A stretch of 64,000 nucleotides of DNA, taken from contig NZ_JMCB01000008.1 in NCBI RefSeq assembly GCF_000737315.1, positions 525,980 to 589,979 of the forward strand. The letters run 5' to 3'. The first letter of the stretch is position 1; each line of letters begins with the position of its first letter. Positions 1 through 64,000 of this stretch are shown here, piece after piece. A model generated the notes under the pieces. It ran no database searches, had not been told where the DNA came from, and saw only the letters and a program-made list of their open reading frames with translations. This DNA is from Hyalangium minutum (lineage in GTDB: Bacteria; Myxococcota; Myxococcia; Myxococcales; Myxococcaceae). Position numbers and translations under genes: made by a program.

Positions 1-76
1 GATCTGCGCGGCCTGTTCATCGTGCAATAGCGGCGACGGCCGCTGGGCCCAGCCAACCTTGCAGATGCTCCAAGCG

Positions 77-100
77 GCGGGTTCGATTGCCGTTGCCTCC
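77..100 (+). repeat. Degenerate tmRNA 3'-end copy (att-like remnant 1)
   Basis: GCGGG-TTCGATT-GCCGT-TGCCTCC: T-arm plus acceptor strand with mismatches; preceded by TCCAAGCG as in the copy at 24248. Confidence 0.5.
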
Positions 101-205
101 TGGCCGGAGTTCATGGGTCCGCTATCAAACATCCGGCCAGTCAAGCGCCTCATTCAACTCGCGCCTTTTGCCCGAGAAACTGTTGGACGGAAACAAGCAG
201 GCAAG

Positions 206-441
206 ACGGAAGACACCGAACAGGGGGTCGGCTCTTCGCTTGGAACTGGCGGTGCCGGTCTCCGAAACTGCGATGACGAACACATCCAGTGTTGTTCTCT
301 CGCGTCGACGAAGCGATTGACTGGATTAGGACTCACAAGGCTGAAGTGGCACTCGGAATGGTCGTTATCATTGCCGGAACCGCCTTCGTCATCACCACAG
401 GCGGCACTGGCGCGCTGATTCTCGCTCCTCTTGCACTCTAA
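206..441 (+). pseudogene. Internally deleted myxobacterial Cys-rich lipoprotein (toxin-like) remnant
   Basis: Frame 2 gives TEDTEQGVGSSLGTGGAGLRNCDDEHIQC; frame 1 then gives FSRVDEAIDWIRTHKAEVALGMVVIIAGTAFVITTGGTGALILAPLAL-stop (TAA 439-441). This is a C-terminus I recall from myxobacterial lipoproteins; the frame switch implies a deletion. Confidence 0.5.
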
Positions 442-453
442 CCTGACACGCCA

Positions 454-831
454 ATGACCTATAACTCAAACTTCGACATTGACGCCGTCATGAAGACCGT
501 TGGTACAGTGGGAGCAAAATACCCGGAGGGTACGCCGGAAGACGAGGCGCTCCGAATTGTCTCGCTGGCGTTGCTTTACGTTCGCGACATCCAGAAGTTG
601 GATGACTACCGTGAATATTTCCGGCGATTCTTCACCTACAAGCCTGTGACCATTGCTCAGACATTCGCGACAAGAGACGAAGCGGACACGTGGCTCGCCA
701 GCGGAGAAGCAAAGGACGGCGATCTGGTCAAAATCGCTGACCAAGGGTTCATCGTGATAGATGCGCTCAAGGGGTTGAAGTTCGTGCCGACGCGCCTGCC
801 GGAGGAACTGGCACCTCCAGGTTCGCAGTAG
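454..831 (+). CDS. Hypothetical protein, probable partner/immunity gene of the upstream remnant
   Basis: 125-aa ORF starting 12 bp after the remnant stop; soluble helical composition. Confidence 0.7.
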   Translation: MTYNSNFDIDAVMKTVGTVGAKYPEGTPEDEALRIVSLALLYVRDIQKLDDYREYFRRFFTYKPVTIAQTFATRDEADTWLASGEAKDGDLVKIADQGFIVIDALKGLKFVPTRLPEELAPPGSQ

Positions 832-927
832 GCCACGCTCGGGCGGTGCGGGCTACTGAGGTGGGCATTGCAGACCGTGTACGCGCGGCCCGCAAGTTCT
901 GGCCGCTCGCATCCGTGAGCGGCTCCC

Positions 928-998
928 CCCTGGTGGCCGCATGTACCCCCCGTGTGCCCCTCCAGCGGGGAATTGAGGGGTTTTGCTTCCGCCTTGAT
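928..998 (+). repeat. Shortened copy of the shared att arm
   Basis: Matches both ends of the arm at 18513-18668 (GGCCGCATGT..CCTCCAGCGGGGAATTGA and GGGGTTTTGCTTCCGCCTTGAT) with the middle missing. Confidence 0.75.
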
Positions 999-1023
999 GC
1001 GGGTTCGATTCCCGCCGCTCCCA
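999..1023 (+). repeat. tmRNA 3'-end copy (att-like remnant 2)
   Basis: GCGGG-TTCGATT-CCCGC-CGCTCCCA; no 5' half of the RNA upstream. Confidence 0.75.
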
Positions 1024-1087
1024 AGCAGAGCAACCCGCCGCTTTCAAGGCGCCGCCCTCTGAGAACGGCGGCGGCGCTCGCATTTTC

Positions 1088-1124
1088 GGGACCAAATCCG
1101 GTTTTTGGGACCCCAAAAGGACCA
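1088..1124 (+). other. GGGACC short direct repeats, possible integrase arm-type sites
   Basis: GGGACC at 1088 and 1107, GGACCA at 1119, 65-100 bp downstream of an att-like core. Confidence 0.35.
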
Positions 1125-1213
1125 AGCCGGAGACGGAAACGACATGAGCAAGACGTGGCTCGGCAAGTGGAAGCGTATAGGCGGGATACGCCTGGCTAGA
1201 CAACGCGGCCACC

Positions 1214-1859
1214 ATGAGTGGCCAGGTCATCATCCGAGACCTGGGGCTGGATGGAAACTCCGCCAACAACACCACCGCCGAGACGAATGGCATGGTGTTG
1301 CTGGCCGACAACGCTGTCGTGGAGAACACCCAGATCTTGAACATGCGGGGCTCTGGAATCCAGCTGACGAGCACCAACCGCGCGGGCACTCCAGCGAATG
1401 CACTCTCAAGCTCCTTCCCCACGCTGGGAGGGCGCATCGCGAAAAATGTCATTTCGAAGCCGGGCGGCCACGGCATCCTCATCAAGGGTGTGGACTGGCT
1501 CGTCGAAGTGCTCGACAACCAGATCGATGGCACCGGCCTGGATGGTATCGTCCTGGACAGCGGTAGCGTGTGTGTGGTGCGCGGCAATGACCTCTTCATG
1601 ATCGGCAAGAATGGGATCGTCACCAAGGCCCATGTGTTCATCACCACCGTAAAGTAGCCTCACCGTGATCGGGAACACCCTTGATGGCGTGGGGGGCACT
1701 GGGCTTGGGAACAATGGCCTTCATTATACCTATGGTGTCGCTCTTTCGAGCACTGGGACCTGGATCATCAAAGATAACTTGATTAACCATATCGGAAGCA
1801 TACACACGCCGTATTTGAAGACGTACCAGAAAACAGATTCGGAATGCAGCAGTTTCTAG
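1214..1859 (+). pseudogene. Right-handed beta-helix (pectin-lyase-like) protein fragment, frameshifted
   Basis: Repeated I/V-x-x-N-x-I..G-x-G-I patterns (VENTQILNMRGSGIQL, VLDNQIDGTGLDGIVL, VRGNDLFMIGKNGI) continue in a second frame (IGNTLDGVGG, IKDNLINHIG); no clear N-terminus. Confidence 0.55.
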
Positions 1860-1941
1860 GCAGCGCGCCGCCAGGCATCAGACATCCTTCCATTCAATTT
1901 CTCCATGCACTTTGAGTAGCTCGCCAGTATAGCGTGATGAC

Positions 1942-3384
1942 ATGAACCGATTCGCCGTCACAATGTTAGTGGTTACGCTGTCCGCGGGGGTGTGCGAGGC
2001 GTTGGGCTCCAGCCCGCCAGGCTACAGCGTTCAGATAACGCGCGCTGGCCTCGACCCCCTCATCAACGGCATTGCCAACCTGTCCGAGGCGTACGCCAAG
2101 AAAAGCCCTGCGCCGGACGCCACCATGGACATCTCTAACGTCCACTTGATCTTCAAAGGGATGAGCATCAGCACGTTGGAGCGGCCGGCGTTCGTGTACA
2201 CGTTGCAAGCACCGAACAAGCTCCTCACCAAGGTCACCTTGCCCAAGGTCATCATCAAGGGCCTCTTTCAGGCGTCGCGACGGACGCAATTCGAGACGCA
2301 AGAAGATCAAGGCAACGTCGACTTCACCCTGGTCAACGCCACGCTCACGCAGTCCGTCACCCTCGGCACGTTCGAGAACGGCATCCTGAGAGTCGACCAA
2401 CGCGACTGCAAAGCGACCCTCGGTTCGACCAACGTGGCCATCCAGAACAACCAACAATCATTCTCGGCCGATGCAGTCAGGGCAGCCGCCCCAGCGGAAC
2501 GGCAACTGCTCGCCACGAATCTGTGCAACGTGTTGACCCAGCTGCTGACGAAGAAAGTGGACAGGGCCCTGGCTCAATTGCCAAGCGTGTTGAGCTTCAG
2601 CAACAACGTGTCGTTGAAGGGGCAGCTCACGCCGGCCTTCACAGTCGACTCTGTCAAAGTGAACTTCTCCGAAGAGAGCATCACCGGCTTCGCCAGTGCC
2701 TGGGCGCCGGTCCTGTGCGACACGAGCGTGGCAGGCAGTCCGCAGGCCATCCTGACCGTGAGCGACGTCACGTTCAACAAGCTCTTGTACCTGGATTACA
2801 AGAGCGGCCTCTTGAACTTCACCCTCTCGCCGTCCAGCGCGCCCATCCTGTACCAGAAAATAACGTTGGACTGCGGCGAGTCCGGCGTGTGCCTGGGCAA
2901 CGTGGACAAGAAGTTGCCCGAGCGCTTCGGCAAGGACGCAAAGGTCGAGCTGCAGATGGAAGCGCCCATGGCGTCCACCCTCGAATTCAAAGAGAGCAGT
3001 ACCGCCATGACGGCCAGCTGGCGCGCCACTGTCTACATCACGAAGAATCAAGAGGGCGCCCCCCGGACGCTGGTGGCCAGCGGCGCTGTGTCCGCCAGCG
3101 GGCCGCTGCAAGCGAACATCCAAGGCGAGAAGGCCTACGGCAGGGTGAACATCGCGGAGCTCAAGCTCAAAGTCGATCAGCCCGAGGTGCAATCCTGGGA
3201 TCAGGACGCCCAGAGCCTGTTCAAGGACATCGTCCAAACCTACATCAACGATTTCTTCTTGAAAGACGGACTCTCGTTGCCGTCGGGACTGAGCGTCGAG
3301 AACGCGAGCATCAAATTCAGCCCCCACTGTGGGAAAGCGCCGTTCAGCTTGGACTACACGGGAATCTTGAGCAGCGAAGAATGA
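1942..3384 (+). CDS. Secreted BPI/LBP/CETP-family (TULIP) lipid-binding protein, two domains
   Basis: Signal peptide. PPGYSVQITRAGLD parallels BPI PGVVVRISQKGLD; RDCKATLG and NLCNVL give the conserved N-domain Cys pair; ILTVSDVTFNKLLYLDYKSGLLNFTL parallels the BPI C-domain start; 480 aa is full-length BPI size. Confidence 0.7.
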   Translation: MNRFAVTMLVVTLSAGVCEALGSSPPGYSVQITRAGLDPLINGIANLSEAYAKKSPAPDATMDISNVHLIFKGMSISTLERPAFVYTLQAPNKLLTKVTLPKVIIKGLFQASRRTQFETQEDQGNVDFTLVNATLTQSVTLGTFENGILRVDQRDCKATLGSTNVAIQNNQQSFSADAVRAAAPAERQLLATNLCNVLTQLLTKKVDRALAQLPSVLSFSNNVSLKGQLTPAFTVDSVKVNFSEESITGFASAWAPVLCDTSVAGSPQAILTVSDVTFNKLLYLDYKSGLLNFTLSPSSAPILYQKITLDCGESGVCLGNVDKKLPERFGKDAKVELQMEAPMASTLEFKESSTAMTASWRATVYITKNQEGAPRTLVASGAVSASGPLQANIQGEKAYGRVNIAELKLKVDQPEVQSWDQDAQSLFKDIVQTYINDFFLKDGLSLPSGLSVENASIKFSPHCGKAPFSLDYTGILSSEE

Positions 3385-3413
3385 CCCAAAGAGAGCGCTC
3401 CGAGGCCATGCTG

Positions 3414-3836
3414 CTATGGGGCGCGCGGCGCTCTGGCCCCAATGTCTTGCCCCATGGCACGGGACATCGGAGGGTTGCGCGCGGCGGCCCGCAGCGTCAC
3501 TCTCTTGCCCACGGGGGTGCCCTCGCTGTCCGAGCGCTCGGTGGGAATGGGCAGGGCGTAGTGACCATCCACGCCGCTCACCGCGACGCCCGCCACGGCG
3601 GTCCCGTTGATGTCCAGCGCTGTCACCTCCGCGCCCGCGACTGGCTGGCCTGAGAGGAGATCGAACACCTTGCCCTCGACCTGCACCGGCGCGAAGCACT
3701 GGGGGATATCCTTCCCGCGCACATGCTCACAGACGAGACCGGACGAGCATGAGCGTGGATCATCGAGTCTGCACTCGGTGTTGCCGACACAGGCCATCAG
3801 CAGTGCTGCAAGGGCCGGAATGATTCGCTTCAGCAT
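3414..3836 (-). pseudogene. C-terminally truncated lipoprotein with carboxypeptidase-regulatory-like (transthyretin-type) domain
   Basis: Lipobox LLMAC, Cys-rich start, VEGKVFDLLSGQPVAGAEV..DGHYALP motif; sequence loses coherence after RVTLRAAAR. Confidence 0.5.
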
Positions 3837-3948
3837 TCAGGAAGTCTCCTGGCATGAAGGGGCTCGAACGACCCGATCTGGCCCTGGTACTCCGGACGAA
3901 GGCAAGCGAAGTTGCCCCCCAGACAGCAGGCCCACTACTGTCGGAGCT

Positions 3949-6630
3949 TTGGTCTTCCAAAGGACCGCACGCGTGCGACGCTCCTCTCTCAGCCCTCGGC
4001 TCTCCCCCGCATCTTCCTCTTTCCTGGCCGTCCTGGCCCTGCTCGTCGCGGCTCCCGCCAGCGCGCAGTGGACTGCGGGGCCTGCCATGGCGGGTGCCCA
4101 CTCGCAGGGGGTGGCTGTCACCGATACCAACGGCCGCATCCACGTGATCGGCGGCAGCAGCACCACTGCCAGCGAGACCAGTCTTCACGAGGAATTCAAC
4201 CCCGCCACCAACACCTGGACCAGCCGCGCCCCCTTGCCCACCGCCAGTCGTGGCATGGGGGCCTCCCTGGGACCCGACGGACGCATCTACGTCTATGGTG
4301 GCTACAGCGGCACGGGCGCCACCGGCGCGTTCTACGCCTACAACCCCAGCACCAACGCGTGGACCACCCTGCCCTCCATGCCCACCCCTGTGTGGATGCC
4401 TCGGGGCGACTTCGCCTTGGACGGAAGGCTCTTCGTCTTCGGTGGAGAGAACAGCTCGGGCACCCCTCTCGACACGACCCAGATCTACAACCCCTCCAAC
4501 AACCTCTGGACCCTGGGTTCAAGCATGGGCCTGGCGCGCAAACAGCATGGGGTCTTCCGAGGCTCGAGTGGGAGCCTCTACGTCGTGGGCGGCCAGAACG
4601 CCAACGGCGTGGCGATCAGCTTGGTGTATTCCTACACCCCCTTCACCGGTACCTGGAACGTCGGCCCGAGCATGCCGGTGGCCATGAACTCCTTCGGCCA
4701 GGCCCTCTCGGCAGACCGCACCCGGTTCTTCGTGCTTGGAGGCTCGAGCAGCAACGGCAACGACAGCGCGCCCTACTTCAACAATGTCTACATGTTCAAC
4801 GAGGAGACCCATACCTGGTCGAGCCTCACCCCGCTCACCACGGGGCGCCGCGACCTGGCGGCCAGCGTGATCGGCTGCCGGCTGCGTGCCCTCGGCGGCA
4901 CCAACGGCACCCGCCTCGCGACCCATGAGGTGTTCCAGCTCACCGGCGCGCCAGACGACAATGGCAATGGTCTACCGGACTACTGCGAGAATGGGGCGGA
5001 CAGGGATGGCGACTCGGTGGCGGACGCCAACGACAACTGCCCTACCCTCTCCAACCCGGATCAGCGCAACACCGACGGTGACAGCCAGGGTGACGCGTGC
5101 GACGCCGACGATGACAACGATGGGGTGCCCGACACCACCGACAACTGCTCGCTGGTGGCCAACGCCAGCCAGGCCAACGCGGACGGCGACAGCCAGGGTG
5201 ACGCGTGCGACGCCGACGACGACAACGATGGGGTGCCCGATACCACCGACAACTGCTCGCTGGTGGCCAACGCCAACCAGACCAACACGGACGGAGACAG
5301 CCAGGGTGACGTCTGCGACGCCGACGACGACAACGATGGGGTACAGGACACCGTCGACAACTGCTCCCTGATCTCCAATTCGAACCAGACCAACACCGAC
5401 GGAGACAGCCAGGGCGACGTCTGTGACGCGGACGATGACAACGACGGAGTGGCGGACGTCACCGATAACTGCTCCCTCCTCTCCAATCCGGACCAGCGCA
5501 ACACGGACAATGACAGCCAGGGTGACATCTGCGACGCCGACGACGACAACGATGGGCTGCAGGACACCGTCGACAACTGCCCCCTGATCTCCAATTCGAA
5601 CCAGACCAACACCGACAGCGACAGCCAGGGTGACGCGTGCGACGCGGACGACGACAACGACGGCGTGGCGGACGCCACCGATAACTGCTCCCTCCTCTCC
5701 AACCCGGATCAGCGCAACACGGACAATGACAGCCAGGGTGACGTCTGCGACGCCGACGACGACGGCGATGGGGTGCCCGACACCACCGACAACTGCGTCC
5801 TGATCTCCAACCCGGGTCAGGCTGATCAGGACAACGATGGCCGAGGCGATGTCTGCGACAACGACGGCGACAACGACACCGTGTCCGATGCGCAGGACAA
5901 CTGCCCCACCGTCCCCAACGCGGACCAGACCGACTCGGATGGCGACAACCAGGGCAACGTTTGCGACCTGGATGATGATGGCGACGGAGTGGCGGACGCC
6001 ACCGACAACTGCTCGCTCATCGCCAACTCCGACCAGCGCAACACCGACGGAGATTTTGACGGTGACGTGTGCGACCAGGATGACGACAACGACAGCATCA
6101 CGGACAACGGGGACAACTGCCCCCTGGTGGTCAACACCGACCAGCGCAACACCGACGGCGACAGCACGGGCGATGCCTGCGACAGCGACAGTGACAATGA
6201 CGGGGTGCCTGACACCACCGATAACTGCGACTTCGTCTCCAACGCCGATCAGGCCAACGCCGACAACGACGCGCAGGGCAACGCTTGCGACTCGGACGAC
6301 GACAATGACACCGTGGCCGATGGCTCGGACAACTGCCCGCTCACCCCCAACACCGACCAGGCCGACAGCAACAGGAACGGCAAGGGCGACGCCTGCGACG
6401 TGGACAACGACACCGACAAGGACGGCATCGCCAACGCCGTGGACAACTGCCCCCAGGTGGCCAACCCTGACCAGGCGGACTCCGACACGGACGGCAAGGG
6501 CGACGCCTGCGAGGGCGACGGCGAGGGCGGAGGTTGCGGCTGCGGCGCGGGCCCTACCGGCGCCTCGAGCCTGATGGTGTGGGCGCTGGCCAGCCTCGCC
6601 CTGATGGCCCGTCGGCGCTTCGTCCGCTGA
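3949..6630 (+). CDS. Kelch-repeat + thrombospondin type-3 repeat surface protein with MYXO-CTERM (start uncertain)
   Basis: Signal peptide FLAVLALLVAAPASAQW; Kelch GG..Y/W repeats; 14 DNC..DxDxDxxGDxCD units; C-terminal GGGCGC-hydrophobic-RRR sorting motif. Confidence 0.85.
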   Translation: MVFQRTARVRRSSLSPRLSPASSSFLAVLALLVAAPASAQWTAGPAMAGAHSQGVAVTDTNGRIHVIGGSSTTASETSLHEEFNPATNTWTSRAPLPTASRGMGASLGPDGRIYVYGGYSGTGATGAFYAYNPSTNAWTTLPSMPTPVWMPRGDFALDGRLFVFGGENSSGTPLDTTQIYNPSNNLWTLGSSMGLARKQHGVFRGSSGSLYVVGGQNANGVAISLVYSYTPFTGTWNVGPSMPVAMNSFGQALSADRTRFFVLGGSSSNGNDSAPYFNNVYMFNEETHTWSSLTPLTTGRRDLAASVIGCRLRALGGTNGTRLATHEVFQLTGAPDDNGNGLPDYCENGADRDGDSVADANDNCPTLSNPDQRNTDGDSQGDACDADDDNDGVPDTTDNCSLVANASQANADGDSQGDACDADDDNDGVPDTTDNCSLVANANQTNTDGDSQGDVCDADDDNDGVQDTVDNCSLISNSNQTNTDGDSQGDVCDADDDNDGVADVTDNCSLLSNPDQRNTDNDSQGDICDADDDNDGLQDTVDNCPLISNSNQTNTDSDSQGDACDADDDNDGVADATDNCSLLSNPDQRNTDNDSQGDVCDADDDGDGVPDTTDNCVLISNPGQADQDNDGRGDVCDNDGDNDTVSDAQDNCPTVPNADQTDSDGDNQGNVCDLDDDGDGVADATDNCSLIANSDQRNTDGDFDGDVCDQDDDNDSITDNGDNCPLVVNTDQRNTDGDSTGDACDSDSDNDGVPDTTDNCDFVSNADQANADNDAQGNACDSDDDNDTVADGSDNCPLTPNTDQADSNRNGKGDACDVDNDTDKDGIANAVDNCPQVANPDQADSDTDGKGDACEGDGEGGGCGCGAGPTGASSLMVWALASLALMARRRFVR
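5032..6510 (+). repeat. Coding tandem repeat, about 14 x 108 bp (TSP3 units)
   Basis: 36-aa unit DNCxxxxNxDQxxxDxDxxGDxCDxDDDNDGxxDxx repeated. Confidence 0.9.
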
Positions 6631-6780
6631 GACCTGAGCCCTGGATGGGGCCTTGCTCACAAGCCCAGCCCTCTGACATCCCCCTGCTGCGAGGACAGCC
6701 TGGGCAGGGGTGTGCATCATTCTCCTGCTCGCCAGCTCATTCCTTCCGTGGGGCCATCCCGGCCCCTCGAAAGTGAAACC

Positions 6781-9072
6781 ATGCCTACCCTCCGGCGTCT
6801 CGCCTACCTAACCGCGGTGCTGGTCTTTGCCGTCGCCTGCACTTCCGAGCCCACCGGCTCCGTGCAATTCATCGCCTCTGTCCCTCAGGCCCTCTCCGCC
6901 AACGATGTCACCCGCGTCAAGGTGACCGTCTCCGCCGCGGATATGTCTTCCCTCGTCGTCGAGATGGCACCGTCTCATGGCTCCTGGGGCGGACTCATCG
7001 GCAACATCCCGGCTGGCTCCAACCGCTCCTTCCTCGCCGAGGCCTTCGACTCCTCCGGTATCAGGCGCTTCCAGGGCCAGAGCTCTGGCGTCACCATCAC
7101 CGCCAACCAGACCACCGCCGTGGCCATCACCCTCCAGGAGCTGGCTCCCCCTCTTCCCTATGCCAATGAGGCTCCCGTCATTGACTCCCTGGTGGCCTCC
7201 TCCACCTCTGTCCAGGCCGGTTCCGCGCTCTCGCTGACAGCCACGGTTCATGATCCCAACGCCGGAGACACCCTCACCCTCGCGTGGACTGCCTCCGGTG
7301 GCACCTTCACCGCCCCCACGGCCACGAGCACCTCCTGGACGGCTCCTTCCTCTGCAGGCGTGCAGACGCTCACCCTCACGGTGACCGACTCCCAGGGCGC
7401 TGCCGTCGCCGTCTCTCTCGCCGTCAACGTCCTCTCTGGGGCCTCCACCGGTAACGCCGCCGTCAACATCTCCTTCAACCTCTGGCCCACTGTCTCCAGC
7501 GTCTCGGCCTCTCTCCACCGCCTGGATGCAGGTCAGTCCACCACCGTCTCCGCCCATGCCTCGGATGCCGATGGCGACGCCCTCTCCTACCAGTGGGCTG
7601 CGAGCTGCCCTGGTACCTGGACGAATGCGGCTTCCAGCTCCGCATCCTTCGAGCCTTCCTCGGTTCCGGCCGGCGTGTGCAACAACTGCCGGCTCACCGT
7701 CACCGTTCAGGACGGTCGCGGCGGGCAGACCACCGGCTCGCTCCACCTCTGCATCGCCTCCTCCTCTACCCAGCGCTTCGCTCCGTCCTTCACTCACTAC
7801 TACCAGTCCGCTACGGCCGCCTCCCCGGGCCAGACCGTGACCTTTGACGTCACCGCCCTGGACCCTCAGTCCAGTACTCTGACGTTTGCCTGGGCCTCCA
7901 ACACTGGCTCGCTTGCCTCGGCCCAGCACACCGCCAACACCAGCCATGTTGTTTGGACGGCACCGGCCTGCGTGCAAACAGGTGTCACCCCCACCGTCAC
8001 CGCTACCGTCACCAATGCCTACGGCTTGCCGGCCTCCAAGGCGTTCTCCCTTTCTGGCCTGCCGACGTGCGCGGCCGACTGGACCGCTTCAGGCTCCATG
8101 TCCGTCGCCCGCCGGTTCCACACCGCCACCCGGCTCGTCTCCGGCAAGGTCTTCGTCACGGGAGGCGACGATTCGTCTGGCTATCACACCGCCGCGGACG
8201 TGTTCGATCCGGTCACCCGTTCCTGGTCCGCCGCGGCCCCCATGGCCGTGGGCCGCAATGCCCACGCCGCCGCCCTGCTCGCCTCCGGGAAGGTCCTCGT
8301 CACGGGGGGCAACAATGCTGGCGCCCTTTCCACCGCTGCGGTGTACGACCCGGATACCAACTCCTGGTCCGCGGCCACCTCCATGACCACGGCCCGTTTC
8401 CACCACACCTCCACCCTGCTGCCCTCCGGCAAGGTGCTTATCGCGGGAGGCCTCAACTCGGCTGGCGGCCTTGCCACCGCGGCCCTGTACGATCCGGCCA
8501 CCAACTCCTGGTCCGCGGCCGGGTCTATGGCTTCGGTCCGCTACCAACACATCGCCACCCTGCTGCCCTCGGGCAAAGTGCTCGTCACCGGGGGCCCCGG
8601 CTCTCCCCTTGCCGCCGCGGAGGTGTACAACCCGGCCACCAATACCTGGGCCTCCGCCGGTTCCATGGCCACGGCCCGCCAGCTTCACACCGCCACCCTG
8701 CTCTCCTCCGGCAAGGTCCTCGTCGCGGGAGGTGATCAGCCTGGCCCCCTTGCCTCCGCGGAGGTGTATGACCCGGCCACCAACTCCTGGTCCGCGGCTG
8801 CTCCCATGGCCGTGGGCCGCCGGGCTCACGCCGCCGCCCTGCTGCCCTCTGGCAAGGTGCTCATCGCGGGAGGCCTGGGCACCAACAGTCCCATGGCTGC
8901 TTCGGAGGTGTACGACCCGGCCACCAACTCCTGGTCCTCCACCGATTCCATGACATCGCTCCGCAACTACCACACCGCCACCGCGCTCTCTTCGGGCGAG
9001 GTTCTCGTCACGGGGGGCTACACGGCCCTCCACTCTGCCGTCACCTCCTCCACGGAGCTCTACAGGCCCTGA
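6781..9072 (+). CDS. Lipoprotein with Ig/PKD-like domains and C-terminal Kelch propeller
   Basis: Lipobox FAVAC; Ser/Thr-rich beta-sandwich repeats; six HTATLLxSGKVLVxGG..YDPATNSW repeats. Confidence 0.85.
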   Translation: MPTLRRLAYLTAVLVFAVACTSEPTGSVQFIASVPQALSANDVTRVKVTVSAADMSSLVVEMAPSHGSWGGLIGNIPAGSNRSFLAEAFDSSGIRRFQGQSSGVTITANQTTAVAITLQELAPPLPYANEAPVIDSLVASSTSVQAGSALSLTATVHDPNAGDTLTLAWTASGGTFTAPTATSTSWTAPSSAGVQTLTLTVTDSQGAAVAVSLAVNVLSGASTGNAAVNISFNLWPTVSSVSASLHRLDAGQSTTVSAHASDADGDALSYQWAASCPGTWTNAASSSASFEPSSVPAGVCNNCRLTVTVQDGRGGQTTGSLHLCIASSSTQRFAPSFTHYYQSATAASPGQTVTFDVTALDPQSSTLTFAWASNTGSLASAQHTANTSHVVWTAPACVQTGVTPTVTATVTNAYGLPASKAFSLSGLPTCAADWTASGSMSVARRFHTATRLVSGKVFVTGGDDSSGYHTAADVFDPVTRSWSAAAPMAVGRNAHAAALLASGKVLVTGGNNAGALSTAAVYDPDTNSWSAATSMTTARFHHTSTLLPSGKVLIAGGLNSAGGLATAALYDPATNSWSAAGSMASVRYQHIATLLPSGKVLVTGGPGSPLAAAEVYNPATNTWASAGSMATARQLHTATLLSSGKVLVAGGDQPGPLASAEVYDPATNSWSAAAPMAVGRRAHAAALLPSGKVLIAGGLGTNSPMAASEVYDPATNSWSSTDSMTSLRNYHTATALSSGEVLVTGGYTALHSAVTSSTELYRP

Positions 9073-9192
9073 GCCTGGAAACGCCCTCTGATAACGCGTG
9101 TTTTCGATCGCGGGGATTGCGGCGAAGCGCGGGATCGTCCACGGCTGGGGACTCTCCGTCCGCCGCCGTGGACGGTTTGTGGTTATAGGGGC

Positions 9193-9549
9193 TCACCGAC
9201 GCACCCCCGCTCGCGTGAGGGCCTCAGCCAGGGCCTGGGCAGCGTCTCCCACGGCCTCCAGAGCGCGAGTCCCCTCAAACATGCTGCGCATGGCTTCGTC
9301 GTCGCCCACTTCGATGGAGAGCAGCTCGCAGGCAGCAACGGCCATGCTGAAGTTGTTGAAGGCCAACTTCACGGCCGCCGGCGTGTTCCCTCCGTACTCA
9401 GCGGCGATTTCCGCCACCGCCAGGTACCAACACTCGGTGGCCCGGCGCTGCGCCTCCCATGCCTCCCGGTAGTGCCGAGCCGCCTCCTTCAACTGCTGGG
9501 CCGCGTTCCGGAAGTTCGCCTCGGCCTTGTTCAGGTTGGGGGTGCTCAT
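9193..9549 (-). CDS. Hypothetical helical protein, possibly phage/element derived
   Basis: 118-aa Ala-rich ORF with ATG start, next to a tRNA fragment. Confidence 0.55.
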   Translation of the reverse strand: MSTPNLNKAEANFRNAAQQLKEAARHYREAWEAQRRATECWYLAVAEIAAEYGGNTPAAVKLAFNNFSMAVAACELLSIEVGDDEAMRSMFEGTRALEAVGDAAQALAEALTRAGVRR

Positions 9550-9610
9550 TCCGCGTTCGCCCGCCGGGCCTTGGCAATAGCTTCCATTGTTTTTACGAGG
9601 GGTTGCGAAG

Positions 9611-9660
9611 CACGCCGAGGGGGACTTGAACCCCCAACCCTTGGCTTCGAAGGCCGATGC
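9611..9660 (-). tRNA. tRNA-Arg(TCG) 3' half only (att-like remnant, not a functional gene)
   Basis: Minus strand GCATCGGC-CTTCGAA-GCCAA-GGGTT-GGGGG-TTCAAGT-CCCCC-TCGGCGTG: anticodon arm, T-arm and acceptor 3' strand; no D-arm or matching 5' acceptor strand upstream. Confidence 0.75.
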
Positions 9661-10260
9661 CGCTGGTTAGCGCCCTTCAGCTGCCAGCACGTGCCTACCT
9701 CGGGCGCATTGCTCGCGGCGGTGGTGCTGCGCACGGTGCGATGGGAGGCGATGCGGCTGCTGCTTCGCTTCTTCCGGGTACTGCTCTTCACTCTGGCGGC
9801 GCCCATGGGCCCCCAAAAGCGAGAGGGCCTGTCGCCGGGGTAGAGTCCCGACAACAAGCCCCTCTCAGGACAGCAGGCGCGGCCAAGCGCCAGCGCTGGC
9901 CTCACCCTCCGCCCAACAGGCTCACGCCGGACTCGCATCCGGGCATGAGTACCCCTATCGGGTGCTCGGGTGCGCATACAGCCTTAGCACGGCCAAGACC
10001 GGCCGTCCTAGCGCGCCCCGTGGTGCTCTACCCACCCCTGCGCGGGGTGGCACCCAGTTCGCACACGGGCTGCACAGGTTTGGCCGCCTGCGCGTGGCAC
10101 GGCGTTACCCGTGCCCCCGTCACGCGCTCAACACTGCGCCCCTGCGCGCACGGGCGTCAAGAGGGTGCTCGCGGCCACCCCTTGTCGCGCAGTCCTCACG
10201 CGGGGTTACTGCGCAGGCACAGCAGGTGCTACGCGCGCGTGGGCCCGCGTGCGTGTCCTC

Positions 10261-11079
10261 CTAGTGAGCGCGCTGCGCAGGCACCGGAGGCACGGGGAGA
10301 GTGCTGCTCGGTTCTTTGGGGGTGGGGATGCTCGGCAGGTAGCACCGGCCCTGCCACTCATACCCGCGCGTCTTGCACGCCGCGCGGCTGTAGACGATCT
10401 GCACCCAGCACGCGCGGGTGCCGTCCTTCAGCTCAATCTCAAACTCCGTGCCGTCCTCGCAGGGGGCCTTGCGCTGGCCCTTGAATGGGCGCGGCGGCAG
10501 ATCCAAGCCCACTGCTGGGCGCTGCGCGTCCACCGCCCCCACTGGCAACGCCTCCGGCTCAGCAAGGGCCTCTTCCGCCACAGAGGCCAGAGCGGGCTGC
10601 TCAGTCTCCTCGGGAATGGGCTGCGCAGCCTTCCATGCGCGCGGGGCCAAGGCTGAGCACGCCAGCAGTCCGGCCAGAGCCGCCCACTGCCAGCTGCGCA
10701 TGCGCGCACGTGGGCGGGCGGCAGGCGCGCACAGGTGGGCCATGGCCTCGGGGTGGTGCTCCAGTCCCTCCAGCACGCAGGCCAGCGCATCCAGCCCGTC
10801 GTTCACCTGGCCGAGGGGGTTGGTGCCCTGGGGCGCGCGCTCCACCTCCAGCGCCACGTAGGGAGAGGGAGAGGTGCCCGCACGCACGCGCAGGCGGTAC
10901 TCCTCGGCGGGGGCGTAGTGGCCTGGGGCAGCAGCCGTCACAAGCAGCGCGGGGCGGCCAGTAGCGGACTGCCACGCGGTGTACAGGCGGCCCACGCCAC
11001 CCTCGCCGCCGGTCGCGTTGCGCAGCCTGCGCAGTACCGTGTACGGCCCCACGCGGTTCTTCTGCCAGTTGCTGCTCAT
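10261..11079 (-). CDS. Myxobacterial degenerate kinase-N-lobe-like membrane protein with C-terminal Cys motif
   Basis: VGPYTVLRRL..GGVGRLYTA kinase-like start without HRD/DFG; TM segment WQWAALAGLLACSALA; PPRPFKGQRKAPC..CW..C..YEWQGRCYLP tail. Confidence 0.65.
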   Translation of the reverse strand: MSSNWQKNRVGPYTVLRRLRNATGGEGGVGRLYTAWQSATGRPALLVTAAAPGHYAPAEEYRLRVRAGTSPSPYVALEVERAPQGTNPLGQVNDGLDALACVLEGLEHHPEAMAHLCAPAARPRARMRSWQWAALAGLLACSALAPRAWKAAQPIPEETEQPALASVAEEALAEPEALPVGAVDAQRPAVGLDLPPRPFKGQRKAPCEDGTEFEIELKDGTRACWVQIVYSRAACKTRGYEWQGRCYLPSIPTPKEPSSTLPVPPVPAQRAH

Positions 11080-11278
11080 GTTCCGGCCCTCCCTCGCATC
11101 AAGGGCCTTTCATGTACCACGGCGCACGCTGGGAGGTTGCGCGCCGTCGAAGGCGCTCCGCGCTCTGGGACTTGGTCTGCTGCTGTTTGTGTAGCTGTTG
11201 CTGCTCGTGTGTGGTTCCCGGGTCAGACTAGACGGCTCGGAGAAGCCTAGTAACCTCGTTGAGGCATATGAGCCTTCA

Positions 11279-11399
11279 GGTGGCGTTCAGCTCGTCCAAC
11301 TCGGCCGTACGCGTCCACCCGTTCGTCGTCTTTTGGGACGCGGCCGCCTCCGAACAACTCCGTTTCCACCGCGTCGCCTGTCTTCGTGTAGAAGTTCTG
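11279..11399 (-). pseudogene. 5' fragment of PduO-type ATP:cob(I)alamin adenosyltransferase
   Basis: Minus strand [30 protein letters not shown], then after a 1-nt shift ELDELNAT-stop; matches the family N-terminal IYTKTGDxGxT..RVxK..RVxAYGxVDELN signature. Confidence 0.65.
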
Positions 11400-11775
11400 G
11401 GCTGAAGAGCACTGTCACGGCCAACCGCCTGGGGCCGCATTGACCTCTGGACGATCAGGCGGAGTGTGGTTTCAGAACGACGCAGTTCGCGGAGGCCGAT
11501 AAGCGCAAAGACCTCGGATCTCAGGGCAAGGCCCTGAAAACAGCAGCCCGGCGCCCACAGGTTCTCTACCTCCTGCGAGGGCCGGGCTTTCAAAACGACG
11601 AGCCCCCAGTTACCCAGGGACCGTACTCGTGGGCACGAGATTGGTCATTCTGGACACTGCACCTGCTCGTCGTCAACACGAGCCTTCGGGCTCCGTGCAG
11701 GGGGATCGTCTGCCCTGCGCAAACGCCGTGCTCTTGGTTTTAGAACCCATCGAGAGAAGCGCTGAGGAATACCTC

Positions 11776-12021
11776 ATGACCATTCTGACCGACGTCGTCT
11801 CACTCTTTTCTGTGCTGAAGGGCAACCCCGAGGCAGTCGCTCTTCTGGGGAATCTGCTCGACCGCATCGACCCAGGATGCTTGTTCGTTCTGGCCGTCTG
11901 CTTCTGGCGCACTCGTGAGCGATCCCCCACGTGCGGAGCGTCAACGGGCGCAGGCAAGCAGACGAAGAAAAGAGCCACACGAAGCAGCTTGAAGAAGAGA
12001 AAGGGGCCCACGAAGAAATGA
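11776..12021 (+). CDS. Small hypothetical membrane-associated protein
   Basis: GAGGA RBS before ATG; hydrophobic segment then Lys/Arg-rich tail. Confidence 0.35.
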   Translation: MTILTDVVSLFSVLKGNPEAVALLGNLLDRIDPGCLFVLAVCFWRTRERSPTCGASTGAGKQTKKRATRSSLKKRKGPTKK

Positions 12022-12095
12022 TGGCGCCTCCTGTCCGCTGGCTGCTGCGTGAAATTTCAGGTGCGCACGGGTGCAATGCGAAGCGCCAGGCGGCG

Positions 12096-12446
12096 GTGAA
12101 ATTTCAGGTGGTCGGGGACCAGGGAGCCGAAGGCCGCAAGGCCTTCTTCATCGAGATCGAGGCGCGACCCGGGCAGGAGGACGCGGTGGTGCAGATGCTG
12201 CGCGACATCCGTGCCTGCGTCGAAGACGAGCCCGCCACCGGCCCCTGGTTCGCGGTGCGGTTCTCGACGACGCGCTTCGGCATCTTCGAGGCCTTCCCCG
12301 ATCTGGCGGGGCGCCAGGCGCATGTGGACGGCGGCGGCGGCGACATCTTCCGCGACATCGAGCGGATGAACACGATCCTCAATGTCGCAGCCCGGGTCCA
12401 TCGGGTCGATGTACTGATGAGCAAGGACCGGTTCGCTCCTCTGTGA
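12096..12446 (+). CDS. Antibiotic biosynthesis monooxygenase (ABM) family protein, start uncertain
   Basis: FIEIEARPGQEDAV..EPATGPWFAVRFSTTRFGIFEAFPDLAGRQAH is an ABM ferredoxin-like motif. Confidence 0.7.
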   Translation: MKFQVVGDQGAEGRKAFFIEIEARPGQEDAVVQMLRDIRACVEDEPATGPWFAVRFSTTRFGIFEAFPDLAGRQAHVDGGGGDIFRDIERMNTILNVAARVHRVDVLMSKDRFAPL

Positions 12447-12502
12447 ATCCTCTCGTTCCGGCCGGCTTCACACTGAGAACGCTTCCAGGAATTCCCGAAT
12501 CC

Positions 12503-13285
12503 CTAGACCGTCGGCACCGTCCCCCCGTCGATCAAGTGCTCCGAGCCCGATATCGAACCCGCGCGCGGTGACACCAGAAAGGTGATCAGGTCGGCGACTT
12601 CCTGCGGCTTGGCCGGCCGCCCGAGCGGGATGCCGCCGAGCGATTGCATGATGATCTGCTTGCCGCCCTCGTAGTCCGTTCCGGCCTGGGTGGCCAGGCG
12701 CTCGGCCAGCGCAACGGAGGCTTCGGTCTCGACCCACCCGGGCGAGACGCGCAGCACGCGCACGCCCTTCGGTGTCACCTCCTTCGACAAGGCCTTGCTG
12801 TAGGTGGACAGGGCGGCCTTGGCCGCTGCATAGGCCGTTGTCGATTCCGGCAGCGGCAGCAGACGCTGGATCGAGCTGACGTGGACGATGACACCCGAGC
12901 CTTGCGCCAGCATGGCAGGCAGCAAGGCGCGGTCGAGCCGCACGGCCGGCATGAGGTTCCGGTTCAACGCATCGAACCACTGCGCATCGTCCAAAGCCGC
13001 AAAACCACCACCCGGCGCGCTCGAGCCGCCGAGCACATTGATCAGGATGTCGACGCCGCCCCAACGCTCTCGCACCGACCGCGCCACCTCGGCGACACCT
13101 TCGGCCGTCGAGAGGTCGGCCGCGACATACGACACGCCGGCGTTCGGCTCCGCGGGCACAGCGCGTGCGGTGGTCATTACCTGCACGCCCGCAGCGTGCA
13201 GACCTTGAACGACAGCGGCGCCAATGCCTTTGGTGCCTCCCGTGACCAGCGCCCGCAGGCCTTTCAGTTGGAGATCGAAGCTCAT
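12503..13285 (-). CDS. SDR family oxidoreductase
   Basis: [11 protein letters not shown] Rossmann motif; YAAAK catalytic YxxxK. Confidence 0.9.
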
Positions 13286-13611
13286 GCCGTGATCTCCAGC
13301 GATGCGATCAGACCCCGCTCCAGGCGGAACCGATACCGCAGATCGACCGGACTACCGGGGAAGTTGCCGGTGACGTGGGCTTGGACGACCTGCGAACCGG
13401 CCTCGCGCTCCAGCGTGAACGGCTGCGTCGTGTACGTGTACTGGGCCGACGCCGCCGCCTTCCACGCCTTGATGGCGTCGAGGCCGATGTGTGTGTGGCC
13501 TTCATCTTTGACCACGGCCTGAGCGGCAAAGCAGCGGGCCACGGCCTCGGGGTTCTGTGTGTCGGCGGCGAAGTAGGCCGCAATCGGCTCCGGAAGGGTC
13601 AGATCGTTCAT
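13282..13611 (-). CDS. SnoaL/NTF2-like protein
   Basis: [42 protein letters not shown]; overlaps the SDR start by 4 bp. Confidence 0.85.
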
Positions 13612-13657
13612 GGTGGTTCCTCGGTAGTGATGACCGGAGAATGCGCGCCCTGGAGAA

Positions 13658-13672
13658 ATAAGAGAATCATAT
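13658..13672. promoter_or_regulatory. Candidate LysR binding box (T-N11-A) in the divergent intergenic region
   Basis: ATAAGAGAATCATAT imperfect dyad between the divergent SnoaL/SDR genes and LysR. Confidence 0.4.
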
Positions 13673-13707
13673 AGACTCTTCACAGGTTATGTAGAGGTGG
13701 CTACAGA

Positions 13708-14616
13708 ATGCGTGGATCGGAATTCGCCGAACTGAAGGCTTTTGCCGCAGTGGTCGAGCGCGCCAGCTTCGCGCGCGCAGCAGAGCACCTGGGGGTGTCG
13801 CCTTCAGCGCTCAGCCAGACCATCCGCCTGCTGGAAGCCCGGCTTGGAGCGCGGCTGCTGAACCGCACCACGCGCAGCCTGGCGCCCACCGTCACCGGAG
13901 AGCAGCTGTACAGGCGCATCGCGCCTCTTCTCCGAGAGATGACCGAGGCGGTGGCCGAAGCCAGTGCAGCGGCCGGGCGAACGCGCGGCACGCTGCGCAT
14001 CAACACGCTGGGGATGGCCGCCCGCCAGGTCATCGCGCCACGGCTGGGCCGGTTTCACCGCGCGCACCCGGAGGTGGCACTGGACATCGTGGTCGACGAT
14101 GCGCTGAGCGACATCGTCGCCGGCCGCTTCGATGCCGGCATTCGCGTGGGCGTACGTCTGGAGAAGGACATGGTCGCCGTGCGCTTGACGCCGGACGTGA
14201 AGATGGTCGCCGTGGCGTCCCCTGACTACCTCGCGCATCGCGGCATCCCGCGCACCCCCGGTGACCTGCATGGCCACGCGTGCATCAACTGGCGACTCCA
14301 AGTCGATGGACGTGCCTACCGCTGGGAGTTCGAGAAGAGGGGAAAGCGGATCGAGCTCGCGGTCGATGGCCCGCTGGTCACCAACAATGCCGATGTCGGC
14401 GTTGCCGCGGCGCTGGAAGGGCTGGGCATTGCCTATGCGTTCGGCCACGAGGGCGTGGACGAGTACCTTGCCCGAGGAGAGTTGGTCCGGGTGCTCGCGG
14501 ACTGGTCGATCGCACGACCAGGGCTGTTCCTGTACCACCCCAGCCGACGCCACTTTCCGGCTGCGCTGCGCGCCTTCATCGACTGCATGCTGGACAAGGA
14601 CATGCCCGCACCGTGA
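13708..14616 (+). CDS. LysR family transcriptional regulator
   Basis: SFARAAEHLGVSPSALSQTIRLLEARLGARLLNRTTRSL HTH signature. Confidence 0.95.
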   Translation: MRGSEFAELKAFAAVVERASFARAAEHLGVSPSALSQTIRLLEARLGARLLNRTTRSLAPTVTGEQLYRRIAPLLREMTEAVAEASAAAGRTRGTLRINTLGMAARQVIAPRLGRFHRAHPEVALDIVVDDALSDIVAGRFDAGIRVGVRLEKDMVAVRLTPDVKMVAVASPDYLAHRGIPRTPGDLHGHACINWRLQVDGRAYRWEFEKRGKRIELAVDGPLVTNNADVGVAAALEGLGIAYAFGHEGVDEYLARGELVRVLADWSIARPGLFLYHPSRRHFPAALRAFIDCMLDKDMPAP

Positions 14617-14640
14617 CCCGGATGGCGCTCACGCCAGCTC

Positions 14641-14716
14641 GAACACCACGTCCTGTGCGCCTTCCCACAGCTCCAGCTCGGCTCAGGGCGCGCGCGTCGG
14701 ACAGCTCCAGCTCGGG
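14641..14716 (-). mobile_element. Short relic related to the junction sequence at 16061-16110 and to the IS91-like transposase 3' end
   Basis: CCAGCTCGGC..GGGCGCGCGCG.CGGACAGCTCCAGCTCGGGC shared with 16063-16109; AACACCACG shared with the remnants at 21087 and 32339. Confidence 0.4.
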
Positions 14717-14965
14717 CGCCGCGTACAGGTCCACCTCGGCACGGGGGACATACCGTAGGACTCTCCAAGTCCTATTCAACTACCCGCCCTCTGCGAGCAT
14801 GAACTTTCCAAGTCGGTGCGTGCCAGAAGACTTCGTAGGTCATAGGCTGGGATGGCATGGGACTTGTTAGGTCCTAAAATCTCGTCTGACGTATTGGTGT
14901 GTGCGCAACCTGTCCCGGGGAACTTGCGATAACTCCGATCACTCGGGCTGTGCCCGGGAGGCCCC

Positions 14966-15535
14966 ATGACCCATCACGCCAACTCTTGGCGCCTTAGGTG
15001 TGCTCTCCTGATCTGCGCCAGCCTGTTAGCCGGTGTGGGCTGTAGTTCGACGCAAGCTGCCCATCAGGGCACCGGCGGATCGGGCTCTGCGGATGGGGCT
15101 GCCGCATACGTGCAGGAAACCGCGCAGCGCGGGGATTCCATCGCGCAGGCTGCCCCCGCCCAATGCGGCCCGTTTGACAGCACCGTTTCCTGCTGCCTTA
15201 AGCAGCACCCGGGCGAGTTCGGACGCTGCGGGGCTATAGACCCTGGGAAGGCCCCCACGCGGGCACCCAAGCAAGCGCCCCGGACGGATCCGAATCCGTA
15301 CCCGCCCCCCACTACGGATCCGTACCCGCCCCCCACGGATGCAGCCCCTCCCGACAGACGGAAGAGGGATCAGCAATGCCGCGAGTATTGGAATCAGTGC
15401 ATCGCGCTCGGAGGCGAGTACGAGAAGCGCGGGCAGCATGGCCGCACCATCTGCGCGTCCTGCTACGACCAGTGCATGGGGCTGGGCTACTGGCCCAAAG
15501 AGGTCAACGACTTTGAATGTCTCGGAGGCTTCTAG
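14966..15535 (+). CDS. Cys-rich myxobacterial lipoprotein, putative toxin
   Basis: Lipobox LAGVGC; SCCLKQHP..C; PYPPP repeat linker; C-terminal C..C..C..C..C..WP domain. Confidence 0.7.
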   Translation: MTHHANSWRLRCALLICASLLAGVGCSSTQAAHQGTGGSGSADGAAAYVQETAQRGDSIAQAAPAQCGPFDSTVSCCLKQHPGEFGRCGAIDPGKAPTRAPKQAPRTDPNPYPPPTTDPYPPPTDAAPPDRRKRDQQCREYWNQCIALGGEYEKRGQHGRTICASCYDQCMGLGYWPKEVNDFECLGGF

Positions 15536-16038
15536 CCGTGGCCCTCCTTCGTTGGGAATGGTGGAACAAGGTTGCCGAGGAACGCCAGTGGCTCACCCTC
15601 GGAATGAGCTTCGCAGAAGTGCCTTTTGACGCCTACGTGGCCGCGCTCAAGGATCTAGAGCGACAGTTTGCACGAGAGGCGCGAACTCCTGGCGAACGCC
15701 TGCACCTCAAGCGCCTGACGGCAGAGGACGCATTGAACGCGGCATTCAGGATGGATCGCCCATGGAAAGACTTTGGCCCGTGGCTGCGCAGGCTCAAACG
15801 GCTGGGCTTCCCGAATCTCTGGAGCCGCTATCAGATCTCGACGATCTATGTGCAGTCCTTGCACAACTTCCCGGAGCAAACCCGAGACGCTTTTGAGATG
15901 TTGGCGGACACAAGGCGCAGGGTCTTGAGGCGACGCAAGGATCGTTCTTCGCGCCAACAGATGCTTGACGGGATCGAGCACGCCCGACGCGAGGCAGCAC
16001 AATACGGCATCCAGCCGCCCGCGAAATCGAAGCGGTAG
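15517..16038 (+). CDS. Helical hypothetical protein, putative immunity partner (start may be 15604)
   Basis: Directly follows the lipoprotein gene; charged helical sequence. Confidence 0.6.
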   Translation: MSRRLLAVALLRWEWWNKVAEERQWLTLGMSFAEVPFDAYVAALKDLERQFAREARTPGERLHLKRLTAEDALNAAFRMDRPWKDFGPWLRRLKRLGFPNLWSRYQISTIYVQSLHNFPEQTRDAFEMLADTRRRVLRRRKDRSSRQQMLDGIEHARREAAQYGIQPPAKSKR

Positions 16039-16219
16039 GGCACGGGAAACGCCCGCACAATCCCAGCTCGGCCCCATGGGCGCGCGCGGCGGACAGCTCC
16101 AGCTCGGGCCGGTGGCGCTCGCCAGGACGGCAGCCATCGTCGCCGCTCCGGTCGCGGGAGGGACGGCCCTTCGCCTCATCGACTCGGGCCGCCCCCCGCA
16201 CAGATCTCCGGCCCCCTTC

Positions 16220-16407
16220 TCGTACGCCAACACCCTGAAGCCTGCCTCCACACCTCAAGCACGCCAACACATCCAGGGCGAACGTCCTTTTCTGCAGCCC
16301 GGCCCAGTCCAAACCGGGGGTGCGCTCCTTCCAAAGGCTCCTCCACCCTCGCGGCAAAGGCGGGGCTCTCCTCCGTAAGCCCCGGCTCCGCCCCTGCTTG
16401 AGGGAGC
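16220..16407 (-). mobile_element. IS91-like (Y2/HUH) transposase 3' remnant
   Basis: KERTPGLDWAGLQKRTFALDVLACLRCGGRL, a C-terminal CxxC motif; closely similar to 32440-32628. Confidence 0.75.
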
Positions 16408-16432
16408 AACGTCCCCGGCCTCGGACGTGCAG

Positions 16433-17275
16433 TCAGAGCATCGGGAGCTCGGGCCTGGGCTCGGAGGCAAAGGCCTCGTCGATGAGCGAAATCTCCTCCC
16501 GCGTGAGTCGCAGGTCCGCGGCCCCCGCATTCTCCTCCACGTGCGCCACGCGCGAGGCTTTGGGGATGGCGAAGAGCGAGGGGCGCCGGGTGACGAAGGC
16601 GAGCGCCACCTGGCGGAGGGTGGCCCCGTGGTTGCGCGCGACCTGGACCAGCGCGCGCCCCCTGGGTGACGAGGGAGACGGGAACTGGCCGTGGCCGAGG
16701 GGGCTGTAGGCGACCATCGACACCCGGTGGTCCTCGCACCAGGGGAGGACGCGGTACTCGGTGGTGCGCTCCTCCAGGTTGTAGAGCACCTGGTTGCAGG
16801 TGATGCGCCCCTCGCCCGTGAACCCGAGCGCCTCCTCGAGGTCGTCCACGTCGAAGTTGCTCACGCCCCAGCTGCGAATCTTCCCCTGGTCCACCAGCCG
16901 GTCGAAGGCGCCGAACGTCTCCTCCAGGGGATACTTCCCCCGCCAGTGCAGCAGGTAGCAGTCCAGCCAGTCCGTGCCCAGGCGCTCCAGCGAGCGCTCA
17001 CAGGCGCCCAGGGTGCCGCGGAAGCTCGCGTTGGAGGGCAGCACCTTGGAGACGAGGAAGACCTCGTCGCGCCGGCCGGAGATGGCCTCCCCCACCATCT
17101 CCTCCACCGCGCCGGAGCCGTACATCTCCGCGGTGTCCACGTGGGTCATCCCCAGCTCCAGCCCTCGGCGGAGCGCCCGGATGGCCTCCTCCCGGTGGGC
17201 CTGGTCCAGGTACCAGGTGCCCTGGCCCAGCACCGGCACCTGCCAGCCGGTGGGGCCCCACGCGTGCGTCCTCAT
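16433..17275 (-). CDS. Aldo/keto reductase
   Basis: GQGTW, DTAEMY, LVSKV, DCYLLHW, WGVSNF, NQVLYNL, IPKAS motifs. Confidence 0.95.
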   Translation of the reverse strand: MRTHAWGPTGWQVPVLGQGTWYLDQAHREEAIRALRRGLELGMTHVDTAEMYGSGAVEEMVGEAISGRRDEVFLVSKVLPSNASFRGTLGACERSLERLGTDWLDCYLLHWRGKYPLEETFGAFDRLVDQGKIRSWGVSNFDVDDLEEALGFTGEGRITCNQVLYNLEERTTEYRVLPWCEDHRVSMVAYSPLGHGQFPSPSSPRGRALVQVARNHGATLRQVALAFVTRRPSLFAIPKASRVAHVEENAGAADLRLTREEISLIDEAFASEPRPELPML

Positions 17276-17465
17276 GCGGTACCTCCTCGTTGCCCGCAAA
17301 GGTTGGGCACGCCGCTCCCTCCGTGCAGGCGGAGGCCGTCACGACCCAGCGAGGGCTCACCGGTCCCGAGGCAGAGCCGCTCTGGCCGCCGGGCCGGGCC
17401 GGACGGACCTTCAGGCGGAAGGGACGGACGCTGGCGCCGGCGTGGCCGCCGGTGAGGAGGGCAGG

Positions 17466-18128
17466 ATGCGCAACCCCCGGGTCGAGCAGTACAGCACCAC
17501 GGACACCCGCCGTGCAGAGGGCTTCGCGGACGCGGTCTTCGCCATCACCATCACCCTGCTGGTGCTCGAGCTGCGTCCACCCGAGGTCCCGCCCGGCCAG
17601 CTGCTCGCCGGGCTGCTGCATCAGTGGCCGTCGTATCTCGCCTACGTGACGTCCTACCTCTACATCGCGGTCATCTGGCTCAACCACAAGCACGCCTTCC
17701 TGCGCATCCGCTCGATGAACCGGGGGCTGCACTGGGCCAACCTCGGAATCCTCTTCACGACCGCGCTGCTGCCGTTCGCGACCGGGGTCCTGTCGAAAGC
17801 GGTGCGGGAAGGCGATCCGGCCGACGAGCCGACGGCCGTGGCGCTCTACTCGCTGGTCGGCACGTTCCTGTGTGGCACCTGGGTGGTGTTCTTCCGCTAC
17901 CTCGGCCACCACCCGGCCCTGCTCGACGAGGGAGTCCCCGCGGAGTTCTTCATCCAGGAGACCACCCGCGCGTGGCTGGGGGTCATCCTCTACGCCGCCG
18001 CCGGGGCGTTCGGCTACCTCGTCGCCCCGGTCATCGCGCTGGTGCTCTTCCTCGCCGTGCCGACCTTCTACGCCATCACCAGCCACGGGCTCTACGAGCT
18101 GGGCATCGTGTTGCGTCGGCGTCGCTGA
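17466..18128 (+). CDS. TMEM175 family potassium channel
   Basis: RRAEGFADAVFAITITLLVLEL (RxxxFSD-like) and WLNHKH motifs; about 6 TM segments. Confidence 0.9.
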   Translation: MRNPRVEQYSTTDTRRAEGFADAVFAITITLLVLELRPPEVPPGQLLAGLLHQWPSYLAYVTSYLYIAVIWLNHKHAFLRIRSMNRGLHWANLGILFTTALLPFATGVLSKAVREGDPADEPTAVALYSLVGTFLCGTWVVFFRYLGHHPALLDEGVPAEFFIQETTRAWLGVILYAAAGAFGYLVAPVIALVLFLAVPTFYAITSHGLYELGIVLRRRR

Positions 18129-18512
18129 CGCTTCGAGGAGGTGGACGCACTCCGTGGAGGAACCTCAGCGGGCATGTCCCACCTCACCCGGGGAACGTGC
18201 AGCACCGATTTTCCCTCTCCGGAAAGCCATGTCAGATTTCAGGGGCCCCGCCCGGGGCTTCTCGCCATGCTCTCTCTTCGCCAGCTCCCCCGCCTCGGCC
18301 CGCTCCTCCTCGTCCTCGCACCGCTGCTCGCGTGGGCTGCGGGGGGGCGCCCATCCCGCTGAGGGAGGGCTGGCGGCACCGATGGGGGATGCTCCCTCCT
18401 GGGCGGGAGCATAGGGGCGACGAGAAACTCGTCCTTGCCACTCTCGCAGCGCACCCGCGCGAAGCCGTGCGCCCTGGGAGACCGGGGAACTCAGGCCGCT
18501 TGCGTCCAAGCA

Positions 18513-18668
18513 GATTGCCCCTGTTGGGCCGCATGTGCCCCCAGTGTGACCCTCCAGCGGGGAATTGAACGGGACGAGACGGGACGGAGCGGAGGAGCGA
18601 TCCACTGTGAGATCAAGGCGTTAGCCGGTAACAGCGCGACCTGCTTGGGGTTTTGCTTCCGCCTTGAT
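18513..18668 (+). repeat. Shared att arm, full-length copy
   Basis: Near-identical to 36399-36554; abuts a tmRNA 3'-end copy. Confidence 0.85.
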
Positions 18669-18693
18669 GCGGGTTCGATTCCCGCAGCCTCCA
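18669..18693 (+). repeat. tmRNA 3'-end copy (att-like remnant 3)
   Basis: GCGGG-TTCGATT-CCCGC-AGCCTCC-A. Confidence 0.8.
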
Positions 18694-18839
18694 AAAGCGG
18701 TGAACGTCCGCAACTTGCCCGCCTAAGCTGCCCCTCATGCCCTGACGGCGAGCAGGACACGCGCGATACTCAGGCCCGGGCCGCGTGCTTCTGGTACAGT
18801 GGCCGACCCGCAGAGATAGGAATTTCAAAGGAGCGCATT

Positions 18840-20861
18840 GTGCAGCTTGTCTCGGTGCAGGTGGGGCCGTTCAAGTCAATCGACCAACCACAGACGGTCA
18901 AGATCGACCCAGAGGTAACCGTCTTCGTCGGTATGAACGAGGCGGGTAAGACCGTGTTCCTTCAGGCCCTTCATAAATCCGACGATGCCGCCGGTGTTGC
19001 CGTGTTCGACCCTGTTGAGGATTACCCTCGCAAGGACTTGTCGGCCTATCTCAGGCAACACACGACGAAGCCCGCCCAGGTCACGAAGCTTACCTACAAG
19101 CTTACAGCGGGCGAACTGGACGAGTTGAACCGCGACCTGCATACGAATCTCCCCGCCGACTTCGAATTTTCCCTGCTCCGGCATTATGACAATACACTAC
19201 GGATCCAACTGGGGATCGACGAAAAGCCTGTCCTGGATCATCTACGCCAAGATAGCCGGCTCAGCTCGGATGTGAGGGCAGCGCTAGCGGCAGTCACATC
19301 GGTAAGAAGTATCCCCAAAGCGACCGAGCATCTCAGCCTTACAGACAACGACAAAGGCTGGCTCGCCTCGGTCCAGCAGCGCATCACCAAGACGCAATGG
19401 GAATCCGTGACTCAAGCTGAAGCTTGGAATTGGTTGCAACCCCGCCTCCCAAAGTTTGCCTTCTTCGGAGAGTACGAGCTCCTGCCGAGCAAGCTGAATC
19501 TTACCGACTTGGCACGACGTGTTGAACAGGCGAAGTCAATCACGACGCCCCAGAATGCTCAGCAGGCCAAAGCTTCACAAAAACCTCTGGAGCCTCAGCA
19601 TCGTGCGGTACTTGCCTTATTGAGGATGGCTGATATCTCCGTAGAAGACTTCACGCGACCTGGAGGCGGGTATGAGTCCCTCAAGGCTAGGCTTGAAGCC
19701 ATCTCCATCAAGCTGACCGACGAAATACTGGAGTTCTGGAAACAAAACGAAGATCTAGAGGTCGAAGTCGACATTCGGCTCGATCCGGACGAACAGCCGC
19801 CTTTCAACAGTGGGCCGAACATCTACCTGCGCATCAAGAACCGGCGGCATCGCGGGGTCAGTACACCGTTCCACCAGCGGAGCAGGGGCTTCACCTGGTT
19901 CTTCAGCTTTCTGGTGTGGTTTGACAGCGTGCAACATCAACTAGCTGTTGGCGACCCTGGGGACCGTGACCTCATCCTGCTGCTGGATGAGCCCGGGCTG
20001 AATCTCCACGCACTCGCCCAAGCCGATTTCCTGCGGTACATCGACAGATTGGCTGAGAAACATCAAGTACTCTACACCACGCACTCTCCATTCATGGTCC
20101 ACTCTGACCGGCTTCACCAAGTCCGTGTCGTCGAGGATCGCGTAAAGGTGGGTACTGTGCTTTCCGATAATGTGAGCAACTCAGATCCGCGAACCATCTT
20201 TCCACTACAGGCGGCATTAGGCTGGACCCTAGCGCAGAACCTCTTTATTTCGGAGCGAAACCTATTGGTGGAAGGGCCCTCCGACCTGCTGTACCTGCAG
20301 GCGATCTCATCCCTCCTTGAGGCCCAAGGACGAGTTGGTTTGCGTGAGGAAGTAACTATCGTACCGACAGGTGGGCTCGACAAGGTGGTCACCTTCGTTG
20401 CGTTGCTTGGGGCAAACGGGCTCAAGCTTGCGGTCCTTCACGACTATCGGGGAAGGCCAGAGCAGAAACTTGAGGACCTTGTGAAGCAGAAGATGATCGC
20501 CCCCAAGGCCTTGCTCGACGTTTCGCAATTCCGAGATCTCGCCAATATCGGAAAGAGCAGCCGAGCATCGGACATCGAAGATCTCCTGCCGGTGAGCCTG
20601 TATCTCGATTACTTCAATAGGGCTTTCAGCCAGCAACTAGGTAGCACGAAGGTCACCGAAGCGGACTTGCCGGCCGGGGACCGGGTTCTTGATCGGATTG
20701 AACGACATCTGTCCACCACTAGAATACATATCCGCCCCAGTGGAGGCTTCAATCATTACGCCGTGGCCTCCCTCTTCGTCAGTAGTCCTCCATCCAGTCT
20801 CGACGCGGATGCCCTGGCTCGGTTCGAGTCGTTATTCCGGGCAGTGAATGGGCTGTTCTGA
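18840..20861 (+). CDS. OLD-family ABC-ATPase + TOPRIM nuclease, candidate anti-phage protein
   Basis: AAGGAG RBS before GTG; Walker A GMNEAGKT, Walker B LLLDEPG, TTHSP H-loop, TOPRIM LLVEGPSD and LHDY; AT-richer than flanks. Confidence 0.85.
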   Translation: MQLVSVQVGPFKSIDQPQTVKIDPEVTVFVGMNEAGKTVFLQALHKSDDAAGVAVFDPVEDYPRKDLSAYLRQHTTKPAQVTKLTYKLTAGELDELNRDLHTNLPADFEFSLLRHYDNTLRIQLGIDEKPVLDHLRQDSRLSSDVRAALAAVTSVRSIPKATEHLSLTDNDKGWLASVQQRITKTQWESVTQAEAWNWLQPRLPKFAFFGEYELLPSKLNLTDLARRVEQAKSITTPQNAQQAKASQKPLEPQHRAVLALLRMADISVEDFTRPGGGYESLKARLEAISIKLTDEILEFWKQNEDLEVEVDIRLDPDEQPPFNSGPNIYLRIKNRRHRGVSTPFHQRSRGFTWFFSFLVWFDSVQHQLAVGDPGDRDLILLLDEPGLNLHALAQADFLRYIDRLAEKHQVLYTTHSPFMVHSDRLHQVRVVEDRVKVGTVLSDNVSNSDPRTIFPLQAALGWTLAQNLFISERNLLVEGPSDLLYLQAISSLLEAQGRVGLREEVTIVPTGGLDKVVTFVALLGANGLKLAVLHDYRGRPEQKLEDLVKQKMIAPKALLDVSQFRDLANIGKSSRASDIEDLLPVSLYLDYFNRAFSQQLGSTKVTEADLPAGDRVLDRIERHLSTTRIHIRPSGGFNHYAVASLFVSSPPSSLDADALARFESLFRAVNGLF

Positions 20862-20884
20862 TCAACGCCTGTTGGGTAGAAAAT

Positions 20885-21245
20885 GCGCATAAGAAGGATA
20901 GGGGCAGTGTTGAAGGGAACGGGCGAGAGCAGAGAGGCAGCCGAGGGCTGCTGACGAGTGCCGGAGGGCCGAGTGCCACGTCGGTGCACCCACAGCGCAG
21001 CCTAAGAGGGTACACGCCTGCTTAAGCCGCCCTCCCATGAGGAAGCGGCAAGCGATGGGCCACTGCTGCTGATGAGCTGATGACTCAACACCACGAGTTC
21101 TGGGGGCCCCCGCGCCGGGGCCAGCCTCCCAGGCAGCGTGGGCAGACCTTAGGTGCTCCAAGAGGGCACGCACCCCACCGGGAGCCGTCACATACGTCAG
21201 CACCCGGCGCTTGCCTCCACACCTGCCGCACGCGAACACGTCTAG
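20885..21245 (-). mobile_element. IS91-like element terminus plus transposase 3' remnant
   Basis: FACGRCGGKRRVLTYVTAPGGVRALLEHL on the minus strand; terminal motif GCGCATAAGAAGGATAGGGGCAGTG at 20885. Confidence 0.75.
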
Positions 21246-21322
21246 CGCGAAGCTCCTGCGCAGCAGCCCGACTTCGTGGTTGGCAGGGTACGCAAATTCG
21301 TACAGGAGTAGTATCCGGTCCC

Positions 21323-24019
21323 ATGTTGCAGATCCTGAGTGAAACGGTTCTCAAGGGCACCTACCGCATCGATCAGAGGATCGGCATGGGCAGCATGGGC
21401 CCCGTCTATCGAGCCACCCACCTCGGGCTCGATAAGGCCATGGCGGTCAAGTTGCTCTCGCCGGATGCGCTCACCACGCCGCAAAGCTTCGCGCGCTTCA
21501 AGCGGGAGGCCATGGTCGTCAGCGGGGTCAACCACCCGGCGATGGTGCACGTCATCGACTTCGGGGAGGAGCAGGGCACGCCGTATATCGTCATGGAGTA
21601 CGTGGACGGCATCGATCTGGCCGAGTACATCGCGCACCAGGGGCCGATGCCGCCACGGCAGGCGGTGGCGGTGATGCGGCAGCTCGTCTCGCTGCTGCGC
21701 ACCATGCATGCGCAGGGCATCATCCACCGCAACCTCAAGCCGAGAAATATCCGGGTGCTCCAGGACGGCGAGGAGGATGGCCAGCTCTTCGTGAAGGTGC
21801 TTGCCTTCAGTCTCGCCACGGTGTTCGGCGAGCCTATCCATTCGGTGATACAGGGCACGCAACTGTACATGGCGCCAGAGCTGCTTGCCGGCAGGCAGAG
21901 CGACCAGCGGACGGATCTGTACGCCGCAGGGATGATCTTCCAAGAGATGCTAAGCGGAGATCGGCCCCCTCCTCTGCCCCTCCGCTGGGGGGCGCGACCT
22001 CTCCCCCCGGCCATGCCGGTGCCGAACGTGGTGCGCCAGACGCTGTGGACGTTTTGTGAGGAGCGCCCCCAAGATCGCTTCCAGAGCGCAGCGGAAGCGG
22101 AACATGCGCTCAGGGCTTGTGAGGATGCGCTGCGTCCCACTCCACCGGTGGCAGAGCGCAACCCCGCACGGCCCTCGGCCCAATCCAAGCCCCTCTCCCG
22201 CGAGAAGCCCCCGCCAGCCAACGGCCTGGACGTCGCCATCCTTACGGTCATCCAGCCCGAGCTCTTTGCCGTGCTCGACGCTTTGGGCATCTCTGCTTCT
22301 CAGAGAGAGAAGGATGCACACGGGACTGTGTACTTTCGCGGTTCACTGCGCTCGCAACTCACTGGGAGGGACTACGAACTCGTGGTGACGTGCATCGGTG
22401 CTGCCGGCAATTACGATGCATCCGCCGCCGCCTATGGCGTGATTGCGAAGCATCGACCCCGAGCGCTGCTCCTGCTGGGCATTGCTGCGGGAATGCGGGA
22501 GAAAGTCCAGATCGGGGAGGTTGTCCTCTCCGAACGCGTGGTGGCCTATGAACCTGCTGCTGTCGTGTCGTCGGGCGATGAGCGCTCATCGAACACGGAA
22601 CCACGCCCCGAGATCGATAGGCTGCCCCACTCAATGAGTCAGGATGTCACCACCTACAGGCCCAAGCCCGCCAGACTCGAGGCCCTATTCCGCGATGCCG
22701 GAGGACAGTTCCCTGTTGCGCCGGCCGGCCGAGAGGACGAGTTTCTAAACCTGGTCGCCACGACCATCAAGGTACGTGCCGCGACGATTGCCAGCGGGGA
22801 GAAGCTGCTGAGAGACCCAGCCAAGCTCCGAGCCGTCAAGCAGGAGCAGCATGGCAAGGTCGAGGTGGGCGAAATGGAAGCTGCGGGGCTGGTGGCTGCG
22901 TGCCGCCGCGCCAATGTCCCCTGGCTGGTCATCCGGGGCATCTCGGACTTTGGAGATCCATTCAAGGATGATCGTTTCCACGATTTCGCTTCACGTGCGG
23001 CAGCGACGGTCCTCGCGGATTTCCTGGCGTATGGGCTTTCCATTCCTGCCCGCTCGGGTCAGGTGACGGTGCCCGTTCCTCACTACCCCGATGAGCAGAC
23101 CCGCCTCTTGAGCCTTCAGCTTCAGGGCGCACGGGAGCGGAAGAAGCGGCTCCAGGACTCTGGGGTTGGGACGGCTCAGGTTGATCAAGAGATTCTGGCT
23201 CTGCGCCGTCACCTCCGAGAAGGAGGCCGGCTTCGAGCGGGTGATTCGCTAGGGGATGGCCGATACCTGCTGATCGAGTCCGTAGGCAGTGGAGGCTTCG
23301 CTACCATCTGGAGAGCACACGATCAGCAGGCGCAGAGGATCATCGCCATCAAGGTGCTGCATGCGAACCTGGCCGGCGATGAGGAACGACGGGAGCGATT
23401 CTTCCGCGGGGCGCGACGCATGGCGGAACTCCAGCACCCCGCAGTGGTTCAGGTGCTCGAGCAACACGGCGAAGACGGTGGGTACCAGTACTTCGTCATG
23501 GAATACATGCCTGGTGGAAACCTTCGTCAAGCAGTGCTCGAAAGACTCATCATGCCCGACAGAATCATTCCCATCATCCTCCGTGTCGGAGAAGCACTCG
23601 CGCTGGCTCACTCAAAGGGGATCATCCACCGCGATATCAAGCCCGCCAACATCCTCTTGGACAGCCATGGACAACCCCACCTTACGGACTTCGACCTCGT
23701 GGGTGCACTCGATACGACAGGAGGGACGAAGAGTGGAGCGATGGGGACCATCGTGTACGCGGCACCAGAGTGCCTGGAGCGTCCCCAGGAGGCAGACCCG
23801 AGGGCCGACGTCTATGGCCTTGGCATGACCGCCATCTTCGGGCTCCATGGAGCCGATCTGCCATTGCAGATCCTGAGGGGGCCCGAGCCCTTTCTCGAGC
23901 AACTTCCCTGCGCTGAAGGGCTGAAGGCGGTCCTGCACCGCGCCACCAGCATGGTTCCGGGCGATCGCTATGAAGATGCAAGCGAGTTCATCACGGCCCT
24001 TAGCGCATCGGGCGAATAG
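21323..24019 (+). CDS. Pseudokinase - PNP/MTA-SAH nucleosidase-like domain - Ser/Thr kinase fusion
   Basis: Kinase 1 has HRNLKPRN and AFS in place of HRD and DFG; middle domain ILTVIQPE..LLGIAAG..IASGEK..EMEAAG..IRGISD; kinase 2 has GSGGFA, AIK, HRDIKPAN, DFD and APE. Confidence 0.85.
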   Translation: MLQILSETVLKGTYRIDQRIGMGSMGPVYRATHLGLDKAMAVKLLSPDALTTPQSFARFKREAMVVSGVNHPAMVHVIDFGEEQGTPYIVMEYVDGIDLAEYIAHQGPMPPRQAVAVMRQLVSLLRTMHAQGIIHRNLKPRNIRVLQDGEEDGQLFVKVLAFSLATVFGEPIHSVIQGTQLYMAPELLAGRQSDQRTDLYAAGMIFQEMLSGDRPPPLPLRWGARPLPPAMPVPNVVRQTLWTFCEERPQDRFQSAAEAEHALRACEDALRPTPPVAERNPARPSAQSKPLSREKPPPANGLDVAILTVIQPELFAVLDALGISASQREKDAHGTVYFRGSLRSQLTGRDYELVVTCIGAAGNYDASAAAYGVIAKHRPRALLLLGIAAGMREKVQIGEVVLSERVVAYEPAAVVSSGDERSSNTEPRPEIDRLPHSMSQDVTTYRPKPARLEALFRDAGGQFPVAPAGREDEFLNLVATTIKVRAATIASGEKLLRDPAKLRAVKQEQHGKVEVGEMEAAGLVAACRRANVPWLVIRGISDFGDPFKDDRFHDFASRAAATVLADFLAYGLSIPARSGQVTVPVPHYPDEQTRLLSLQLQGARERKKRLQDSGVGTAQVDQEILALRRHLREGGRLRAGDSLGDGRYLLIESVGSGGFATIWRAHDQQAQRIIAIKVLHANLAGDEERRERFFRGARRMAELQHPAVVQVLEQHGEDGGYQYFVMEYMPGGNLRQAVLERLIMPDRIIPIILRVGEALALAHSKGIIHRDIKPANILLDSHGQPHLTDFDLVGALDTTGGTKSGAMGTIVYAAPECLERPQEADPRADVYGLGMTAIFGLHGADLPLQILRGPEPFLEQLPCAEGLKAVLHRATSMVPGDRYEDASEFITALSASGE

Positions 24020-24125
24020 GATGCCGGTTGAGGGTGTGGGACGCATAGGAGGGACAGGGGCACTGTTAGGTGCGAGGGAGGGGCATAGAGCGGCAGCGGA
24101 GGGTGGCTGACAGGGTTCCAGGGCC
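24013..24125 (-). mobile_element. IS91-like terminus copies (two adjacent variants)
   Basis: CGAATAGGA..CGG.TTGAGGGTG.GGG at 24013 matches 28962; ACGCATAGGAGGGACAGGGGCACTG at 24041 matches 20885 and 36345. Confidence 0.65.
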
Positions 24126-24247
24126 GTACGCGGGACGGGTGGCACCCACGGAACTCCGACAGGCCCGCTGTCAAAATGCTGCGGCTGGAAGTCCTACGGG
24201 ACCTACGCTCGACCGTGTGAGATCGCCCTCGCCAGAAGTTCCAAGCG

Positions 24248-24272
24248 GCGGGTTCGATTCCCGCCGCTTCCA
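24248..24272 (+). repeat. tmRNA 3'-end copy (att-like remnant 4)
   Basis: GCGGG-TTCGATT-CCCGC-CGCTTCC-A. Confidence 0.75.
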
Positions 24273-24483
24273 AAGGATGAGCGTTCTACTGAGAGCCAGG
24301 AGGCACAGAGCTCGGAGGAGGCTTTCTCCCTGACGGGCCTGACGAAGCAGTCCTCTGTTCTCCCTCCGAGGCACCGTGCAGTGGAGTGTGTACCGCCTGC
24401 GAAGCCCAGAGGTCACCGCGAGCGCCACCATCGTCGCCGTTCGAGGCGTTGCGGCTCTGCCGCGACGCACGTAGCGTCGGTGC

Positions 24484-24650
24484 ATGCCAGTCGACCTCTA
24501 CGCCGGGATCGCCGTCTCGGACTTCGCCACGGCGCGCGACTGGTACTCGCGACTGTTCGGGGGACCGCCCTCGTTCGTCGCCACTCCCACGGAAGCGGTT
24601 ATCGCGATCCCGACGGGAACGAAATCAGCGTCGGCGGCGTCCCGCTCTGA
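24484..24650 (+). pseudogene. Internally deleted VOC/glyoxalase gene
   Basis: MPVDLYAGIAVSDFATARDWYSRLFG start joined out of frame to the YRDPDGNEISVGG-stop end. Confidence 0.6.
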
Positions 24651-24665
24651 TCCTTCACAACCTGA

Positions 24666-25679
24666 TTGTCACCTGAAGAGGAGATACAGCCCATGCAGAT
24701 GTATCCCGCCTGTCCGAAGAGCTTGTTCGAATCCGTGCCTGGCACAGTCCAGGGATTGTCGTTTCTGGCGATGTTGAGTGCACTGCCGTTGCTGGGATGC
24801 GGCCTGGGACAGGGCTCCCCCTCCCCCGTCAGCGAGCGGAACCTCTCGACAGCAGGAGCGCTCACTGGGTGGGCGAGCGATGATCCAGGACAAGCTTTTG
24901 CATCCACCTTCTTCTCAGAGGTTCAGGCGGGTTATGACAACACCTGCGGCGTGAAGACGGACGGAACGCTCGCGTGCTGGGGGGAGGACTCCTACGGCCA
25001 GTCGTCGCCGCCAGCTGGCAGCTTCACGCAGGTCAGCGCGGGCAATAGCCATGCCTGTGGGTTGGATACGGCCGGGGCCGTCTCGTGCTGGGGGAACAAC
25101 AGCGGGGGCCAGGCCACGCCGCCCACCGGCAGCTTCACGCAGGTCAGCGCGGGCACTTCCCACACGTGCGGCGTGAAGACGGACGGGACGCTCGCGTGCT
25201 GGGGCTTCAACTCCTACGGCGAGTCCTCACCGCCCGCGGGAACCTTCACGCAGGTCAGCGCGGGCATGCAGCATACCTGTGGAGTGAAGACGAACGGGAC
25301 CGTCGCGTGCTGGGGACTCAACTTCGCCCGCCAGGCCTCACCTCCCGTGGGGACCTTCACCCAGGTCAGTGCGGGCTACGCAAGCACCTGTGGAGTGAGG
25401 ACGAACGGGACGCTCGCGTGCTGGGGCTTTGCGCATGCGCCGGGTTCGCCACCGACGGGGACCTTCACCCAGGTCAGCGTGGGCGGCTACCACACCTGCG
25501 GCCTGAGGCAGGACGGGACGGTGGCGTGCTGGGGAGCCAACAACGACGGCCAGTCCTCGGCTCCAGCAGGCCTCTTCACGCAGGTCAGCGCGGACGGCTA
25601 CCACACCTGCGGCCTGAGGCAGGACGGGACGGTGGAGTGCTGGGGAAACAACTTCGCCGGGCAGACCTCACCCCCGTAG
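24666..25679 (+). CDS. RCC1-like repeat beta-propeller protein, probably secreted or lipoprotein (start uncertain)
   Basis: Seven roughly 37-aa repeats FTQVSAGxxHTCGxxTDGTxxCWGxxxxGQ; hydrophobic LLGC segment. Confidence 0.85.
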   Translation: MSPEEEIQPMQMYPACPKSLFESVPGTVQGLSFLAMLSALPLLGCGLGQGSPSPVSERNLSTAGALTGWASDDPGQAFASTFFSEVQAGYDNTCGVKTDGTLACWGEDSYGQSSPPAGSFTQVSAGNSHACGLDTAGAVSCWGNNSGGQATPPTGSFTQVSAGTSHTCGVKTDGTLACWGFNSYGESSPPAGTFTQVSAGMQHTCGVKTNGTVACWGLNFARQASPPVGTFTQVSAGYASTCGVRTNGTLACWGFAHAPGSPPTGTFTQVSVGGYHTCGLRQDGTVACWGANNDGQSSAPAGLFTQVSADGYHTCGLRQDGTVECWGNNFAGQTSPP

Positions 25680-25767
25680 ACCCCAGGACGCCAGATCAGC
25701 CCTCGGGCCCCTTGGCTGGTCGAGCCCCCCGGCCGCCTCTCTGCGCGTGTCCGGGCTAAGGTCGGGC

Positions 25768-28700
25768 ATGATGAGGCGCGCGAACTCCCCTCTTGTTGCC
25801 ACCCTGGCGCTCTTCCTGACGGCGGCCGCGCCTGATCCGCGAGCGACGCCGGTGCTCGACACCTTCGACGACCTCACGCCTTGGCGGGTGGCGGCGTCGG
25901 ATGGCGTCTCCGTCTCGAAAGCGCCGGTGCCGGGTGCGCAGGGCGGTGCGCTCCGGCTGTCCTTCAACCTAGGCCCATCCGCCGGCTACGCCTTCGCTCG
26001 CCAGGACCTTCCGCTCTGCCTGCCGGACAACTTCGAGCTCGCCTTCCTCGTGCGCGGCGAGGCAGCACCCAACAATCTCGAGTTCAAGCTGGTAGACGCC
26101 AGCGGCGACAATGTCTGGTGGCATGTCCGGCGCGACTTCCAGTTCAGCCGCGAGTGGCGCGAAGTGCGCATCAAGAGACGCCAGATCTCCTTCGCCTGGG
26201 GTCCCCTTGAGGACAAGACCCTGCGCTGTACCGCAACGCTCGAGTTCGTGGTCAGCGCGGGCAGTGGCGGCGGCGCGGGATGGATAGAGATAGACCAGCT
26301 CATGCTCCGGCACCTCCCGGCTGATTCCGGAACTCCGCCGCCGATCACCGCGAGCGCCACAACTGCGAACGGCCTTGCGCCACTCGCCGTCGACAACGAT
26401 CCAGCGACCGCATGGCGCAGTCCTGCACCGGCCCGCGATCCACAGATACTGACGCTCGATCTCGGCCGCATGCGCGAATTCGGTGGGCTCTCGCTCCTGT
26501 GGCTGCCGGGCGCTCACGCGCGCGATTACGACATCGAGCTCTCGGACGAGGGGCTCCACTGGCGCCTGCTGCGCCGCGTGCACGGTGGAGACGGTGGCGA
26601 AGACCCGATCATGGCGACGGAGTCGGAGGCCCGTTTCATCCGGATCCGCATGCAGAACCCCGCCGGGCAGGGCTTCGGGCTCGCGGACATTCGCGTCGAG
26701 CCGCTTCAGTTTGGCGCCGATGCGAACGCCTTCCTCACGGAGCTGGCCCGCCGGGCGCCGCGCGGCCTCTATCCGCGAGGATTCGCCGGTCAGCAGACCT
26801 ACTGGACGCTGATAGGCGTCAAGAGTGGCGGCGACGGCGCGCTCTTGTCCGAGGACGGCGCACTGGAGATCGGCCGCGGCGGCGTTTCCATTGAACCCTT
26901 CGTCATTGAGGCGGGCCGCCTCACAACCTGGGCGGACGCGGCAATCGCGCATCGCCTCGCGGACAACGCTCTGCCAATCCCTTCGGTGGAGTGGACACGT
27001 CCCTCCTGGAAGCTGACGGTGGCCGCCTTCGTGGCGGGTGAGCGCGGAAACGAACGTCTCGTTGGCCGCTACACGCTGAAGAACCTCACCGGCGCACCGC
27101 TCTCGCTGCGTCTTGCCCTGGCTGTCCGTCCGCTGCAAGTGAATCCTCCCACGCAGTTTCTGACAACGCCGGGCGGCATCAGTCCGATCCGCACGATGTC
27201 GTGGGACGGCACGGTGATGAGCGCGGGCCTGCGCCGCATCTACCCGCTCCAGCGCCCGGACATGGCGAGCGTCTCAACCTTCGACAGCGGCGCCTATCCT
27301 CAACGCCTCATGAGGGCTGATGCCGCGGGCGAACGCGCGGCCGAGGACGAGACGGGCCTTGCCTCTGGGGTACTTGCCTACGATGTCGTCCTGCCGCCAG
27401 ACGGAGAGAAGCGCCTGGGCATTGTCGCACCGCTGACGGGCAACACTCAGGCCCTGCCAAGTGCGGCACCCGACAGCTGGCTCGATGAAGAGGAGGCACG
27501 CGTCGCCGCCTTCTGGCGGAAGGAGCTCTCCAGCGCCGTGGTTGAGGCAGCCGGCGAAGGGCGCGAGGTGACCAACGCCCTGCGCACCTCGCTCGCGCAC
27601 ATGCTCATCATGCAGGACGGGCCGATCCTGCGTCCTGGAGCACGGTCCTATGCGCGCTCCTGGATCCGCGACGGCGCGATGATCGCCGAGGCGCTCCTGC
27701 GTCTGGGTCACGCGGAGGAAGCCAAGGCCTATCTGCGCTGGTACGCAACGCACCTGTTCGCCAACGGCAAGGTCCCCTGCTGCGTCGATAAGCGCGGAGC
27801 CGATCCCGTTCCGGAGAATGACAGTCACGGCGAGTTCATCCACCTCGCGGCGGAAGTCTGGCGCTACACCGGCGACCGTGCCCTGCTTCAGTCCGTCTGG
27901 CCGAAGGTGGCAGCGGCGGCGGAGTACATGAATCAGCAGCGCCTCTCCGAGCGCACACCGGCCCATCTCGCCACGCCCGAGCGGCGCAACCTCTACGGGC
28001 TCATGCCGCCCTCCATCTCGCATGAAGGCTATTCAGCGAAGCCCGCCTACTCCTACTGGGACGATTTCTGGACGCTGCGAGGCTTCGAGGACGCCGTCAT
28101 GCTCGCGGCGGCGTTCGGCGATCCTATGACACGGACGCGCCTTGCCGCTCAGCGCGATGAATTCCGCACCGATCTGATGAAGTCCCTTCGTCTGACCGCG
28201 GACCGGTTCAAGATTCCCTATATCGCCGGTGCCGCCGACCTGGGCGACTTCGACGCCACCTCGACGACGATCGCGCTCTCGCCCGGCGGACTCCGCCGTC
28301 AGCTGCCCTCGGATCTCCTGGAAGGAACGTTCGATCGCTACTGGCAGAACTTCGTGGCGCGCCGCGATGGCGCTACCTCATGGAAGGATTACACGCCTTA
28401 TGAATGGCGCGTGGTGGGCGCGTTTGTCCGCCTCGGGAGCCGCGACCGGGCCAGACAGGCCCTCGATTTCTTCATGAACGATCGCCGCCCGCTCGCTTGG
28501 AACCAGTGGGCGGAGGTCGTCGGCCGCGAACCGCGCGAGCCACGCTTCATCGGCGACATGCCGCACGGCTGGGTTGCCTCCGACTACATCCGCTCAGCGC
28601 TGGACCTCTTCGTGTATGAGCGGCGCGACGACAGCGCGCTCGTGCTCGCGGCTGGCGTTCCAGAGAGCTGGCTGCGCGGTGACGGCGTACGTCTCGAGAA

Positions 28701-28935
28701 TTACCGTACGCCGTGGGGAGCGCTGAGCCTCTCCATGCAAGCGGAGGGTGATCGGCTGACCATTCGCCTCCAGGGCACCGCCCGGCCACCTGGCGGTTTC
28801 GTCATTCCCGCTGATCTCTTCGGCCCTTCCGACGCGCTCGTCGACGGCCGGCGCGCGAAGTGGAGCGGCGCTGAGCTCAAGGCCGCGCGCGCTCCGGCGG
28901 TCATCGTCCTCACCCGCCGGAAGGGAGGTCCCTGA
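25768..28935 (+). CDS. Secreted discoidin (F5/8 type C) domain six-hairpin glycosidase
   Basis: Signal peptide; AVDNDPATAWRS..LTLDLG discoidin motif; YARSWIRDG (alpha/alpha)6 glycosidase motif. Confidence 0.8.
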   Translation: MMRRANSPLVATLALFLTAAAPDPRATPVLDTFDDLTPWRVAASDGVSVSKAPVPGAQGGALRLSFNLGPSAGYAFARQDLPLCLPDNFELAFLVRGEAAPNNLEFKLVDASGDNVWWHVRRDFQFSREWREVRIKRRQISFAWGPLEDKTLRCTATLEFVVSAGSGGGAGWIEIDQLMLRHLPADSGTPPPITASATTANGLAPLAVDNDPATAWRSPAPARDPQILTLDLGRMREFGGLSLLWLPGAHARDYDIELSDEGLHWRLLRRVHGGDGGEDPIMATESEARFIRIRMQNPAGQGFGLADIRVEPLQFGADANAFLTELARRAPRGLYPRGFAGQQTYWTLIGVKSGGDGALLSEDGALEIGRGGVSIEPFVIEAGRLTTWADAAIAHRLADNALPIPSVEWTRPSWKLTVAAFVAGERGNERLVGRYTLKNLTGAPLSLRLALAVRPLQVNPPTQFLTTPGGISPIRTMSWDGTVMSAGLRRIYPLQRPDMASVSTFDSGAYPQRLMRADAAGERAAEDETGLASGVLAYDVVLPPDGEKRLGIVAPLTGNTQALPSAAPDSWLDEEEARVAAFWRKELSSAVVEAAGEGREVTNALRTSLAHMLIMQDGPILRPGARSYARSWIRDGAMIAEALLRLGHAEEAKAYLRWYATHLFANGKVPCCVDKRGADPVPENDSHGEFIHLAAEVWRYTGDRALLQSVWPKVAAAAEYMNQQRLSERTPAHLATPERRNLYGLMPPSISHEGYSAKPAYSYWDDFWTLRGFEDAVMLAAAFGDPMTRTRLAAQRDEFRTDLMKSLRLTADRFKIPYIAGAADLGDFDATSTTIALSPGGLRRQLPSDLLEGTFDRYWQNFVARRDGATSWKDYTPYEWRVVGAFVRLGSRDRARQALDFFMNDRRPLAWNQWAEVVGREPREPRFIGDMPHGWVASDYIRSALDLFVYERRDDSALVLAAGVPESWLRGDGVRLENYRTPWGALSLSMQAEGDRLTIRLQGTARPPGGFVIPADLFGPSDALVDGRRAKWSGAELKAARAPAVIVLTRRKGGP

Positions 28936-28961
28936 CCCGGCGGACCGGCGGGCGCAGAGGA

Positions 28962-28993
28962 CGAATAGGAAACGGGTTGAGGGTGAGGGCTGG
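28962..28993 (-). mobile_element. IS91-like terminus remnant
   Basis: CGAATAGGAAACGGGTTGAGGGTGAGGGCTGG shares TGAGGGTGAGGGCTGG with 32146 and its start with 24013. Confidence 0.5.
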
Positions 28994-29252
28994 AGGCGTG
29001 CTCGAATCGTAGTGTTGCCACCGCAGGCCGGCCGCTTCGCCGAGCTGGTGCTCAGTGAGGATGCAGGGGGGAGGTTGCCACGAGATCCGCGAGGTGCGCA
29101 TCCCGGAAGAGCGCCTTGGTGAGCCGCGCCTCCCTCTCCTTCGTGAGGGGGCCGGGGAGAGGGGGAGCGCGCACCTCCTCCTCTCCTCATGGCAGAGGGG
29201 TGGGCGCTGGCCCCCGGCGTGGCCAATGTTGTGGCGAAAGAGGATTCTCCCC

Positions 29253-29825
29253 ATGGCCACACTCGCTCCTCCTCCTCCAGCTTCGGGCGTCCTTGCGCAC
29301 GGTCTGCCAGCCGGTACGCTCGCACCCGAGCTGGACCTTCTATCCACCCCTGATGGGCGACGGGTCAAGCTCTCGGACCAGAAGGGCTCCCCCGCCGTCC
29401 TCGTCTTCTACCCGGGGGACTTCACCCCTGTCTGCACCAACGAGCTGGGGCTCTTCAACGAGCTGATGCCCGTGTTCGGCCAGTTCGGCGCGAAGGTGTT
29501 CGGCATCTCGTGCGACTCCCTCTGGAGCCACATCGCCTTCGCCAAGGAGCTCCACATCCAGATTCCGCTCCTCTCCGACTTCCATCCGAAGGGAGAGGTC
29601 TCGCGCCGCTACAACATCTACCGGGAGGACGTCGGCATCTGCGAGCGGGCGCTCTACGTTATCGACGGCAAGGGCGTCATCTACTGGAGCTACGTCTCGC
29701 CCATCGAGCTCAACCCCGGCGCGGACGGCGTCATCGACGCGCTCGAGCGGCTGACCGGCAAGCAGATGGAGTTCCCCACCTTCCAGCCACAGCAGCAGCC
29801 ACTTCAGCCGGAGGCCCGGCCATGA
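29253..29825 (+). CDS. Peroxiredoxin (AhpC/TSA family)
   Basis: VFYPGDFTPVCTNE peroxidatic motif. Confidence 0.9.
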   Translation: MATLAPPPPASGVLAHGLPAGTLAPELDLLSTPDGRRVKLSDQKGSPAVLVFYPGDFTPVCTNELGLFNELMPVFGQFGAKVFGISCDSLWSHIAFAKELHIQIPLLSDFHPKGEVSRRYNIYREDVGICERALYVIDGKGVIYWSYVSPIELNPGADGVIDALERLTGKQMEFPTFQPQQQPLQPEARP

Positions 29826-30424
29826 GCAGACTTCGTAGAGGCGTGGACGCCAATGACTGGGCGCGGGGGCCGGCCGATGCCCCCGTCACCCTCCTGGAGT
29901 ACGGCGACTTCGAGTGTCCCTTCTGTGGGCGCGCCTTCTGGGAGCTGAAGCGGCTTGAGAGCGCTGTCGGAGATCGGGTCCGCTTCGTCTCCCGCCACTT
30001 CCCCCTCACCCAGCTCCACCCGCACGCGCTGCTGGCCGCGGAGGCCGCGGAGACCGCCGGCGCGCAGGGAAAGTTCTGGGAGATGCACGACATGCTCTTC
30101 CAGAACCAGCAGAACCTGGAGGCTCCCGCGCTGCTGACGTACGCGGCCGACCTGGGGCTCGACATGGGCCGCTTCACTCGCGACCTCCAGGAGCACCGCT
30201 GCCTGCCGAAGGTCCAGCGCGACTTCATCGAGGGCGTGCGCAGTGGCGTGAACGGTACCCCGACCTTTTTCATCAACGGGGAGCGCCACAACGGCGCCTA
30301 CACGGCCGAAGCGCTGCTCGCCGCCATCGAGCAGCGGATGGGGCCCGACATCGAGCCGATGACGGGGCTTCCCTGGGAAGGCGGTCGCGTGCCGCGCATG
30401 GGCCGGCCCCATTCGCGCATGTAG
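29822..30424 (+). CDS. DsbA-like thioredoxin-fold protein
   Basis: YGDFECPFCG CxxC and GVNGTPTFFING cis-Pro loop; ATGA overlap with the peroxiredoxin gene. Confidence 0.9.
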   Translation: MSRLRRGVDANDWARGPADAPVTLLEYGDFECPFCGRAFWELKRLESAVGDRVRFVSRHFPLTQLHPHALLAAEAAETAGAQGKFWEMHDMLFQNQQNLEAPALLTYAADLGLDMGRFTRDLQEHRCLPKVQRDFIEGVRSGVNGTPTFFINGERHNGAYTAEALLAAIEQRMGPDIEPMTGLPWEGGRVPRMGRPHSRM

Positions 30425-30724
30425 GGGGCGCAGGGGCCCCGTGACGGCATCGCAACGAGAGTCCTCGGGGGCGAGCGCGAGCGTGAAGCGCGCGGACCAG
30501 CGGTACATGGGCCGCGGCTCCCCGCCGCACGACGGCCCCGACGACGGGACGCTGCCCATCCTCCTGCACGAGTCCGCAGGCAGCAGACACCAGGGCAGGC
30601 CCTGCAGTGCGTCGGTCCCCCTCCCGCCGCGCGTCCGGCTCCCTCTGTGAGGCGGGTTGTCATGACGTGCGTTCCTGCCAAGGCTTGTCGAGGACTACTG
30701 CAATGCCATGCACAGGGAGACACC

Positions 30725-31867
30725 ATGAAGGCACTCGTCTACGAGGGACCGCGCAAGGTCAGTGTGAAAGAAGTGCCGGACGCGAAGATTGAGCGGCCCA
30801 CCGATGTAGTGGTGCGCATTCGCAGTACCAACATCTGCGGCTCCGACCTGCACATGTACGAAGGCCGCACCGACATGGAGTCGGGCCGGGTGCTCGGGCA
30901 CGAGAACCTCGGAGAGGTGGTCGAGGTCGGCTCGGCGGTGGACAAGCTGAAGGTGGGCGACTGGGTGGCCGTTCCCTTCAACGTCAGCTGTGGCCACTGC
31001 GAGAACTGCGAGCACGGCCTGACCGCCTTCTGCCTCAACGCCAACCCGTCGGGGACGGCCGGCGCCGCCTACGGCTTCGCAGACATGGGGCCCTACAATG
31101 GCGGGCAGGCCGAGTACCTGCGCGTGCCCTGGGCCGACTTCAACTGCCTGCGGCTGCCAGAGGACGCCGAGGAGAAGCAGCTCGACTACGTGATGCTCGC
31201 CGACATCTTCCCCACCGGCTACCACGTCACCGAGCTCGCCGGGCTCATGCCGGGCGAATCCGTCGTCATCTTCGGTGGAGGGCCCGTGGGACAGATGGCC
31301 GCGCTCTCCGCCACCATCAAGAGCGCGAGCAAGGTGATGGTCGTCGACTGCCATCCGGACCGGCTCGCTCTTGCCGAGAAGATTGGCGCCATCCCCATCG
31401 ACTACTCGAAGGTGGACCCCGTCGAGCGGGTGAAGGAGCTCACCCACGGCAAGGGCGCCGACCGCGGCTGCGAGTGCGTGGGCTACCAGGCGCACGACCC
31501 GCAGGGGAGGGAGCACCCCAACCTGACGATGAACAACCTGGTGAAGGCGGTGAAGTTCACCGGCGGCATCGGCGTGGTGGGCGTCTTCATCCCCAATGAC
31601 CCCGGCGGCCCGGACCCCCTGGCCAGGCAGGGTGAAATCGTCTTCGACTGGGGCATGCTCTGGTTCAAGGGGCAGCGCGTGGCGACCGGCCAGTGCAACG
31701 TGAAGGCCTACAACCGCCAGCTGCGCGAGCTCATCCACCTGGACAAGGTGAAGCCCTCGTGGATCGTCTCGCACACGCTCCCGCTCGACAAGGCGCCGGA
31801 CGGCTACCTGCACTTCGACAAGCGCGACAGGGGATGGACCAAGGTCGTCCTGCAGCCGGCCGCATGA
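30725..31867 (+). CDS. Glutathione-independent formaldehyde dehydrogenase-like Zn-dependent dehydrogenase
   Basis: ICGSDLHMYEGRT, GHENLGEV, CGHCENC..C, GGQAEYLRVPWADFN, DIFPTG. Confidence 0.9.
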   Translation: MKALVYEGPRKVSVKEVPDAKIERPTDVVVRIRSTNICGSDLHMYEGRTDMESGRVLGHENLGEVVEVGSAVDKLKVGDWVAVPFNVSCGHCENCEHGLTAFCLNANPSGTAGAAYGFADMGPYNGGQAEYLRVPWADFNCLRLPEDAEEKQLDYVMLADIFPTGYHVTELAGLMPGESVVIFGGGPVGQMAALSATIKSASKVMVVDCHPDRLALAEKIGAIPIDYSKVDPVERVKELTHGKGADRGCECVGYQAHDPQGREHPNLTMNNLVKAVKFTGGIGVVGVFIPNDPGGPDPLARQGEIVFDWGMLWFKGQRVATGQCNVKAYNRQLRELIHLDKVKPSWIVSHTLPLDKAPDGYLHFDKRDRGWTKVVLQPAA

Positions 31868-32124
31868 GCCGGCGCTAAGGCGAGGGAAGGAAGGGGCCGC
31901 TTGATGGGCCCCCAGGGCCTCGCGAACCGCGCGTTCGGCGACCAGCCCGACGAGCCGCTTCTAGGCGGGATAGAAGCCATGTTGAGGGTGGAGCGCACCC
32001 CAGTGGGGGCCTTACTTCTGCCGGGGCGCTGAACGCCAAGGGCTGCGGGGCCGCCATCCTGGCGGGCTTCTACCGAGCCAGCATGCGAGCCTGGACACGC
32101 GCTGGCTCTACAGATTCCAGGTTC

Positions 32125-32628
32125 TAAGACAGATAGGAGCTGTGCTGAGGGTGAGGGCTGGTGCAGAGGGGCCGAGGAGGGCCGAGGACGACCGCAGAGG
32201 GGGACATGTGGGCTGTGTGCCAAGCCGGTGGAGAGGCCGCGCAGCCACTTTGAGGTACACGCCTACCCCAGCCGCCTTCCCAGGAGGGGCGCGGCAGGTG
32301 CCTGGCTCTCTTGGCTGGCTGGGGCGGCTTGAGCTTCAACACCACGCGCTCTGGGGCGGCCCTCGCGCAGGGGCCAGGTGCTCACTCGCCGGGGGCAACC
32401 CCAGGTGCTCCACTATCGCTCTCACCCCTCCTGCTCCCTTCACAGACGCCAACACCCTTAAGCCTGCCTCCACACCTCAAGCACGCCAACACTTCCAGGG
32501 CGAACCTCCTTTTCAGCAACCCGGCCCAGTTCAAACGGGGTGTGCGCTCCTTCCTCGGCTCCTCCCCCGTCGCGGCAAAGGCGGGGCTCTCTTCCGTAAG
32601 CCCCGGCTCCGCCCCTGCTTGAGGGAGC
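32125..32628 (-). mobile_element. IS91-like terminus plus transposase 3' remnant
   Basis: PRKERTPRLNWAGLLKRRFALEVLACLRCGGRL; terminus TAAGACAGATAGGAGCTGTG and internal GGTACACGCCT..AGCCGCC.TCCCA shared with 20890-21040. Confidence 0.75.
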
Positions 32629-32902
32629 GCCTCGGGCGACAGGTGCGCGTACTTCATTATCGAACGGCGGCTATTTTTAGGTGCGCCGTAGAGTGCTTCC
32701 GCAGCCGACCCGGGCAGGTCCACGCTCCTTTCTCGTCCCCTTGGGCAGCCCCCACGCCACACCAAGCCGTCCGGCGCACGTTGATCAGGCGCCCGGATTC
32801 CTCACGGGATTAGACGGCGCCATCTTGCCAACCCAACAGTGCCTTGATGCCCTAGAAAAGCATCAGCTACTCAATAGACCATAGGGCGGGTATATTGCTC
32901 TT

Positions 32903-35089
32903 ATGATCCATGTGGACCGCAGTCGCGTCTCTCCTCCACCGAAGTTTTTCGCGGCGGCTCAATCTCTTCTCGATAAGTCACGGCTTTTTTTCAACAATCC
33001 AGATAGCCTCAGGAGCCAAAGCCGCCCCGCCATCTTCGGCCAATTCGTCAACCTAAAGAATGTGGTGCGACCTGCTCTAATCGAACTATTCCACGGCAAG
33101 TGCGCCTATTGTGAATCGAGTGTCGCAGCCACAGGAAGTACCGCAGTGGATCACTTTCGTCCGAGGATGGATGCTGCAAACCTTGATAGGAAGATTTCGC
33201 CCATCCACTATTGGTGGCTGATGGCCACTTGGGACAATCTCTATCTGGCATGCCTTGAGTGCAATCGATACAAGCGCAACCTTTTTCCGGTGCGCCACCA
33301 ACGGGCTGTTCCCGAGAGCTTTGGACAAGCACTTGAGTCAGAAGGCCGGTTGCTTATCGATCCTTGCAACGACGAGCCCGAACAATCCTTCGCCTTTCAG
33401 CCCAATGGTCAAGTAGAGCCTCTTGATGAACACGCCAAGGTAACCATTGAAGTGCTGCAGCTCAATCGCCCTAGTCTTGTCCACATGAGACGGGATCATT
33501 ATGCTCGCATCACACAGGAACTCGGCCTCTGGATATCTAGCCAGAGGCAGACAAGCGTGTCAGGCGATGATCGGCTTGAGGCTGGACTTCGAGATAGGCT
33601 TTTAAGCTATACGCACAGCAGCGCTCCCTATGCAGCCGTTGCGCGGCAGGCACTTAGGCACGTTCTCCATCGCCTGCGAGGAGATGCTCTCCATACGGAA
33701 GTCCCTCCGGCACAGAAGAAAATCAGGCGAGGGCATCAAATCCCTCGAAAGCTGGAAAAAGCAGCTGAATCGCTCCGAACAGGGTGGATCTCGCGAATAG
33801 AAATAGAGAACTTCCGCGGCATCGACTCCCTTGCACTTGACTTTCCTCGTCTAGAGCATCGAGATTTCCTTGTAGACGACGAGATGACAGCAATAGCTTC
33901 GCCTAGCGAGACAGAAGACCCTGACATACGCCGCGAACCATGGCTGATGCTAATTGGCCCGAACGGTGTCGGGAAGAGCAGTGTCCTCAAAGCGGTCGCT
34001 CTAGCCCTCGTAGATGAGCCAACTCGAAACCGTCTCATTCCTGATGCCTCTTCAGTGCTCAACCAGCGCTCGCGCAGTTCCACCGGTGTCGTATTTGTGC
34101 GCTTTGACAATGGTGAGTCCGTCAGAATTTCTTTCAGTCGACGGTCTCGTACATTTCGGCAGCAAGGAGGCAGAGCACACTCTCCATTGCTTGCTTATGG
34201 TTCAACCAGGCTCCTCTCGCCGGGCACTGCACGTCTCGAACGACCGCGTAGCGTGCGCGTTGATAATCTTTTCCACCCAAGAACTCTGCTCGGCGATGCA
34301 GAGAAGTGGCTTGCCGATACTAGCCAACTCTTAGATAGCGGCTTTGACCTTCTGGCCCGCTCACTCAAAGATCTCCTCTCTCTAGATGATGAGGACCGCG
34401 TCATCCGTCAGAATGGCCGCCTGCTCATAGAGATGTCGGGTTCCCGGATTCCTCTGCACGAACTGAGCGATGGCTACCAGTCCATTGTTGCACTAGCCAC
34501 TCATATCATGGTGAACCTCTCACGAGGCGGCTTTGCACTGGAGCATGTAGCAGGAACGGTACTACTTGATGAACTTGAGGTTCACCTCCACCCAACTTGG
34601 AAAATACGTATTGTGCGCAGTTTAAGGCGAGTTTTTCCTCGGGTCCGATTCATTACAACTACTCATGATCCGCTTTGTCTAAGAGGCTTGGAATCAGGCG
34701 AGGTCTACCACCTTGATCGGGAACCAGAGTCGAAAAGGGTGCGAGCCATTCAATTGGACGTGCCGCCTGGCTTGCGTGTGGATCAACTCCTGACTGGCCA
34801 ATGGTTCGGTTTGAGTTCAACTCTCGATGCAGACACGTTGGCTCTTATGGAGAAACACCAGAGCCTACTCGCGCGACGAAGACTCAGCGCAACGGAGCAA
34901 CTCCAACTTGAGCAATTGAGCAACGAACTGCAAAGTCGCCTTAGCACTTTTGCCGATACATCTCTTGACCGCATGGCGCTGAGCGTCGCAGCACAACTCA
35001 TGGCCAGCACATCAACTCCGCTGACCCCAGATGAACGAACAAGGCTTCGTGAAGGAATTCGTCAAGCTCTGTCGGAAAAGGCTCCTTGA
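32903..35089 (+). CDS. HNH nuclease (PtuB/TIGR02646-like) fused to ABC-type ATPase (PtuA-like)
   Basis: N-term KCAYCE..VDHFRP..WDNLYLACLECN..LLIDPC..LQLNR; C-term ISRIEIENFRG, GPNGVGKS, LSDGY, LLDELEVHLHP, TTHDP. Confidence 0.85.
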   Translation: MIHVDRSRVSPPPKFFAAAQSLLDKSRLFFNNPDSLRSQSRPAIFGQFVNLKNVVRPALIELFHGKCAYCESSVAATGSTAVDHFRPRMDAANLDRKISPIHYWWLMATWDNLYLACLECNRYKRNLFPVRHQRAVPESFGQALESEGRLLIDPCNDEPEQSFAFQPNGQVEPLDEHAKVTIEVLQLNRPSLVHMRRDHYARITQELGLWISSQRQTSVSGDDRLEAGLRDRLLSYTHSSAPYAAVARQALRHVLHRLRGDALHTEVPPAQKKIRRGHQIPRKLEKAAESLRTGWISRIEIENFRGIDSLALDFPRLEHRDFLVDDEMTAIASPSETEDPDIRREPWLMLIGPNGVGKSSVLKAVALALVDEPTRNRLIPDASSVLNQRSRSSTGVVFVRFDNGESVRISFSRRSRTFRQQGGRAHSPLLAYGSTRLLSPGTARLERPRSVRVDNLFHPRTLLGDAEKWLADTSQLLDSGFDLLARSLKDLLSLDDEDRVIRQNGRLLIEMSGSRIPLHELSDGYQSIVALATHIMVNLSRGGFALEHVAGTVLLDELEVHLHPTWKIRIVRSLRRVFPRVRFITTTHDPLCLRGLESGEVYHLDREPESKRVRAIQLDVPPGLRVDQLLTGQWFGLSSTLDADTLALMEKHQSLLARRRLSATEQLQLEQLSNELQSRLSTFADTSLDRMALSVAAQLMASTSTPLTPDERTRLREGIRQALSEKAP

Positions 35090-35092
35090 GTC

Positions 35093-35923
35093 ATGGACCG
35101 CTTCCCGCGTCCCTCTAAGCCAAGAGGTTTTGATGCTTCGGTCAAGGCACACAAGGATCGAGTTCAATCTCACTTCAAGAAAAAGAAGCCGGGCAAATGG
35201 AAGTTTGAGGATATTTGGAGCAAGTACAAGCGGAACATCGCAGTCGCCTCACATGGAAAATGTGGCTACTGTGAAGTACGCGTTACTGGCTCCCAACATG
35301 GAGACGTCGATCACTTCTACCCTAAGGGAGAAGTGTGGGCACTCCATGATGACCGTACCAAATGGGGTCAAGAGATTCCTGGGCTATCTAAAGTCAAAGG
35401 GAGAAAAAAGAAGCTCCTTTCGCGCAGAGGCTACTGGTGGCTAGTCTACGAATGGAAGAACTACGTACTGGCATGCCTTGTGTGTAATCAGCAATGGAAA
35501 CTCTCGTTCTTTCCGGTACGTGCCAAGCGCCGCAAACTTCCTCCTTTGCCGCGTAGTAAAGAGAAACCCCTACTGCTAAACCCTTTCTTTGGTCCAGATC
35601 CAGTGAGGCACCTTCAATTCATCATTACAGGTGCAATCATTCCCTATAAAGGTAGCCGTTACGGTTTCGAGACTATCAGAACATGCGGGCTAGATCGCCC
35701 CAGTCTTACTCTCGATAGACATGAAAAAGCACAACGGGCCTACTATCTCCTCAAGAAGTTGACGACGTGTTTGCCGACGACTCCCGAGTATGACCTCACG
35801 CTCAAAGACTTTTTCCTTATGGGAAGAAAGGAAAATGTTCACTCTGGAATGATCCGCGCCATCTTTGAACAGGAGACTGCTATGAAGTGGAAGCAGCTTG
35901 AGAAACGGTTCGCTATCCCCTAG
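35093..35923 (+). CDS. HNH nuclease (PtuB/TIGR02646-like)
   Basis: KCGYCE..DVDHFYPK..YWWLVYEWKNYVLACLVCN..LLLNP..GLDRPSL; 3 bp after the ATPase stop; AT-rich. Confidence 0.85.
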   Translation: MDRFPRPSKPRGFDASVKAHKDRVQSHFKKKKPGKWKFEDIWSKYKRNIAVASHGKCGYCEVRVTGSQHGDVDHFYPKGEVWALHDDRTKWGQEIPGLSKVKGRKKKLLSRRGYWWLVYEWKNYVLACLVCNQQWKLSFFPVRAKRRKLPPLPRSKEKPLLLNPFFGPDPVRHLQFIITGAIIPYKGSRYGFETIRTCGLDRPSLTLDRHEKAQRAYYLLKKLTTCLPTTPEYDLTLKDFFLMGRKENVHSGMIRAIFEQETAMKWKQLEKRFAIP

Positions 35924-36157
35924 CACCTACCCTGGGGTGCGGTTGCCACGATAGGCGAGGCAGATCTTAACAGGTGTAAGTGGTGGCCCTTATGCTGGAG
36001 CAATTGACGCAGGCCGTTATCAGGCCTTCCACGAAGAAAAGCCTGATGCACAAACAGATTGCTCGCCAGTTGGGCATTTGAGAGATCATCGTCAACGCAT
36101 AGACGGGATAAGTGGCCACGCACTCCCCGGACGCATGTGCCTCCAGTGTGCCTTGCT

Positions 36158-36182
36158 GAGGGTTCGATTCCCACCGCCTCCA
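36158..36182 (+). repeat. tmRNA 3'-end copy (att-like remnant 5)
   Basis: GAGGG-TTCGATT-CCCAC-CGCCTCC-A preceded by a very short arm relic GCATGTGCCTCCAGTGTGCC. Confidence 0.7.
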
Positions 36183-36344
36183 TTCTGAGAAGCCCAGCAA
36201 ACTTGATGATGGAGAAGCGGGCGTCCCGGCTCAGCCCACCTCGTCTCTGGAGGCGCTGGTCCACAGCGTCACGGAGTGAAAACCGGCCGACGGGGAATTC
36301 TCACGGAGTTGGGAGCGACGCGTGAGGGCCGTGCAGGGCTCAGT

Positions 36345-36398
36345 GCATAGGAAGGACAGGAGCCCTCTTGGGCGTAGCGGGCGGGAGCAGAGCGGGAG
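36345..36398 (-). mobile_element. IS91-like terminus copy
   Basis: GCATAGGAAGGACAGGAGC..TTG..CGGGCGGGAGCAGAGCGG aligns with 20887-20938. Confidence 0.7.
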
Positions 36399-36554
36399 GA
36401 TTGCCCCTGTTGGGCCGCATGTGCCCCCGGTGTAACCCTCCAGCGGGGAATGGAACGGGACGAGACGGGACGGAGCGGAGGAACGATCCACTGTGAGATC
36501 AAGGCATTAGCCGGTAACAGCGCGACCTGCTTGGGGTTTTGCTTCCGCCTTAAT
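36399..36554 (+). repeat. Shared att arm, full-length copy
   Basis: Near-identical to 18513-18668. Confidence 0.85.
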
Positions 36555-36578
36555 GCGGGTTCGATTCCCGCCGCCTCC
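36555..36578 (+). repeat. tmRNA 3'-end copy (att-like remnant 6)
   Basis: GCGGG-TTCGATT-CCCGC-CGCCTCC. Confidence 0.8.
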
Positions 36579-36700
36579 CTCCCGAGAGGCCTCGCAATCT
36601 CACCGGGTTGCTGGGCTTTCTCTTGGGCCTCGTGACTCCGGCGTCTCTGGCCGGAGCGGCGTGGAGCTGGGGCACGGTGTTCGACGCGGGCGCTTGATGC

Positions 36701-37312
36701 TCAGTACAGCGTCGCCTTCACCCGGCCGGGCAACTCGCGGTCGTACTCGCCGCCGTCGAAGTTATCCGGGCTCAGCGCCTCGAGGATGGAGCCGGGGCTT
36801 GGGAACTCGGCGCGGGTGACGTGCCGGGCCGGGTCCCAAAGCCTGGAGCGGACCAACGCGCGGCTGCATTGGAAGTAGACCGTCTCCACGGTGATGCGCA
36901 GCACGGAGCGCGGCGCCTTCCCATCGAAGGTGAAGCGCTCCAGCATGGACGGCTCGATGACGATGCTCGCCCGGCCGTTGACACGCAGGGTTTCGTTCAC
37001 GCCCGGGACGAAGAACAGCAGCGCGACGCGCGGATCCGCCAGGATGTTCCGCAGCGAGTCCATGCGGTTGTTGCCTCGGCGATCGGGCAGCAGCAGCGTG
37101 CGCGTGTCCTCGATGACCACGAACCCGGCGGGGTCTCCTCGCGGCGAGGCATCCAGCCCTCCAGGGCCGGACGTGGCGAGGACCATGAACGGCGATCGCT
37201 CGATGAAGGGCCGGTATGCGGGGTGGAGGTGGTCCACCTCCTTGAGCACGGACGACTTCCCGGGAACCCCGTACAGGCGTTCGAGCGTCTCCACATCGTT
37301 CACGGTCTTCAT
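36701..37312 (-). CDS. Pyridoxamine 5'-phosphate oxidase-like FMN-binding protein
   Basis: SPFMVLAT..DASPRGDPAGFV..LPDRRGNNRMDSLRNI..ETLRVNGRA..YFQCSRA. Confidence 0.9.
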   Translation of the reverse strand: MKTVNDVETLERLYGVPGKSSVLKEVDHLHPAYRPFIERSPFMVLATSGPGGLDASPRGDPAGFVVIEDTRTLLLPDRRGNNRMDSLRNILADPRVALLFFVPGVNETLRVNGRASIVIEPSMLERFTFDGKAPRSVLRITVETVYFQCSRALVRSRLWDPARHVTRAEFPSPGSILEALSPDNFDGGEYDRELPGRVKATLY

Positions 37313-37428
37313 CCGAGGGCGCCTCCTGGGTCCTTTTAGGCCTTTAAAATGGCCATGTCACACGCGGCATCGGCTGCGTCGTCCTGGGAATGGAAGGGCA
37401 CTTCGCCCCCCAGAACGAGGACCTGCAC

Positions 37429-37890
37429 ATGAAGCCCCGGATGAATGCCTTCGCGGTCGCGCCGGACGCCGTCAACCTCATGTTGGATTTCAGCAAGAAG
37501 GTGGAGGCCCTGGGGCTGGAGCCGAGCCTCCGCGAGCTCGTCAAGATCCGCTCGTCCCAGCTCAATGGCTGCGCCTTCTGCATCCACATGCACACCCGCG
37601 ACGCCCGCGCACATGGGGAGACCGAGGAGCGCATCTACCTTCTGGACGGCTGGCGTGAGTCGCCGCTGTACACCGACCGCGAGCGGGCGGCCCTGGGCTG
37701 GACCGAGGCCCTGACGCTCGTCTCCACGACACATGCCCCGGATGAGGACTACGCTGCGCTCAAGCCGCACTTCACCGAAGAGGAGATCGTGAAGCTGACC
37801 CTCATGATTGGTGTCATCAACTCCTGGAACCGGTTCGCCATCGGCTTCCGGTCCATCCACCCGGTGACCGCTCGCAGTGAAGCCGCCTGA
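37429..37890 (+). CDS. Carboxymuconolactone decarboxylase/AhpD family protein
   Basis: ELVKIRSSQLNGCAFCIHMH CxxC motif; WRES..ERAAL..INSWNR. Confidence 0.9.
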   Translation: MKPRMNAFAVAPDAVNLMLDFSKKVEALGLEPSLRELVKIRSSQLNGCAFCIHMHTRDARAHGETEERIYLLDGWRESPLYTDRERAALGWTEALTLVSTTHAPDEDYAALKPHFTEEEIVKLTLMIGVINSWNRFAIGFRSIHPVTARSEAA

Positions 37891-38755
37891 TTCAAATCCT
37901 GCGGACGTCTTCGACCCGCTCCGCCCCCGGCTGCTCCGCATCGCGTACCGGATGCTGGGCATCGTCGCGGAGGCGGAGGACGTGGTGCAGGAGGCGTATC
38001 TGCGTTGGCACCAGACGAACCGCGACGTCGTGCGGGACGCCGAGGCCGTGCTCGTCCGCACGGTGACGCGCCTGTGCCTGGACGTCCTGAAGTCCGCGCG
38101 CGTGCGGCGCGAGGAGTACGTGGGGACCTGGCTTCCAGAGCCCATCCTCGAGACAGTGGAGGGCGATGACTTGACGCTGACCCTGATGATGGCCCTGGAG
38201 CGCCTGTCCCCGCTGGAGCGCGCCGCGTTCCTCCTGCACGACGTGTTCGGCATGGACTTCGAGCAGGTGGCGAAGGCGCTCGACCGCGCTCCCGCGGCGT
38301 GCCGCCAGCTCGCCAGCCGGGCGCGGGACCATGTGCAGGAGGCCCGGCCCCGCTTCCCCGTGACGGAGGCGAAGGGCCACGAGCTGGCCTCGGCGTTCCA
38401 TGCCGCGTCCCGGAGCGGCGACACGCAGGCGCTCCAGGCCCTGCTGGCCCAGGACGCCATCCTGTACGCCGACGGCGGCGGCAAGGTGAAGGCGGTCCTC
38501 AATCCCATCTACGGCCGGGAGAAGCTGGTGCGCTTCTTCGAAGGGGTGTGGCGCATTCCAGCCGTGGGCTCGGCGCAGCTCGTGCACGAGGGCACCATCG
38601 ACGGCCTGCCCGCGTACGTCACGATGGATCCGGATGGAATGCTGCAGACCACGGCGTTTGCCATCGAGGACGGCCGGATCGTCGCCCTCTACGTCACGCG
38701 CAACCCCGACAAGCTGAAGGGCATCCGGCGCGCGGTGGTGGGCGAGTCGTCCTAG
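37877..38755 (+). CDS. ECF sigma-70 factor, SigJ/ECF41 type with SnoaL-like extension
   Basis: AYRMLG..AEDVVQEAYLRW, YVGTWLPEP, ERAAFLLHDVF, DGGGKV, RNPDKL. Confidence 0.9.
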   Translation: MKPPDSNPADVFDPLRPRLLRIAYRMLGIVAEAEDVVQEAYLRWHQTNRDVVRDAEAVLVRTVTRLCLDVLKSARVRREEYVGTWLPEPILETVEGDDLTLTLMMALERLSPLERAAFLLHDVFGMDFEQVAKALDRAPAACRQLASRARDHVQEARPRFPVTEAKGHELASAFHAASRSGDTQALQALLAQDAILYADGGGKVKAVLNPIYGREKLVRFFEGVWRIPAVGSAQLVHEGTIDGLPAYVTMDPDGMLQTTAFAIEDGRIVALYVTRNPDKLKGIRRAVVGESS

Positions 38756-38907
38756 GAGGCTTCAGCGCGCGGCGAAGAACTCGCGCGCGAAGGTTACAAA
38801 AGTCTCACTGGTGAGACTTGGCCGCCTGTGGGATTCCAGCGGTAGCGGTTCGAGAGAGCTGGGGACGCTCCGGCATCATCCTCCCCGGAGTACAGTGGGC
38901 ACTCCCG

Positions 38908-39790
<883 letters not shown>

Positions 39791-39795
39791 GCAGG

Positions 39796-39831
39796 GTGCT
39801 CAACGCCTTTCGGCATCACGGCAAGGGGGAC
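39796..39831 (+). CRISPR. Solitary 36-bp CRISPR-type repeat (no array, no cas genes in the window)
   Basis: GTGCTCAACGCCTTTCGGCATCACGGCAAGGGGGAC with a GCC-TTTC-GGC hairpin; matches my recall of a myxobacterial type I repeat except near the 3' end. Confidence 0.6.
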
Positions 39832-40296
39832 CCTGCCAGCTAACCCGGCCCCGCCCAGGGGACTGAGTGCTCTCCCTTCAGGTGCGTGGCAGGCGCCGAG
39901 GCCTGTGGGGTGTCTTGAGCGCCTCAACACCCCGCTGCCTTATGGGGCCCTCGCGCCGGCGCCAGCCTCTCACCTGCCGTGGCCAGGCCCAGGTGCTTCA
40001 CCATCACGCAGCGTCACGGGACAGCGTGACGGTCACGCGTCCGATGGAGGCAGCGCGGAGCACCGCTGGAACTCCGGCGGAGTCCTCACGGATATCGACT
40101 GGCCATCCTGCGCCAGTCCGCAGCGCGGCGCTACGTGGGGGGCGCAGGGACGTGGCGAGTGTCCAGCCGTCAGCCTCGGGCGCGAGGCCGCCCCCGCAGG
40201 GTGCCCGGAGGTGAAGGACAGTACCACCCGGTGGCTCCTCCTCTTCTCCGTGTCTGCCCTCTACCCTGATCCCCTCCTCGCAAGAGCGGGTGACAC

Positions 40297-41652
40297 ATGC
40301 TGCCATGGCGGATGCTCTGGAAGGCCGAAGCGCTGTTCCTTGCGTTGTTGGTGGGGTGCGCCAGCGTCCCTCGGGTCCCCGTCGTGGAAGACATCGGCCA
40401 GGGTATGGCCGTCGTCCACGTGCCCCGCACCGCTGACCTGCACCCGGTGGAACTGGAGGAAGAGGAATTCCAGCAGGCGGTGAGGCGCCTTGCGCGCGAG
40501 GTGCGGCTGACAGGCACGCCGCGCCAAACGGCGGAGCGGGCTTTTCAAATGGGCCCGCAGAGCGGCTACTACCACTACCTGATGCGGGAAAAGAAGATGG
40601 CGCCAGATGGGCCCGGTGAGTCCTGGGACGGCACGTTGACGAAAGAAGACTTGGAGCTGGCGGAGCGCTATCGGCTCTGGTGCCAGAGCGCATACAACTT
40701 CTATGGAGATTGTCTTGGGGGCGCGCTGGTGGCAGGGCGCTACCTGGACATGCAAGGCCGCTACGTTTGGGCGCTGGCCATGAGCAAGAGCCCGGTGCTG
40801 GACGAGATGAAAAAGGCGCTCGGGGAGATGGTGGAGTTCCGCGCGCTCATCAGCGCGGCCCTGTGGACGTTGGGTTCGATGCTGCTGATCATGGCCCTGA
40901 CTCCCGTGGCGCCTGGGCTGGTGGCTGTGCTGGGCGTGGGGCTGCTCCTGTATGTGGGCTATGACACGCTCCACAACCTCGTGACGGGCTGGGCTGAGTT
41001 GACGGAGGCGGCAGAGGCCGCGACCACCTTCGAGCAGCTCCGCGAGGCGGGCGAGAGGTTCGGGAAGATCATCGGGCGAGAGGCGGCGCGCGCGTTCGCC
41101 ATGCTGCTGGTTGCGGCGATTGGCTCCACGGCGCAGCTGTTCGCGGCGAAGGTGCCGACGCTGCCCGGCTCGGCTCAGGTGGCCATGCAGGCCGAGGGGC
41201 AGGCAGGATTCTCGCTGCCCGCGCTGGGGGCTGTGCAGGAGATCGCGGTGGCTGCCGAGGGCGTGAGTATCACGCTTCCCGCGAACGCGGTGGCGATGGC
41301 GGCGCGGGGCAGTGGCGGCAAGGCTCCTTGTGTCGAGACGCACCACATCGCCACCATCTGCAACGACACGTCCACCGCACGCGGGGGCGCGTGGACACCG
41401 CGGTTCCGGAAGGTCTTCGCCAAGGCGGGAATGTCGATGGAGAATCCTGCGAACAAGATGCCTCTGCAGGGGCATTACGGCCCGCACCCCGAGCGGTATC
41501 ACCAGATAGTCTTCAATGCACTGGATGACGCGACGCGGACCTGTCGCAGCGTCGTCACGTGCCGGGCGAAGCTGATGGAGGCCCTCAAGGATCTGGCTCA
41601 GGACATCGCAACCCCGGGAACAGAGCTGAACCAACTCGTCACCCGGCAGTAG
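40297..41652 (+). CDS. SitA-like lipoprotein polymorphic toxin with C-terminal AHH nuclease
   Basis: LLVGC lipobox; hydrophobic central helices; ETHHIAT..GGAWTPRF..PANK..GHYGPHPERYH AHH signature. Confidence 0.85.
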   Translation: MLPWRMLWKAEALFLALLVGCASVPRVPVVEDIGQGMAVVHVPRTADLHPVELEEEEFQQAVRRLAREVRLTGTPRQTAERAFQMGPQSGYYHYLMREKKMAPDGPGESWDGTLTKEDLELAERYRLWCQSAYNFYGDCLGGALVAGRYLDMQGRYVWALAMSKSPVLDEMKKALGEMVEFRALISAALWTLGSMLLIMALTPVAPGLVAVLGVGLLLYVGYDTLHNLVTGWAELTEAAEAATTFEQLREAGERFGKIIGREAARAFAMLLVAAIGSTAQLFAAKVPTLPGSAQVAMQAEGQAGFSLPALGAVQEIAVAAEGVSITLPANAVAMAARGSGGKAPCVETHHIATICNDTSTARGGAWTPRFRKVFAKAGMSMENPANKMPLQGHYGPHPERYHQIVFNALDDATRTCRSVVTCRAKLMEALKDLAQDIATPGTELNQLVTRQ

Positions 41653-41672
41653 CCGCGCTACATACGGAGCCC

Positions 41673-42224
41673 ATGTCCCAGCGTTTCTTCGAACTCGCCG
41701 ACGATGTGAATGTCCCGCACCGATGGCACCTTGACATGCCGACGGACAGTCACACTAAGCAAGTGGACGACGGACAGTTCAGGATCGGGGTACCCGTTCA
41801 TGTCAAAGAACGCCTGAGAATCCCCGTCGAGATCGCAGGCAAGCCGCTGGACTTCACAGAAGCGGGCATCCGCATCCCGGTGGTCCATGTCCGAGTTGCG
41901 TCCATCTTCGCGGAACTGGCCCCGGACGACGTGCAACTGATCCCCGTGGATGTGGACGGCCAACCGGATCAGTACCTCATCCTCGTGGCCACACGTCTCA
42001 TCCCCTGTATCGACGAGAATGCTTCGCGGTTCAGCCGCCCGGGGGAGCCTGATCCAGTCAGGCGGTATTCCATCATGTACGCACTGCGCATCGACAAGTC
42101 CAAGGTCGGAAGCGCCAAGGTGTTCCGGTGCGAGGGGTGGCCGGGCCCGCTGATCGTCTCTGGGGAGATCAAGGAGGCCTTGGATCGCATGGCCGCTACC
42201 GGCACGAGGTTCGAGGAGGTCTAA
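41673..42224 (+). CDS. Imm11-like immunity protein
   Basis: RWHL..PLDFT..PVVHVRVASIF..VQLIPV..CIDE..LRID..VFR..LIVSGEIKEAL; directly downstream of the AHH toxin. Confidence 0.8.
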   Translation: MSQRFFELADDVNVPHRWHLDMPTDSHTKQVDDGQFRIGVPVHVKERLRIPVEIAGKPLDFTEAGIRIPVVHVRVASIFAELAPDDVQLIPVDVDGQPDQYLILVATRLIPCIDENASRFSRPGEPDPVRRYSIMYALRIDKSKVGSAKVFRCEGWPGPLIVSGEIKEALDRMAATGTRFEEV

Positions 42225-42256
42225 TTCGCTCACCTGCGGTTTTCGCACCGCCCGGC

Positions 42257-42281
42257 GTGGGTTCGATTCCCGCCGCCTCCA
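42257..42281 (+). repeat. tmRNA 3'-end copy (att-like remnant 7, right border of the mosaic)
   Basis: GTGGG-TTCGATT-CCCGC-CGCCTCC-A. Confidence 0.8.
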
Positions 42282-42421
42282 ACCCAGAAAAGCTTCACGG
42301 GTTCTAATGAGAGGGGGAGGTGTTTGAGGACTCCCGCCCGAGCCCATCTCCGTGGCGGACTCCAAGGCTCGCACGCTCAGGTGAGCCTGGACCTGAAGTA
42401 AGCTGGGGCTCTCGCGCCCTC

Positions 42422-44158
42422 ATGTCCTTCCTCCTGGTTCTGCCGGATGGCCGCCGCACCACCCTGGACAAGCCGGTGGCGTCCGTGGGCACCGACTCCG
42501 CCTGTGACGTCGTCCTCCGCGCCTCCGGGGTGAAGGCCAGCCACGCCCTGCTGTTCCGCGACGCTCAGGGTTGGTCCGTGTCTCCCGCCGGCCCTGGCTG
42601 TGACGTGCGCGTGCGCGGCAAGCGCGTGGAGCTGGCCAGGCTCGCCCCCGGCGACTCCTTCTCCTTGGGCAGCGCCACGCTCACCCTGCTCGCTCCCGAG
42701 GAGACGCAGGTTCCCGCGAGTCCTCCCTCCAGAGCCGCTTCCTCCGGACGAGTGCTCTCGGTGCTGGCGGGCTTTGCCTCCCGGCTGCTGTTGCAGCGCC
42801 CTGCCCCGGAGCTGCTGGAGACGGCCATGCGCGGGCTGGCGGAGGCGGCCGGCGCGGACGTGGGCTTCCTGGTGTCGGCGGAAGGGGCGCGCCGCCAGGT
42901 GCTGTGCGCCACCGGCCCAGTGCCCGACGCGGCCGTGGTGGACAGCCTGGTGGATCGGGTGGTGGCCTCGGGAGCGCCCGTGCTGGTGCCGGACGTGGCA
43001 GTGGATCAGGCGCTCGCGAGCGCTCCGAGCGTCGTGGCCCTGCGCCTCACCTCCGCGCTGGTGATCCCCCTCCGCGCGGGGCCTGCGCCGCTCTCGGCCG
43101 TGTACCTCGGACGGCGCGCGGGCAGCCCTCCCTTCTCCGCCGTGGAGCTGGAGGAGGCCATGGCCCTCTCCGCGCTGGCGGCGCTGCTGCTGGCCACCTC
43201 GCGCGAGCTGACGGACCTGCGCGCGCAGGTGGACAACCTCACGCAGCGGATCCAGGCGGCCACCTTCGAGGGGCTCATCGGCGAGTCCCGCCCCATGAGC
43301 GAGCTGTACCGGCAGGTGGAGCGCCTGGGGCCCACCGCGCTCAACGTGCTCATTCAAGGAGAGACTGGCACAGGCAAGGAGGGCGTGGCCCGGGCGCTTC
43401 ACCGGCGCAGCGGACGGCGCGGGCGTCTCGTGGCCATCAACTGCGCAGCGCTTCCCGAGTCGCTCATCGAGCGCGAGCTGTTCGGCCACGCACGCGGCGC
43501 CTTCTCGGGCGCGGGGGCGGATCGGCCCGGACTGGTGGAGGCGGCGGACGGAGGCACGCTCTTCCTGGACGAGATCGGCGACATGCCGCGCTCGCTTCAG
43601 TCCCGGCTGCTGCGGGTGGTGCAGGAGCGCGAAGTCACCCGGCTCGGCGAGAACCACCCGCGCAAGGTGGACATGCGCATCATCTCGGCCACGCACAAGC
43701 CACTCAAGTCGCTGGTGCAGCAGGGCCTCTTCCGGGAGGACCTCCTCTTCCGGCTGGAGGAGGTGCGCGTGGAGGTGCCGCCCCTGCGCGAGCGCGGCGA
43801 TGACGTGCTGCTCATCGCCCACCATGTGCTGACCCAGGAGGGGCGCCGCGCGAAGGGCTTCACCCAGAAGGCCACCGAGGCCCTACGAGGCCACCCCTTC
43901 CCCGGCAACGTGCGCGAGTTGGTGTCGCGGGTGCGGCGCGCGGCGATCCTGGCCTCGGGAGAGCTCATCGGCCCGGCGGACCTGGAGCTCGGCGGAGAGC
44001 AGACGCCGCTGCAGCCACTGGACGAGGCCCGTGACGCCTTCGTGCTCCGCTATGTGCGCGAGGCCATCGCCCGCAGCGGCGGGAGCAAGAAGGAGGCGGC
44101 ACAGGCGCTCGGCATCGGACTGCGCTCGTTGTTCCGCTACCTGGGTGAGGGAGAATGA
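42422..44158 (+). CDS. FHA-GAF-sigma54 enhancer-binding protein (Fis HTH)
   Basis: N-terminal FHA-like region; GETGTGKE, GAFSGA, GTLFLDEIG, FREDLLFRL, FPGNVREL. Confidence 0.9.
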   Translation: MSFLLVLPDGRRTTLDKPVASVGTDSACDVVLRASGVKASHALLFRDAQGWSVSPAGPGCDVRVRGKRVELARLAPGDSFSLGSATLTLLAPEETQVPASPPSRAASSGRVLSVLAGFASRLLLQRPAPELLETAMRGLAEAAGADVGFLVSAEGARRQVLCATGPVPDAAVVDSLVDRVVASGAPVLVPDVAVDQALASAPSVVALRLTSALVIPLRAGPAPLSAVYLGRRAGSPPFSAVELEEAMALSALAALLLATSRELTDLRAQVDNLTQRIQAATFEGLIGESRPMSELYRQVERLGPTALNVLIQGETGTGKEGVARALHRRSGRRGRLVAINCAALPESLIERELFGHARGAFSGAGADRPGLVEAADGGTLFLDEIGDMPRSLQSRLLRVVQEREVTRLGENHPRKVDMRIISATHKPLKSLVQQGLFREDLLFRLEEVRVEVPPLRERGDDVLLIAHHVLTQEGRRAKGFTQKATEALRGHPFPGNVRELVSRVRRAAILASGELIGPADLELGGEQTPLQPLDEARDAFVLRYVREAIARSGGSKKEAAQALGIGLRSLFRYLGEGE

Positions 44159-44775
44159 GCCCCATGCACCGGCGCACCTTCCTCCTCATTGCCACGCTCC
44201 TGAGCACGGTGTGGCTCGGGTGTCCGCTCGACATCCAGGTCCGTTGCGAGGACGCCTCCTCTTGCGGCGACAACGAGGTGTGCGCGTCTGGCCTGTGCAC
44301 GCCCTCCTCGGGCACCGGGGATGCAGGGACGGATGGGGGAATAGATGGAGGCGTGAAGAAGTGTGCCGCCGACACGGAGTGCCCGGAGGACTGGCGCTGC
44401 GGCGAGAGGACACAGCAGTGCGAGCTCGGGTCTCGGCTTGGCGAGAGGTGCTACGAAAGCTACGAGTGTCCGTGGACTGCAACCTGCAGCGCCCTGCGCA
44501 ACGTCTGCGTGAAGTACTGCACCCTGGACCCGTATTGTCCGGTCGGCTACCAGTGCAGCCCGGACAAGTTCTGCGTGGCGAAGTGCACGGCCCCGCCGGA
44601 GACAGTGGGGCGCCCCTGCTCGGACTCCATGGAATGCGGCTGTGGCTTCTGCGTGAACACCGGAGGACAGGAGCTCTGCCGCCTGCCATGCGTGTTCGAC
44701 CAGGACTGCCCCAGAGGCGAAGTGGGAGTGTGCGAGCAAGTGGGCTCCACGAACAAGAGAGCCTGCAAGCTGTGA
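44155..44775 (+). CDS. Cys-rich putative lipoprotein
   Basis: VWLGC lipobox and many C-x(4-5)-C disulfide repeats; ATGA overlap with the upstream gene. Confidence 0.75.
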   Translation: MSPMHRRTFLLIATLLSTVWLGCPLDIQVRCEDASSCGDNEVCASGLCTPSSGTGDAGTDGGIDGGVKKCAADTECPEDWRCGERTQQCELGSRLGERCYESYECPWTATCSALRNVCVKYCTLDPYCPVGYQCSPDKFCVAKCTAPPETVGRPCSDSMECGCGFCVNTGGQELCRLPCVFDQDCPRGEVGVCEQVGSTNKRACKL

Positions 44776-44823
44776 GGCGGCGGAGGTTGCTCCCTGGGAG
44801 CCCGGCTCTAGAATGCGCCCGGG

Positions 44824-46668
44824 ATGACGGGTGAACTGCTGGCCGGCCGCTACCAGTTGGAGCAGGAGCTGGGACGCGGAGGTATGGCCACGGTCTTCCT
44901 GGCCACGGACTTGCGGCTGGCGCGCCGGGTGGCGGTGAAGGTGATGCACCCGGGCGGAGACGCGCGCCGGACTGAGCGCTTCCGCCGGGAGGCCGCGCTG
45001 GTGGCCTCGCTCAAGCACCCCTACGTGTTGGAGATCCACGACTTCGGCGAGGACTCGGCGCGCGGCCCCTTCCTGGTGTGCGAGTGGGTGCAGGGCGAGA
45101 GCCTGCGGGAGCTGTCCCAGCGGCTCGCCCCCGTGCCTCCCGAGTCCGCGGCGGTGCTGGGCTGGGCGCTGGCCCAGGCGCTCGGCGAGGCCCATGCACG
45201 GGGAATCGTGCACCGGGACGTGAAGCCGGAGAACGTGCTGGTGGCCCGGGGCGGCCCGCTGAAGCTGGCGGACTTCGGCATCGCCGCGCTGGCGGATCAG
45301 GAGCGGCTGACGAGCACCGGCGCCATCACGGGCTCGCTGCCGTACATGGCTCCCGAGCGCATCGACACCGGCGCCTTCTCACCGGCCTCGGACGTGTACG
45401 CGGTGGGCGTCATGCTCTTCGAGCTGTGCACGGGCACCACGCCGCATGGAGGAAAAGGGGCTGCGCACCTGGCGGCCTCAGTGCTCACGAAGGATGTGCC
45501 GCCCTTGAGCGAGCTCGTCCCGGGAACGCCCGAGCCGCTGAGCGCCCTGGTCTCGCGCTGCCTCGCGAGGGATCCGCGAGATCGCCCTGCCCACGGAGGC
45601 GAGCTCGCGCCACTGCTGGAAGAGGTGGTGGGCCGCATCGCCGGGCCTCCGGCCGAGGAGTCCCGGGCGTTCTTCCAGGATCCTCAGAGCTACAGCGCGC
45701 GTCGGCGCGAAGCCCGCTTCCAGCAGTTGTTGAGCGAAGCCCGCGCGCTGCTGGAGGAAGGACAGGGAGCCAAGGCCGCGAAGTTGCTCAATGGAGCGCT
45801 GGCGCTCCGGCCGGACTCGCCCGAGGTCGCCGCGCTGCTGCGCCACCGTCCGAAGTCTCGGAGGAAGAAGGTGGTCGCGGTGGGCTCGGCACTGGCGGCC
45901 TCCCTCGTGGTCACGGGAGCACTGGCGTGGGCCGCGAACCGGTGGCTCGCGAATCCGCCTGAGCCCCAGCCCATCGCTCAACCCGAGCAGCGCGCTCAGG
46001 AGACGCGAAGCACGGAGCCCCGCCCGGAGAACCGTCCCACCGTCCCCAGCCCTCCACCGGCGACGGCCCAGGAAGCGGCTCCTCCCGCGCCCGAGCCTGA
46101 CCGAGTGGCTCCGCGCCCGGAGCCCAAGAAGAAGAGCGCCTCGGCAACTCGAGCCCCGGCTCCGCGTGAGGCGCCTGCCTCGTCCCCTTCTCCAGCGCCT
46201 CCCCAGCTCCCCGCTCCCTCAGTCTCCCAGGAGCAAGAGCCCGCGAGGCCCGCGACTCTGAAGCTGACGGTGCGCCCCTGGGCCGAGGTGTTCGTGGACG
46301 GCCTGAGCCGGGGCTACACGCCCCGCGTGCGCGAGGTGAACCTCTCTCCGGGAGAGCACCGCCTGCGCCTCGTCAACCCGCTGTGTGAACCGATGGAGGA
46401 AGTCCTCCAGGTGGCCGCAGGGGAGACGGTGACCCGGGAGGTGGCGCTCCGGGTGTACAAGGCCGAGGTGATCATCACCGCGCCCTCGGGCGCCCGCGTC
46501 TTCATCGACGGAGTGGAGACGGGCATCGCGCCACTGCCGGGCCCCGTGTATGTCGAGCACGGACGGCATGTCATCTCGGCCCGCCTGCCGGGAGTGCCGC
46601 CCCTGCAGCGCGAGGTGGACGCGGTGGCTGGCAAGCGCATCGAGGTGATGCTGGAGGGGACTCCATGA
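44824..46668 (+). CDS. Membrane Ser/Thr protein kinase with PEGA domains
   Basis: GRGGMA, VAVK, HRDVKPEN, DFG, APE; TM segment; Pro-rich linker; VRPWAEVFVDG PEGA motif. Confidence 0.92.
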   Translation: MTGELLAGRYQLEQELGRGGMATVFLATDLRLARRVAVKVMHPGGDARRTERFRREAALVASLKHPYVLEIHDFGEDSARGPFLVCEWVQGESLRELSQRLAPVPPESAAVLGWALAQALGEAHARGIVHRDVKPENVLVARGGPLKLADFGIAALADQERLTSTGAITGSLPYMAPERIDTGAFSPASDVYAVGVMLFELCTGTTPHGGKGAAHLAASVLTKDVPPLSELVPGTPEPLSALVSRCLARDPRDRPAHGGELAPLLEEVVGRIAGPPAEESRAFFQDPQSYSARRREARFQQLLSEARALLEEGQGAKAAKLLNGALALRPDSPEVAALLRHRPKSRRKKVVAVGSALAASLVVTGALAWAANRWLANPPEPQPIAQPEQRAQETRSTEPRPENRPTVPSPPPATAQEAAPPAPEPDRVAPRPEPKKKSASATRAPAPREAPASSPSPAPPQLPAPSVSQEQEPARPATLKLTVRPWAEVFVDGLSRGYTPRVREVNLSPGEHRLRLVNPLCEPMEEVLQVAAGETVTREVALRVYKAEVIITAPSGARVFIDGVETGIAPLPGPVYVEHGRHVISARLPGVPPLQREVDAVAGKRIEVMLEGTP

Positions 46669-47366
46669 CGGGCCTCATCGTGGCCATGGTGCTCGCAGCC
46701 GCCTCTCCGCTGGACCCGGCCCGGGCGGCGTACCAGTCTGGCGAGCTGGCGCAGGCGCGCACCGAGCTGGAGGCGCTCCTCTACCCTCTTCGGCTCGACG
46801 GTGAAGCCCTGGAGTCCGAGGCCCACCTGCTGCTGGCCGCCACGTACCACGCCCAGGAAGACACCTCCCGAGCGGAGCACGAGGCCGTGCTGGGACTCGC
46901 CGCGAGCCGCGACACGAAGCTGGATCCCCTGCTGTACCCACCGGACTTCATCACCTTCGTGGAGCGCGTGCGCACGATGCACCGCGAGCGCATCGCCGCG
47001 CTGGCCGCCGAGCGCCGCCGTCCGATCCTCGTGCCCTCCCCTCCTCCAGTCCAGGCGCCACCTTCCGCCCAGGCTTCCCCTCCCATTCCCTCAAAGAGCT
47101 GGTACCTGATGCCATTCGGCGTCGGCCACTTCCAGCACGGCCAGCGGACGAAGGGCACCATGCTCGCGGTGACTCAGGGGACGTGCCTCACAGTCTCCGC
47201 GGTCTCGCTGAGCACGGCGCTGTCGCTGCGGGGACGGGACGGGCTGTACAGCGCCTCGGATGCGCGGACGGCCCGCAGGCTCAACACGTCCTACCTCGTG
47301 TCGGCCTACGCCTTCGCGGCCCTCTATACCTACGGTGTCCTCGACGGGCTCGTCTTCACGCCCTGA
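46665..47366 (+). CDS. TPR-like exported protein with hydrophobic C-terminus
   Basis: Signal peptide; ARAAYQSGELAQA helical repeat; ATGA overlap. Confidence 0.7.
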   Translation: MTGLIVAMVLAAASPLDPARAAYQSGELAQARTELEALLYPLRLDGEALESEAHLLLAATYHAQEDTSRAEHEAVLGLAASRDTKLDPLLYPPDFITFVERVRTMHRERIAALAAERRRPILVPSPPPVQAPPSAQASPPIPSKSWYLMPFGVGHFQHGQRTKGTMLAVTQGTCLTVSAVSLSTALSLRGRDGLYSASDARTARRLNTSYLVSAYAFAALYTYGVLDGLVFTP

Positions 47367-47367
47367 G

Positions 47368-48660
47368 TCAGAGGGCCTCATAGGCCGAGCGCCAGAAGTC
47401 CACGAAGGCGGCGGGTGGATTCGGAGAGTCCATCAGTCGCTGCGTCATCAGCACGCCAATGAGCCCGGTCTGGGGATCCCAGTAGCACGAGGTCCCGTAC
47501 CCGCCGTCCCAGCCAAAGCCACGGGGATCCCCAGGCTCGTGCTGCTTCACGATGGAGAGCGCATAACCCCAGCCGCGCTTGTCCCAGAAGCCGGTGGAGA
47601 AAGGCGACACGGCCTTCTGCTCGGGAGTGATGTGGTCGGTGGTCATCAGCTCCACCGAGCGCTCCGACAGGAGGCGCTTCCCGCCATACGCGCCCTTGTT
47701 CAGCATCATCCGCGCGAAGGCGAGGTAGTCGTCGGCCGTGGAGACGAGGCCACCGGACGCGGACGGCATGCCCGGTGGGCGGCTGAACTGGCTCTCCGTA
47801 CCCGCGGGATCGAAGACCTCGAACTTCTCCGCACCGGGAGTCCGGAAGTAGGCGGTGCACAGCCGGTCGAGCTTCTCAGCCGGGACACTGAAGCCGGTGT
47901 CCTTCATGCCCAGCGGCTCGAAGATGCGCTCTCGCATGAAGGCCTCGAGCGGCTGGCCCGCAGCGCGCGAGAGCAGCACGCCCAGCACGGTCATGCCCGT
48001 GTCATACATCCAGGCCTCGCCCGGCTGACGCATCAGCGGCAGGGAGCCCAGGCTGCGGATCCACGCGTCCATGCTCGGCGCCTTGGGCAACCACGGACCG
48101 ACCGCAACGCCCTGCTCCGTCATCGCCTGGACGATCGGATACTGGCCCTGCGCCATGATCGCCCCCGTGCCCATGCGCACCGTCAGGAGATCACTGACGA
48201 GGATCGGGCGGTTCGCGGGCACGGTGTCATCCACAGGCCCATCGAGGCGCTTGAGCACCCGTCGGTTGGCAAGCTCCGGCAACAATCGGTCCACCGGCTC
48301 GTCGAGGCGGAGCTTCCCCTCCTCCACCAGGATCATCGCCGCAGCGCCTGAGATCGGCTTCGTCAGCGAGGCGATCCGGAAGATCGTGTCGCGCCGCATC
48401 GGGGCCGAGTTCCCAAAGGCCAGCGTGCCGATCGCATCCGCGCGCACCTCGTCGCCCCGAGCCAGCAGCGTCACGACGCCCGGCAGCTCTCCCCGCTCCA
48501 CATGGGCCGCCATCACGGAATGCATGCGCTCGACTCCCTCCTTGGAGAGCCCACCCTGGGGCTCTGGGTTCAGCACTTCCGTCCGGCTGCAGCCCAACGC
48601 CGTCGCCGCACCCAGCGCTGCGGCGCCCTGTAACACACTCCTGCGGCTGACCCTGCTCAT
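47368..48660 (-). CDS. Serine hydrolase (class C beta-lactamase-like), Tat/lipoprotein signal
   Basis: SRRSVLQG twin-Arg signal with LGC; FRIASLTK SxxK motif; GWDGGYGT. Confidence 0.9.
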   Translation of the reverse strand: MSRVSRRSVLQGAAALGAATALGCSRTEVLNPEPQGGLSKEGVERMHSVMAAHVERGELPGVVTLLARGDEVRADAIGTLAFGNSAPMRRDTIFRIASLTKPISGAAAMILVEEGKLRLDEPVDRLLPELANRRVLKRLDGPVDDTVPANRPILVSDLLTVRMGTGAIMAQGQYPIVQAMTEQGVAVGPWLPKAPSMDAWIRSLGSLPLMRQPGEAWMYDTGMTVLGVLLSRAAGQPLEAFMRERIFEPLGMKDTGFSVPAEKLDRLCTAYFRTPGAEKFEVFDPAGTESQFSRPPGMPSASGGLVSTADDYLAFARMMLNKGAYGGKRLLSERSVELMTTDHITPEQKAVSPFSTGFWDKRGWGYALSIVKQHEPGDPRGFGWDGGYGTSCYWDPQTGLIGVLMTQRLMDSPNPPAAFVDFWRSAYEAL

Positions 48661-50336
48661 GCTGACTTCTTCTCCCGCAGCTCGCGGCGCAGGATCTTGC
48701 CCACGTTCGTCTTGGGCAGGTCCGTGCGGAACTCGATGTGCTTCGGGCGCTTGTAGCCGGTCAGCCGCTCCTTGCAGAACTCGCGCACGGCCTCCTCGGT
48801 CAGCGCCGGGTCCTTCTTGACGATGAACAGCTTGACCACCTCGCCCGAGTGCTCGTCTGGTACGCCTACCGCCGCGACCTCCAGCACTCCCGGACACTCC
48901 ATCACCACGCCCTCGAGCTCGTTCGGGTACACGTTGAAGCCGGACACCAGGATCATGTCCTTCTTGCGGTCCACGATCTTCGTGTAGCCGCGCTCGTCCA
49001 TGACGCCGACGTCGCCCGTCTTCAGAAAACCATCCGAGGTCATCACCCGCGCCGTCTCATCCGGCCGGTTCCAGTAGCCCGCCATCACCTGCGGGCCGCG
49101 GACGCAGATCTCTCCGGGCTGGCCCAGCGGCACCGACTTGCCGTCATCGTCGCGCAGCTCGAGCTCGGTGGACGGCAGCGGCAGTCCGATGGTGCCCGTG
49201 AAGATGTCCGTGTCGGTCGGGTTGCAAGTCACCGACGGAGAGGTCTCCGAGAGCCCATACCCCTCCACGATGGGGCACTTCGTGCGCTCCAGCCACTTGC
49301 GGGCCACGGCCTCCTGCACCGCCATGCCACCGCCGTTCGCCACGCGCAGATCGGAGAAGTCCACCTTGTCGAAGTCTGGGTGGTTGAGCATCGCGTTGTA
49401 GAGCGTGTTCACCGCCGGCAGCATGTGGACCTTCCACTTGCGGAGGTCCTTCAGCAGGCCGGCAATGTCGCGCGCATTGGGGATGAGCAGGGCCATCCCG
49501 CCGCTGCGCATGACGAGCAGGCAGCACACCGTGAGCGCGAAGATGTGGTACAGCGGCAGCGCCGTCACCATGATGATCTGATCGATGGGCGCGCCCTTGC
49601 GCAGCGAGGGCTGCATCCACGCCTCGGACTGGAGCACGTTGGCCACCACGTTGCGGTGCAGCAGCGTGGCCCCCTTGGACACGCCCGTGGTGCCCCCCGT
49701 GTACTGGAGGAAGGCCACGTCGTCCGGCTTCAGCTCCGCCGGCTTGAGCGTGAGTCTCTGGCCCTCCGCCAGCGCCGCGCTGAACGAGGTGCTGCCCGGC
49801 AGGGACCACTCCGGCACCAGCTTCTTCACGCGGCGGACGACGAAGTTGACGATCGTCCCCTTCACGGTGCCCAGCAAGTCACCCATGGTGGCCACCACCA
49901 CGTGCTTGACCGGCGCCTTGTCCAACACCTTCTGGAGGGTGCTGGCGAAGTTCTCGAGGATGATGATGGCCTCGGCGCCGCTGTCCTTCAGTTGGTGCTC
50001 GAGCTCGCGAGGGGTGTAGAGCGGGTTGACGTTGACCACGATGTAGCCCGCGCGCAGCACCGCGGCCAGGGCGACCGGGTACTGCAGGATGTTGGGCATC
50101 ATCAGGGCGACCCGGGACTTCGGTGCCAGCCCGCGCGACTGCAGCCACGCTCCGAGCTGGCGGGACAGCCGGTCCAACTCAGCGTAGGTCAGCGCCTTGT
50201 CCATGCAGACGAAGGCGCGGCGGGAGGCATTCTTCCGGAAGGACTCCTCCAGCAGGTGCACGAGGGAGGGGTACTCGCTGGGGTTGATCTCGCTCGGCAC
50301 ACCCTGGGGGTAATGCTTCAGCCACACCTTCTCCAT
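48657..50336 (-). CDS. fadD: Long-chain fatty acid--CoA ligase
   Basis: LQYTGGTTGVSKG AMP-binding motif, EGYGLSET, GFLKTGD, IVDRKKDMI, KTNVGKILRR. Confidence 0.9.
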   Translation of the reverse strand: MEKVWLKHYPQGVPSEINPSEYPSLVHLLEESFRKNASRRAFVCMDKALTYAELDRLSRQLGAWLQSRGLAPKSRVALMMPNILQYPVALAAVLRAGYIVVNVNPLYTPRELEHQLKDSGAEAIIILENFASTLQKVLDKAPVKHVVVATMGDLLGTVKGTIVNFVVRRVKKLVPEWSLPGSTSFSAALAEGQRLTLKPAELKPDDVAFLQYTGGTTGVSKGATLLHRNVVANVLQSEAWMQPSLRKGAPIDQIIMVTALPLYHIFALTVCCLLVMRSGGMALLIPNARDIAGLLKDLRKWKVHMLPAVNTLYNAMLNHPDFDKVDFSDLRVANGGGMAVQEAVARKWLERTKCPIVEGYGLSETSPSVTCNPTDTDIFTGTIGLPLPSTELELRDDDGKSVPLGQPGEICVRGPQVMAGYWNRPDETARVMTSDGFLKTGDVGVMDERGYTKIVDRKKDMILVSGFNVYPNELEGVVMECPGVLEVAAVGVPDEHSGEVVKLFIVKKDPALTEEAVREFCKERLTGYKRPKHIEFRTDLPKTNVGKILRRELREKKSA

Positions 50337-50511
50337 CGACGCGTCTCCTGGGCTGGGAATCGGAGCCTCGGAGCGTAGCGGGGCTCCAGGGTTGGGTGAA
50401 GCTCAGCACCCCTCCATTCAGCGGGCGAGCAACAAAGCATATGACCCAGAGCGTCATGACCTGCCGGGTCTTGCTCGCAGCATCGAGGCGCTCATGCTAC
50501 GCCGCCAACGC

Positions 50512-51474
50512 ATGTCCCTGCTTCTTGGAGTGCTCGCTGTCCTCGTCGCCACCGTGCTGGGCCTGCGGCAGTGGCTGCTGTACCGGGAGGGCCCCCCGCC
50601 CCCGCCCGAGTCCTTCGATGGCGACGTCTACACCGTGGGCAAGGCGGCCATCGCCGAGCGCCGCTGCGAGAACCCGCGCGCCACCGTCATCGGCATGCAC
50701 GGGTTCGTGGGTGACCTGCGCTACTTCACGGACCACTACCGCGACCCGGACCTGCAGCTCATCCTGCTGACAAGCTGCGACTACCACCTGCCCATCACCC
50801 AGCCTCGGTACAAGACAGCTCCGTGGGTGAAGGTGCCCACCCAGGAGGAGGGCTCCATCGCCTACGACGCCGCCGTGCTGGTGCAGGCCTTGGAGCACCT
50901 GCCGAGGACCCAGCGCATCCGCGTCCATGGGCACTCGCGAGGCGGCGCCGTCATCCTGGAGGCGGCGGCCCTGCGGCCGGACCTGTTCAAGCAGGTGGAA
51001 GTGGTGCTCGAGGCGCCCGTGCTCCCGCAGGCGCGCCCCTATGTGCCCACGACCGCCACGCAGCGCTGGTTCCTGCCGTTCGTGCTGCCCCTGTGGCAGC
51101 GGGAGCCCATCTCGCGGCGCAACCGGGGCGCCTGGGGCCCGCTGGAGAACACTCGGAAGCGCGAGCTCATCACGGCCTTCCCGTTCAACCCGAAGCGCGT
51201 GGCCACCATGGCGGCCAACCTGAAGGAGCTCGACTCCTGGATGAAGGCGCGCGACGTGTCGCTCTACCAGAACCTCGCGCGGGGCACGGTGCTGGTGCCG
51301 GGGAAGGACCGGGTGCTGGACACCCACTCCATGCTGGAGAGCGCCCAGAAGGCGGGCCCCGCGCTGAACGTGGTGAAGTTGGACGGCTGCAGCCACTTCG
51401 TCATCTGGGATCGTCCGGACGCGCTGCCCACCCTGGAGCGCTCGGAGGCAGCGCGCGAGGCCCTCGCCTCGTAG
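50512..51474 (+). CDS. Alpha/beta hydrolase with N-terminal membrane anchor
   Basis: MHGF oxyanion motif, GHSRGG nucleophile elbow, C-terminal SHF. Confidence 0.85.
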   Translation: MSLLLGVLAVLVATVLGLRQWLLYREGPPPPPESFDGDVYTVGKAAIAERRCENPRATVIGMHGFVGDLRYFTDHYRDPDLQLILLTSCDYHLPITQPRYKTAPWVKVPTQEEGSIAYDAAVLVQALEHLPRTQRIRVHGHSRGGAVILEAAALRPDLFKQVEVVLEAPVLPQARPYVPTTATQRWFLPFVLPLWQREPISRRNRGAWGPLENTRKRELITAFPFNPKRVATMAANLKELDSWMKARDVSLYQNLARGTVLVPGKDRVLDTHSMLESAQKAGPALNVVKLDGCSHFVIWDRPDALPTLERSEAAREALAS

Positions 51475-51516
51475 ACATCGGGGGGAATGTCGGGGCTCTT
51501 CGGAGCGCCAGCTCCC

Positions 51517-52422
51517 TCAGGCCAGCACCACCACGTTGCGCAGGGGCTGGAGCGGCAGGGTTGCCAGCGGCTCGGAGCGCGACGGCGCGGACAGCTCGGC
51601 ACAGTGGCGGTAGCCGATGGTCTGCAGCTCGTCGCGAAGCTCGGCCAGCGAGGAGCCCGCAGCAGTAGCAGCCTGGGCGTTCAGCTCGAGCAACAGGGGC
51701 GGAAGCGATGACAGCGCCCGCCGTCCCCCGCGCAGGGCCCCGAGCTCGCCGCCCTCGCAGTCCATCTTCACCAGCGCGTTCTCCCGAGGGATGGGCTCCG
51801 GGAGAAGCTCGTCGAGCCGAGCCACACGGACCTCCAAGCGCTCATGCCGCCCTTGCGCGGAGAAGGCCGCGTGCAGCCCGCCCGAGCCAGACCCCGCCGC
51901 CGGAATGAAGAAGGTCGACGCGCCAGCCTGCTCTCCGAGTGCCAGCTCGTGCACAGTCCCCTGCCGCATCCCATTGGACGCCAGAGACTGGCGCAGCAGC
52001 CGCGCGAGCAGGGGCTGCGGCTCGAAGGCCACCACGCGCCCCGTGGGGCCCACGCGCCGGCCCGCCAGGAGCGTGTAGCTGCCGTGGTTGGCGCCAATGT
52101 CCAGCATCATCCCGCCGGGCCCGAGCGTCCGCTCGATGAGCTGCGCCTCCGCGCCCCTCCCCTGCAGTTCGCCCAGCACCCAGAGCCACCGGTTGTCGAG
52201 CAGGTCCACGTGTACGGTCAGCCCGTCCACTCGGAACGCCTGCTCTCGCGGCAGGCCTCGCCATCGGATGAGGTCCTGCATCCGCCGCAGCAGGAACGAG
52301 CCTCCCCGCGCCAACTGCGTCTCCGGGTCGATCATCCGCCGCAGGTACGCGCCATACACGCTCAGGTGGAGCGGGAGCGTTCGGAGCAACTGCGCGTCTT
52401 CGTACCAGGGATGGGGCTGCAT
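51517..52422 (-). CDS. FkbM family methyltransferase
   Basis: LDIGANHG, VVAFEP, VKMDCEG. Confidence 0.88.
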   Translation of the reverse strand: MQPHPWYEDAQLLRTLPLHLSVYGAYLRRMIDPETQLARGGSFLLRRMQDLIRWRGLPREQAFRVDGLTVHVDLLDNRWLWVLGELQGRGAEAQLIERTLGPGGMMLDIGANHGSYTLLAGRRVGPTGRVVAFEPQPLLARLLRQSLASNGMRQGTVHELALGEQAGASTFFIPAAGSGSGGLHAAFSAQGRHERLEVRVARLDELLPEPIPRENALVKMDCEGGELGALRGGRRALSSLPPLLLELNAQAATAAGSSLAELRDELQTIGYRHCAELSAPSRSEPLATLPLQPLRNVVVLA

Positions 52423-52424
52423 GC

Positions 52425-54254
52425 TCAGTCGCGAATTTCCTGCAGCTCGCGCTGGGCGATGACCGCCAGGTCTTCCAGGGCCTGGTGATCCTCGGGCTGC
52501 AGGTGCCGAGGGCGGCTGTCGAAGAGGCACAGGGTGCCCACGGCGTGGCCCTGGGACGTCCGGAGGGGAACACCGGCGTAGAAGCGGTAGTGGTACTTGG
52601 TGAAGAGCAGGTTGTCTCCGAAGCGCTCGTCCTCCCGCGAGTCCGGGATGACCATCACGTCCCGGCCCAGGATCGTGTGCGCGCACAGGGAGATGGCCCG
52701 CGGGAGGATGTCCGGCCCCTCGCAGTTCATCCCCTTGCACACCTGCTGGTCCCGGTTGATGAGGTTCACCGCCGACACGGGCACGTCCAGCACCCGGGCC
52801 GCGATGCGGGCGATCCGATCGAAGCGCTCCTCCCGCCCCGCTCTCAAGACGTCCAGCTCCTCCAGCGCCGCAATGCGATCGATCTCGTTGGCCGGCAGAT
52901 CCGCCGGGCTCCAGCGCAGGCGCGAGCGGAGCATCCAGGCGCGCGCCTTGGTGCGCACATGCGCGGGGTTGAAGGGCCGGACCAGCCAGTCCGTAACTCC
53001 CGTCAAATAGCCCCGGGCCAGATCCTCCGGGTGCGTCGCATCCACCACGAGGACGATGGGCACGTCATGCAGATCGTACTGCGTCATGGCGCGCAGCTCG
53101 CGGCAGTACTCCATCCCGTCCTGCGCGCCAGGACCGTGCTCGATAATCACGAGCGCCGGGTGCTCTTCCGCGAGCAGCGGGAGCTCCGACAGCTTGCCGA
53201 TCTCGGTGGCCACCAGCCCGTCCTCCGCGAGCGCCTCGCGCACCAGCCGGGCCGTGGGCTCATGGCGGATCGCCAGCGCCACGCGCTGCCCGCGGGTGGG
53301 GGGGGACAGCTCGGCCGGCAGTGGCACGGGCGTCAGGTTCGGGCGAGCCCCCACCGCGCGCATCCTCCGCGAGGCCCGCCCCGCCAGCTCGATGCTCTCC
53401 CGCTCGGCGGCGGCGAAGATCTCCAGCGGACTGCCCAGCCGCGCCGCCCGCTCCTGGGCCATCTCCACCACCCGGTCCAACTGCTCGTCCGTGCGCATCG
53501 GGTCGTGGTGGAACAGCCCCAGGCGCTTCACCCCCGCGTCGCAGGCGATGTCGACCAGGTACTCCACGGTGCTGTGTCCCCAGCCGATCTTGCTGGGGTA
53601 CTCGGCCGCCGTGTACTGCGCGTCGTGCACCAGCAGGTCCACGCCGCGGATGAACTCCAGGTGCCGGCTGTCCTCCGGGTGGTGCCAGCCTTCCGCCTGG
53701 CCGCGCCCACAAGCCTGGGTGCGGCCATGGGGCTCATGGTCGGTGACATAGGCGAACGTCGCCCCGCCCACCTCCACGCGGTAGCCCAGCGTGAGCGCCG
53801 GGTGGTTGAGGTAGCGGCTGGTGATGAGCGCGTCCTCCACCGCCACCGTCTGCTCGAGCAGCTCGTGGTAGCGCAGCGTGGCGCCCAGCGAGTCCAGGGG
53901 GACCGGGAAGTAGGTGTACTGCATCTGCCCGGCGAGCGTCTGCTGGAGCTCGCCCTCCATGCCCTTGGGGGCGTAGATGTCCCACTCGTTACCGGGGACG
54001 AACAGGGGCGAGAAGAACGGCAATCCCTGGATGTGGTCCCAGTGGGTGTGGCCGATGAACAGGTGCCCGCGAACGGGCTTGGGCCCCGCCATGAGCTCCT
54101 GCCCGAGCGCTTGGGCTCCCGTCCCACAATCGAACACGATGCACGCCCCGCCTGGGGTACGCACCTCGACGCACGAGGTGTTACCGCCATAGCGCAGGGT
54201 GGTGGGACCAGGCTTTGGCAAGGAACCACGGGTGCCCCAGAAGCAGATGCGCAT
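52425..54254 (-). CDS. MBL-fold metallohydrolase + atypical receiver + GAF protein
   Basis: WGTRGS..YGGNTSC, HTHWDHIQG, LNHPA, WGHS, FHHDP; receiver-like region; RIAALEEL..FYAGVPL..GTLC GAF domain. Confidence 0.88.
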   Translation of the reverse strand: MRICFWGTRGSLPKPGPTTLRYGGNTSCVEVRTPGGACIVFDCGTGAQALGQELMAGPKPVRGHLFIGHTHWDHIQGLPFFSPLFVPGNEWDIYAPKGMEGELQQTLAGQMQYTYFPVPLDSLGATLRYHELLEQTVAVEDALITSRYLNHPALTLGYRVEVGGATFAYVTDHEPHGRTQACGRGQAEGWHHPEDSRHLEFIRGVDLLVHDAQYTAAEYPSKIGWGHSTVEYLVDIACDAGVKRLGLFHHDPMRTDEQLDRVVEMAQERAARLGSPLEIFAAAERESIELAGRASRRMRAVGARPNLTPVPLPAELSPPTRGQRVALAIRHEPTARLVREALAEDGLVATEIGKLSELPLLAEEHPALVIIEHGPGAQDGMEYCRELRAMTQYDLHDVPIVLVVDATHPEDLARGYLTGVTDWLVRPFNPAHVRTKARAWMLRSRLRWSPADLPANEIDRIAALEELDVLRAGREERFDRIARIAARVLDVPVSAVNLINRDQQVCKGMNCEGPDILPRAISLCAHTILGRDVMVIPDSREDERFGDNLLFTKYHYRFYAGVPLRTSQGHAVGTLCLFDSRPRHLQPEDHQALEDLAVIAQRELQEIRD

Positions 54255-54357
54255 GCCGCCCTCTCTCCCGGGCGCCCGCTCCTGATGAGCGCCCAATGAC
54301 ATTCTGCCCGATCAGGACGACGCCTGTGCCAGGGGGGCCCCTTCCGGCCCATTTCCA

Positions 54358-55797
54358 GTGTACAAGCCCCAGTCCATGAGTCCCGGCTTTGGACGTGATC
54401 TGACCACCGGCAGCATCCCCCGCCATATGGTGGCCTTCTCCATCCCCATGCTCGTGGGGAGCTTCCTGCAAACAGCTTACAGCTTCGTCAACGCCATCTG
54501 GGTCGGCCAGTTTCTGGGCACCGCCGCCCTGGCCACGGTGACGGTGAGCTTCCCCGTCATCTTCGTCCTGGCCGCCATCGGCATGGGGCTCACGATGGCG
54601 ACCAACATCCTCGTGTCGCAGAACTATGGCGCCAAACGGATGGACGCACTGCGCCAAGTCGTCGACAGCTCCACGGTGCTGATCTACAGCCTGGCCATCG
54701 TGCTCACGGTGCTGGGAGAGCTGCTCGCTCCGAGCATCCTGCGCGCCATGGACACGCCCGAGGACATCTTCGAGCCCTCCGTGAGCTACCTACGGGTCTT
54801 CTTGCTCACCCTTCCCTTCAGCTTCGGGGTGTTCGTCATCCGGAGCATGCTCCAAGGGGTGGGCGACTCGAAGACGCCGCTCTACTTCCAGGTCGGCTCC
54901 CTCCTCGCCACCACGGCGCTCGATCCGGTGCTGATGTTCGGATGGCTGGGGCTCCCGAAGCTGGGCCTGGTCGGCACGGCGTGGGCCTCCCTGGTCTCCC
55001 AGATTGGGCTGCTCTTGGCCCTGATCGTCTGGCTCCGCAGGAAGAAAAGCCCTGTGGCTCCGGCCTGGCCGCGCTTGAGCCACCTGGGGCCGGTCACCTG
55101 GCAGACGCTGCGGATTGGCCTGCCCTCGTCCGTGCAGCAGTCCTTCATCTCCATTGGCATCGTGCTGGTCACCGGCATCGTCAACGGCTTTGGAGAGGTG
55201 GCCACCGCCGCCTTTGGCGCGGCCTCGCGCATTGATCAGATTGCGTTCATGCCAGCCATGACGTTCGGTATGGCGATCTCGACCCTGGCCGGACAGAACC
55301 TGGGGGCGGGTCACCACCACCGGGTGAAGGAGATCTTCTGGTGGGGGTGCCTGTTCAGCGGGGGCATCACGCTCATCATCTCGGTGGTGGCCGTGCTGTT
55401 CCCCGAGGCCCTGCTGCGAATCTTCGTCAAGGATGCCCCTGTCCTCGAGCTGGGCGTCTCGTACCTGCACATCGTCGGGGCCTGCTACGTCTTCTTCGCC
55501 CTGCTCTTCGTCAGCAACGGCATCATCAATGGCGCGGGCCACACGCTGACGACCACGGTGTTCTCGCTGATCAGCCTGTGGGTGGTGCGCGTCCCCGGGG
55601 CCTACTGGCTGTCGCGAAGCCTGGGCCACGTGCGGGGGGTCTGGTACGCCCTGTCGCTGAGCTTCCTCGTCTCGTTCTTCGTCAGCATGGCGTACTACTT
55701 CTCGGGCCGCTGGAGGAAGCCGATCGCCAAGAAGGCGCCGGGGCCGGCCGCGCCGGATCCCGCCGAGGTCTTCGGCCATGAGACGGGCGAGGCCTGA
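54358..55797 (+). CDS. MATE family efflux transporter
   Basis: 12-TM pattern, GDSKTPL, LDPVLMFG, GQNLGAG. Confidence 0.9.
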   Translation: MYKPQSMSPGFGRDLTTGSIPRHMVAFSIPMLVGSFLQTAYSFVNAIWVGQFLGTAALATVTVSFPVIFVLAAIGMGLTMATNILVSQNYGAKRMDALRQVVDSSTVLIYSLAIVLTVLGELLAPSILRAMDTPEDIFEPSVSYLRVFLLTLPFSFGVFVIRSMLQGVGDSKTPLYFQVGSLLATTALDPVLMFGWLGLPKLGLVGTAWASLVSQIGLLLALIVWLRRKKSPVAPAWPRLSHLGPVTWQTLRIGLPSSVQQSFISIGIVLVTGIVNGFGEVATAAFGAASRIDQIAFMPAMTFGMAISTLAGQNLGAGHHHRVKEIFWWGCLFSGGITLIISVVAVLFPEALLRIFVKDAPVLELGVSYLHIVGACYVFFALLFVSNGIINGAGHTLTTTVFSLISLWVVRVPGAYWLSRSLGHVRGVWYALSLSFLVSFFVSMAYYFSGRWRKPIAKKAPGPAAPDPAEVFGHETGEA

Positions 55798-55829
55798 GCA
55801 GGGACTCAGCCCTCTCTTAAGGAGACGCG

Positions 55830-56063
55830 ATGGCAGACGACAGCCGCTGGGCCAACCTGGTGAACACGGCGTTCCTCCTGGACCAGACTCCGCGGGTCTC
55901 GGGCCCTGAGGGGCTCCAGCCAGCCCTCACCATGCTCCAGAGCGCCCTGGAGGTGTTCCCTTCGAGCATTGATCCCGTGGAGGACTTCGAGGGCTATGCC
56001 GTGCGCCGGCTGCTCCTAGCGCTGCAGGACTACCTGAGCCACACGCAGCACGGAGGGAAGTGA
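55830..56063 (+). CDS. Small hypothetical protein
   Basis: AAGGAG RBS, ATG start, 77 aa. Confidence 0.65.
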   Translation: MADDSRWANLVNTAFLLDQTPRVSGPEGLQPALTMLQSALEVFPSSIDPVEDFEGYAVRRLLLALQDYLSHTQHGGK

Positions 56064-56086
56064 CGCAGGCCCACGCAGGGCCGCGG

Positions 56087-56126
56087 AAAACAAAAACCCC
56101 GAGGCACCTCCGTGGGCGCCTCGGGG
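56087..56126 (-). terminator. Rho-independent terminator for the protease gene
   Basis: CCCCGAGGCACC/GGGCGCCTCGGGG hairpin followed by a U-tract on the minus strand. Confidence 0.75.
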
Positions 56127-56178
56127 CTCAGTGCGGCCGGGGCGGCGGAGCTCGCCGCCGCCGCCGAAGACCCGCTGC

Positions 56179-57318
56179 TTACGGAACGGTCGCGGTCAGC
56201 GACACGCCCGAGAAGGTCGAGTACCCGCGCACGGACACGTACCAAGTCCCCGCCGCCGGGTTGGTGATGGTGCACGTCTCGGCGTTGCCGCTCAGGTACG
56301 GACGGCAGTTGTACGTCGTCGTCGTCGGCTGCGAGCCCTGACGCACATACAGGTCCGCGTCACCCGTGCCGCCGGACTGATTCACCGTCAGCGTCGCGGC
56401 GCCCGACGGAACCTCGATGGCGAAGTGCTGGAAGCTGCTGCTCGCGCCCGACAGGCCCGTCTTCGACAGCAGCGTCGTCGTCGTGCCGCTGATCTTCGAG
56501 GTGATCCAGCTCTCGAACGACGACACGCGCGAGTACATGCCCGGGTAACGCGAGTCCGCGCAGCCGTAGCCCCAGCTCACCACACCAGCCAGAACGCGGG
56601 TGCTGCCATTGAGCACCGTCAGCGGACCGCCGCTGTCACCCTGGCACGAGTCCTTGCCCGGGGCCGCCGCCGCCAGCTGGTCCGCGGTGATCGTCTCCTG
56701 GGGGTACGAAGACTGCGCCGAGCTGTTGCTGACGATGTTCACATCCACCGTCTGCAGCGTGTCGGGGCTCGAGCCGTTGCTGGACAGCGTGCCCCAGCCG
56801 GTGACGCGCGTCACCACGCCGGTGTTCGTGACGCCCGCGGTGGCGTCCGCCGCCGTCACCAGGCCAATCGCCTTCACGCTCGCGCCGCTCAGGTCCAGCG
56901 GAGTGGACAGACGCAGCAGCGCCACGTCCTTGCCCTTCGAAGCATCCACGTAGCCCGGATAGACAATCACCTCAGCCACCGAGCGAACCTGTCCGGAGCC
57001 GCTGATCGTCGTGGTGCCCGCCTCCACGCGCGCGGGCTTGCTGATGGTGCCGCTGTCGTTCACGCAGTGCTGCGCGGTGAGGATCCAGTTCGCGTTGAGC
57101 ACCGAGCCGCCACAGAAGTGGAAGCCCGAGCTGGTCTGCAGCGACACCTGCCAGGGGTTGTTGGCGATCGTCGTCGCGGTGCCACCGACGATCTCCTGCT
57201 CACTGGACAGCAGCGACTCCGGCGACTGCGTCTCCTCGAGCATCTCGGGGCCACAACCCGCCAGCAGAGACAGCGTGGTGGCAGCCGCCCAGCGGCGCAG
57301 GAACTTGCGGGAAGACAT
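56179..57318 (-). CDS. Trypsin-like S1 serine protease with C-terminal PPC domain
   Basis: IVGG, LTAQHC, DVALL, GDSGGP triad; [14 protein letters not shown] motif; LLAGC lipobox. Confidence 0.95.
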
Positions 57319-57652
57319 GGGTACCTCTCGGGGGATTGGGGGAAAAAGCGCGGGCACTCTGAGAGAACCCAGTATCTGTCGTCAACCCCGTGCTCTTCTT
57401 TTTCCTCTAATCACCTGCTTTCACTGCAAGATTCTTGTCTGATTGTCTTTGGGGTGATCACGAGGTATGCCGCTCGGCGGCCTCCTCCAGCACCACGTCC
57501 CGCTCGCGGCTGAAGATGGCCTCGTCGATCTCCTCGCAGGTCAGAAGAGCCGAGGGGTCATCCAGCCAGGGTCTGGCAATCCCTCTCAAGGACCTATGCG
57601 CCTTCAGTCGCAGCTTGAAGTGCTTGACGTCCGAGGACCGATTCTTCTCGGC

Positions 57653-58714
57653 TTACCTGCTGGCTCCCGCTGGGCCCTGCGCCCCCACGGCCACGGACCG
57701 CAGCCGGTGCAGGAACCGGAAGTAGGTGCGGTTGATCATCGGGTGATGGGCGTCCGTGGGACCGAAGTCGCTGTCAGGGTGGAACGCGAGCACGGTGAGC
57801 GCCGACCGGCCTGTTCCAGGCGCGTCGCGTGTGTGAAAGGCGTGGTAGGTCTCGGGCGGCAGGAAGAAGATGCTCCCCTTCGTGAGCGGGTGGTCTCCCA
57901 TGGGGGTCTTGCACAGCCCCTCCCCCGCGATGACGGCGCCACAGCGGACGCTCGGGTGCAGGTGCCGCGTCTGGTGGGTGGCCGGTGGGAAGTAGAGGGC
58001 GTTGAGGCAGGGGTCTCCGCGCTTCACCGGGGCGATGAGCAGCGTGTCCGTGCAGCCATCGATGTACTCCAGCCGTCCCCAGTCCTCGATCTCCCCACCG
58101 AAGAGCGTGAGCCCCTTGTAATGGAAGCGCGTGGTCACCACGCACTGGCCTGTCCCATCAAGGGTAGCGGCACCCGCGACACAGAAGAAGGTGTTAGCGC
58201 CAACGGTCACTCTGCGGCCTCGCTCCGTGACAGCGCACTCCCCCTCCAGCACGTAGCCATAGTGCGTGGAACTCTCTTCCAGAGCGGTCACCTCGCCGGG
58301 CGGGTGGCAGAAGAGCCGGAGAGGGTGGTGGACATTGCGGTCCAGGCAGCCGGTCTTGCGCAGGAGCAGGGAGATGCTCTCACCGAGCTCCTTCGGCGGC
58401 TCGGGAACACCCAGCTCCCGGAGGCACGCGGCCACCTGAGGCCCCAACTGCCGCTCACCGGTGAAGGCCTCGAGGCTCGCGGCGAAGTCCGCCTCGTCCT
58501 CGGTGACCCCAAGGCTGACGAGAACTCGCCCCAGACTCCGTTCCACCTCACCATCCGAGCCCGCGCCAGAGAGCTGCCGGAGATCGACCGAGCGCCGGAG
58601 CCTCTCGAGATCCGTCATGCCCGCGGGCTCTCGAAAGTCGATCGTGAGTCCGGGGGCGTAGGCCTCGACCAGGAAGGTATTGGGGCTGATGACCACCCTG
58701 CCCTTCCGGCTCAC
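57653..58714 (-). CDS. Cupin-fold protein with uncharacterised N-terminal extension
   Basis: GRLEYIDGCTD, QTRHLHPS, YHAFHT, FHPDSDFGPT..HPMINRT; GTG start overlaps the upstream stop. Confidence 0.75.
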   Translation of the reverse strand: MSRKGRVVISPNTFLVEAYAPGLTIDFREPAGMTDLERLRRSVDLRQLSGAGSDGEVERSLGRVLVSLGVTEDEADFAASLEAFTGERQLGPQVAACLRELGVPEPPKELGESISLLLRKTGCLDRNVHHPLRLFCHPPGEVTALEESSTHYGYVLEGECAVTERGRRVTVGANTFFCVAGAATLDGTGQCVVTTRFHYKGLTLFGGEIEDWGRLEYIDGCTDTLLIAPVKRGDPCLNALYFPPATHQTRHLHPSVRCGAVIAGEGLCKTPMGDHPLTKGSIFFLPPETYHAFHTRDAPGTGRSALTVLAFHPDSDFGPTDAHHPMINRTYFRFLHRLRSVAVGAQGPAGASR

Positions 58715-59520
58715 TCCTTCTCCTTGGGCTCGGGCGGCTCCCACGAGAACGCCACGGTCGGTGCCTTCACGGCCTTGGCGTCCTTCATGAGGAAGCCCTC
58801 GGTGCGCTTGGCCGCGCGATCCAGCGCAGGCTTCAGCGAAGCGGGGATGGGCAACAGGATGCCCACCACGAAAAAATTCCCCCGGCACGCTTCGCTGGCG
58901 TAGCCGAACGCGATGCGCACGGCGACCTTGTTGCCCTCGATGTGATGGAACGCGACCCCGCGCTCGACGGCGTCGAGCCCGTACCGGAAGCCCACGCAGT
59001 CCTCTCCCTCATCCAGGGTCTCCAGCATCGCCTCCACCGTCTTGGCAGCATCAAACGCCTTCTGATCGCTGATGTGCTTGCGCACGAAGGTGTCCGCCTT
59101 GAGCGCCTTCAGCACGTCCTTCTCGGGGAACACCTTCATCAGTGAGAACGAGCCCTGCTCCTTCGAGACGTCCTTGAGCACATAGGACGTGCTCGCGTAC
59201 GGGTGCGCGCCCCCTGTGAAGCCCGAGTTCGACTCCTCGTAGCTCACCCACGGGCCCACCACCGACAGCACCTTGAAGGACTGGAAGGCCTCCCAGCCCG
59301 TCGGATCTTGGCCCTCCTCCACCTCGAAATTGGAGAGGAACCCCTTCTCGCGCGACTTCAGGCCAAAGACTTCCTTGCCGCCACGCAGGGCCCGCAGGTC
59401 CTCCGCCGTCATCTCGAACGCCACGTCCGTGCCGCTCACCTTCCACTTGAGGGGCGCAGCCGCAGCCGGCTGAGCCGGAGCGGCGAGCAGCACCACCATC
59501 ACCACGGAGCTCATGAACAT
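58711..59520 (-). CDS. Secreted hypothetical protein
   Basis: Signal peptide VVMVVLLAAPAQPAAAA; two Cys; co-oriented with the cupin gene. Confidence 0.75.
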   Translation of the reverse strand: MFMSSVVMVVLLAAPAQPAAAAPLKWKVSGTDVAFEMTAEDLRALRGGKEVFGLKSREKGFLSNFEVEEGQDPTGWEAFQSFKVLSVVGPWVSYEESNSGFTGGAHPYASTSYVLKDVSKEQGSFSLMKVFPEKDVLKALKADTFVRKHISDQKAFDAAKTVEAMLETLDEGEDCVGFRYGLDAVERGVAFHHIEGNKVAVRIAFGYASEACRGNFFVVGILLPIPASLKPALDRAAKRTEGFLMKDAKAVKAPTVAFSWEPPEPKEKE

Positions 59521-59654
59521 GCGCCCATCCTGCCCGAAATTCCCGGCCGATGGTGGCACCTGGAGAAGGCGCGTGAAAGCCCCCCGGGATGCGGAGGTGT
59601 CCCCTCACGGAGTGATACGCTTCGCCCCCTCATTCACCGGAGAGCCGCTCCACC

Positions 59655-59981
59655 ATGCCCCACGTCTTTCACAGCCCGCTGACCACGCTGATGGGAGCAA
59701 CGAGCGGCTGCGCTCCAGGCTGCGGCTGCGACGACGACATTCCCGTCCCAGACCCGCACCAGGTGGCCGCCTGGGTCCAGGAGGCCGGCGAGGCCAAGGC
59801 GCGCAAGGCGCTCGGGCAGTTGCAGCGCGTCATCGAGCGCAAGCAGCTGCAGAACATGAAGGACATCCAGCGGCAGGTGGGCCGCACCTTCGCCGGCCCC
59901 GTGCAGTTGGAGGCGTGGCTGCGCGAGTGGGAGCAGGCCCTGCTCGCGGCGCTGGAGCCTCCGAAGGAAGAGCCGCGCTGA
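59655..59981 (+). CDS. Small hypothetical protein with CAPGCGC motif
   Basis: GGAG RBS, ATG, 108 aa, helical C-terminus. Confidence 0.6.
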   Translation: MPHVFHSPLTTLMGATSGCAPGCGCDDDIPVPDPHQVAAWVQEAGEAKARKALGQLQRVIERKQLQNMKDIQRQVGRTFAGPVQLEAWLREWEQALLAALEPPKEEPR

Positions 59982-60085
59982 GCCTCTCCCCTCGGCACCG
60001 AGAGATGGACAACTCCCCGGGCCATGGGCTGTCGTTGGGCCCGAGCCCGCATGACGCTCGAACATTTGGAAGAGGATCCCTGACA

Positions 60086-60622
60086 ATGAGCACCCTGGAT
60101 GAGAAAGCGCTGTCGGAGCTCTGGGACCAGCACATGGCGGCCGAGTTCGGCATGAAGGACGTCGAGAAGATCCTGGCGACGATGGCCCCCCACCCCTCCG
60201 TCAACCACGTCCCGGTGATGATGGGCGCCATCGGCCGGGAGCAGGTGCGCGAGTTCTATACGAATTTCTTCCTGCCGCAGCTCCCCCCGGATCTGGAGAA
60301 CATCCCCATCTCACGGACCATCGGGCAAGGGCGGCTCGTCGACGAGTTCGTCGCGCGCTTCACCCACTCCATCCAGATCGACTGGCTGCTGCCCGGCATT
60401 CCCCCCACGGGCAAGGTCCTCGAGTTCGCCATCGCGGCCATCATCCAATTCGAGAACGACAAGATCCTCAGCGAGCGCCTCTACTGGGATCAGGCGTCGA
60501 TCCTCGTGCAGTTGGGGCTCATCGACCGCTCCCTGCCCGTGCTGGGAGCGGAGATCGCGCATCAGGTCATCCAGCCTGTCCAGCCGATGAATGCGCTGCT
60601 CCAGCGCGCGCACAAGCGCTAA
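60086..60622 (+). CDS. SnoaL-like ester cyclase family protein
   Basis: WDQHMAAEF..VNHVPVMMG..LVDEF..FTHSIQIDWLLPGIPPTGK..ERLYWDQAS. Confidence 0.88.
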   Translation: MSTLDEKALSELWDQHMAAEFGMKDVEKILATMAPHPSVNHVPVMMGAIGREQVREFYTNFFLPQLPPDLENIPISRTIGQGRLVDEFVARFTHSIQIDWLLPGIPPTGKVLEFAIAAIIQFENDKILSERLYWDQASILVQLGLIDRSLPVLGAEIAHQVIQPVQPMNALLQRAHKR

Positions 60623-60655
60623 CCACCACACCGTGACAGGACAAGGAGTGTCACC

Positions 60656-61438
60656 ATGAAGGGATTGAAGGACAAGGTCGCCATCGTCACCGGCGGCGCG
60701 ACATTGATTGGGGCCGGAGTGGTCCGTGCCTTTCAGGAGGCCGGCACACGGGTGATGATCGCGGACATCAACGCCGCCGGTGGCCAGACTGTGGCGCGCG
60801 AGCTGGGGCACGGGGTGGCCTTCCGCGCGACCGACGTCACGGATGACGCCCAGATCGACGCATGCGTCGCCGAGACGGTCGAGCGCTTCGGCGGCATCGA
60901 CTTCCTGGTCAACGCGGCCTGCACCTATGTGGACCACGGCCTGGCGTCGAGCCGCAAGGACTGGCTGGACTCGTACAACGTGAACGTGGTGGGCGGAGTG
61001 ATGATGGTGAAGGCCGTACGCCCGCACCTGGTGGCGCGAGGCGGGGGCGCCATCGTCCACTTCAGCAGCATCAGCGCCCAGGTGGCGCAGACAGGACGGT
61101 GGCTCTACCCGGCCACCAAGGCGGCCATCCTCCAGATCACCCGGAGCCAGGCCATGGACCTCGCGCCTGACAAGATCCGGGTCAACGCCGTCTCTCCGGG
61201 CTGGATCTGGAGCCGGCCCATGGACGAGGCGACCCACGGCAACAAGGCCGCGATCCAAGCCATCGCGGGGAAGTTCCACCTGCCCGGCCGCATCGGTGAG
61301 CCGGAGGAAGTGGCCCAGGCCGTGCTCTTCCTCTGCTCTGACAATGCCTCCTTCATCACCGGCACGGACATCGCCGTGGACGGCGGCTACTCGACGATGG
61401 GGCCCGAACGGGCGGAGCCTCCCTCCCCCTCAAAGTAG
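60656..61438 (+). CDS. SDR family oxidoreductase
   Basis: IVTGGATLIG, LVNAA, YPATK, IRVNAVSPG. Confidence 0.92.
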   Translation: MKGLKDKVAIVTGGATLIGAGVVRAFQEAGTRVMIADINAAGGQTVARELGHGVAFRATDVTDDAQIDACVAETVERFGGIDFLVNAACTYVDHGLASSRKDWLDSYNVNVVGGVMMVKAVRPHLVARGGGAIVHFSSISAQVAQTGRWLYPATKAAILQITRSQAMDLAPDKIRVNAVSPGWIWSRPMDEATHGNKAAIQAIAGKFHLPGRIGEPEEVAQAVLFLCSDNASFITGTDIAVDGGYSTMGPERAEPPSPSK

Positions 61439-61726
61439 GCACACGCACTGCCCGTTCACTGCCGCGCGGCGGTGTGACACACCCTCGGCGTAAACTGCCG
61501 CCCGTGCTACTGAGTCATGCGCCTTCCATCCCACCTGTGAGATAGGAACACACAGGAGCATGGCTCGACACGGTGCCAGAATTCGTGTGCTATGTGCGCG
61601 CCGCGGGGTGCATGCGCTGACCCATTCTCGATGGAGAGAGCTCTCCTCTGAACGTGACACTCAGAGGAGTGGAAGCAGCAGACCCTTCGGTGATTTCGGG
61701 GACACGGCAGAAGGGGGCACCTGACA

Positions 61727-62338
61727 ATGAGAACATTCGTGGAGTACAGCGGGTTTCAGGTCTTCGGAGGCACTGTGCTGACCTTTATCGAAGGCTTCAG
61801 CACCTTCACGCTCCTGGCCCATCAGTTCTTGATGGACGAGCAGGTGGGCACCAGCGATGCCGCAGGAAACTTCGTCATCGACAAAGAGAAGCTCTACCCC
61901 ATGCCCAATCTCTTGAGGGCATTCGCGCGGATGGGCCGGGAGTTTGGGGACCTGCCCCTGTACCGGGCGGGGCTCACGATTCAGAAAAACGCCGCCTATC
62001 CCCCGTCCATGCTGAGCCTGGGGCTCGTCGAGGCCATCCCCTTCCTGGACGTGGGCTACTACCTGAACCACGCCTGCCGGGACGGACTGCCCTTGTTCGA
62101 CGTCACCAAGAACGAGATGCGGTACTCGGGAGGCATTGGCCACTATTCGTTCAAGGGCGTGCCCGGCAAGAAGGAGATCAAAGGCTTCGTGGATGCCCCG
62201 TATCCCTGTCCCTATGGGCACGGAGTCGTCCTCGGAGTGGCTCAGCGCTTCGAGCCTTCCGCCACCGTGACGCATGACTCCGGCCCCTGCCGCAAGACCG
62301 GGGACAAGGCCTGCTTCTACACGGTCAAGTGGACCTGA
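61727..62338 (+). CDS. V4R-like small-ligand-binding protein
   Basis: GIGHY..PYPC..GVVLG..H..CRKTGDKACFYTVKW C-terminal Cys pattern. Confidence 0.65.
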   Translation: MRTFVEYSGFQVFGGTVLTFIEGFSTFTLLAHQFLMDEQVGTSDAAGNFVIDKEKLYPMPNLLRAFARMGREFGDLPLYRAGLTIQKNAAYPPSMLSLGLVEAIPFLDVGYYLNHACRDGLPLFDVTKNEMRYSGGIGHYSFKGVPGKKEIKGFVDAPYPCPYGHGVVLGVAQRFEPSATVTHDSGPCRKTGDKACFYTVKWT

Positions 62339-62515
62339 CTGCGGTGCCAGTAGGCCGCAGCCTTGAGCCAGTCACTCGGATGCCGGCGCTCGTCGGCGAA
62401 GTGAGTCCGTAGGTCGCGAACGATGGCAGCCTCGCCGGCAATCCAGACGAAGCCATCCCCGGCGGGAGGAGAGAAACCAGCGAGCGCACGGCGCAGCAGC
62501 TCGCCGTCGTGCTCG
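62320..62515 (-). pseudogene. C-terminal fragment of a siderophore-interacting protein
   Basis: DGFVWIAGEAAIVRDLRTHF..WLKAAAYW SIP C-domain motif; the N-terminal FAD-binding domain is absent. Confidence 0.65.
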
Positions 62516-62677
62516 CTCGGCTCGCCGCGCACAACCCAGAAGGTTGCTGGAGCTCATAGACCGCAGGACCGAAAATTCCGCCGATCTGACCTGAATCCTC
62601 GCTCTCCCGCGCATCGAGCTCCCGACGCATCTTCGGGTCTCATCGCCCGCCTCTCGCGGGCCTCCCGAGGACACGTC

Positions 62678-63409
62678 ATGGCTCACGAACACCCCTCCCA
62701 CTCCGTCCACCACATCGTGCCGGGCTTTGGCGCCGACCGCGCCGCCCACTACGACGCTCAGGCGTCCATCAACCTCGCCGGCGCCCAGGCGTTGTACGAG
62801 CTCGGCGTTAGCGCGACGACCGCCCAGCTTGACGGCCAGGACACGGCGTCACTGCTCTTCGTGGGACTGGGCACGGGCGCGGAGCTGGTGCCCTATACCC
62901 GCTTCAACGTGCCGGGCTGGCGCTTCACGGGCGTGGATCCCTCCGACGCCATGCTTGCTGTCGCCCGTAAGCGCCTGGAGGACGAAGGGCTGCTCTCGCG
63001 CACGCACCTGCACGTGGGCGAGCTGCACACCCTGCCTCCCAGCCCTCCGTTCGACGGCGCGCAGATGATGGGAGTCCTCCACCATGTGGAGGGCGAGGAG
63101 GCCCGCCTCGAACTCCTGCGCGAGGTGACCCGGCGGCTCAAGCCCGGAGCGCCCCTCGTGCTGGGCTGCCGCGTCGGCATGGACCCCGAGCTGATGAACG
63201 TGGAGCTGCGGCGATGGCGAGCGTATGGAGTCCCTACGGACGAGCTGGAGCACCGGCGCCAGCGCTTCGCGATGATACGGCCCATCGAGTCTGATGCCGC
63301 CCTGTTCGCGATGTTCGCCCGGACCGGACTGGTGGCGCCGCGGACGCTCTTCGTCTCGCTGCAGTACAAGGTCTTCCTCGCGCGCTTCGAGCCTGGAGCC
63401 GCCGGCTGA
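62678..63409 (+). CDS. Class I SAM-dependent methyltransferase
   Basis: LLFVGLGTGAEL, FTGVDPSDAML, VLHH..RRLKPGAPL. Confidence 0.88.
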   Translation: MAHEHPSHSVHHIVPGFGADRAAHYDAQASINLAGAQALYELGVSATTAQLDGQDTASLLFVGLGTGAELVPYTRFNVPGWRFTGVDPSDAMLAVARKRLEDEGLLSRTHLHVGELHTLPPSPPFDGAQMMGVLHHVEGEEARLELLREVTRRLKPGAPLVLGCRVGMDPELMNVELRRWRAYGVPTDELEHRRQRFAMIRPIESDAALFAMFARTGLVAPRTLFVSLQYKVFLARFEPGAAG

Positions 63410-63633
63410 GGACGGTCATCGCGCCGGCCTCTTCCGTTATTCGCCGGAGTGTCCTTCCTCTGGGAGCACGGCCAGTGGACAGTCAATGCGGCGAAGAGGC
63501 TACCGAGTTTTCACGGAGCTCGAACACTGCCTCGAGTACTCGGCCTTCGCCGTCGATGGAGCGGACGGGCTGTGCATGGTCGTCTATGCGCCAGCCGCCA
63601 CCGGCCGATGCTCGGGTGATAAAGCTGCTTCTC

Positions 63634-63945
63634 TTACGCAAACCTCCCGCGACCTGAGCCAGCCCGCTTTACCCGGCCTCCCATCCTTCTCATGCTTCTG
63701 CCCAGGGTCCAGGCCACTGCCAGCAGGGCCCAAGTGGCTGAAAAGGTGGGGGCGGCGGCACAGCTCCAGCCGTAATGGCTCCGCAGGATCGCGAAGCGGT
63801 GCTCGTCGGAACTCGGGCTGCGATTGCCGGCCGCATCCCTGGCCATGGCGGAAACGAAGTGGTACCCAAATTCCAGCTTCGTGGGCACAGTGAAGCTCCA
63901 ATGTAACCGTTCACCGGGAGGGACTTGGTTGGGGAGAGAGCAGCC
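63634..63945 (-). pseudogene. 3' portion of an Ig-like/MYXO-CTERM protein, in-frame stop upstream
   Basis: WSFTVP..AMARDAAGNRS..SHYGWSC-hydrophobic-RR; an in-frame TAG lies near the window edge. Confidence 0.5.
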
Positions 63946-64000
63946 GGAGTAGAACCCTATTGAGCAGGTAGGCCGTGCCGTGTTCTACCTGCTGAGTGAG

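What the first reader, a model, noticed from the sequence alone, without database searches (positions are those of the whole stretch)
32903..35923. Septu-like locus with an HNH-ATPase fusion plus a second HNH nuclease
Seen: gene 1 has a full PtuB-like HNH domain fused N-terminally to a PtuA-like ABC ATPase; gene 2 is another, divergent PtuB-like HNH 3 bp downstream; both are visibly AT-richer than the flanks. Established: canonical Septu is one ATPase plus one separate HNH gene, sometimes controlled by a type I-A retron. Inference: a variant with two nuclease subunits, one covalently tethered and no retron, implying different stoichiometry or activation.
Basis: partly seen in the sequence, partly recalled or inferred. 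Interest (0 to 1): 0.75.

Follow-up and report, generated by a model that had tools for sequence, protein, structure and literature searches.

The report
Septu defence operon with fused PtuB-PtuA
This is a two-gene Septu anti-phage locus whose ATPase carries a built-in copy of its partner nuclease; the layout is real but common across bacteria, already picked up by defence-finder profiles, and the built-in copy has usually lost its catalytic residues in relatives.

Summary
Gene 1 (32903-35089, 728 aa) is a complete PtuB-like HNH module, a linker, and a PtuA ABC ATPase. Gene 2 (35093-35923, 276 aa) is a separate PtuB, 3 nt downstream. Both lie in an islet of about 50-55% GC inside a chromosome of 66-70% GC. 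No reverse transcriptase or retron RNA is nearby.

The layout is not unusual. PADLOC-DB already holds three full-length 'PtuA' profiles that match gene 1 end to end (best E = 7e-171). A profile search found 6,486 50%-identity clusters at E <= 1e-30. In 78 of 78 related genomic loci with sequence downstream, the fusion is followed directly by a free PtuB. No third gene is conserved.

The main new result is an asymmetry. The free PtuB keeps its HNH catalytic residues in 120 of 120 relatives, and the ATPase motifs are likewise invariant. The fused copy keeps its zinc cysteines but has the essential His in only 43-56% of relatives, and a full catalytic set in about 30%. The window's copy belongs to that intact minority.

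Verdict: an ordinary member of a widespread retron-less Septu subfamily that has not been explicitly described. The 'two active nucleases' reading is possible here but is not the family's logic.

The parts
32750..36050 (.). Low-GC islet (about 0.49-0.55 GC) that carries the two genes, inside 0.65-0.72 GC chromosome. Probably horizontally acquired.
   Evidence: Composition profile. The borders are approximate.
32903..35089 (+). Gene 1: PtuB'-PtuA fusion, 728 aa (full PtuB paralogue, linker, ABC ATPase, C-terminal helical extension).
   Evidence: ORF. PADLOC PtuA HMMs: PDLC00292 E = 7e-171; PDLC00288 covers 1-718 against 1-717 of 733. More than 120 full-length homologue clusters. AF2 model pLDDT 78.9. 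The Foldseek top 50 hits are all PtuA chains.
32903..33682 (+). Fused PtuB-like module (residues 1-260): an HNH ββα-metal core plus a three-helix C-terminal domain.
   Evidence: PADLOC PtuB PDLC00339 over 1-254 against 1-256 of 261, E = 7.8e-45. hhalign against the free-PtuB family: probability 100%, E = 8.6e-44. The A1 profile hits solved PtuB 22bv_F with positions 51-248. Helices at 190-217, 222-237 and 244-259.
33101..33274 (+). HNH motif of the fused module: C67-x2-C70-E71, D83-H84, N112, C117-x2-C120-N121, K124. All are present in the window's copy.
   Evidence: Alignment A1, censuses, translation 'DHFRPR' at 33149-33166. H84 aligns with the catalytic His57 of Ec78 PtuB (PMC12804668).
33683..33775 (+). 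Predicted disordered linker (residues 261-291) between the PtuB' module and the ATPase.
   Evidence: pLDDT below 50 for 261-291. The region is variable and gapped in A1.
33776..34828 (+). PtuA-type ABC ATPase head (residues 292-642). Motifs: Walker A G352-S359 (33956-33979); signature L521-S-D-G-Y; Walker B V553-L-L-D556-E557 followed by HLHP (34556-34594); H-loop H588.
   Evidence: Pfam AAA_21 349-591. PDB PtuA 8EE4 E = 1.5e-15 for the single sequence and 6e-32 for the A1 profile. Motifs are invariant in 119-120 of 120 relatives. Translations.
34829..35080 (+). C-terminal helical extension of PtuA (residues 643-726, four predicted helices). This is the region that clamps PtuB's C-terminal domain in solved PtuAB complexes.
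   Evidence: Secondary structure of the model. The role is inferred from the PtuA CTE / PtuB CTD interface described in PMC12819146 and PMC12804668. It was not tested here.
35093..35923 (+). Gene 2: free PtuB HNH nuclease, 276 aa, 3 nt after gene 1. Motif: C57-x2-C60-E61, D73-H74, N123, C128-x2-C131-N132, K136.
   Evidence: ORF. PADLOC PtuB E = 3.1e-39. The A2 profile hits PtuB chains. AF2 pLDDT 94.6 and 11 Foldseek hits, all PtuB. Catalytic residues are 120 of 120 conserved. 'DHFYPK' at 35309-35326.

Best explanation
This is a stand-alone (retron-less, PADLOC 'type I') Septu anti-phage operon. It belongs to a large subfamily in which PtuA carries an entire PtuB paralogue (PtuB') at its N-terminus and is always followed by a separate ptuB gene.

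Proposed mechanism:
1. The ABC ATPase heads dimerise or oligomerise around ATP. All ATP-site motifs are invariant.
2. The C-terminal helical extensions of a PtuA pair hold the helical C-terminal domain of the free PtuB, as in solved PtuAB complexes.
3. The free PtuB is the obligatory effector nuclease. In studied Septu systems the target is DNA nicking or tRNA-Tyr cleavage; the target here is unknown.
4. The conserved job of the fused PtuB' is non-catalytic. It keeps the zinc-knuckle fold, the invariant Asn and basic residues, but usually not the general-base His or the third-position Asn. It most likely acts as a nucleic-acid-binding, sensing or autoregulatory module, for example by competing for the PtuB docking site.
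5. In this particular locus PtuB' still has a complete catalytic set, so it may additionally cut.

The operon sits in a roughly 3.3-kb low-GC islet acquired horizontally by a high-GC, myxobacterium-like chromosome.

Shown: the identity of the domains, the family-wide layout, the conservation asymmetry, and the absence of a retron. Inferred: complex architecture, which nuclease acts, the role of PtuB', and the defence function itself.
For: - Domain identity.
- Layout conserved in 78 of 78 loci with downstream sequence, spanning Bacteroidota, Actinomycetota, Acidobacteriota, Gemmatimonadota, Proteobacteria and Sulfurovum.
- No conserved third gene.
- Free PtuB: His, Asn, Asn and Lys in 78 of 79 genomic loci and 120 of 120 cluster representatives.
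- Fused PtuB': Cys and N112 at 100%, but His in 45 of 81 and 52 of 120; third-position Asn in 39 of 81 and 53 of 120 (54 of 120 counting Asn or His); both intact in 23 of 81 and 36 of 120.
- ATPase Walker A Lys, Walker B Asp-Glu, signature and H-loop in 119-120 of 120.
- The aligned His is the residue whose mutation abolishes function in studied PtuBs: H57 in Ec78 (PMC12804668) and H75 in Septu EcB88 (PMC13096335).
- Low GC. No RT or retron RNA.
Against: - No experiment on any member of this fusion subfamily was found in the searchable literature, so defence activity and the division of labour are inferred.
- About 30% of fused copies, including this one and its nearest relative P0002, keep a full catalytic set. 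Catalysis by PtuB' may therefore matter in some lineages.
- The model gives no inter-domain contacts, so docking or competition of PtuB' is speculation.
- The PtuB and PtuA NCBIfam equivalogs (Ec78 type) score far below their cut-offs. The proteins are distant from every structurally studied PtuAB (13-19% identity in Foldseek alignments).
Confidence: 0.65

Rival explanations
1. One reading: both HNH modules are active nucleases, and both are required. That would give a Septu variant with two kinds of nuclease subunit, for example one nicking each strand or one cutting DNA and one cutting tRNA.
For: In the window, both copies have the full C-x2-C / D-H / N / C-x2-C-N / K set. About 30% of family members, mostly Bacteroidota plus this clade's nearest relative P0002, keep both catalytic positions in the fused copy.
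Against: The general-base His is replaced by R, Q, L, W, A, P and others in 44-57% of fused copies, while the same proteins keep every ATPase motif and their partners keep every HNH residue. Dual catalysis therefore cannot be the conserved logic of the architecture.
Confidence: 0.25
2. The fused HNH is the real effector, and the free gene 2 product is a regulator, an antitoxin-like partner or a decoy.
For: Covalent tethering would guarantee 1:1 delivery of a nuclease to the ATPase. OLD and GajA proteins are ATPase-nuclease fusions.
Against: The conservation pattern is the opposite. The free PtuB is catalytically invariant in 120 of 120 relatives and the fused copy is not.
Confidence: 0.04
3. 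The pair is not an anti-phage system in this host. It could be a selfish addiction or mobility module of a mobile element, or an inactive relic of one.
For: It lies in a small low-GC islet next to tRNA-like 3'-end repeats. There is no experimental evidence for this subfamily.
Against: Both ORFs are intact with every functional motif. There is strong homology to validated Septu components. Family members are found next to or embedded in other defence genes, for example an Hma-like trio in 9 loci (Payne et al., bioRxiv 10.1101/2024.01.29.577857). No integrase or transposase domain was detected at the borders.
Confidence: 0.06

Closest known systems
Septu type I (stand-alone PtuAB; E. coli structures 8EE4, 8EE7, 8EEA, 8SUX; Doron et al. 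2018; Li et al. 2024)
   Same: It is a two-gene, co-directional ptuA-ptuB operon without a retron. PtuA is an ABC ATPase whose best PDB sequence match is 8EE4. PtuB is a TIGR02646-type HNH with a helical C-terminal domain. PADLOC PtuA1 and PtuB1 profiles match both genes.
   Different: PtuA here is 728 aa against 465 aa, because a whole PtuB paralogue plus a linker precedes the ATPase. Identity to the solved proteins is only 13-19%. Each PtuA protomer therefore brings its own PtuB-like module, so the 6:2 PtuA:PtuB picture cannot simply be transferred.
Retron type I-A / Septu type II (Ec78/Eco7, Ec83, Vc95: RT + ncRNA + PtuA + PtuB)
   Same: The PtuA and PtuB folds are the same: the top Foldseek hits for both genes are Ec78 and Ec83 chains. 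The catalytic His aligns with Ec78 PtuB His57.
   Different: There is no RT and no msr/msd RNA. The retron-specific PtuA N-terminal domain is replaced by a PtuB paralogue. The NCBIfam Ec78 equivalogs score 81 against a cut-off of 500 (PtuA) and 54 against 150 (PtuB).
OLD / Gabija GajA (ABC ATPase covalently fused to a TOPRIM nuclease)
   Same: An ABC ATPase and a nuclease-fold domain share one polypeptide in a defence context.
   Different: The nuclease fold is HNH, not TOPRIM. It is N-terminal, not C-terminal. It is duplicated as a separate gene, and it is catalytically degenerate in most family members.

Membership tests
Septu type I (stand-alone PtuAB) | PtuA: ABC-type ATPase with Walker A, signature, Walker B and H-loop | tested here: met
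   Motifs GPNGVGKS, LSDGY, LLDE and THD are present and invariant in relatives. Pfam AAA_21 E = 1.1e-19. PDB PtuA 8EE4 E = 1.5e-15 for the single sequence and 6e-32 for the A1 profile. Foldseek top 50 are all PtuA.
Septu type I (stand-alone PtuAB) | PtuB: HNH nuclease of the TIGR02646 type with a helical C-terminal domain | tested here: met
   Gene 2: PADLOC PtuB E = 3.1e-39. The profile hits PtuB chains at about 1e-5. The model (pLDDT 94.6) matches only PtuB chains. The catalytic H74, N123 and N132 are intact. The curated TIGR02646 and NCBIfam PtuB cut-offs are not reached.
Septu type I (stand-alone PtuAB) | ptuA immediately followed by ptuB on the same strand | tested here: met
   A 3-nt gap in the window. 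The same order is seen in 78 of 78 related loci.
Septu type I (stand-alone PtuAB) | Recognised by the profiles used to call Septu (PADLOC PtuA1 + PtuB1) | tested here: met
   PDLC00292 E = 7e-171, PDLC00288 E = 2.1e-145, PDLC00291 E = 6.1e-104, all full length. PDLC00339 for gene 2. The PADLOC system-rule program itself was not run.
Septu type I (stand-alone PtuAB) | The PtuA C-terminal extension binds the PtuB C-terminal domain; defined PtuA:PtuB oligomer | not testable with these tools
   Only secondary structure is available: helices 643-726 in gene 1 and 203-273 in gene 2. No multimer prediction was possible.
Septu type I (stand-alone PtuAB) | Protects against phage; depends on the ATPase and HNH motifs | not testable with these tools
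   Needs phage-challenge assays.
Retron type I-A / Septu type II | Retron reverse transcriptase gene adjacent to ptuAB | tested here: not met
   No RVT-domain gene among the called genes within +/-10 kb. No conserved third gene in 80 related loci.
Retron type I-A / Septu type II | msr/msd non-coding RNA | tested here: not met
   No retron RNA family hit in 28000-41000 at E <= 1.
NCBIfam PtuA / PtuB (retron Ec78 equivalogs NF041760 / NF041761) | Score above the curated equivalog cut-off | tested here: not met
   81.1 bits against 500, and 54.4 and 23.7 bits against 150.

The most novel reading that the evidence does not exclude
The PtuB'-PtuA fusion subfamily may be a mechanistically distinct Septu subtype. 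It comprises thousands of clusters and is currently lumped into 'Septu type I'. In this reading, a tethered and usually catalytically dead PtuB paralogue acts as a pseudo-nuclease sensor or autoinhibitor. For example, it could occupy the PtuB docking clamp, or hold nucleic acid, until a phage cue hands control to the free, active PtuB. Lineages like this one, which retain an intact fused HNH, would then represent an intermediate, dual-nuclease state.
Probability: 0.3. Interest if true: 0.55.

Novelty: new member of a known kind. Interest (0 to 1): 0.33.

Why it matters
For this locus, little changes: it adds one more Septu system to a myxobacterial-type genome and would be called as Septu by existing tools.

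The useful by-product concerns the family. A large and phylogenetically broad share of 'Septu type I' has a PtuA that carries a full PtuB paralogue. That paralogue's catalytic residues are under relaxed constraint, while the partner nuclease and the ATPase are strictly conserved. None of the structural or mechanistic Septu and retron I-A papers I could read mentions this. Their models (6:2 or 4:2 PtuA:PtuB, with PtuB docking on the PtuA C-terminal extension) therefore may not describe this subfamily.

It is a clean, testable case of a pseudo-enzyme domain inside a defence complex, but it is an incremental variation on a known system rather than a new kind.

Tried and rejected
- tRNA/tmRNA scan of the whole window: no genes.
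- Rfam around the locus: no retron or other relevant RNA. The only hits were a single CRISPR-repeat-like match and sub-threshold tmRNA fragments.
- I suspected integrase and IS91-like fragments in the minus-strand ORF 32382-32765, from remembered motifs. Pfam gave no support, so I dropped the idea.
- Promoter/terminator scan: nothing above shuffled expectation.
- phmmer of gene 2 alone, and of the fused module alone, against PDB sequences gave no significant hit. A family profile was needed.
- Mapping the Q-loop residue, to judge whether the ATPase hydrolyses ATP or only binds it as reported for E. coli type I PtuA, failed because the alignments to solved PtuA do not cover that region. G433 (117 of 120) and R436 (120 of 120) after strand 429-432 are my guess for that site.
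- Three key papers are not held: Li et al. 2024 (PtuAB structure), Krishnan et al. 2020 (ABC ATPase classification) and Doron et al. 2018. I therefore could not check whether they mention the fusion, or whether the originally validated Bacillus Septu systems are of this type.
- A conserved third gene was sought and not found. The 42- and 36-locus clusters are antisense ORFs inside the fusion gene itself.
Full report
**1. What is in the sequence**

Two co-directional ORFs lie at the reported coordinates: 32903..35089 (728 aa) and 35093..35923 (276 aa), 3 nt apart. GC content falls to 0.49-0.55 between about 32750 and 36000, while the flanks are 0.65-0.72. Both start codons are supported by family-wide conserved N-termini, 'MIxVDR' for gene 1 and 'MxRFxRPxKP' for gene 2.

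The window corresponds to NCBI assembly GCA_000737315.1, contig JMCB01000008.1. From memory, and unverified, this is a Hyalangium (myxobacterial) genome. The neighbouring genes fit that: Ser/Thr kinases, FHA-sigma54 activators, and an AHH/Imm11 toxin pair.

**2. Domain identity**

Gene 1:
- Residues 1-254 match PADLOC PtuB profile PDLC00339 over 1-256 of 261 positions (E = 7.8e-45).
- Residues 343-707 match PtuA profiles. Pfam AAA_21 covers 349-591.
- The best PDB sequence match of the ATPase half is E. coli Septu PtuA 8EE4 (E = 1.5e-15; 6e-32 with the family profile), followed by retron Ec78 and Ec83 PtuA.
- The AlphaFold model (pLDDT 78.9, pTM 0.71) has a folded N-module, a disordered linker at 261-291, an ABC head, and four C-terminal helices at 643-726. 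Its 50 best Foldseek hits in the PDB are all PtuA chains.

Gene 2:
- It matches PADLOC PtuB at E = 3.1e-39.
- Its family profile reaches solved PtuB chains at about 1e-5.
- Its model (pLDDT 94.6) matches eleven PDB chains with probability 1.0, every one a PtuB.

The fused module is a complete PtuB paralogue, not just an HNH motif. Profile-profile comparison with the free-PtuB family gives probability 100%, E = 8.6e-44, over residues 1-251 against 1-257. This span includes the helical C-terminal domain. Pairwise identity is 32%.

**3. No retron, no third gene**

No RT-domain gene lies within +/-10 kb, and no retron RNA was found. Across 80 related loci the only recurrent genes are the fusion and the free PtuB. 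The two other large clusters are antisense ORFs inside the fusion gene. The next cluster is a methylase/helicase/ATPase trio upstream in 9 Bacteroidota loci. That resembles the Hma systems in which Payne et al. reported Septu to be embedded.

**4. The architecture is common and already captured**

- PADLOC-DB v2 contains three 'PtuA1|PtuA' HMMs of 726-773 positions that match gene 1 from end to end: PDLC00292 E = 7e-171, PDLC00288 residues 1-718 against 1-717 of 733, and PDLC00291. The fusion has therefore been part of the Septu profile set since at least 2023.
- A word-indexed search found more than 120 full-length clusters of 660-790 aa. JGI names many of them 'TIGR02646 family'.
- An exhaustive profile search of 1.84 billion representatives found 6,486 50%-identity clusters at E <= 1e-30. 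Nearly all of the best 150 are end-to-end matches.
Of these, 500 encode a relative by tblastn, and the best 80 were kept. The 80 span Bacteroidota, Actinomycetota, Acidobacteriota, Gemmatimonadota, Alpha-, Beta- and Gammaproteobacteria, and Sulfurovum.
- In 78 of those 80 loci, a PtuB-like ORF of 270-350 aa follows the fusion directly on the same strand. The remaining two loci, L013 and L032, end at the fusion gene.
- The pair also occurs on 27 plasmids, including Rhizobium, Bacillus cereus group, Klebsiella and Gluconobacter. There it is annotated only as 'AAA family ATPase' plus 'hypothetical protein'. The B. cereus pRML01 copy even has the same 3-nt gap.

**5. The informative asymmetry**

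The His of the 'D/E-H-F' motif aligns with His57 of Ec78 PtuB. That residue belongs to the catalytic dyad His57/Asn73 (PMC12804668). Mutating its counterpart H75 abolishes defence in E. coli Septu EcB88 (PMC13096335).

| Feature | 80 genomic loci plus the window | 120 protein clusters |
|---|---|---|
| Free PtuB: His | 78/79 | 120/120 |
| Free PtuB: first Asn | 78/79 | 120/120 |
| Free PtuB: third-position Asn | 78/79 | 120/120 |
| Free PtuB: Lys | 79/79 | 120/120 |
| Fused module: four zinc cysteines | 79-81/81 | 120/120 |
| Fused module: first Asn (N112) | 81/81 | 120/120 |
| Fused module: His (H84) | 45/81 | 52/120 |
| Fused module: third-position Asn (N121) | 39/81 | 53/120 |
| Fused module: His and third position both intact | 23/81 | 36/120, counting Asn or His |

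Where the fused module lacks His, it has R, Q, L, W, A, P and other residues. The same 120 fusion proteins keep the Walker A Lys, the Walker B Asp-Glu, the signature Ser/Gly and the H-loop His in 119-120 of 120.

Selection therefore maintains the ATPase site, the free nuclease's active site and the fold of the fused module, but not the fused module's catalysis. The window's protein (D83-H84, N112, N121, K124) and its nearest relative P0002 belong to the intact minority.

**6. Most likely mechanism**

Shown: this is a retron-less Septu operon of the PtuB'-PtuA subfamily, carried in a horizontally acquired low-GC islet.

Inferred from solved PtuAB complexes (PMC12819146, PMC12804668): ATP-bound PtuA heads dimerise or oligomerise, and a pair of C-terminal extensions clamps the helical C-terminal domain of the free PtuB. 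The free PtuB is the effector nuclease.

The fused PtuB' has the same three-helix C-terminal domain. There are thus more PtuB-type modules than clamps. The most economical hypothesis is that PtuB' is a tethered pseudo-nuclease that binds nucleic acid or regulates access to the clamp. In this locus it may still cut.

The substrate is unknown. Studied Septu systems nick DNA in an ATP-inhibited manner or cleave tRNA-Tyr. Whether this ATPase hydrolyses ATP could not be decided, because the Q-loop position could not be mapped.

**7. Comparison with the known, and novelty**

Every sequence-level membership feature of Septu type I that I could test is met. The retron I-A features (RT, ncRNA) are not met. 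The curated NCBIfam Ec78 equivalog cut-offs are not reached.

In the literature I could search, Septu is divided only into type I (stand-alone) and type II (retron), and no paper describes an HNH-fused PtuA. Three key papers could not be read.

The locus is therefore a new member of a known kind. The subfamily is catalogued implicitly by detection profiles, but as far as I could see it is not described or mechanistically studied.

**8. Verdict**

The claimed rarity and the 'two nucleases' logic do not hold at family level, and interest is modest. The conservation asymmetry is the one result worth passing on.

Noticed in passing
window 36150-36203 and 36547-36600; candidate element 36249-36581 (+): There are two 80%-identical copies of a tRNA/tmRNA-like 3' end (T-arm GGGTTCGATTCCC plus an acceptor strand), just downstream of the low-GC islet. 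The second copy closes a 333-nt sequence whose 5' GGAGGCG pairs with the 3' CGCCTCC in the MFE fold, giving a tRNA-like domain. There is no recognisable tag ORF. ARAGORN and Rfam do not call it; only sub-threshold tmRNA and permuted-tmRNA fragments appear. It could be a decayed ssrA-type attachment site or pseudogene marking where the islet integrated.
   Followed up: partly
window 39796-39831 (+): A single 36-nt match to Rfam CRISPR-DR23 (46 bits against a gathering score of 45), directly after the ORF 39101-39790. No second copy exists in the 64-kb window with up to 3 mismatches, so it is not an array. It is either an orphan repeat or a chance match.
   Followed up: partly
window 40297-41652 and 41673-42224 (+); also 39101-39790: An AHH-nuclease polymorphic toxin gene is followed by an Imm11 immunity gene (Pfam annotations on the called genes). 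The upstream ORF 39101-39790 has a faint Imm11-like match (E = 0.22) and may be an orphan immunity gene.
   Followed up: no
L006 1651-6004, with equivalent positions in 8 other Bacteroidota loci; L083 1218-2462: In 9 related loci, a conserved trio sits immediately upstream of the fusion-type Septu: a methyltransferase-like protein of about 329 aa, a 671-aa protein and a 446-aa protein. In B. mycoides plasmid p37, a dcm methylase precedes it. This resembles the published embedding of Septu in Hma systems.
   Followed up: partly
window 33245-33266 and 35468-35489: A 22-nt direct repeat, 91% identical (CTGGCATGCCTTGAGTGCAATC and CTGGCATGCCTTGTGTGTAATC). It encodes the same 'LACLxCN' HNH motif in gene 1 and gene 2. 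This is either DNA-level similarity left between the paralogues or coincidence.
   Followed up: no
window 33857-33913 (gene 1 residues 319-337): An acidic insertion (within ...DFLVDDEMTAIASPSETEDPDIRRE...) lies between the first beta-hairpin of the ATPase and the Walker A motif. It is absent or much shorter in most homologues and is predicted to be disordered (pLDDT below 50).
   Followed up: no
proteins P0142, P0146, P0154, P0160, P0164, P0165, P0181, P0182, P0184, P0229; P0104 and P0247: Some free-PtuB relatives are 407-424 aa rather than about 280 aa. Some fusion relatives are 884-941 aa, with the match split into two stretches. These suggest extra domains or insertions in parts of the family.
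   Followed up: no
window 31868-32900: About 1 kb of high-GC sequence lies between the upstream alcohol-dehydrogenase-like gene and gene 1 with no called gene. The minus-strand ORF 32382-32765 contains motifs that reminded me of integrase and IS91 C-termini, but Pfam found nothing.
   Followed up: partly
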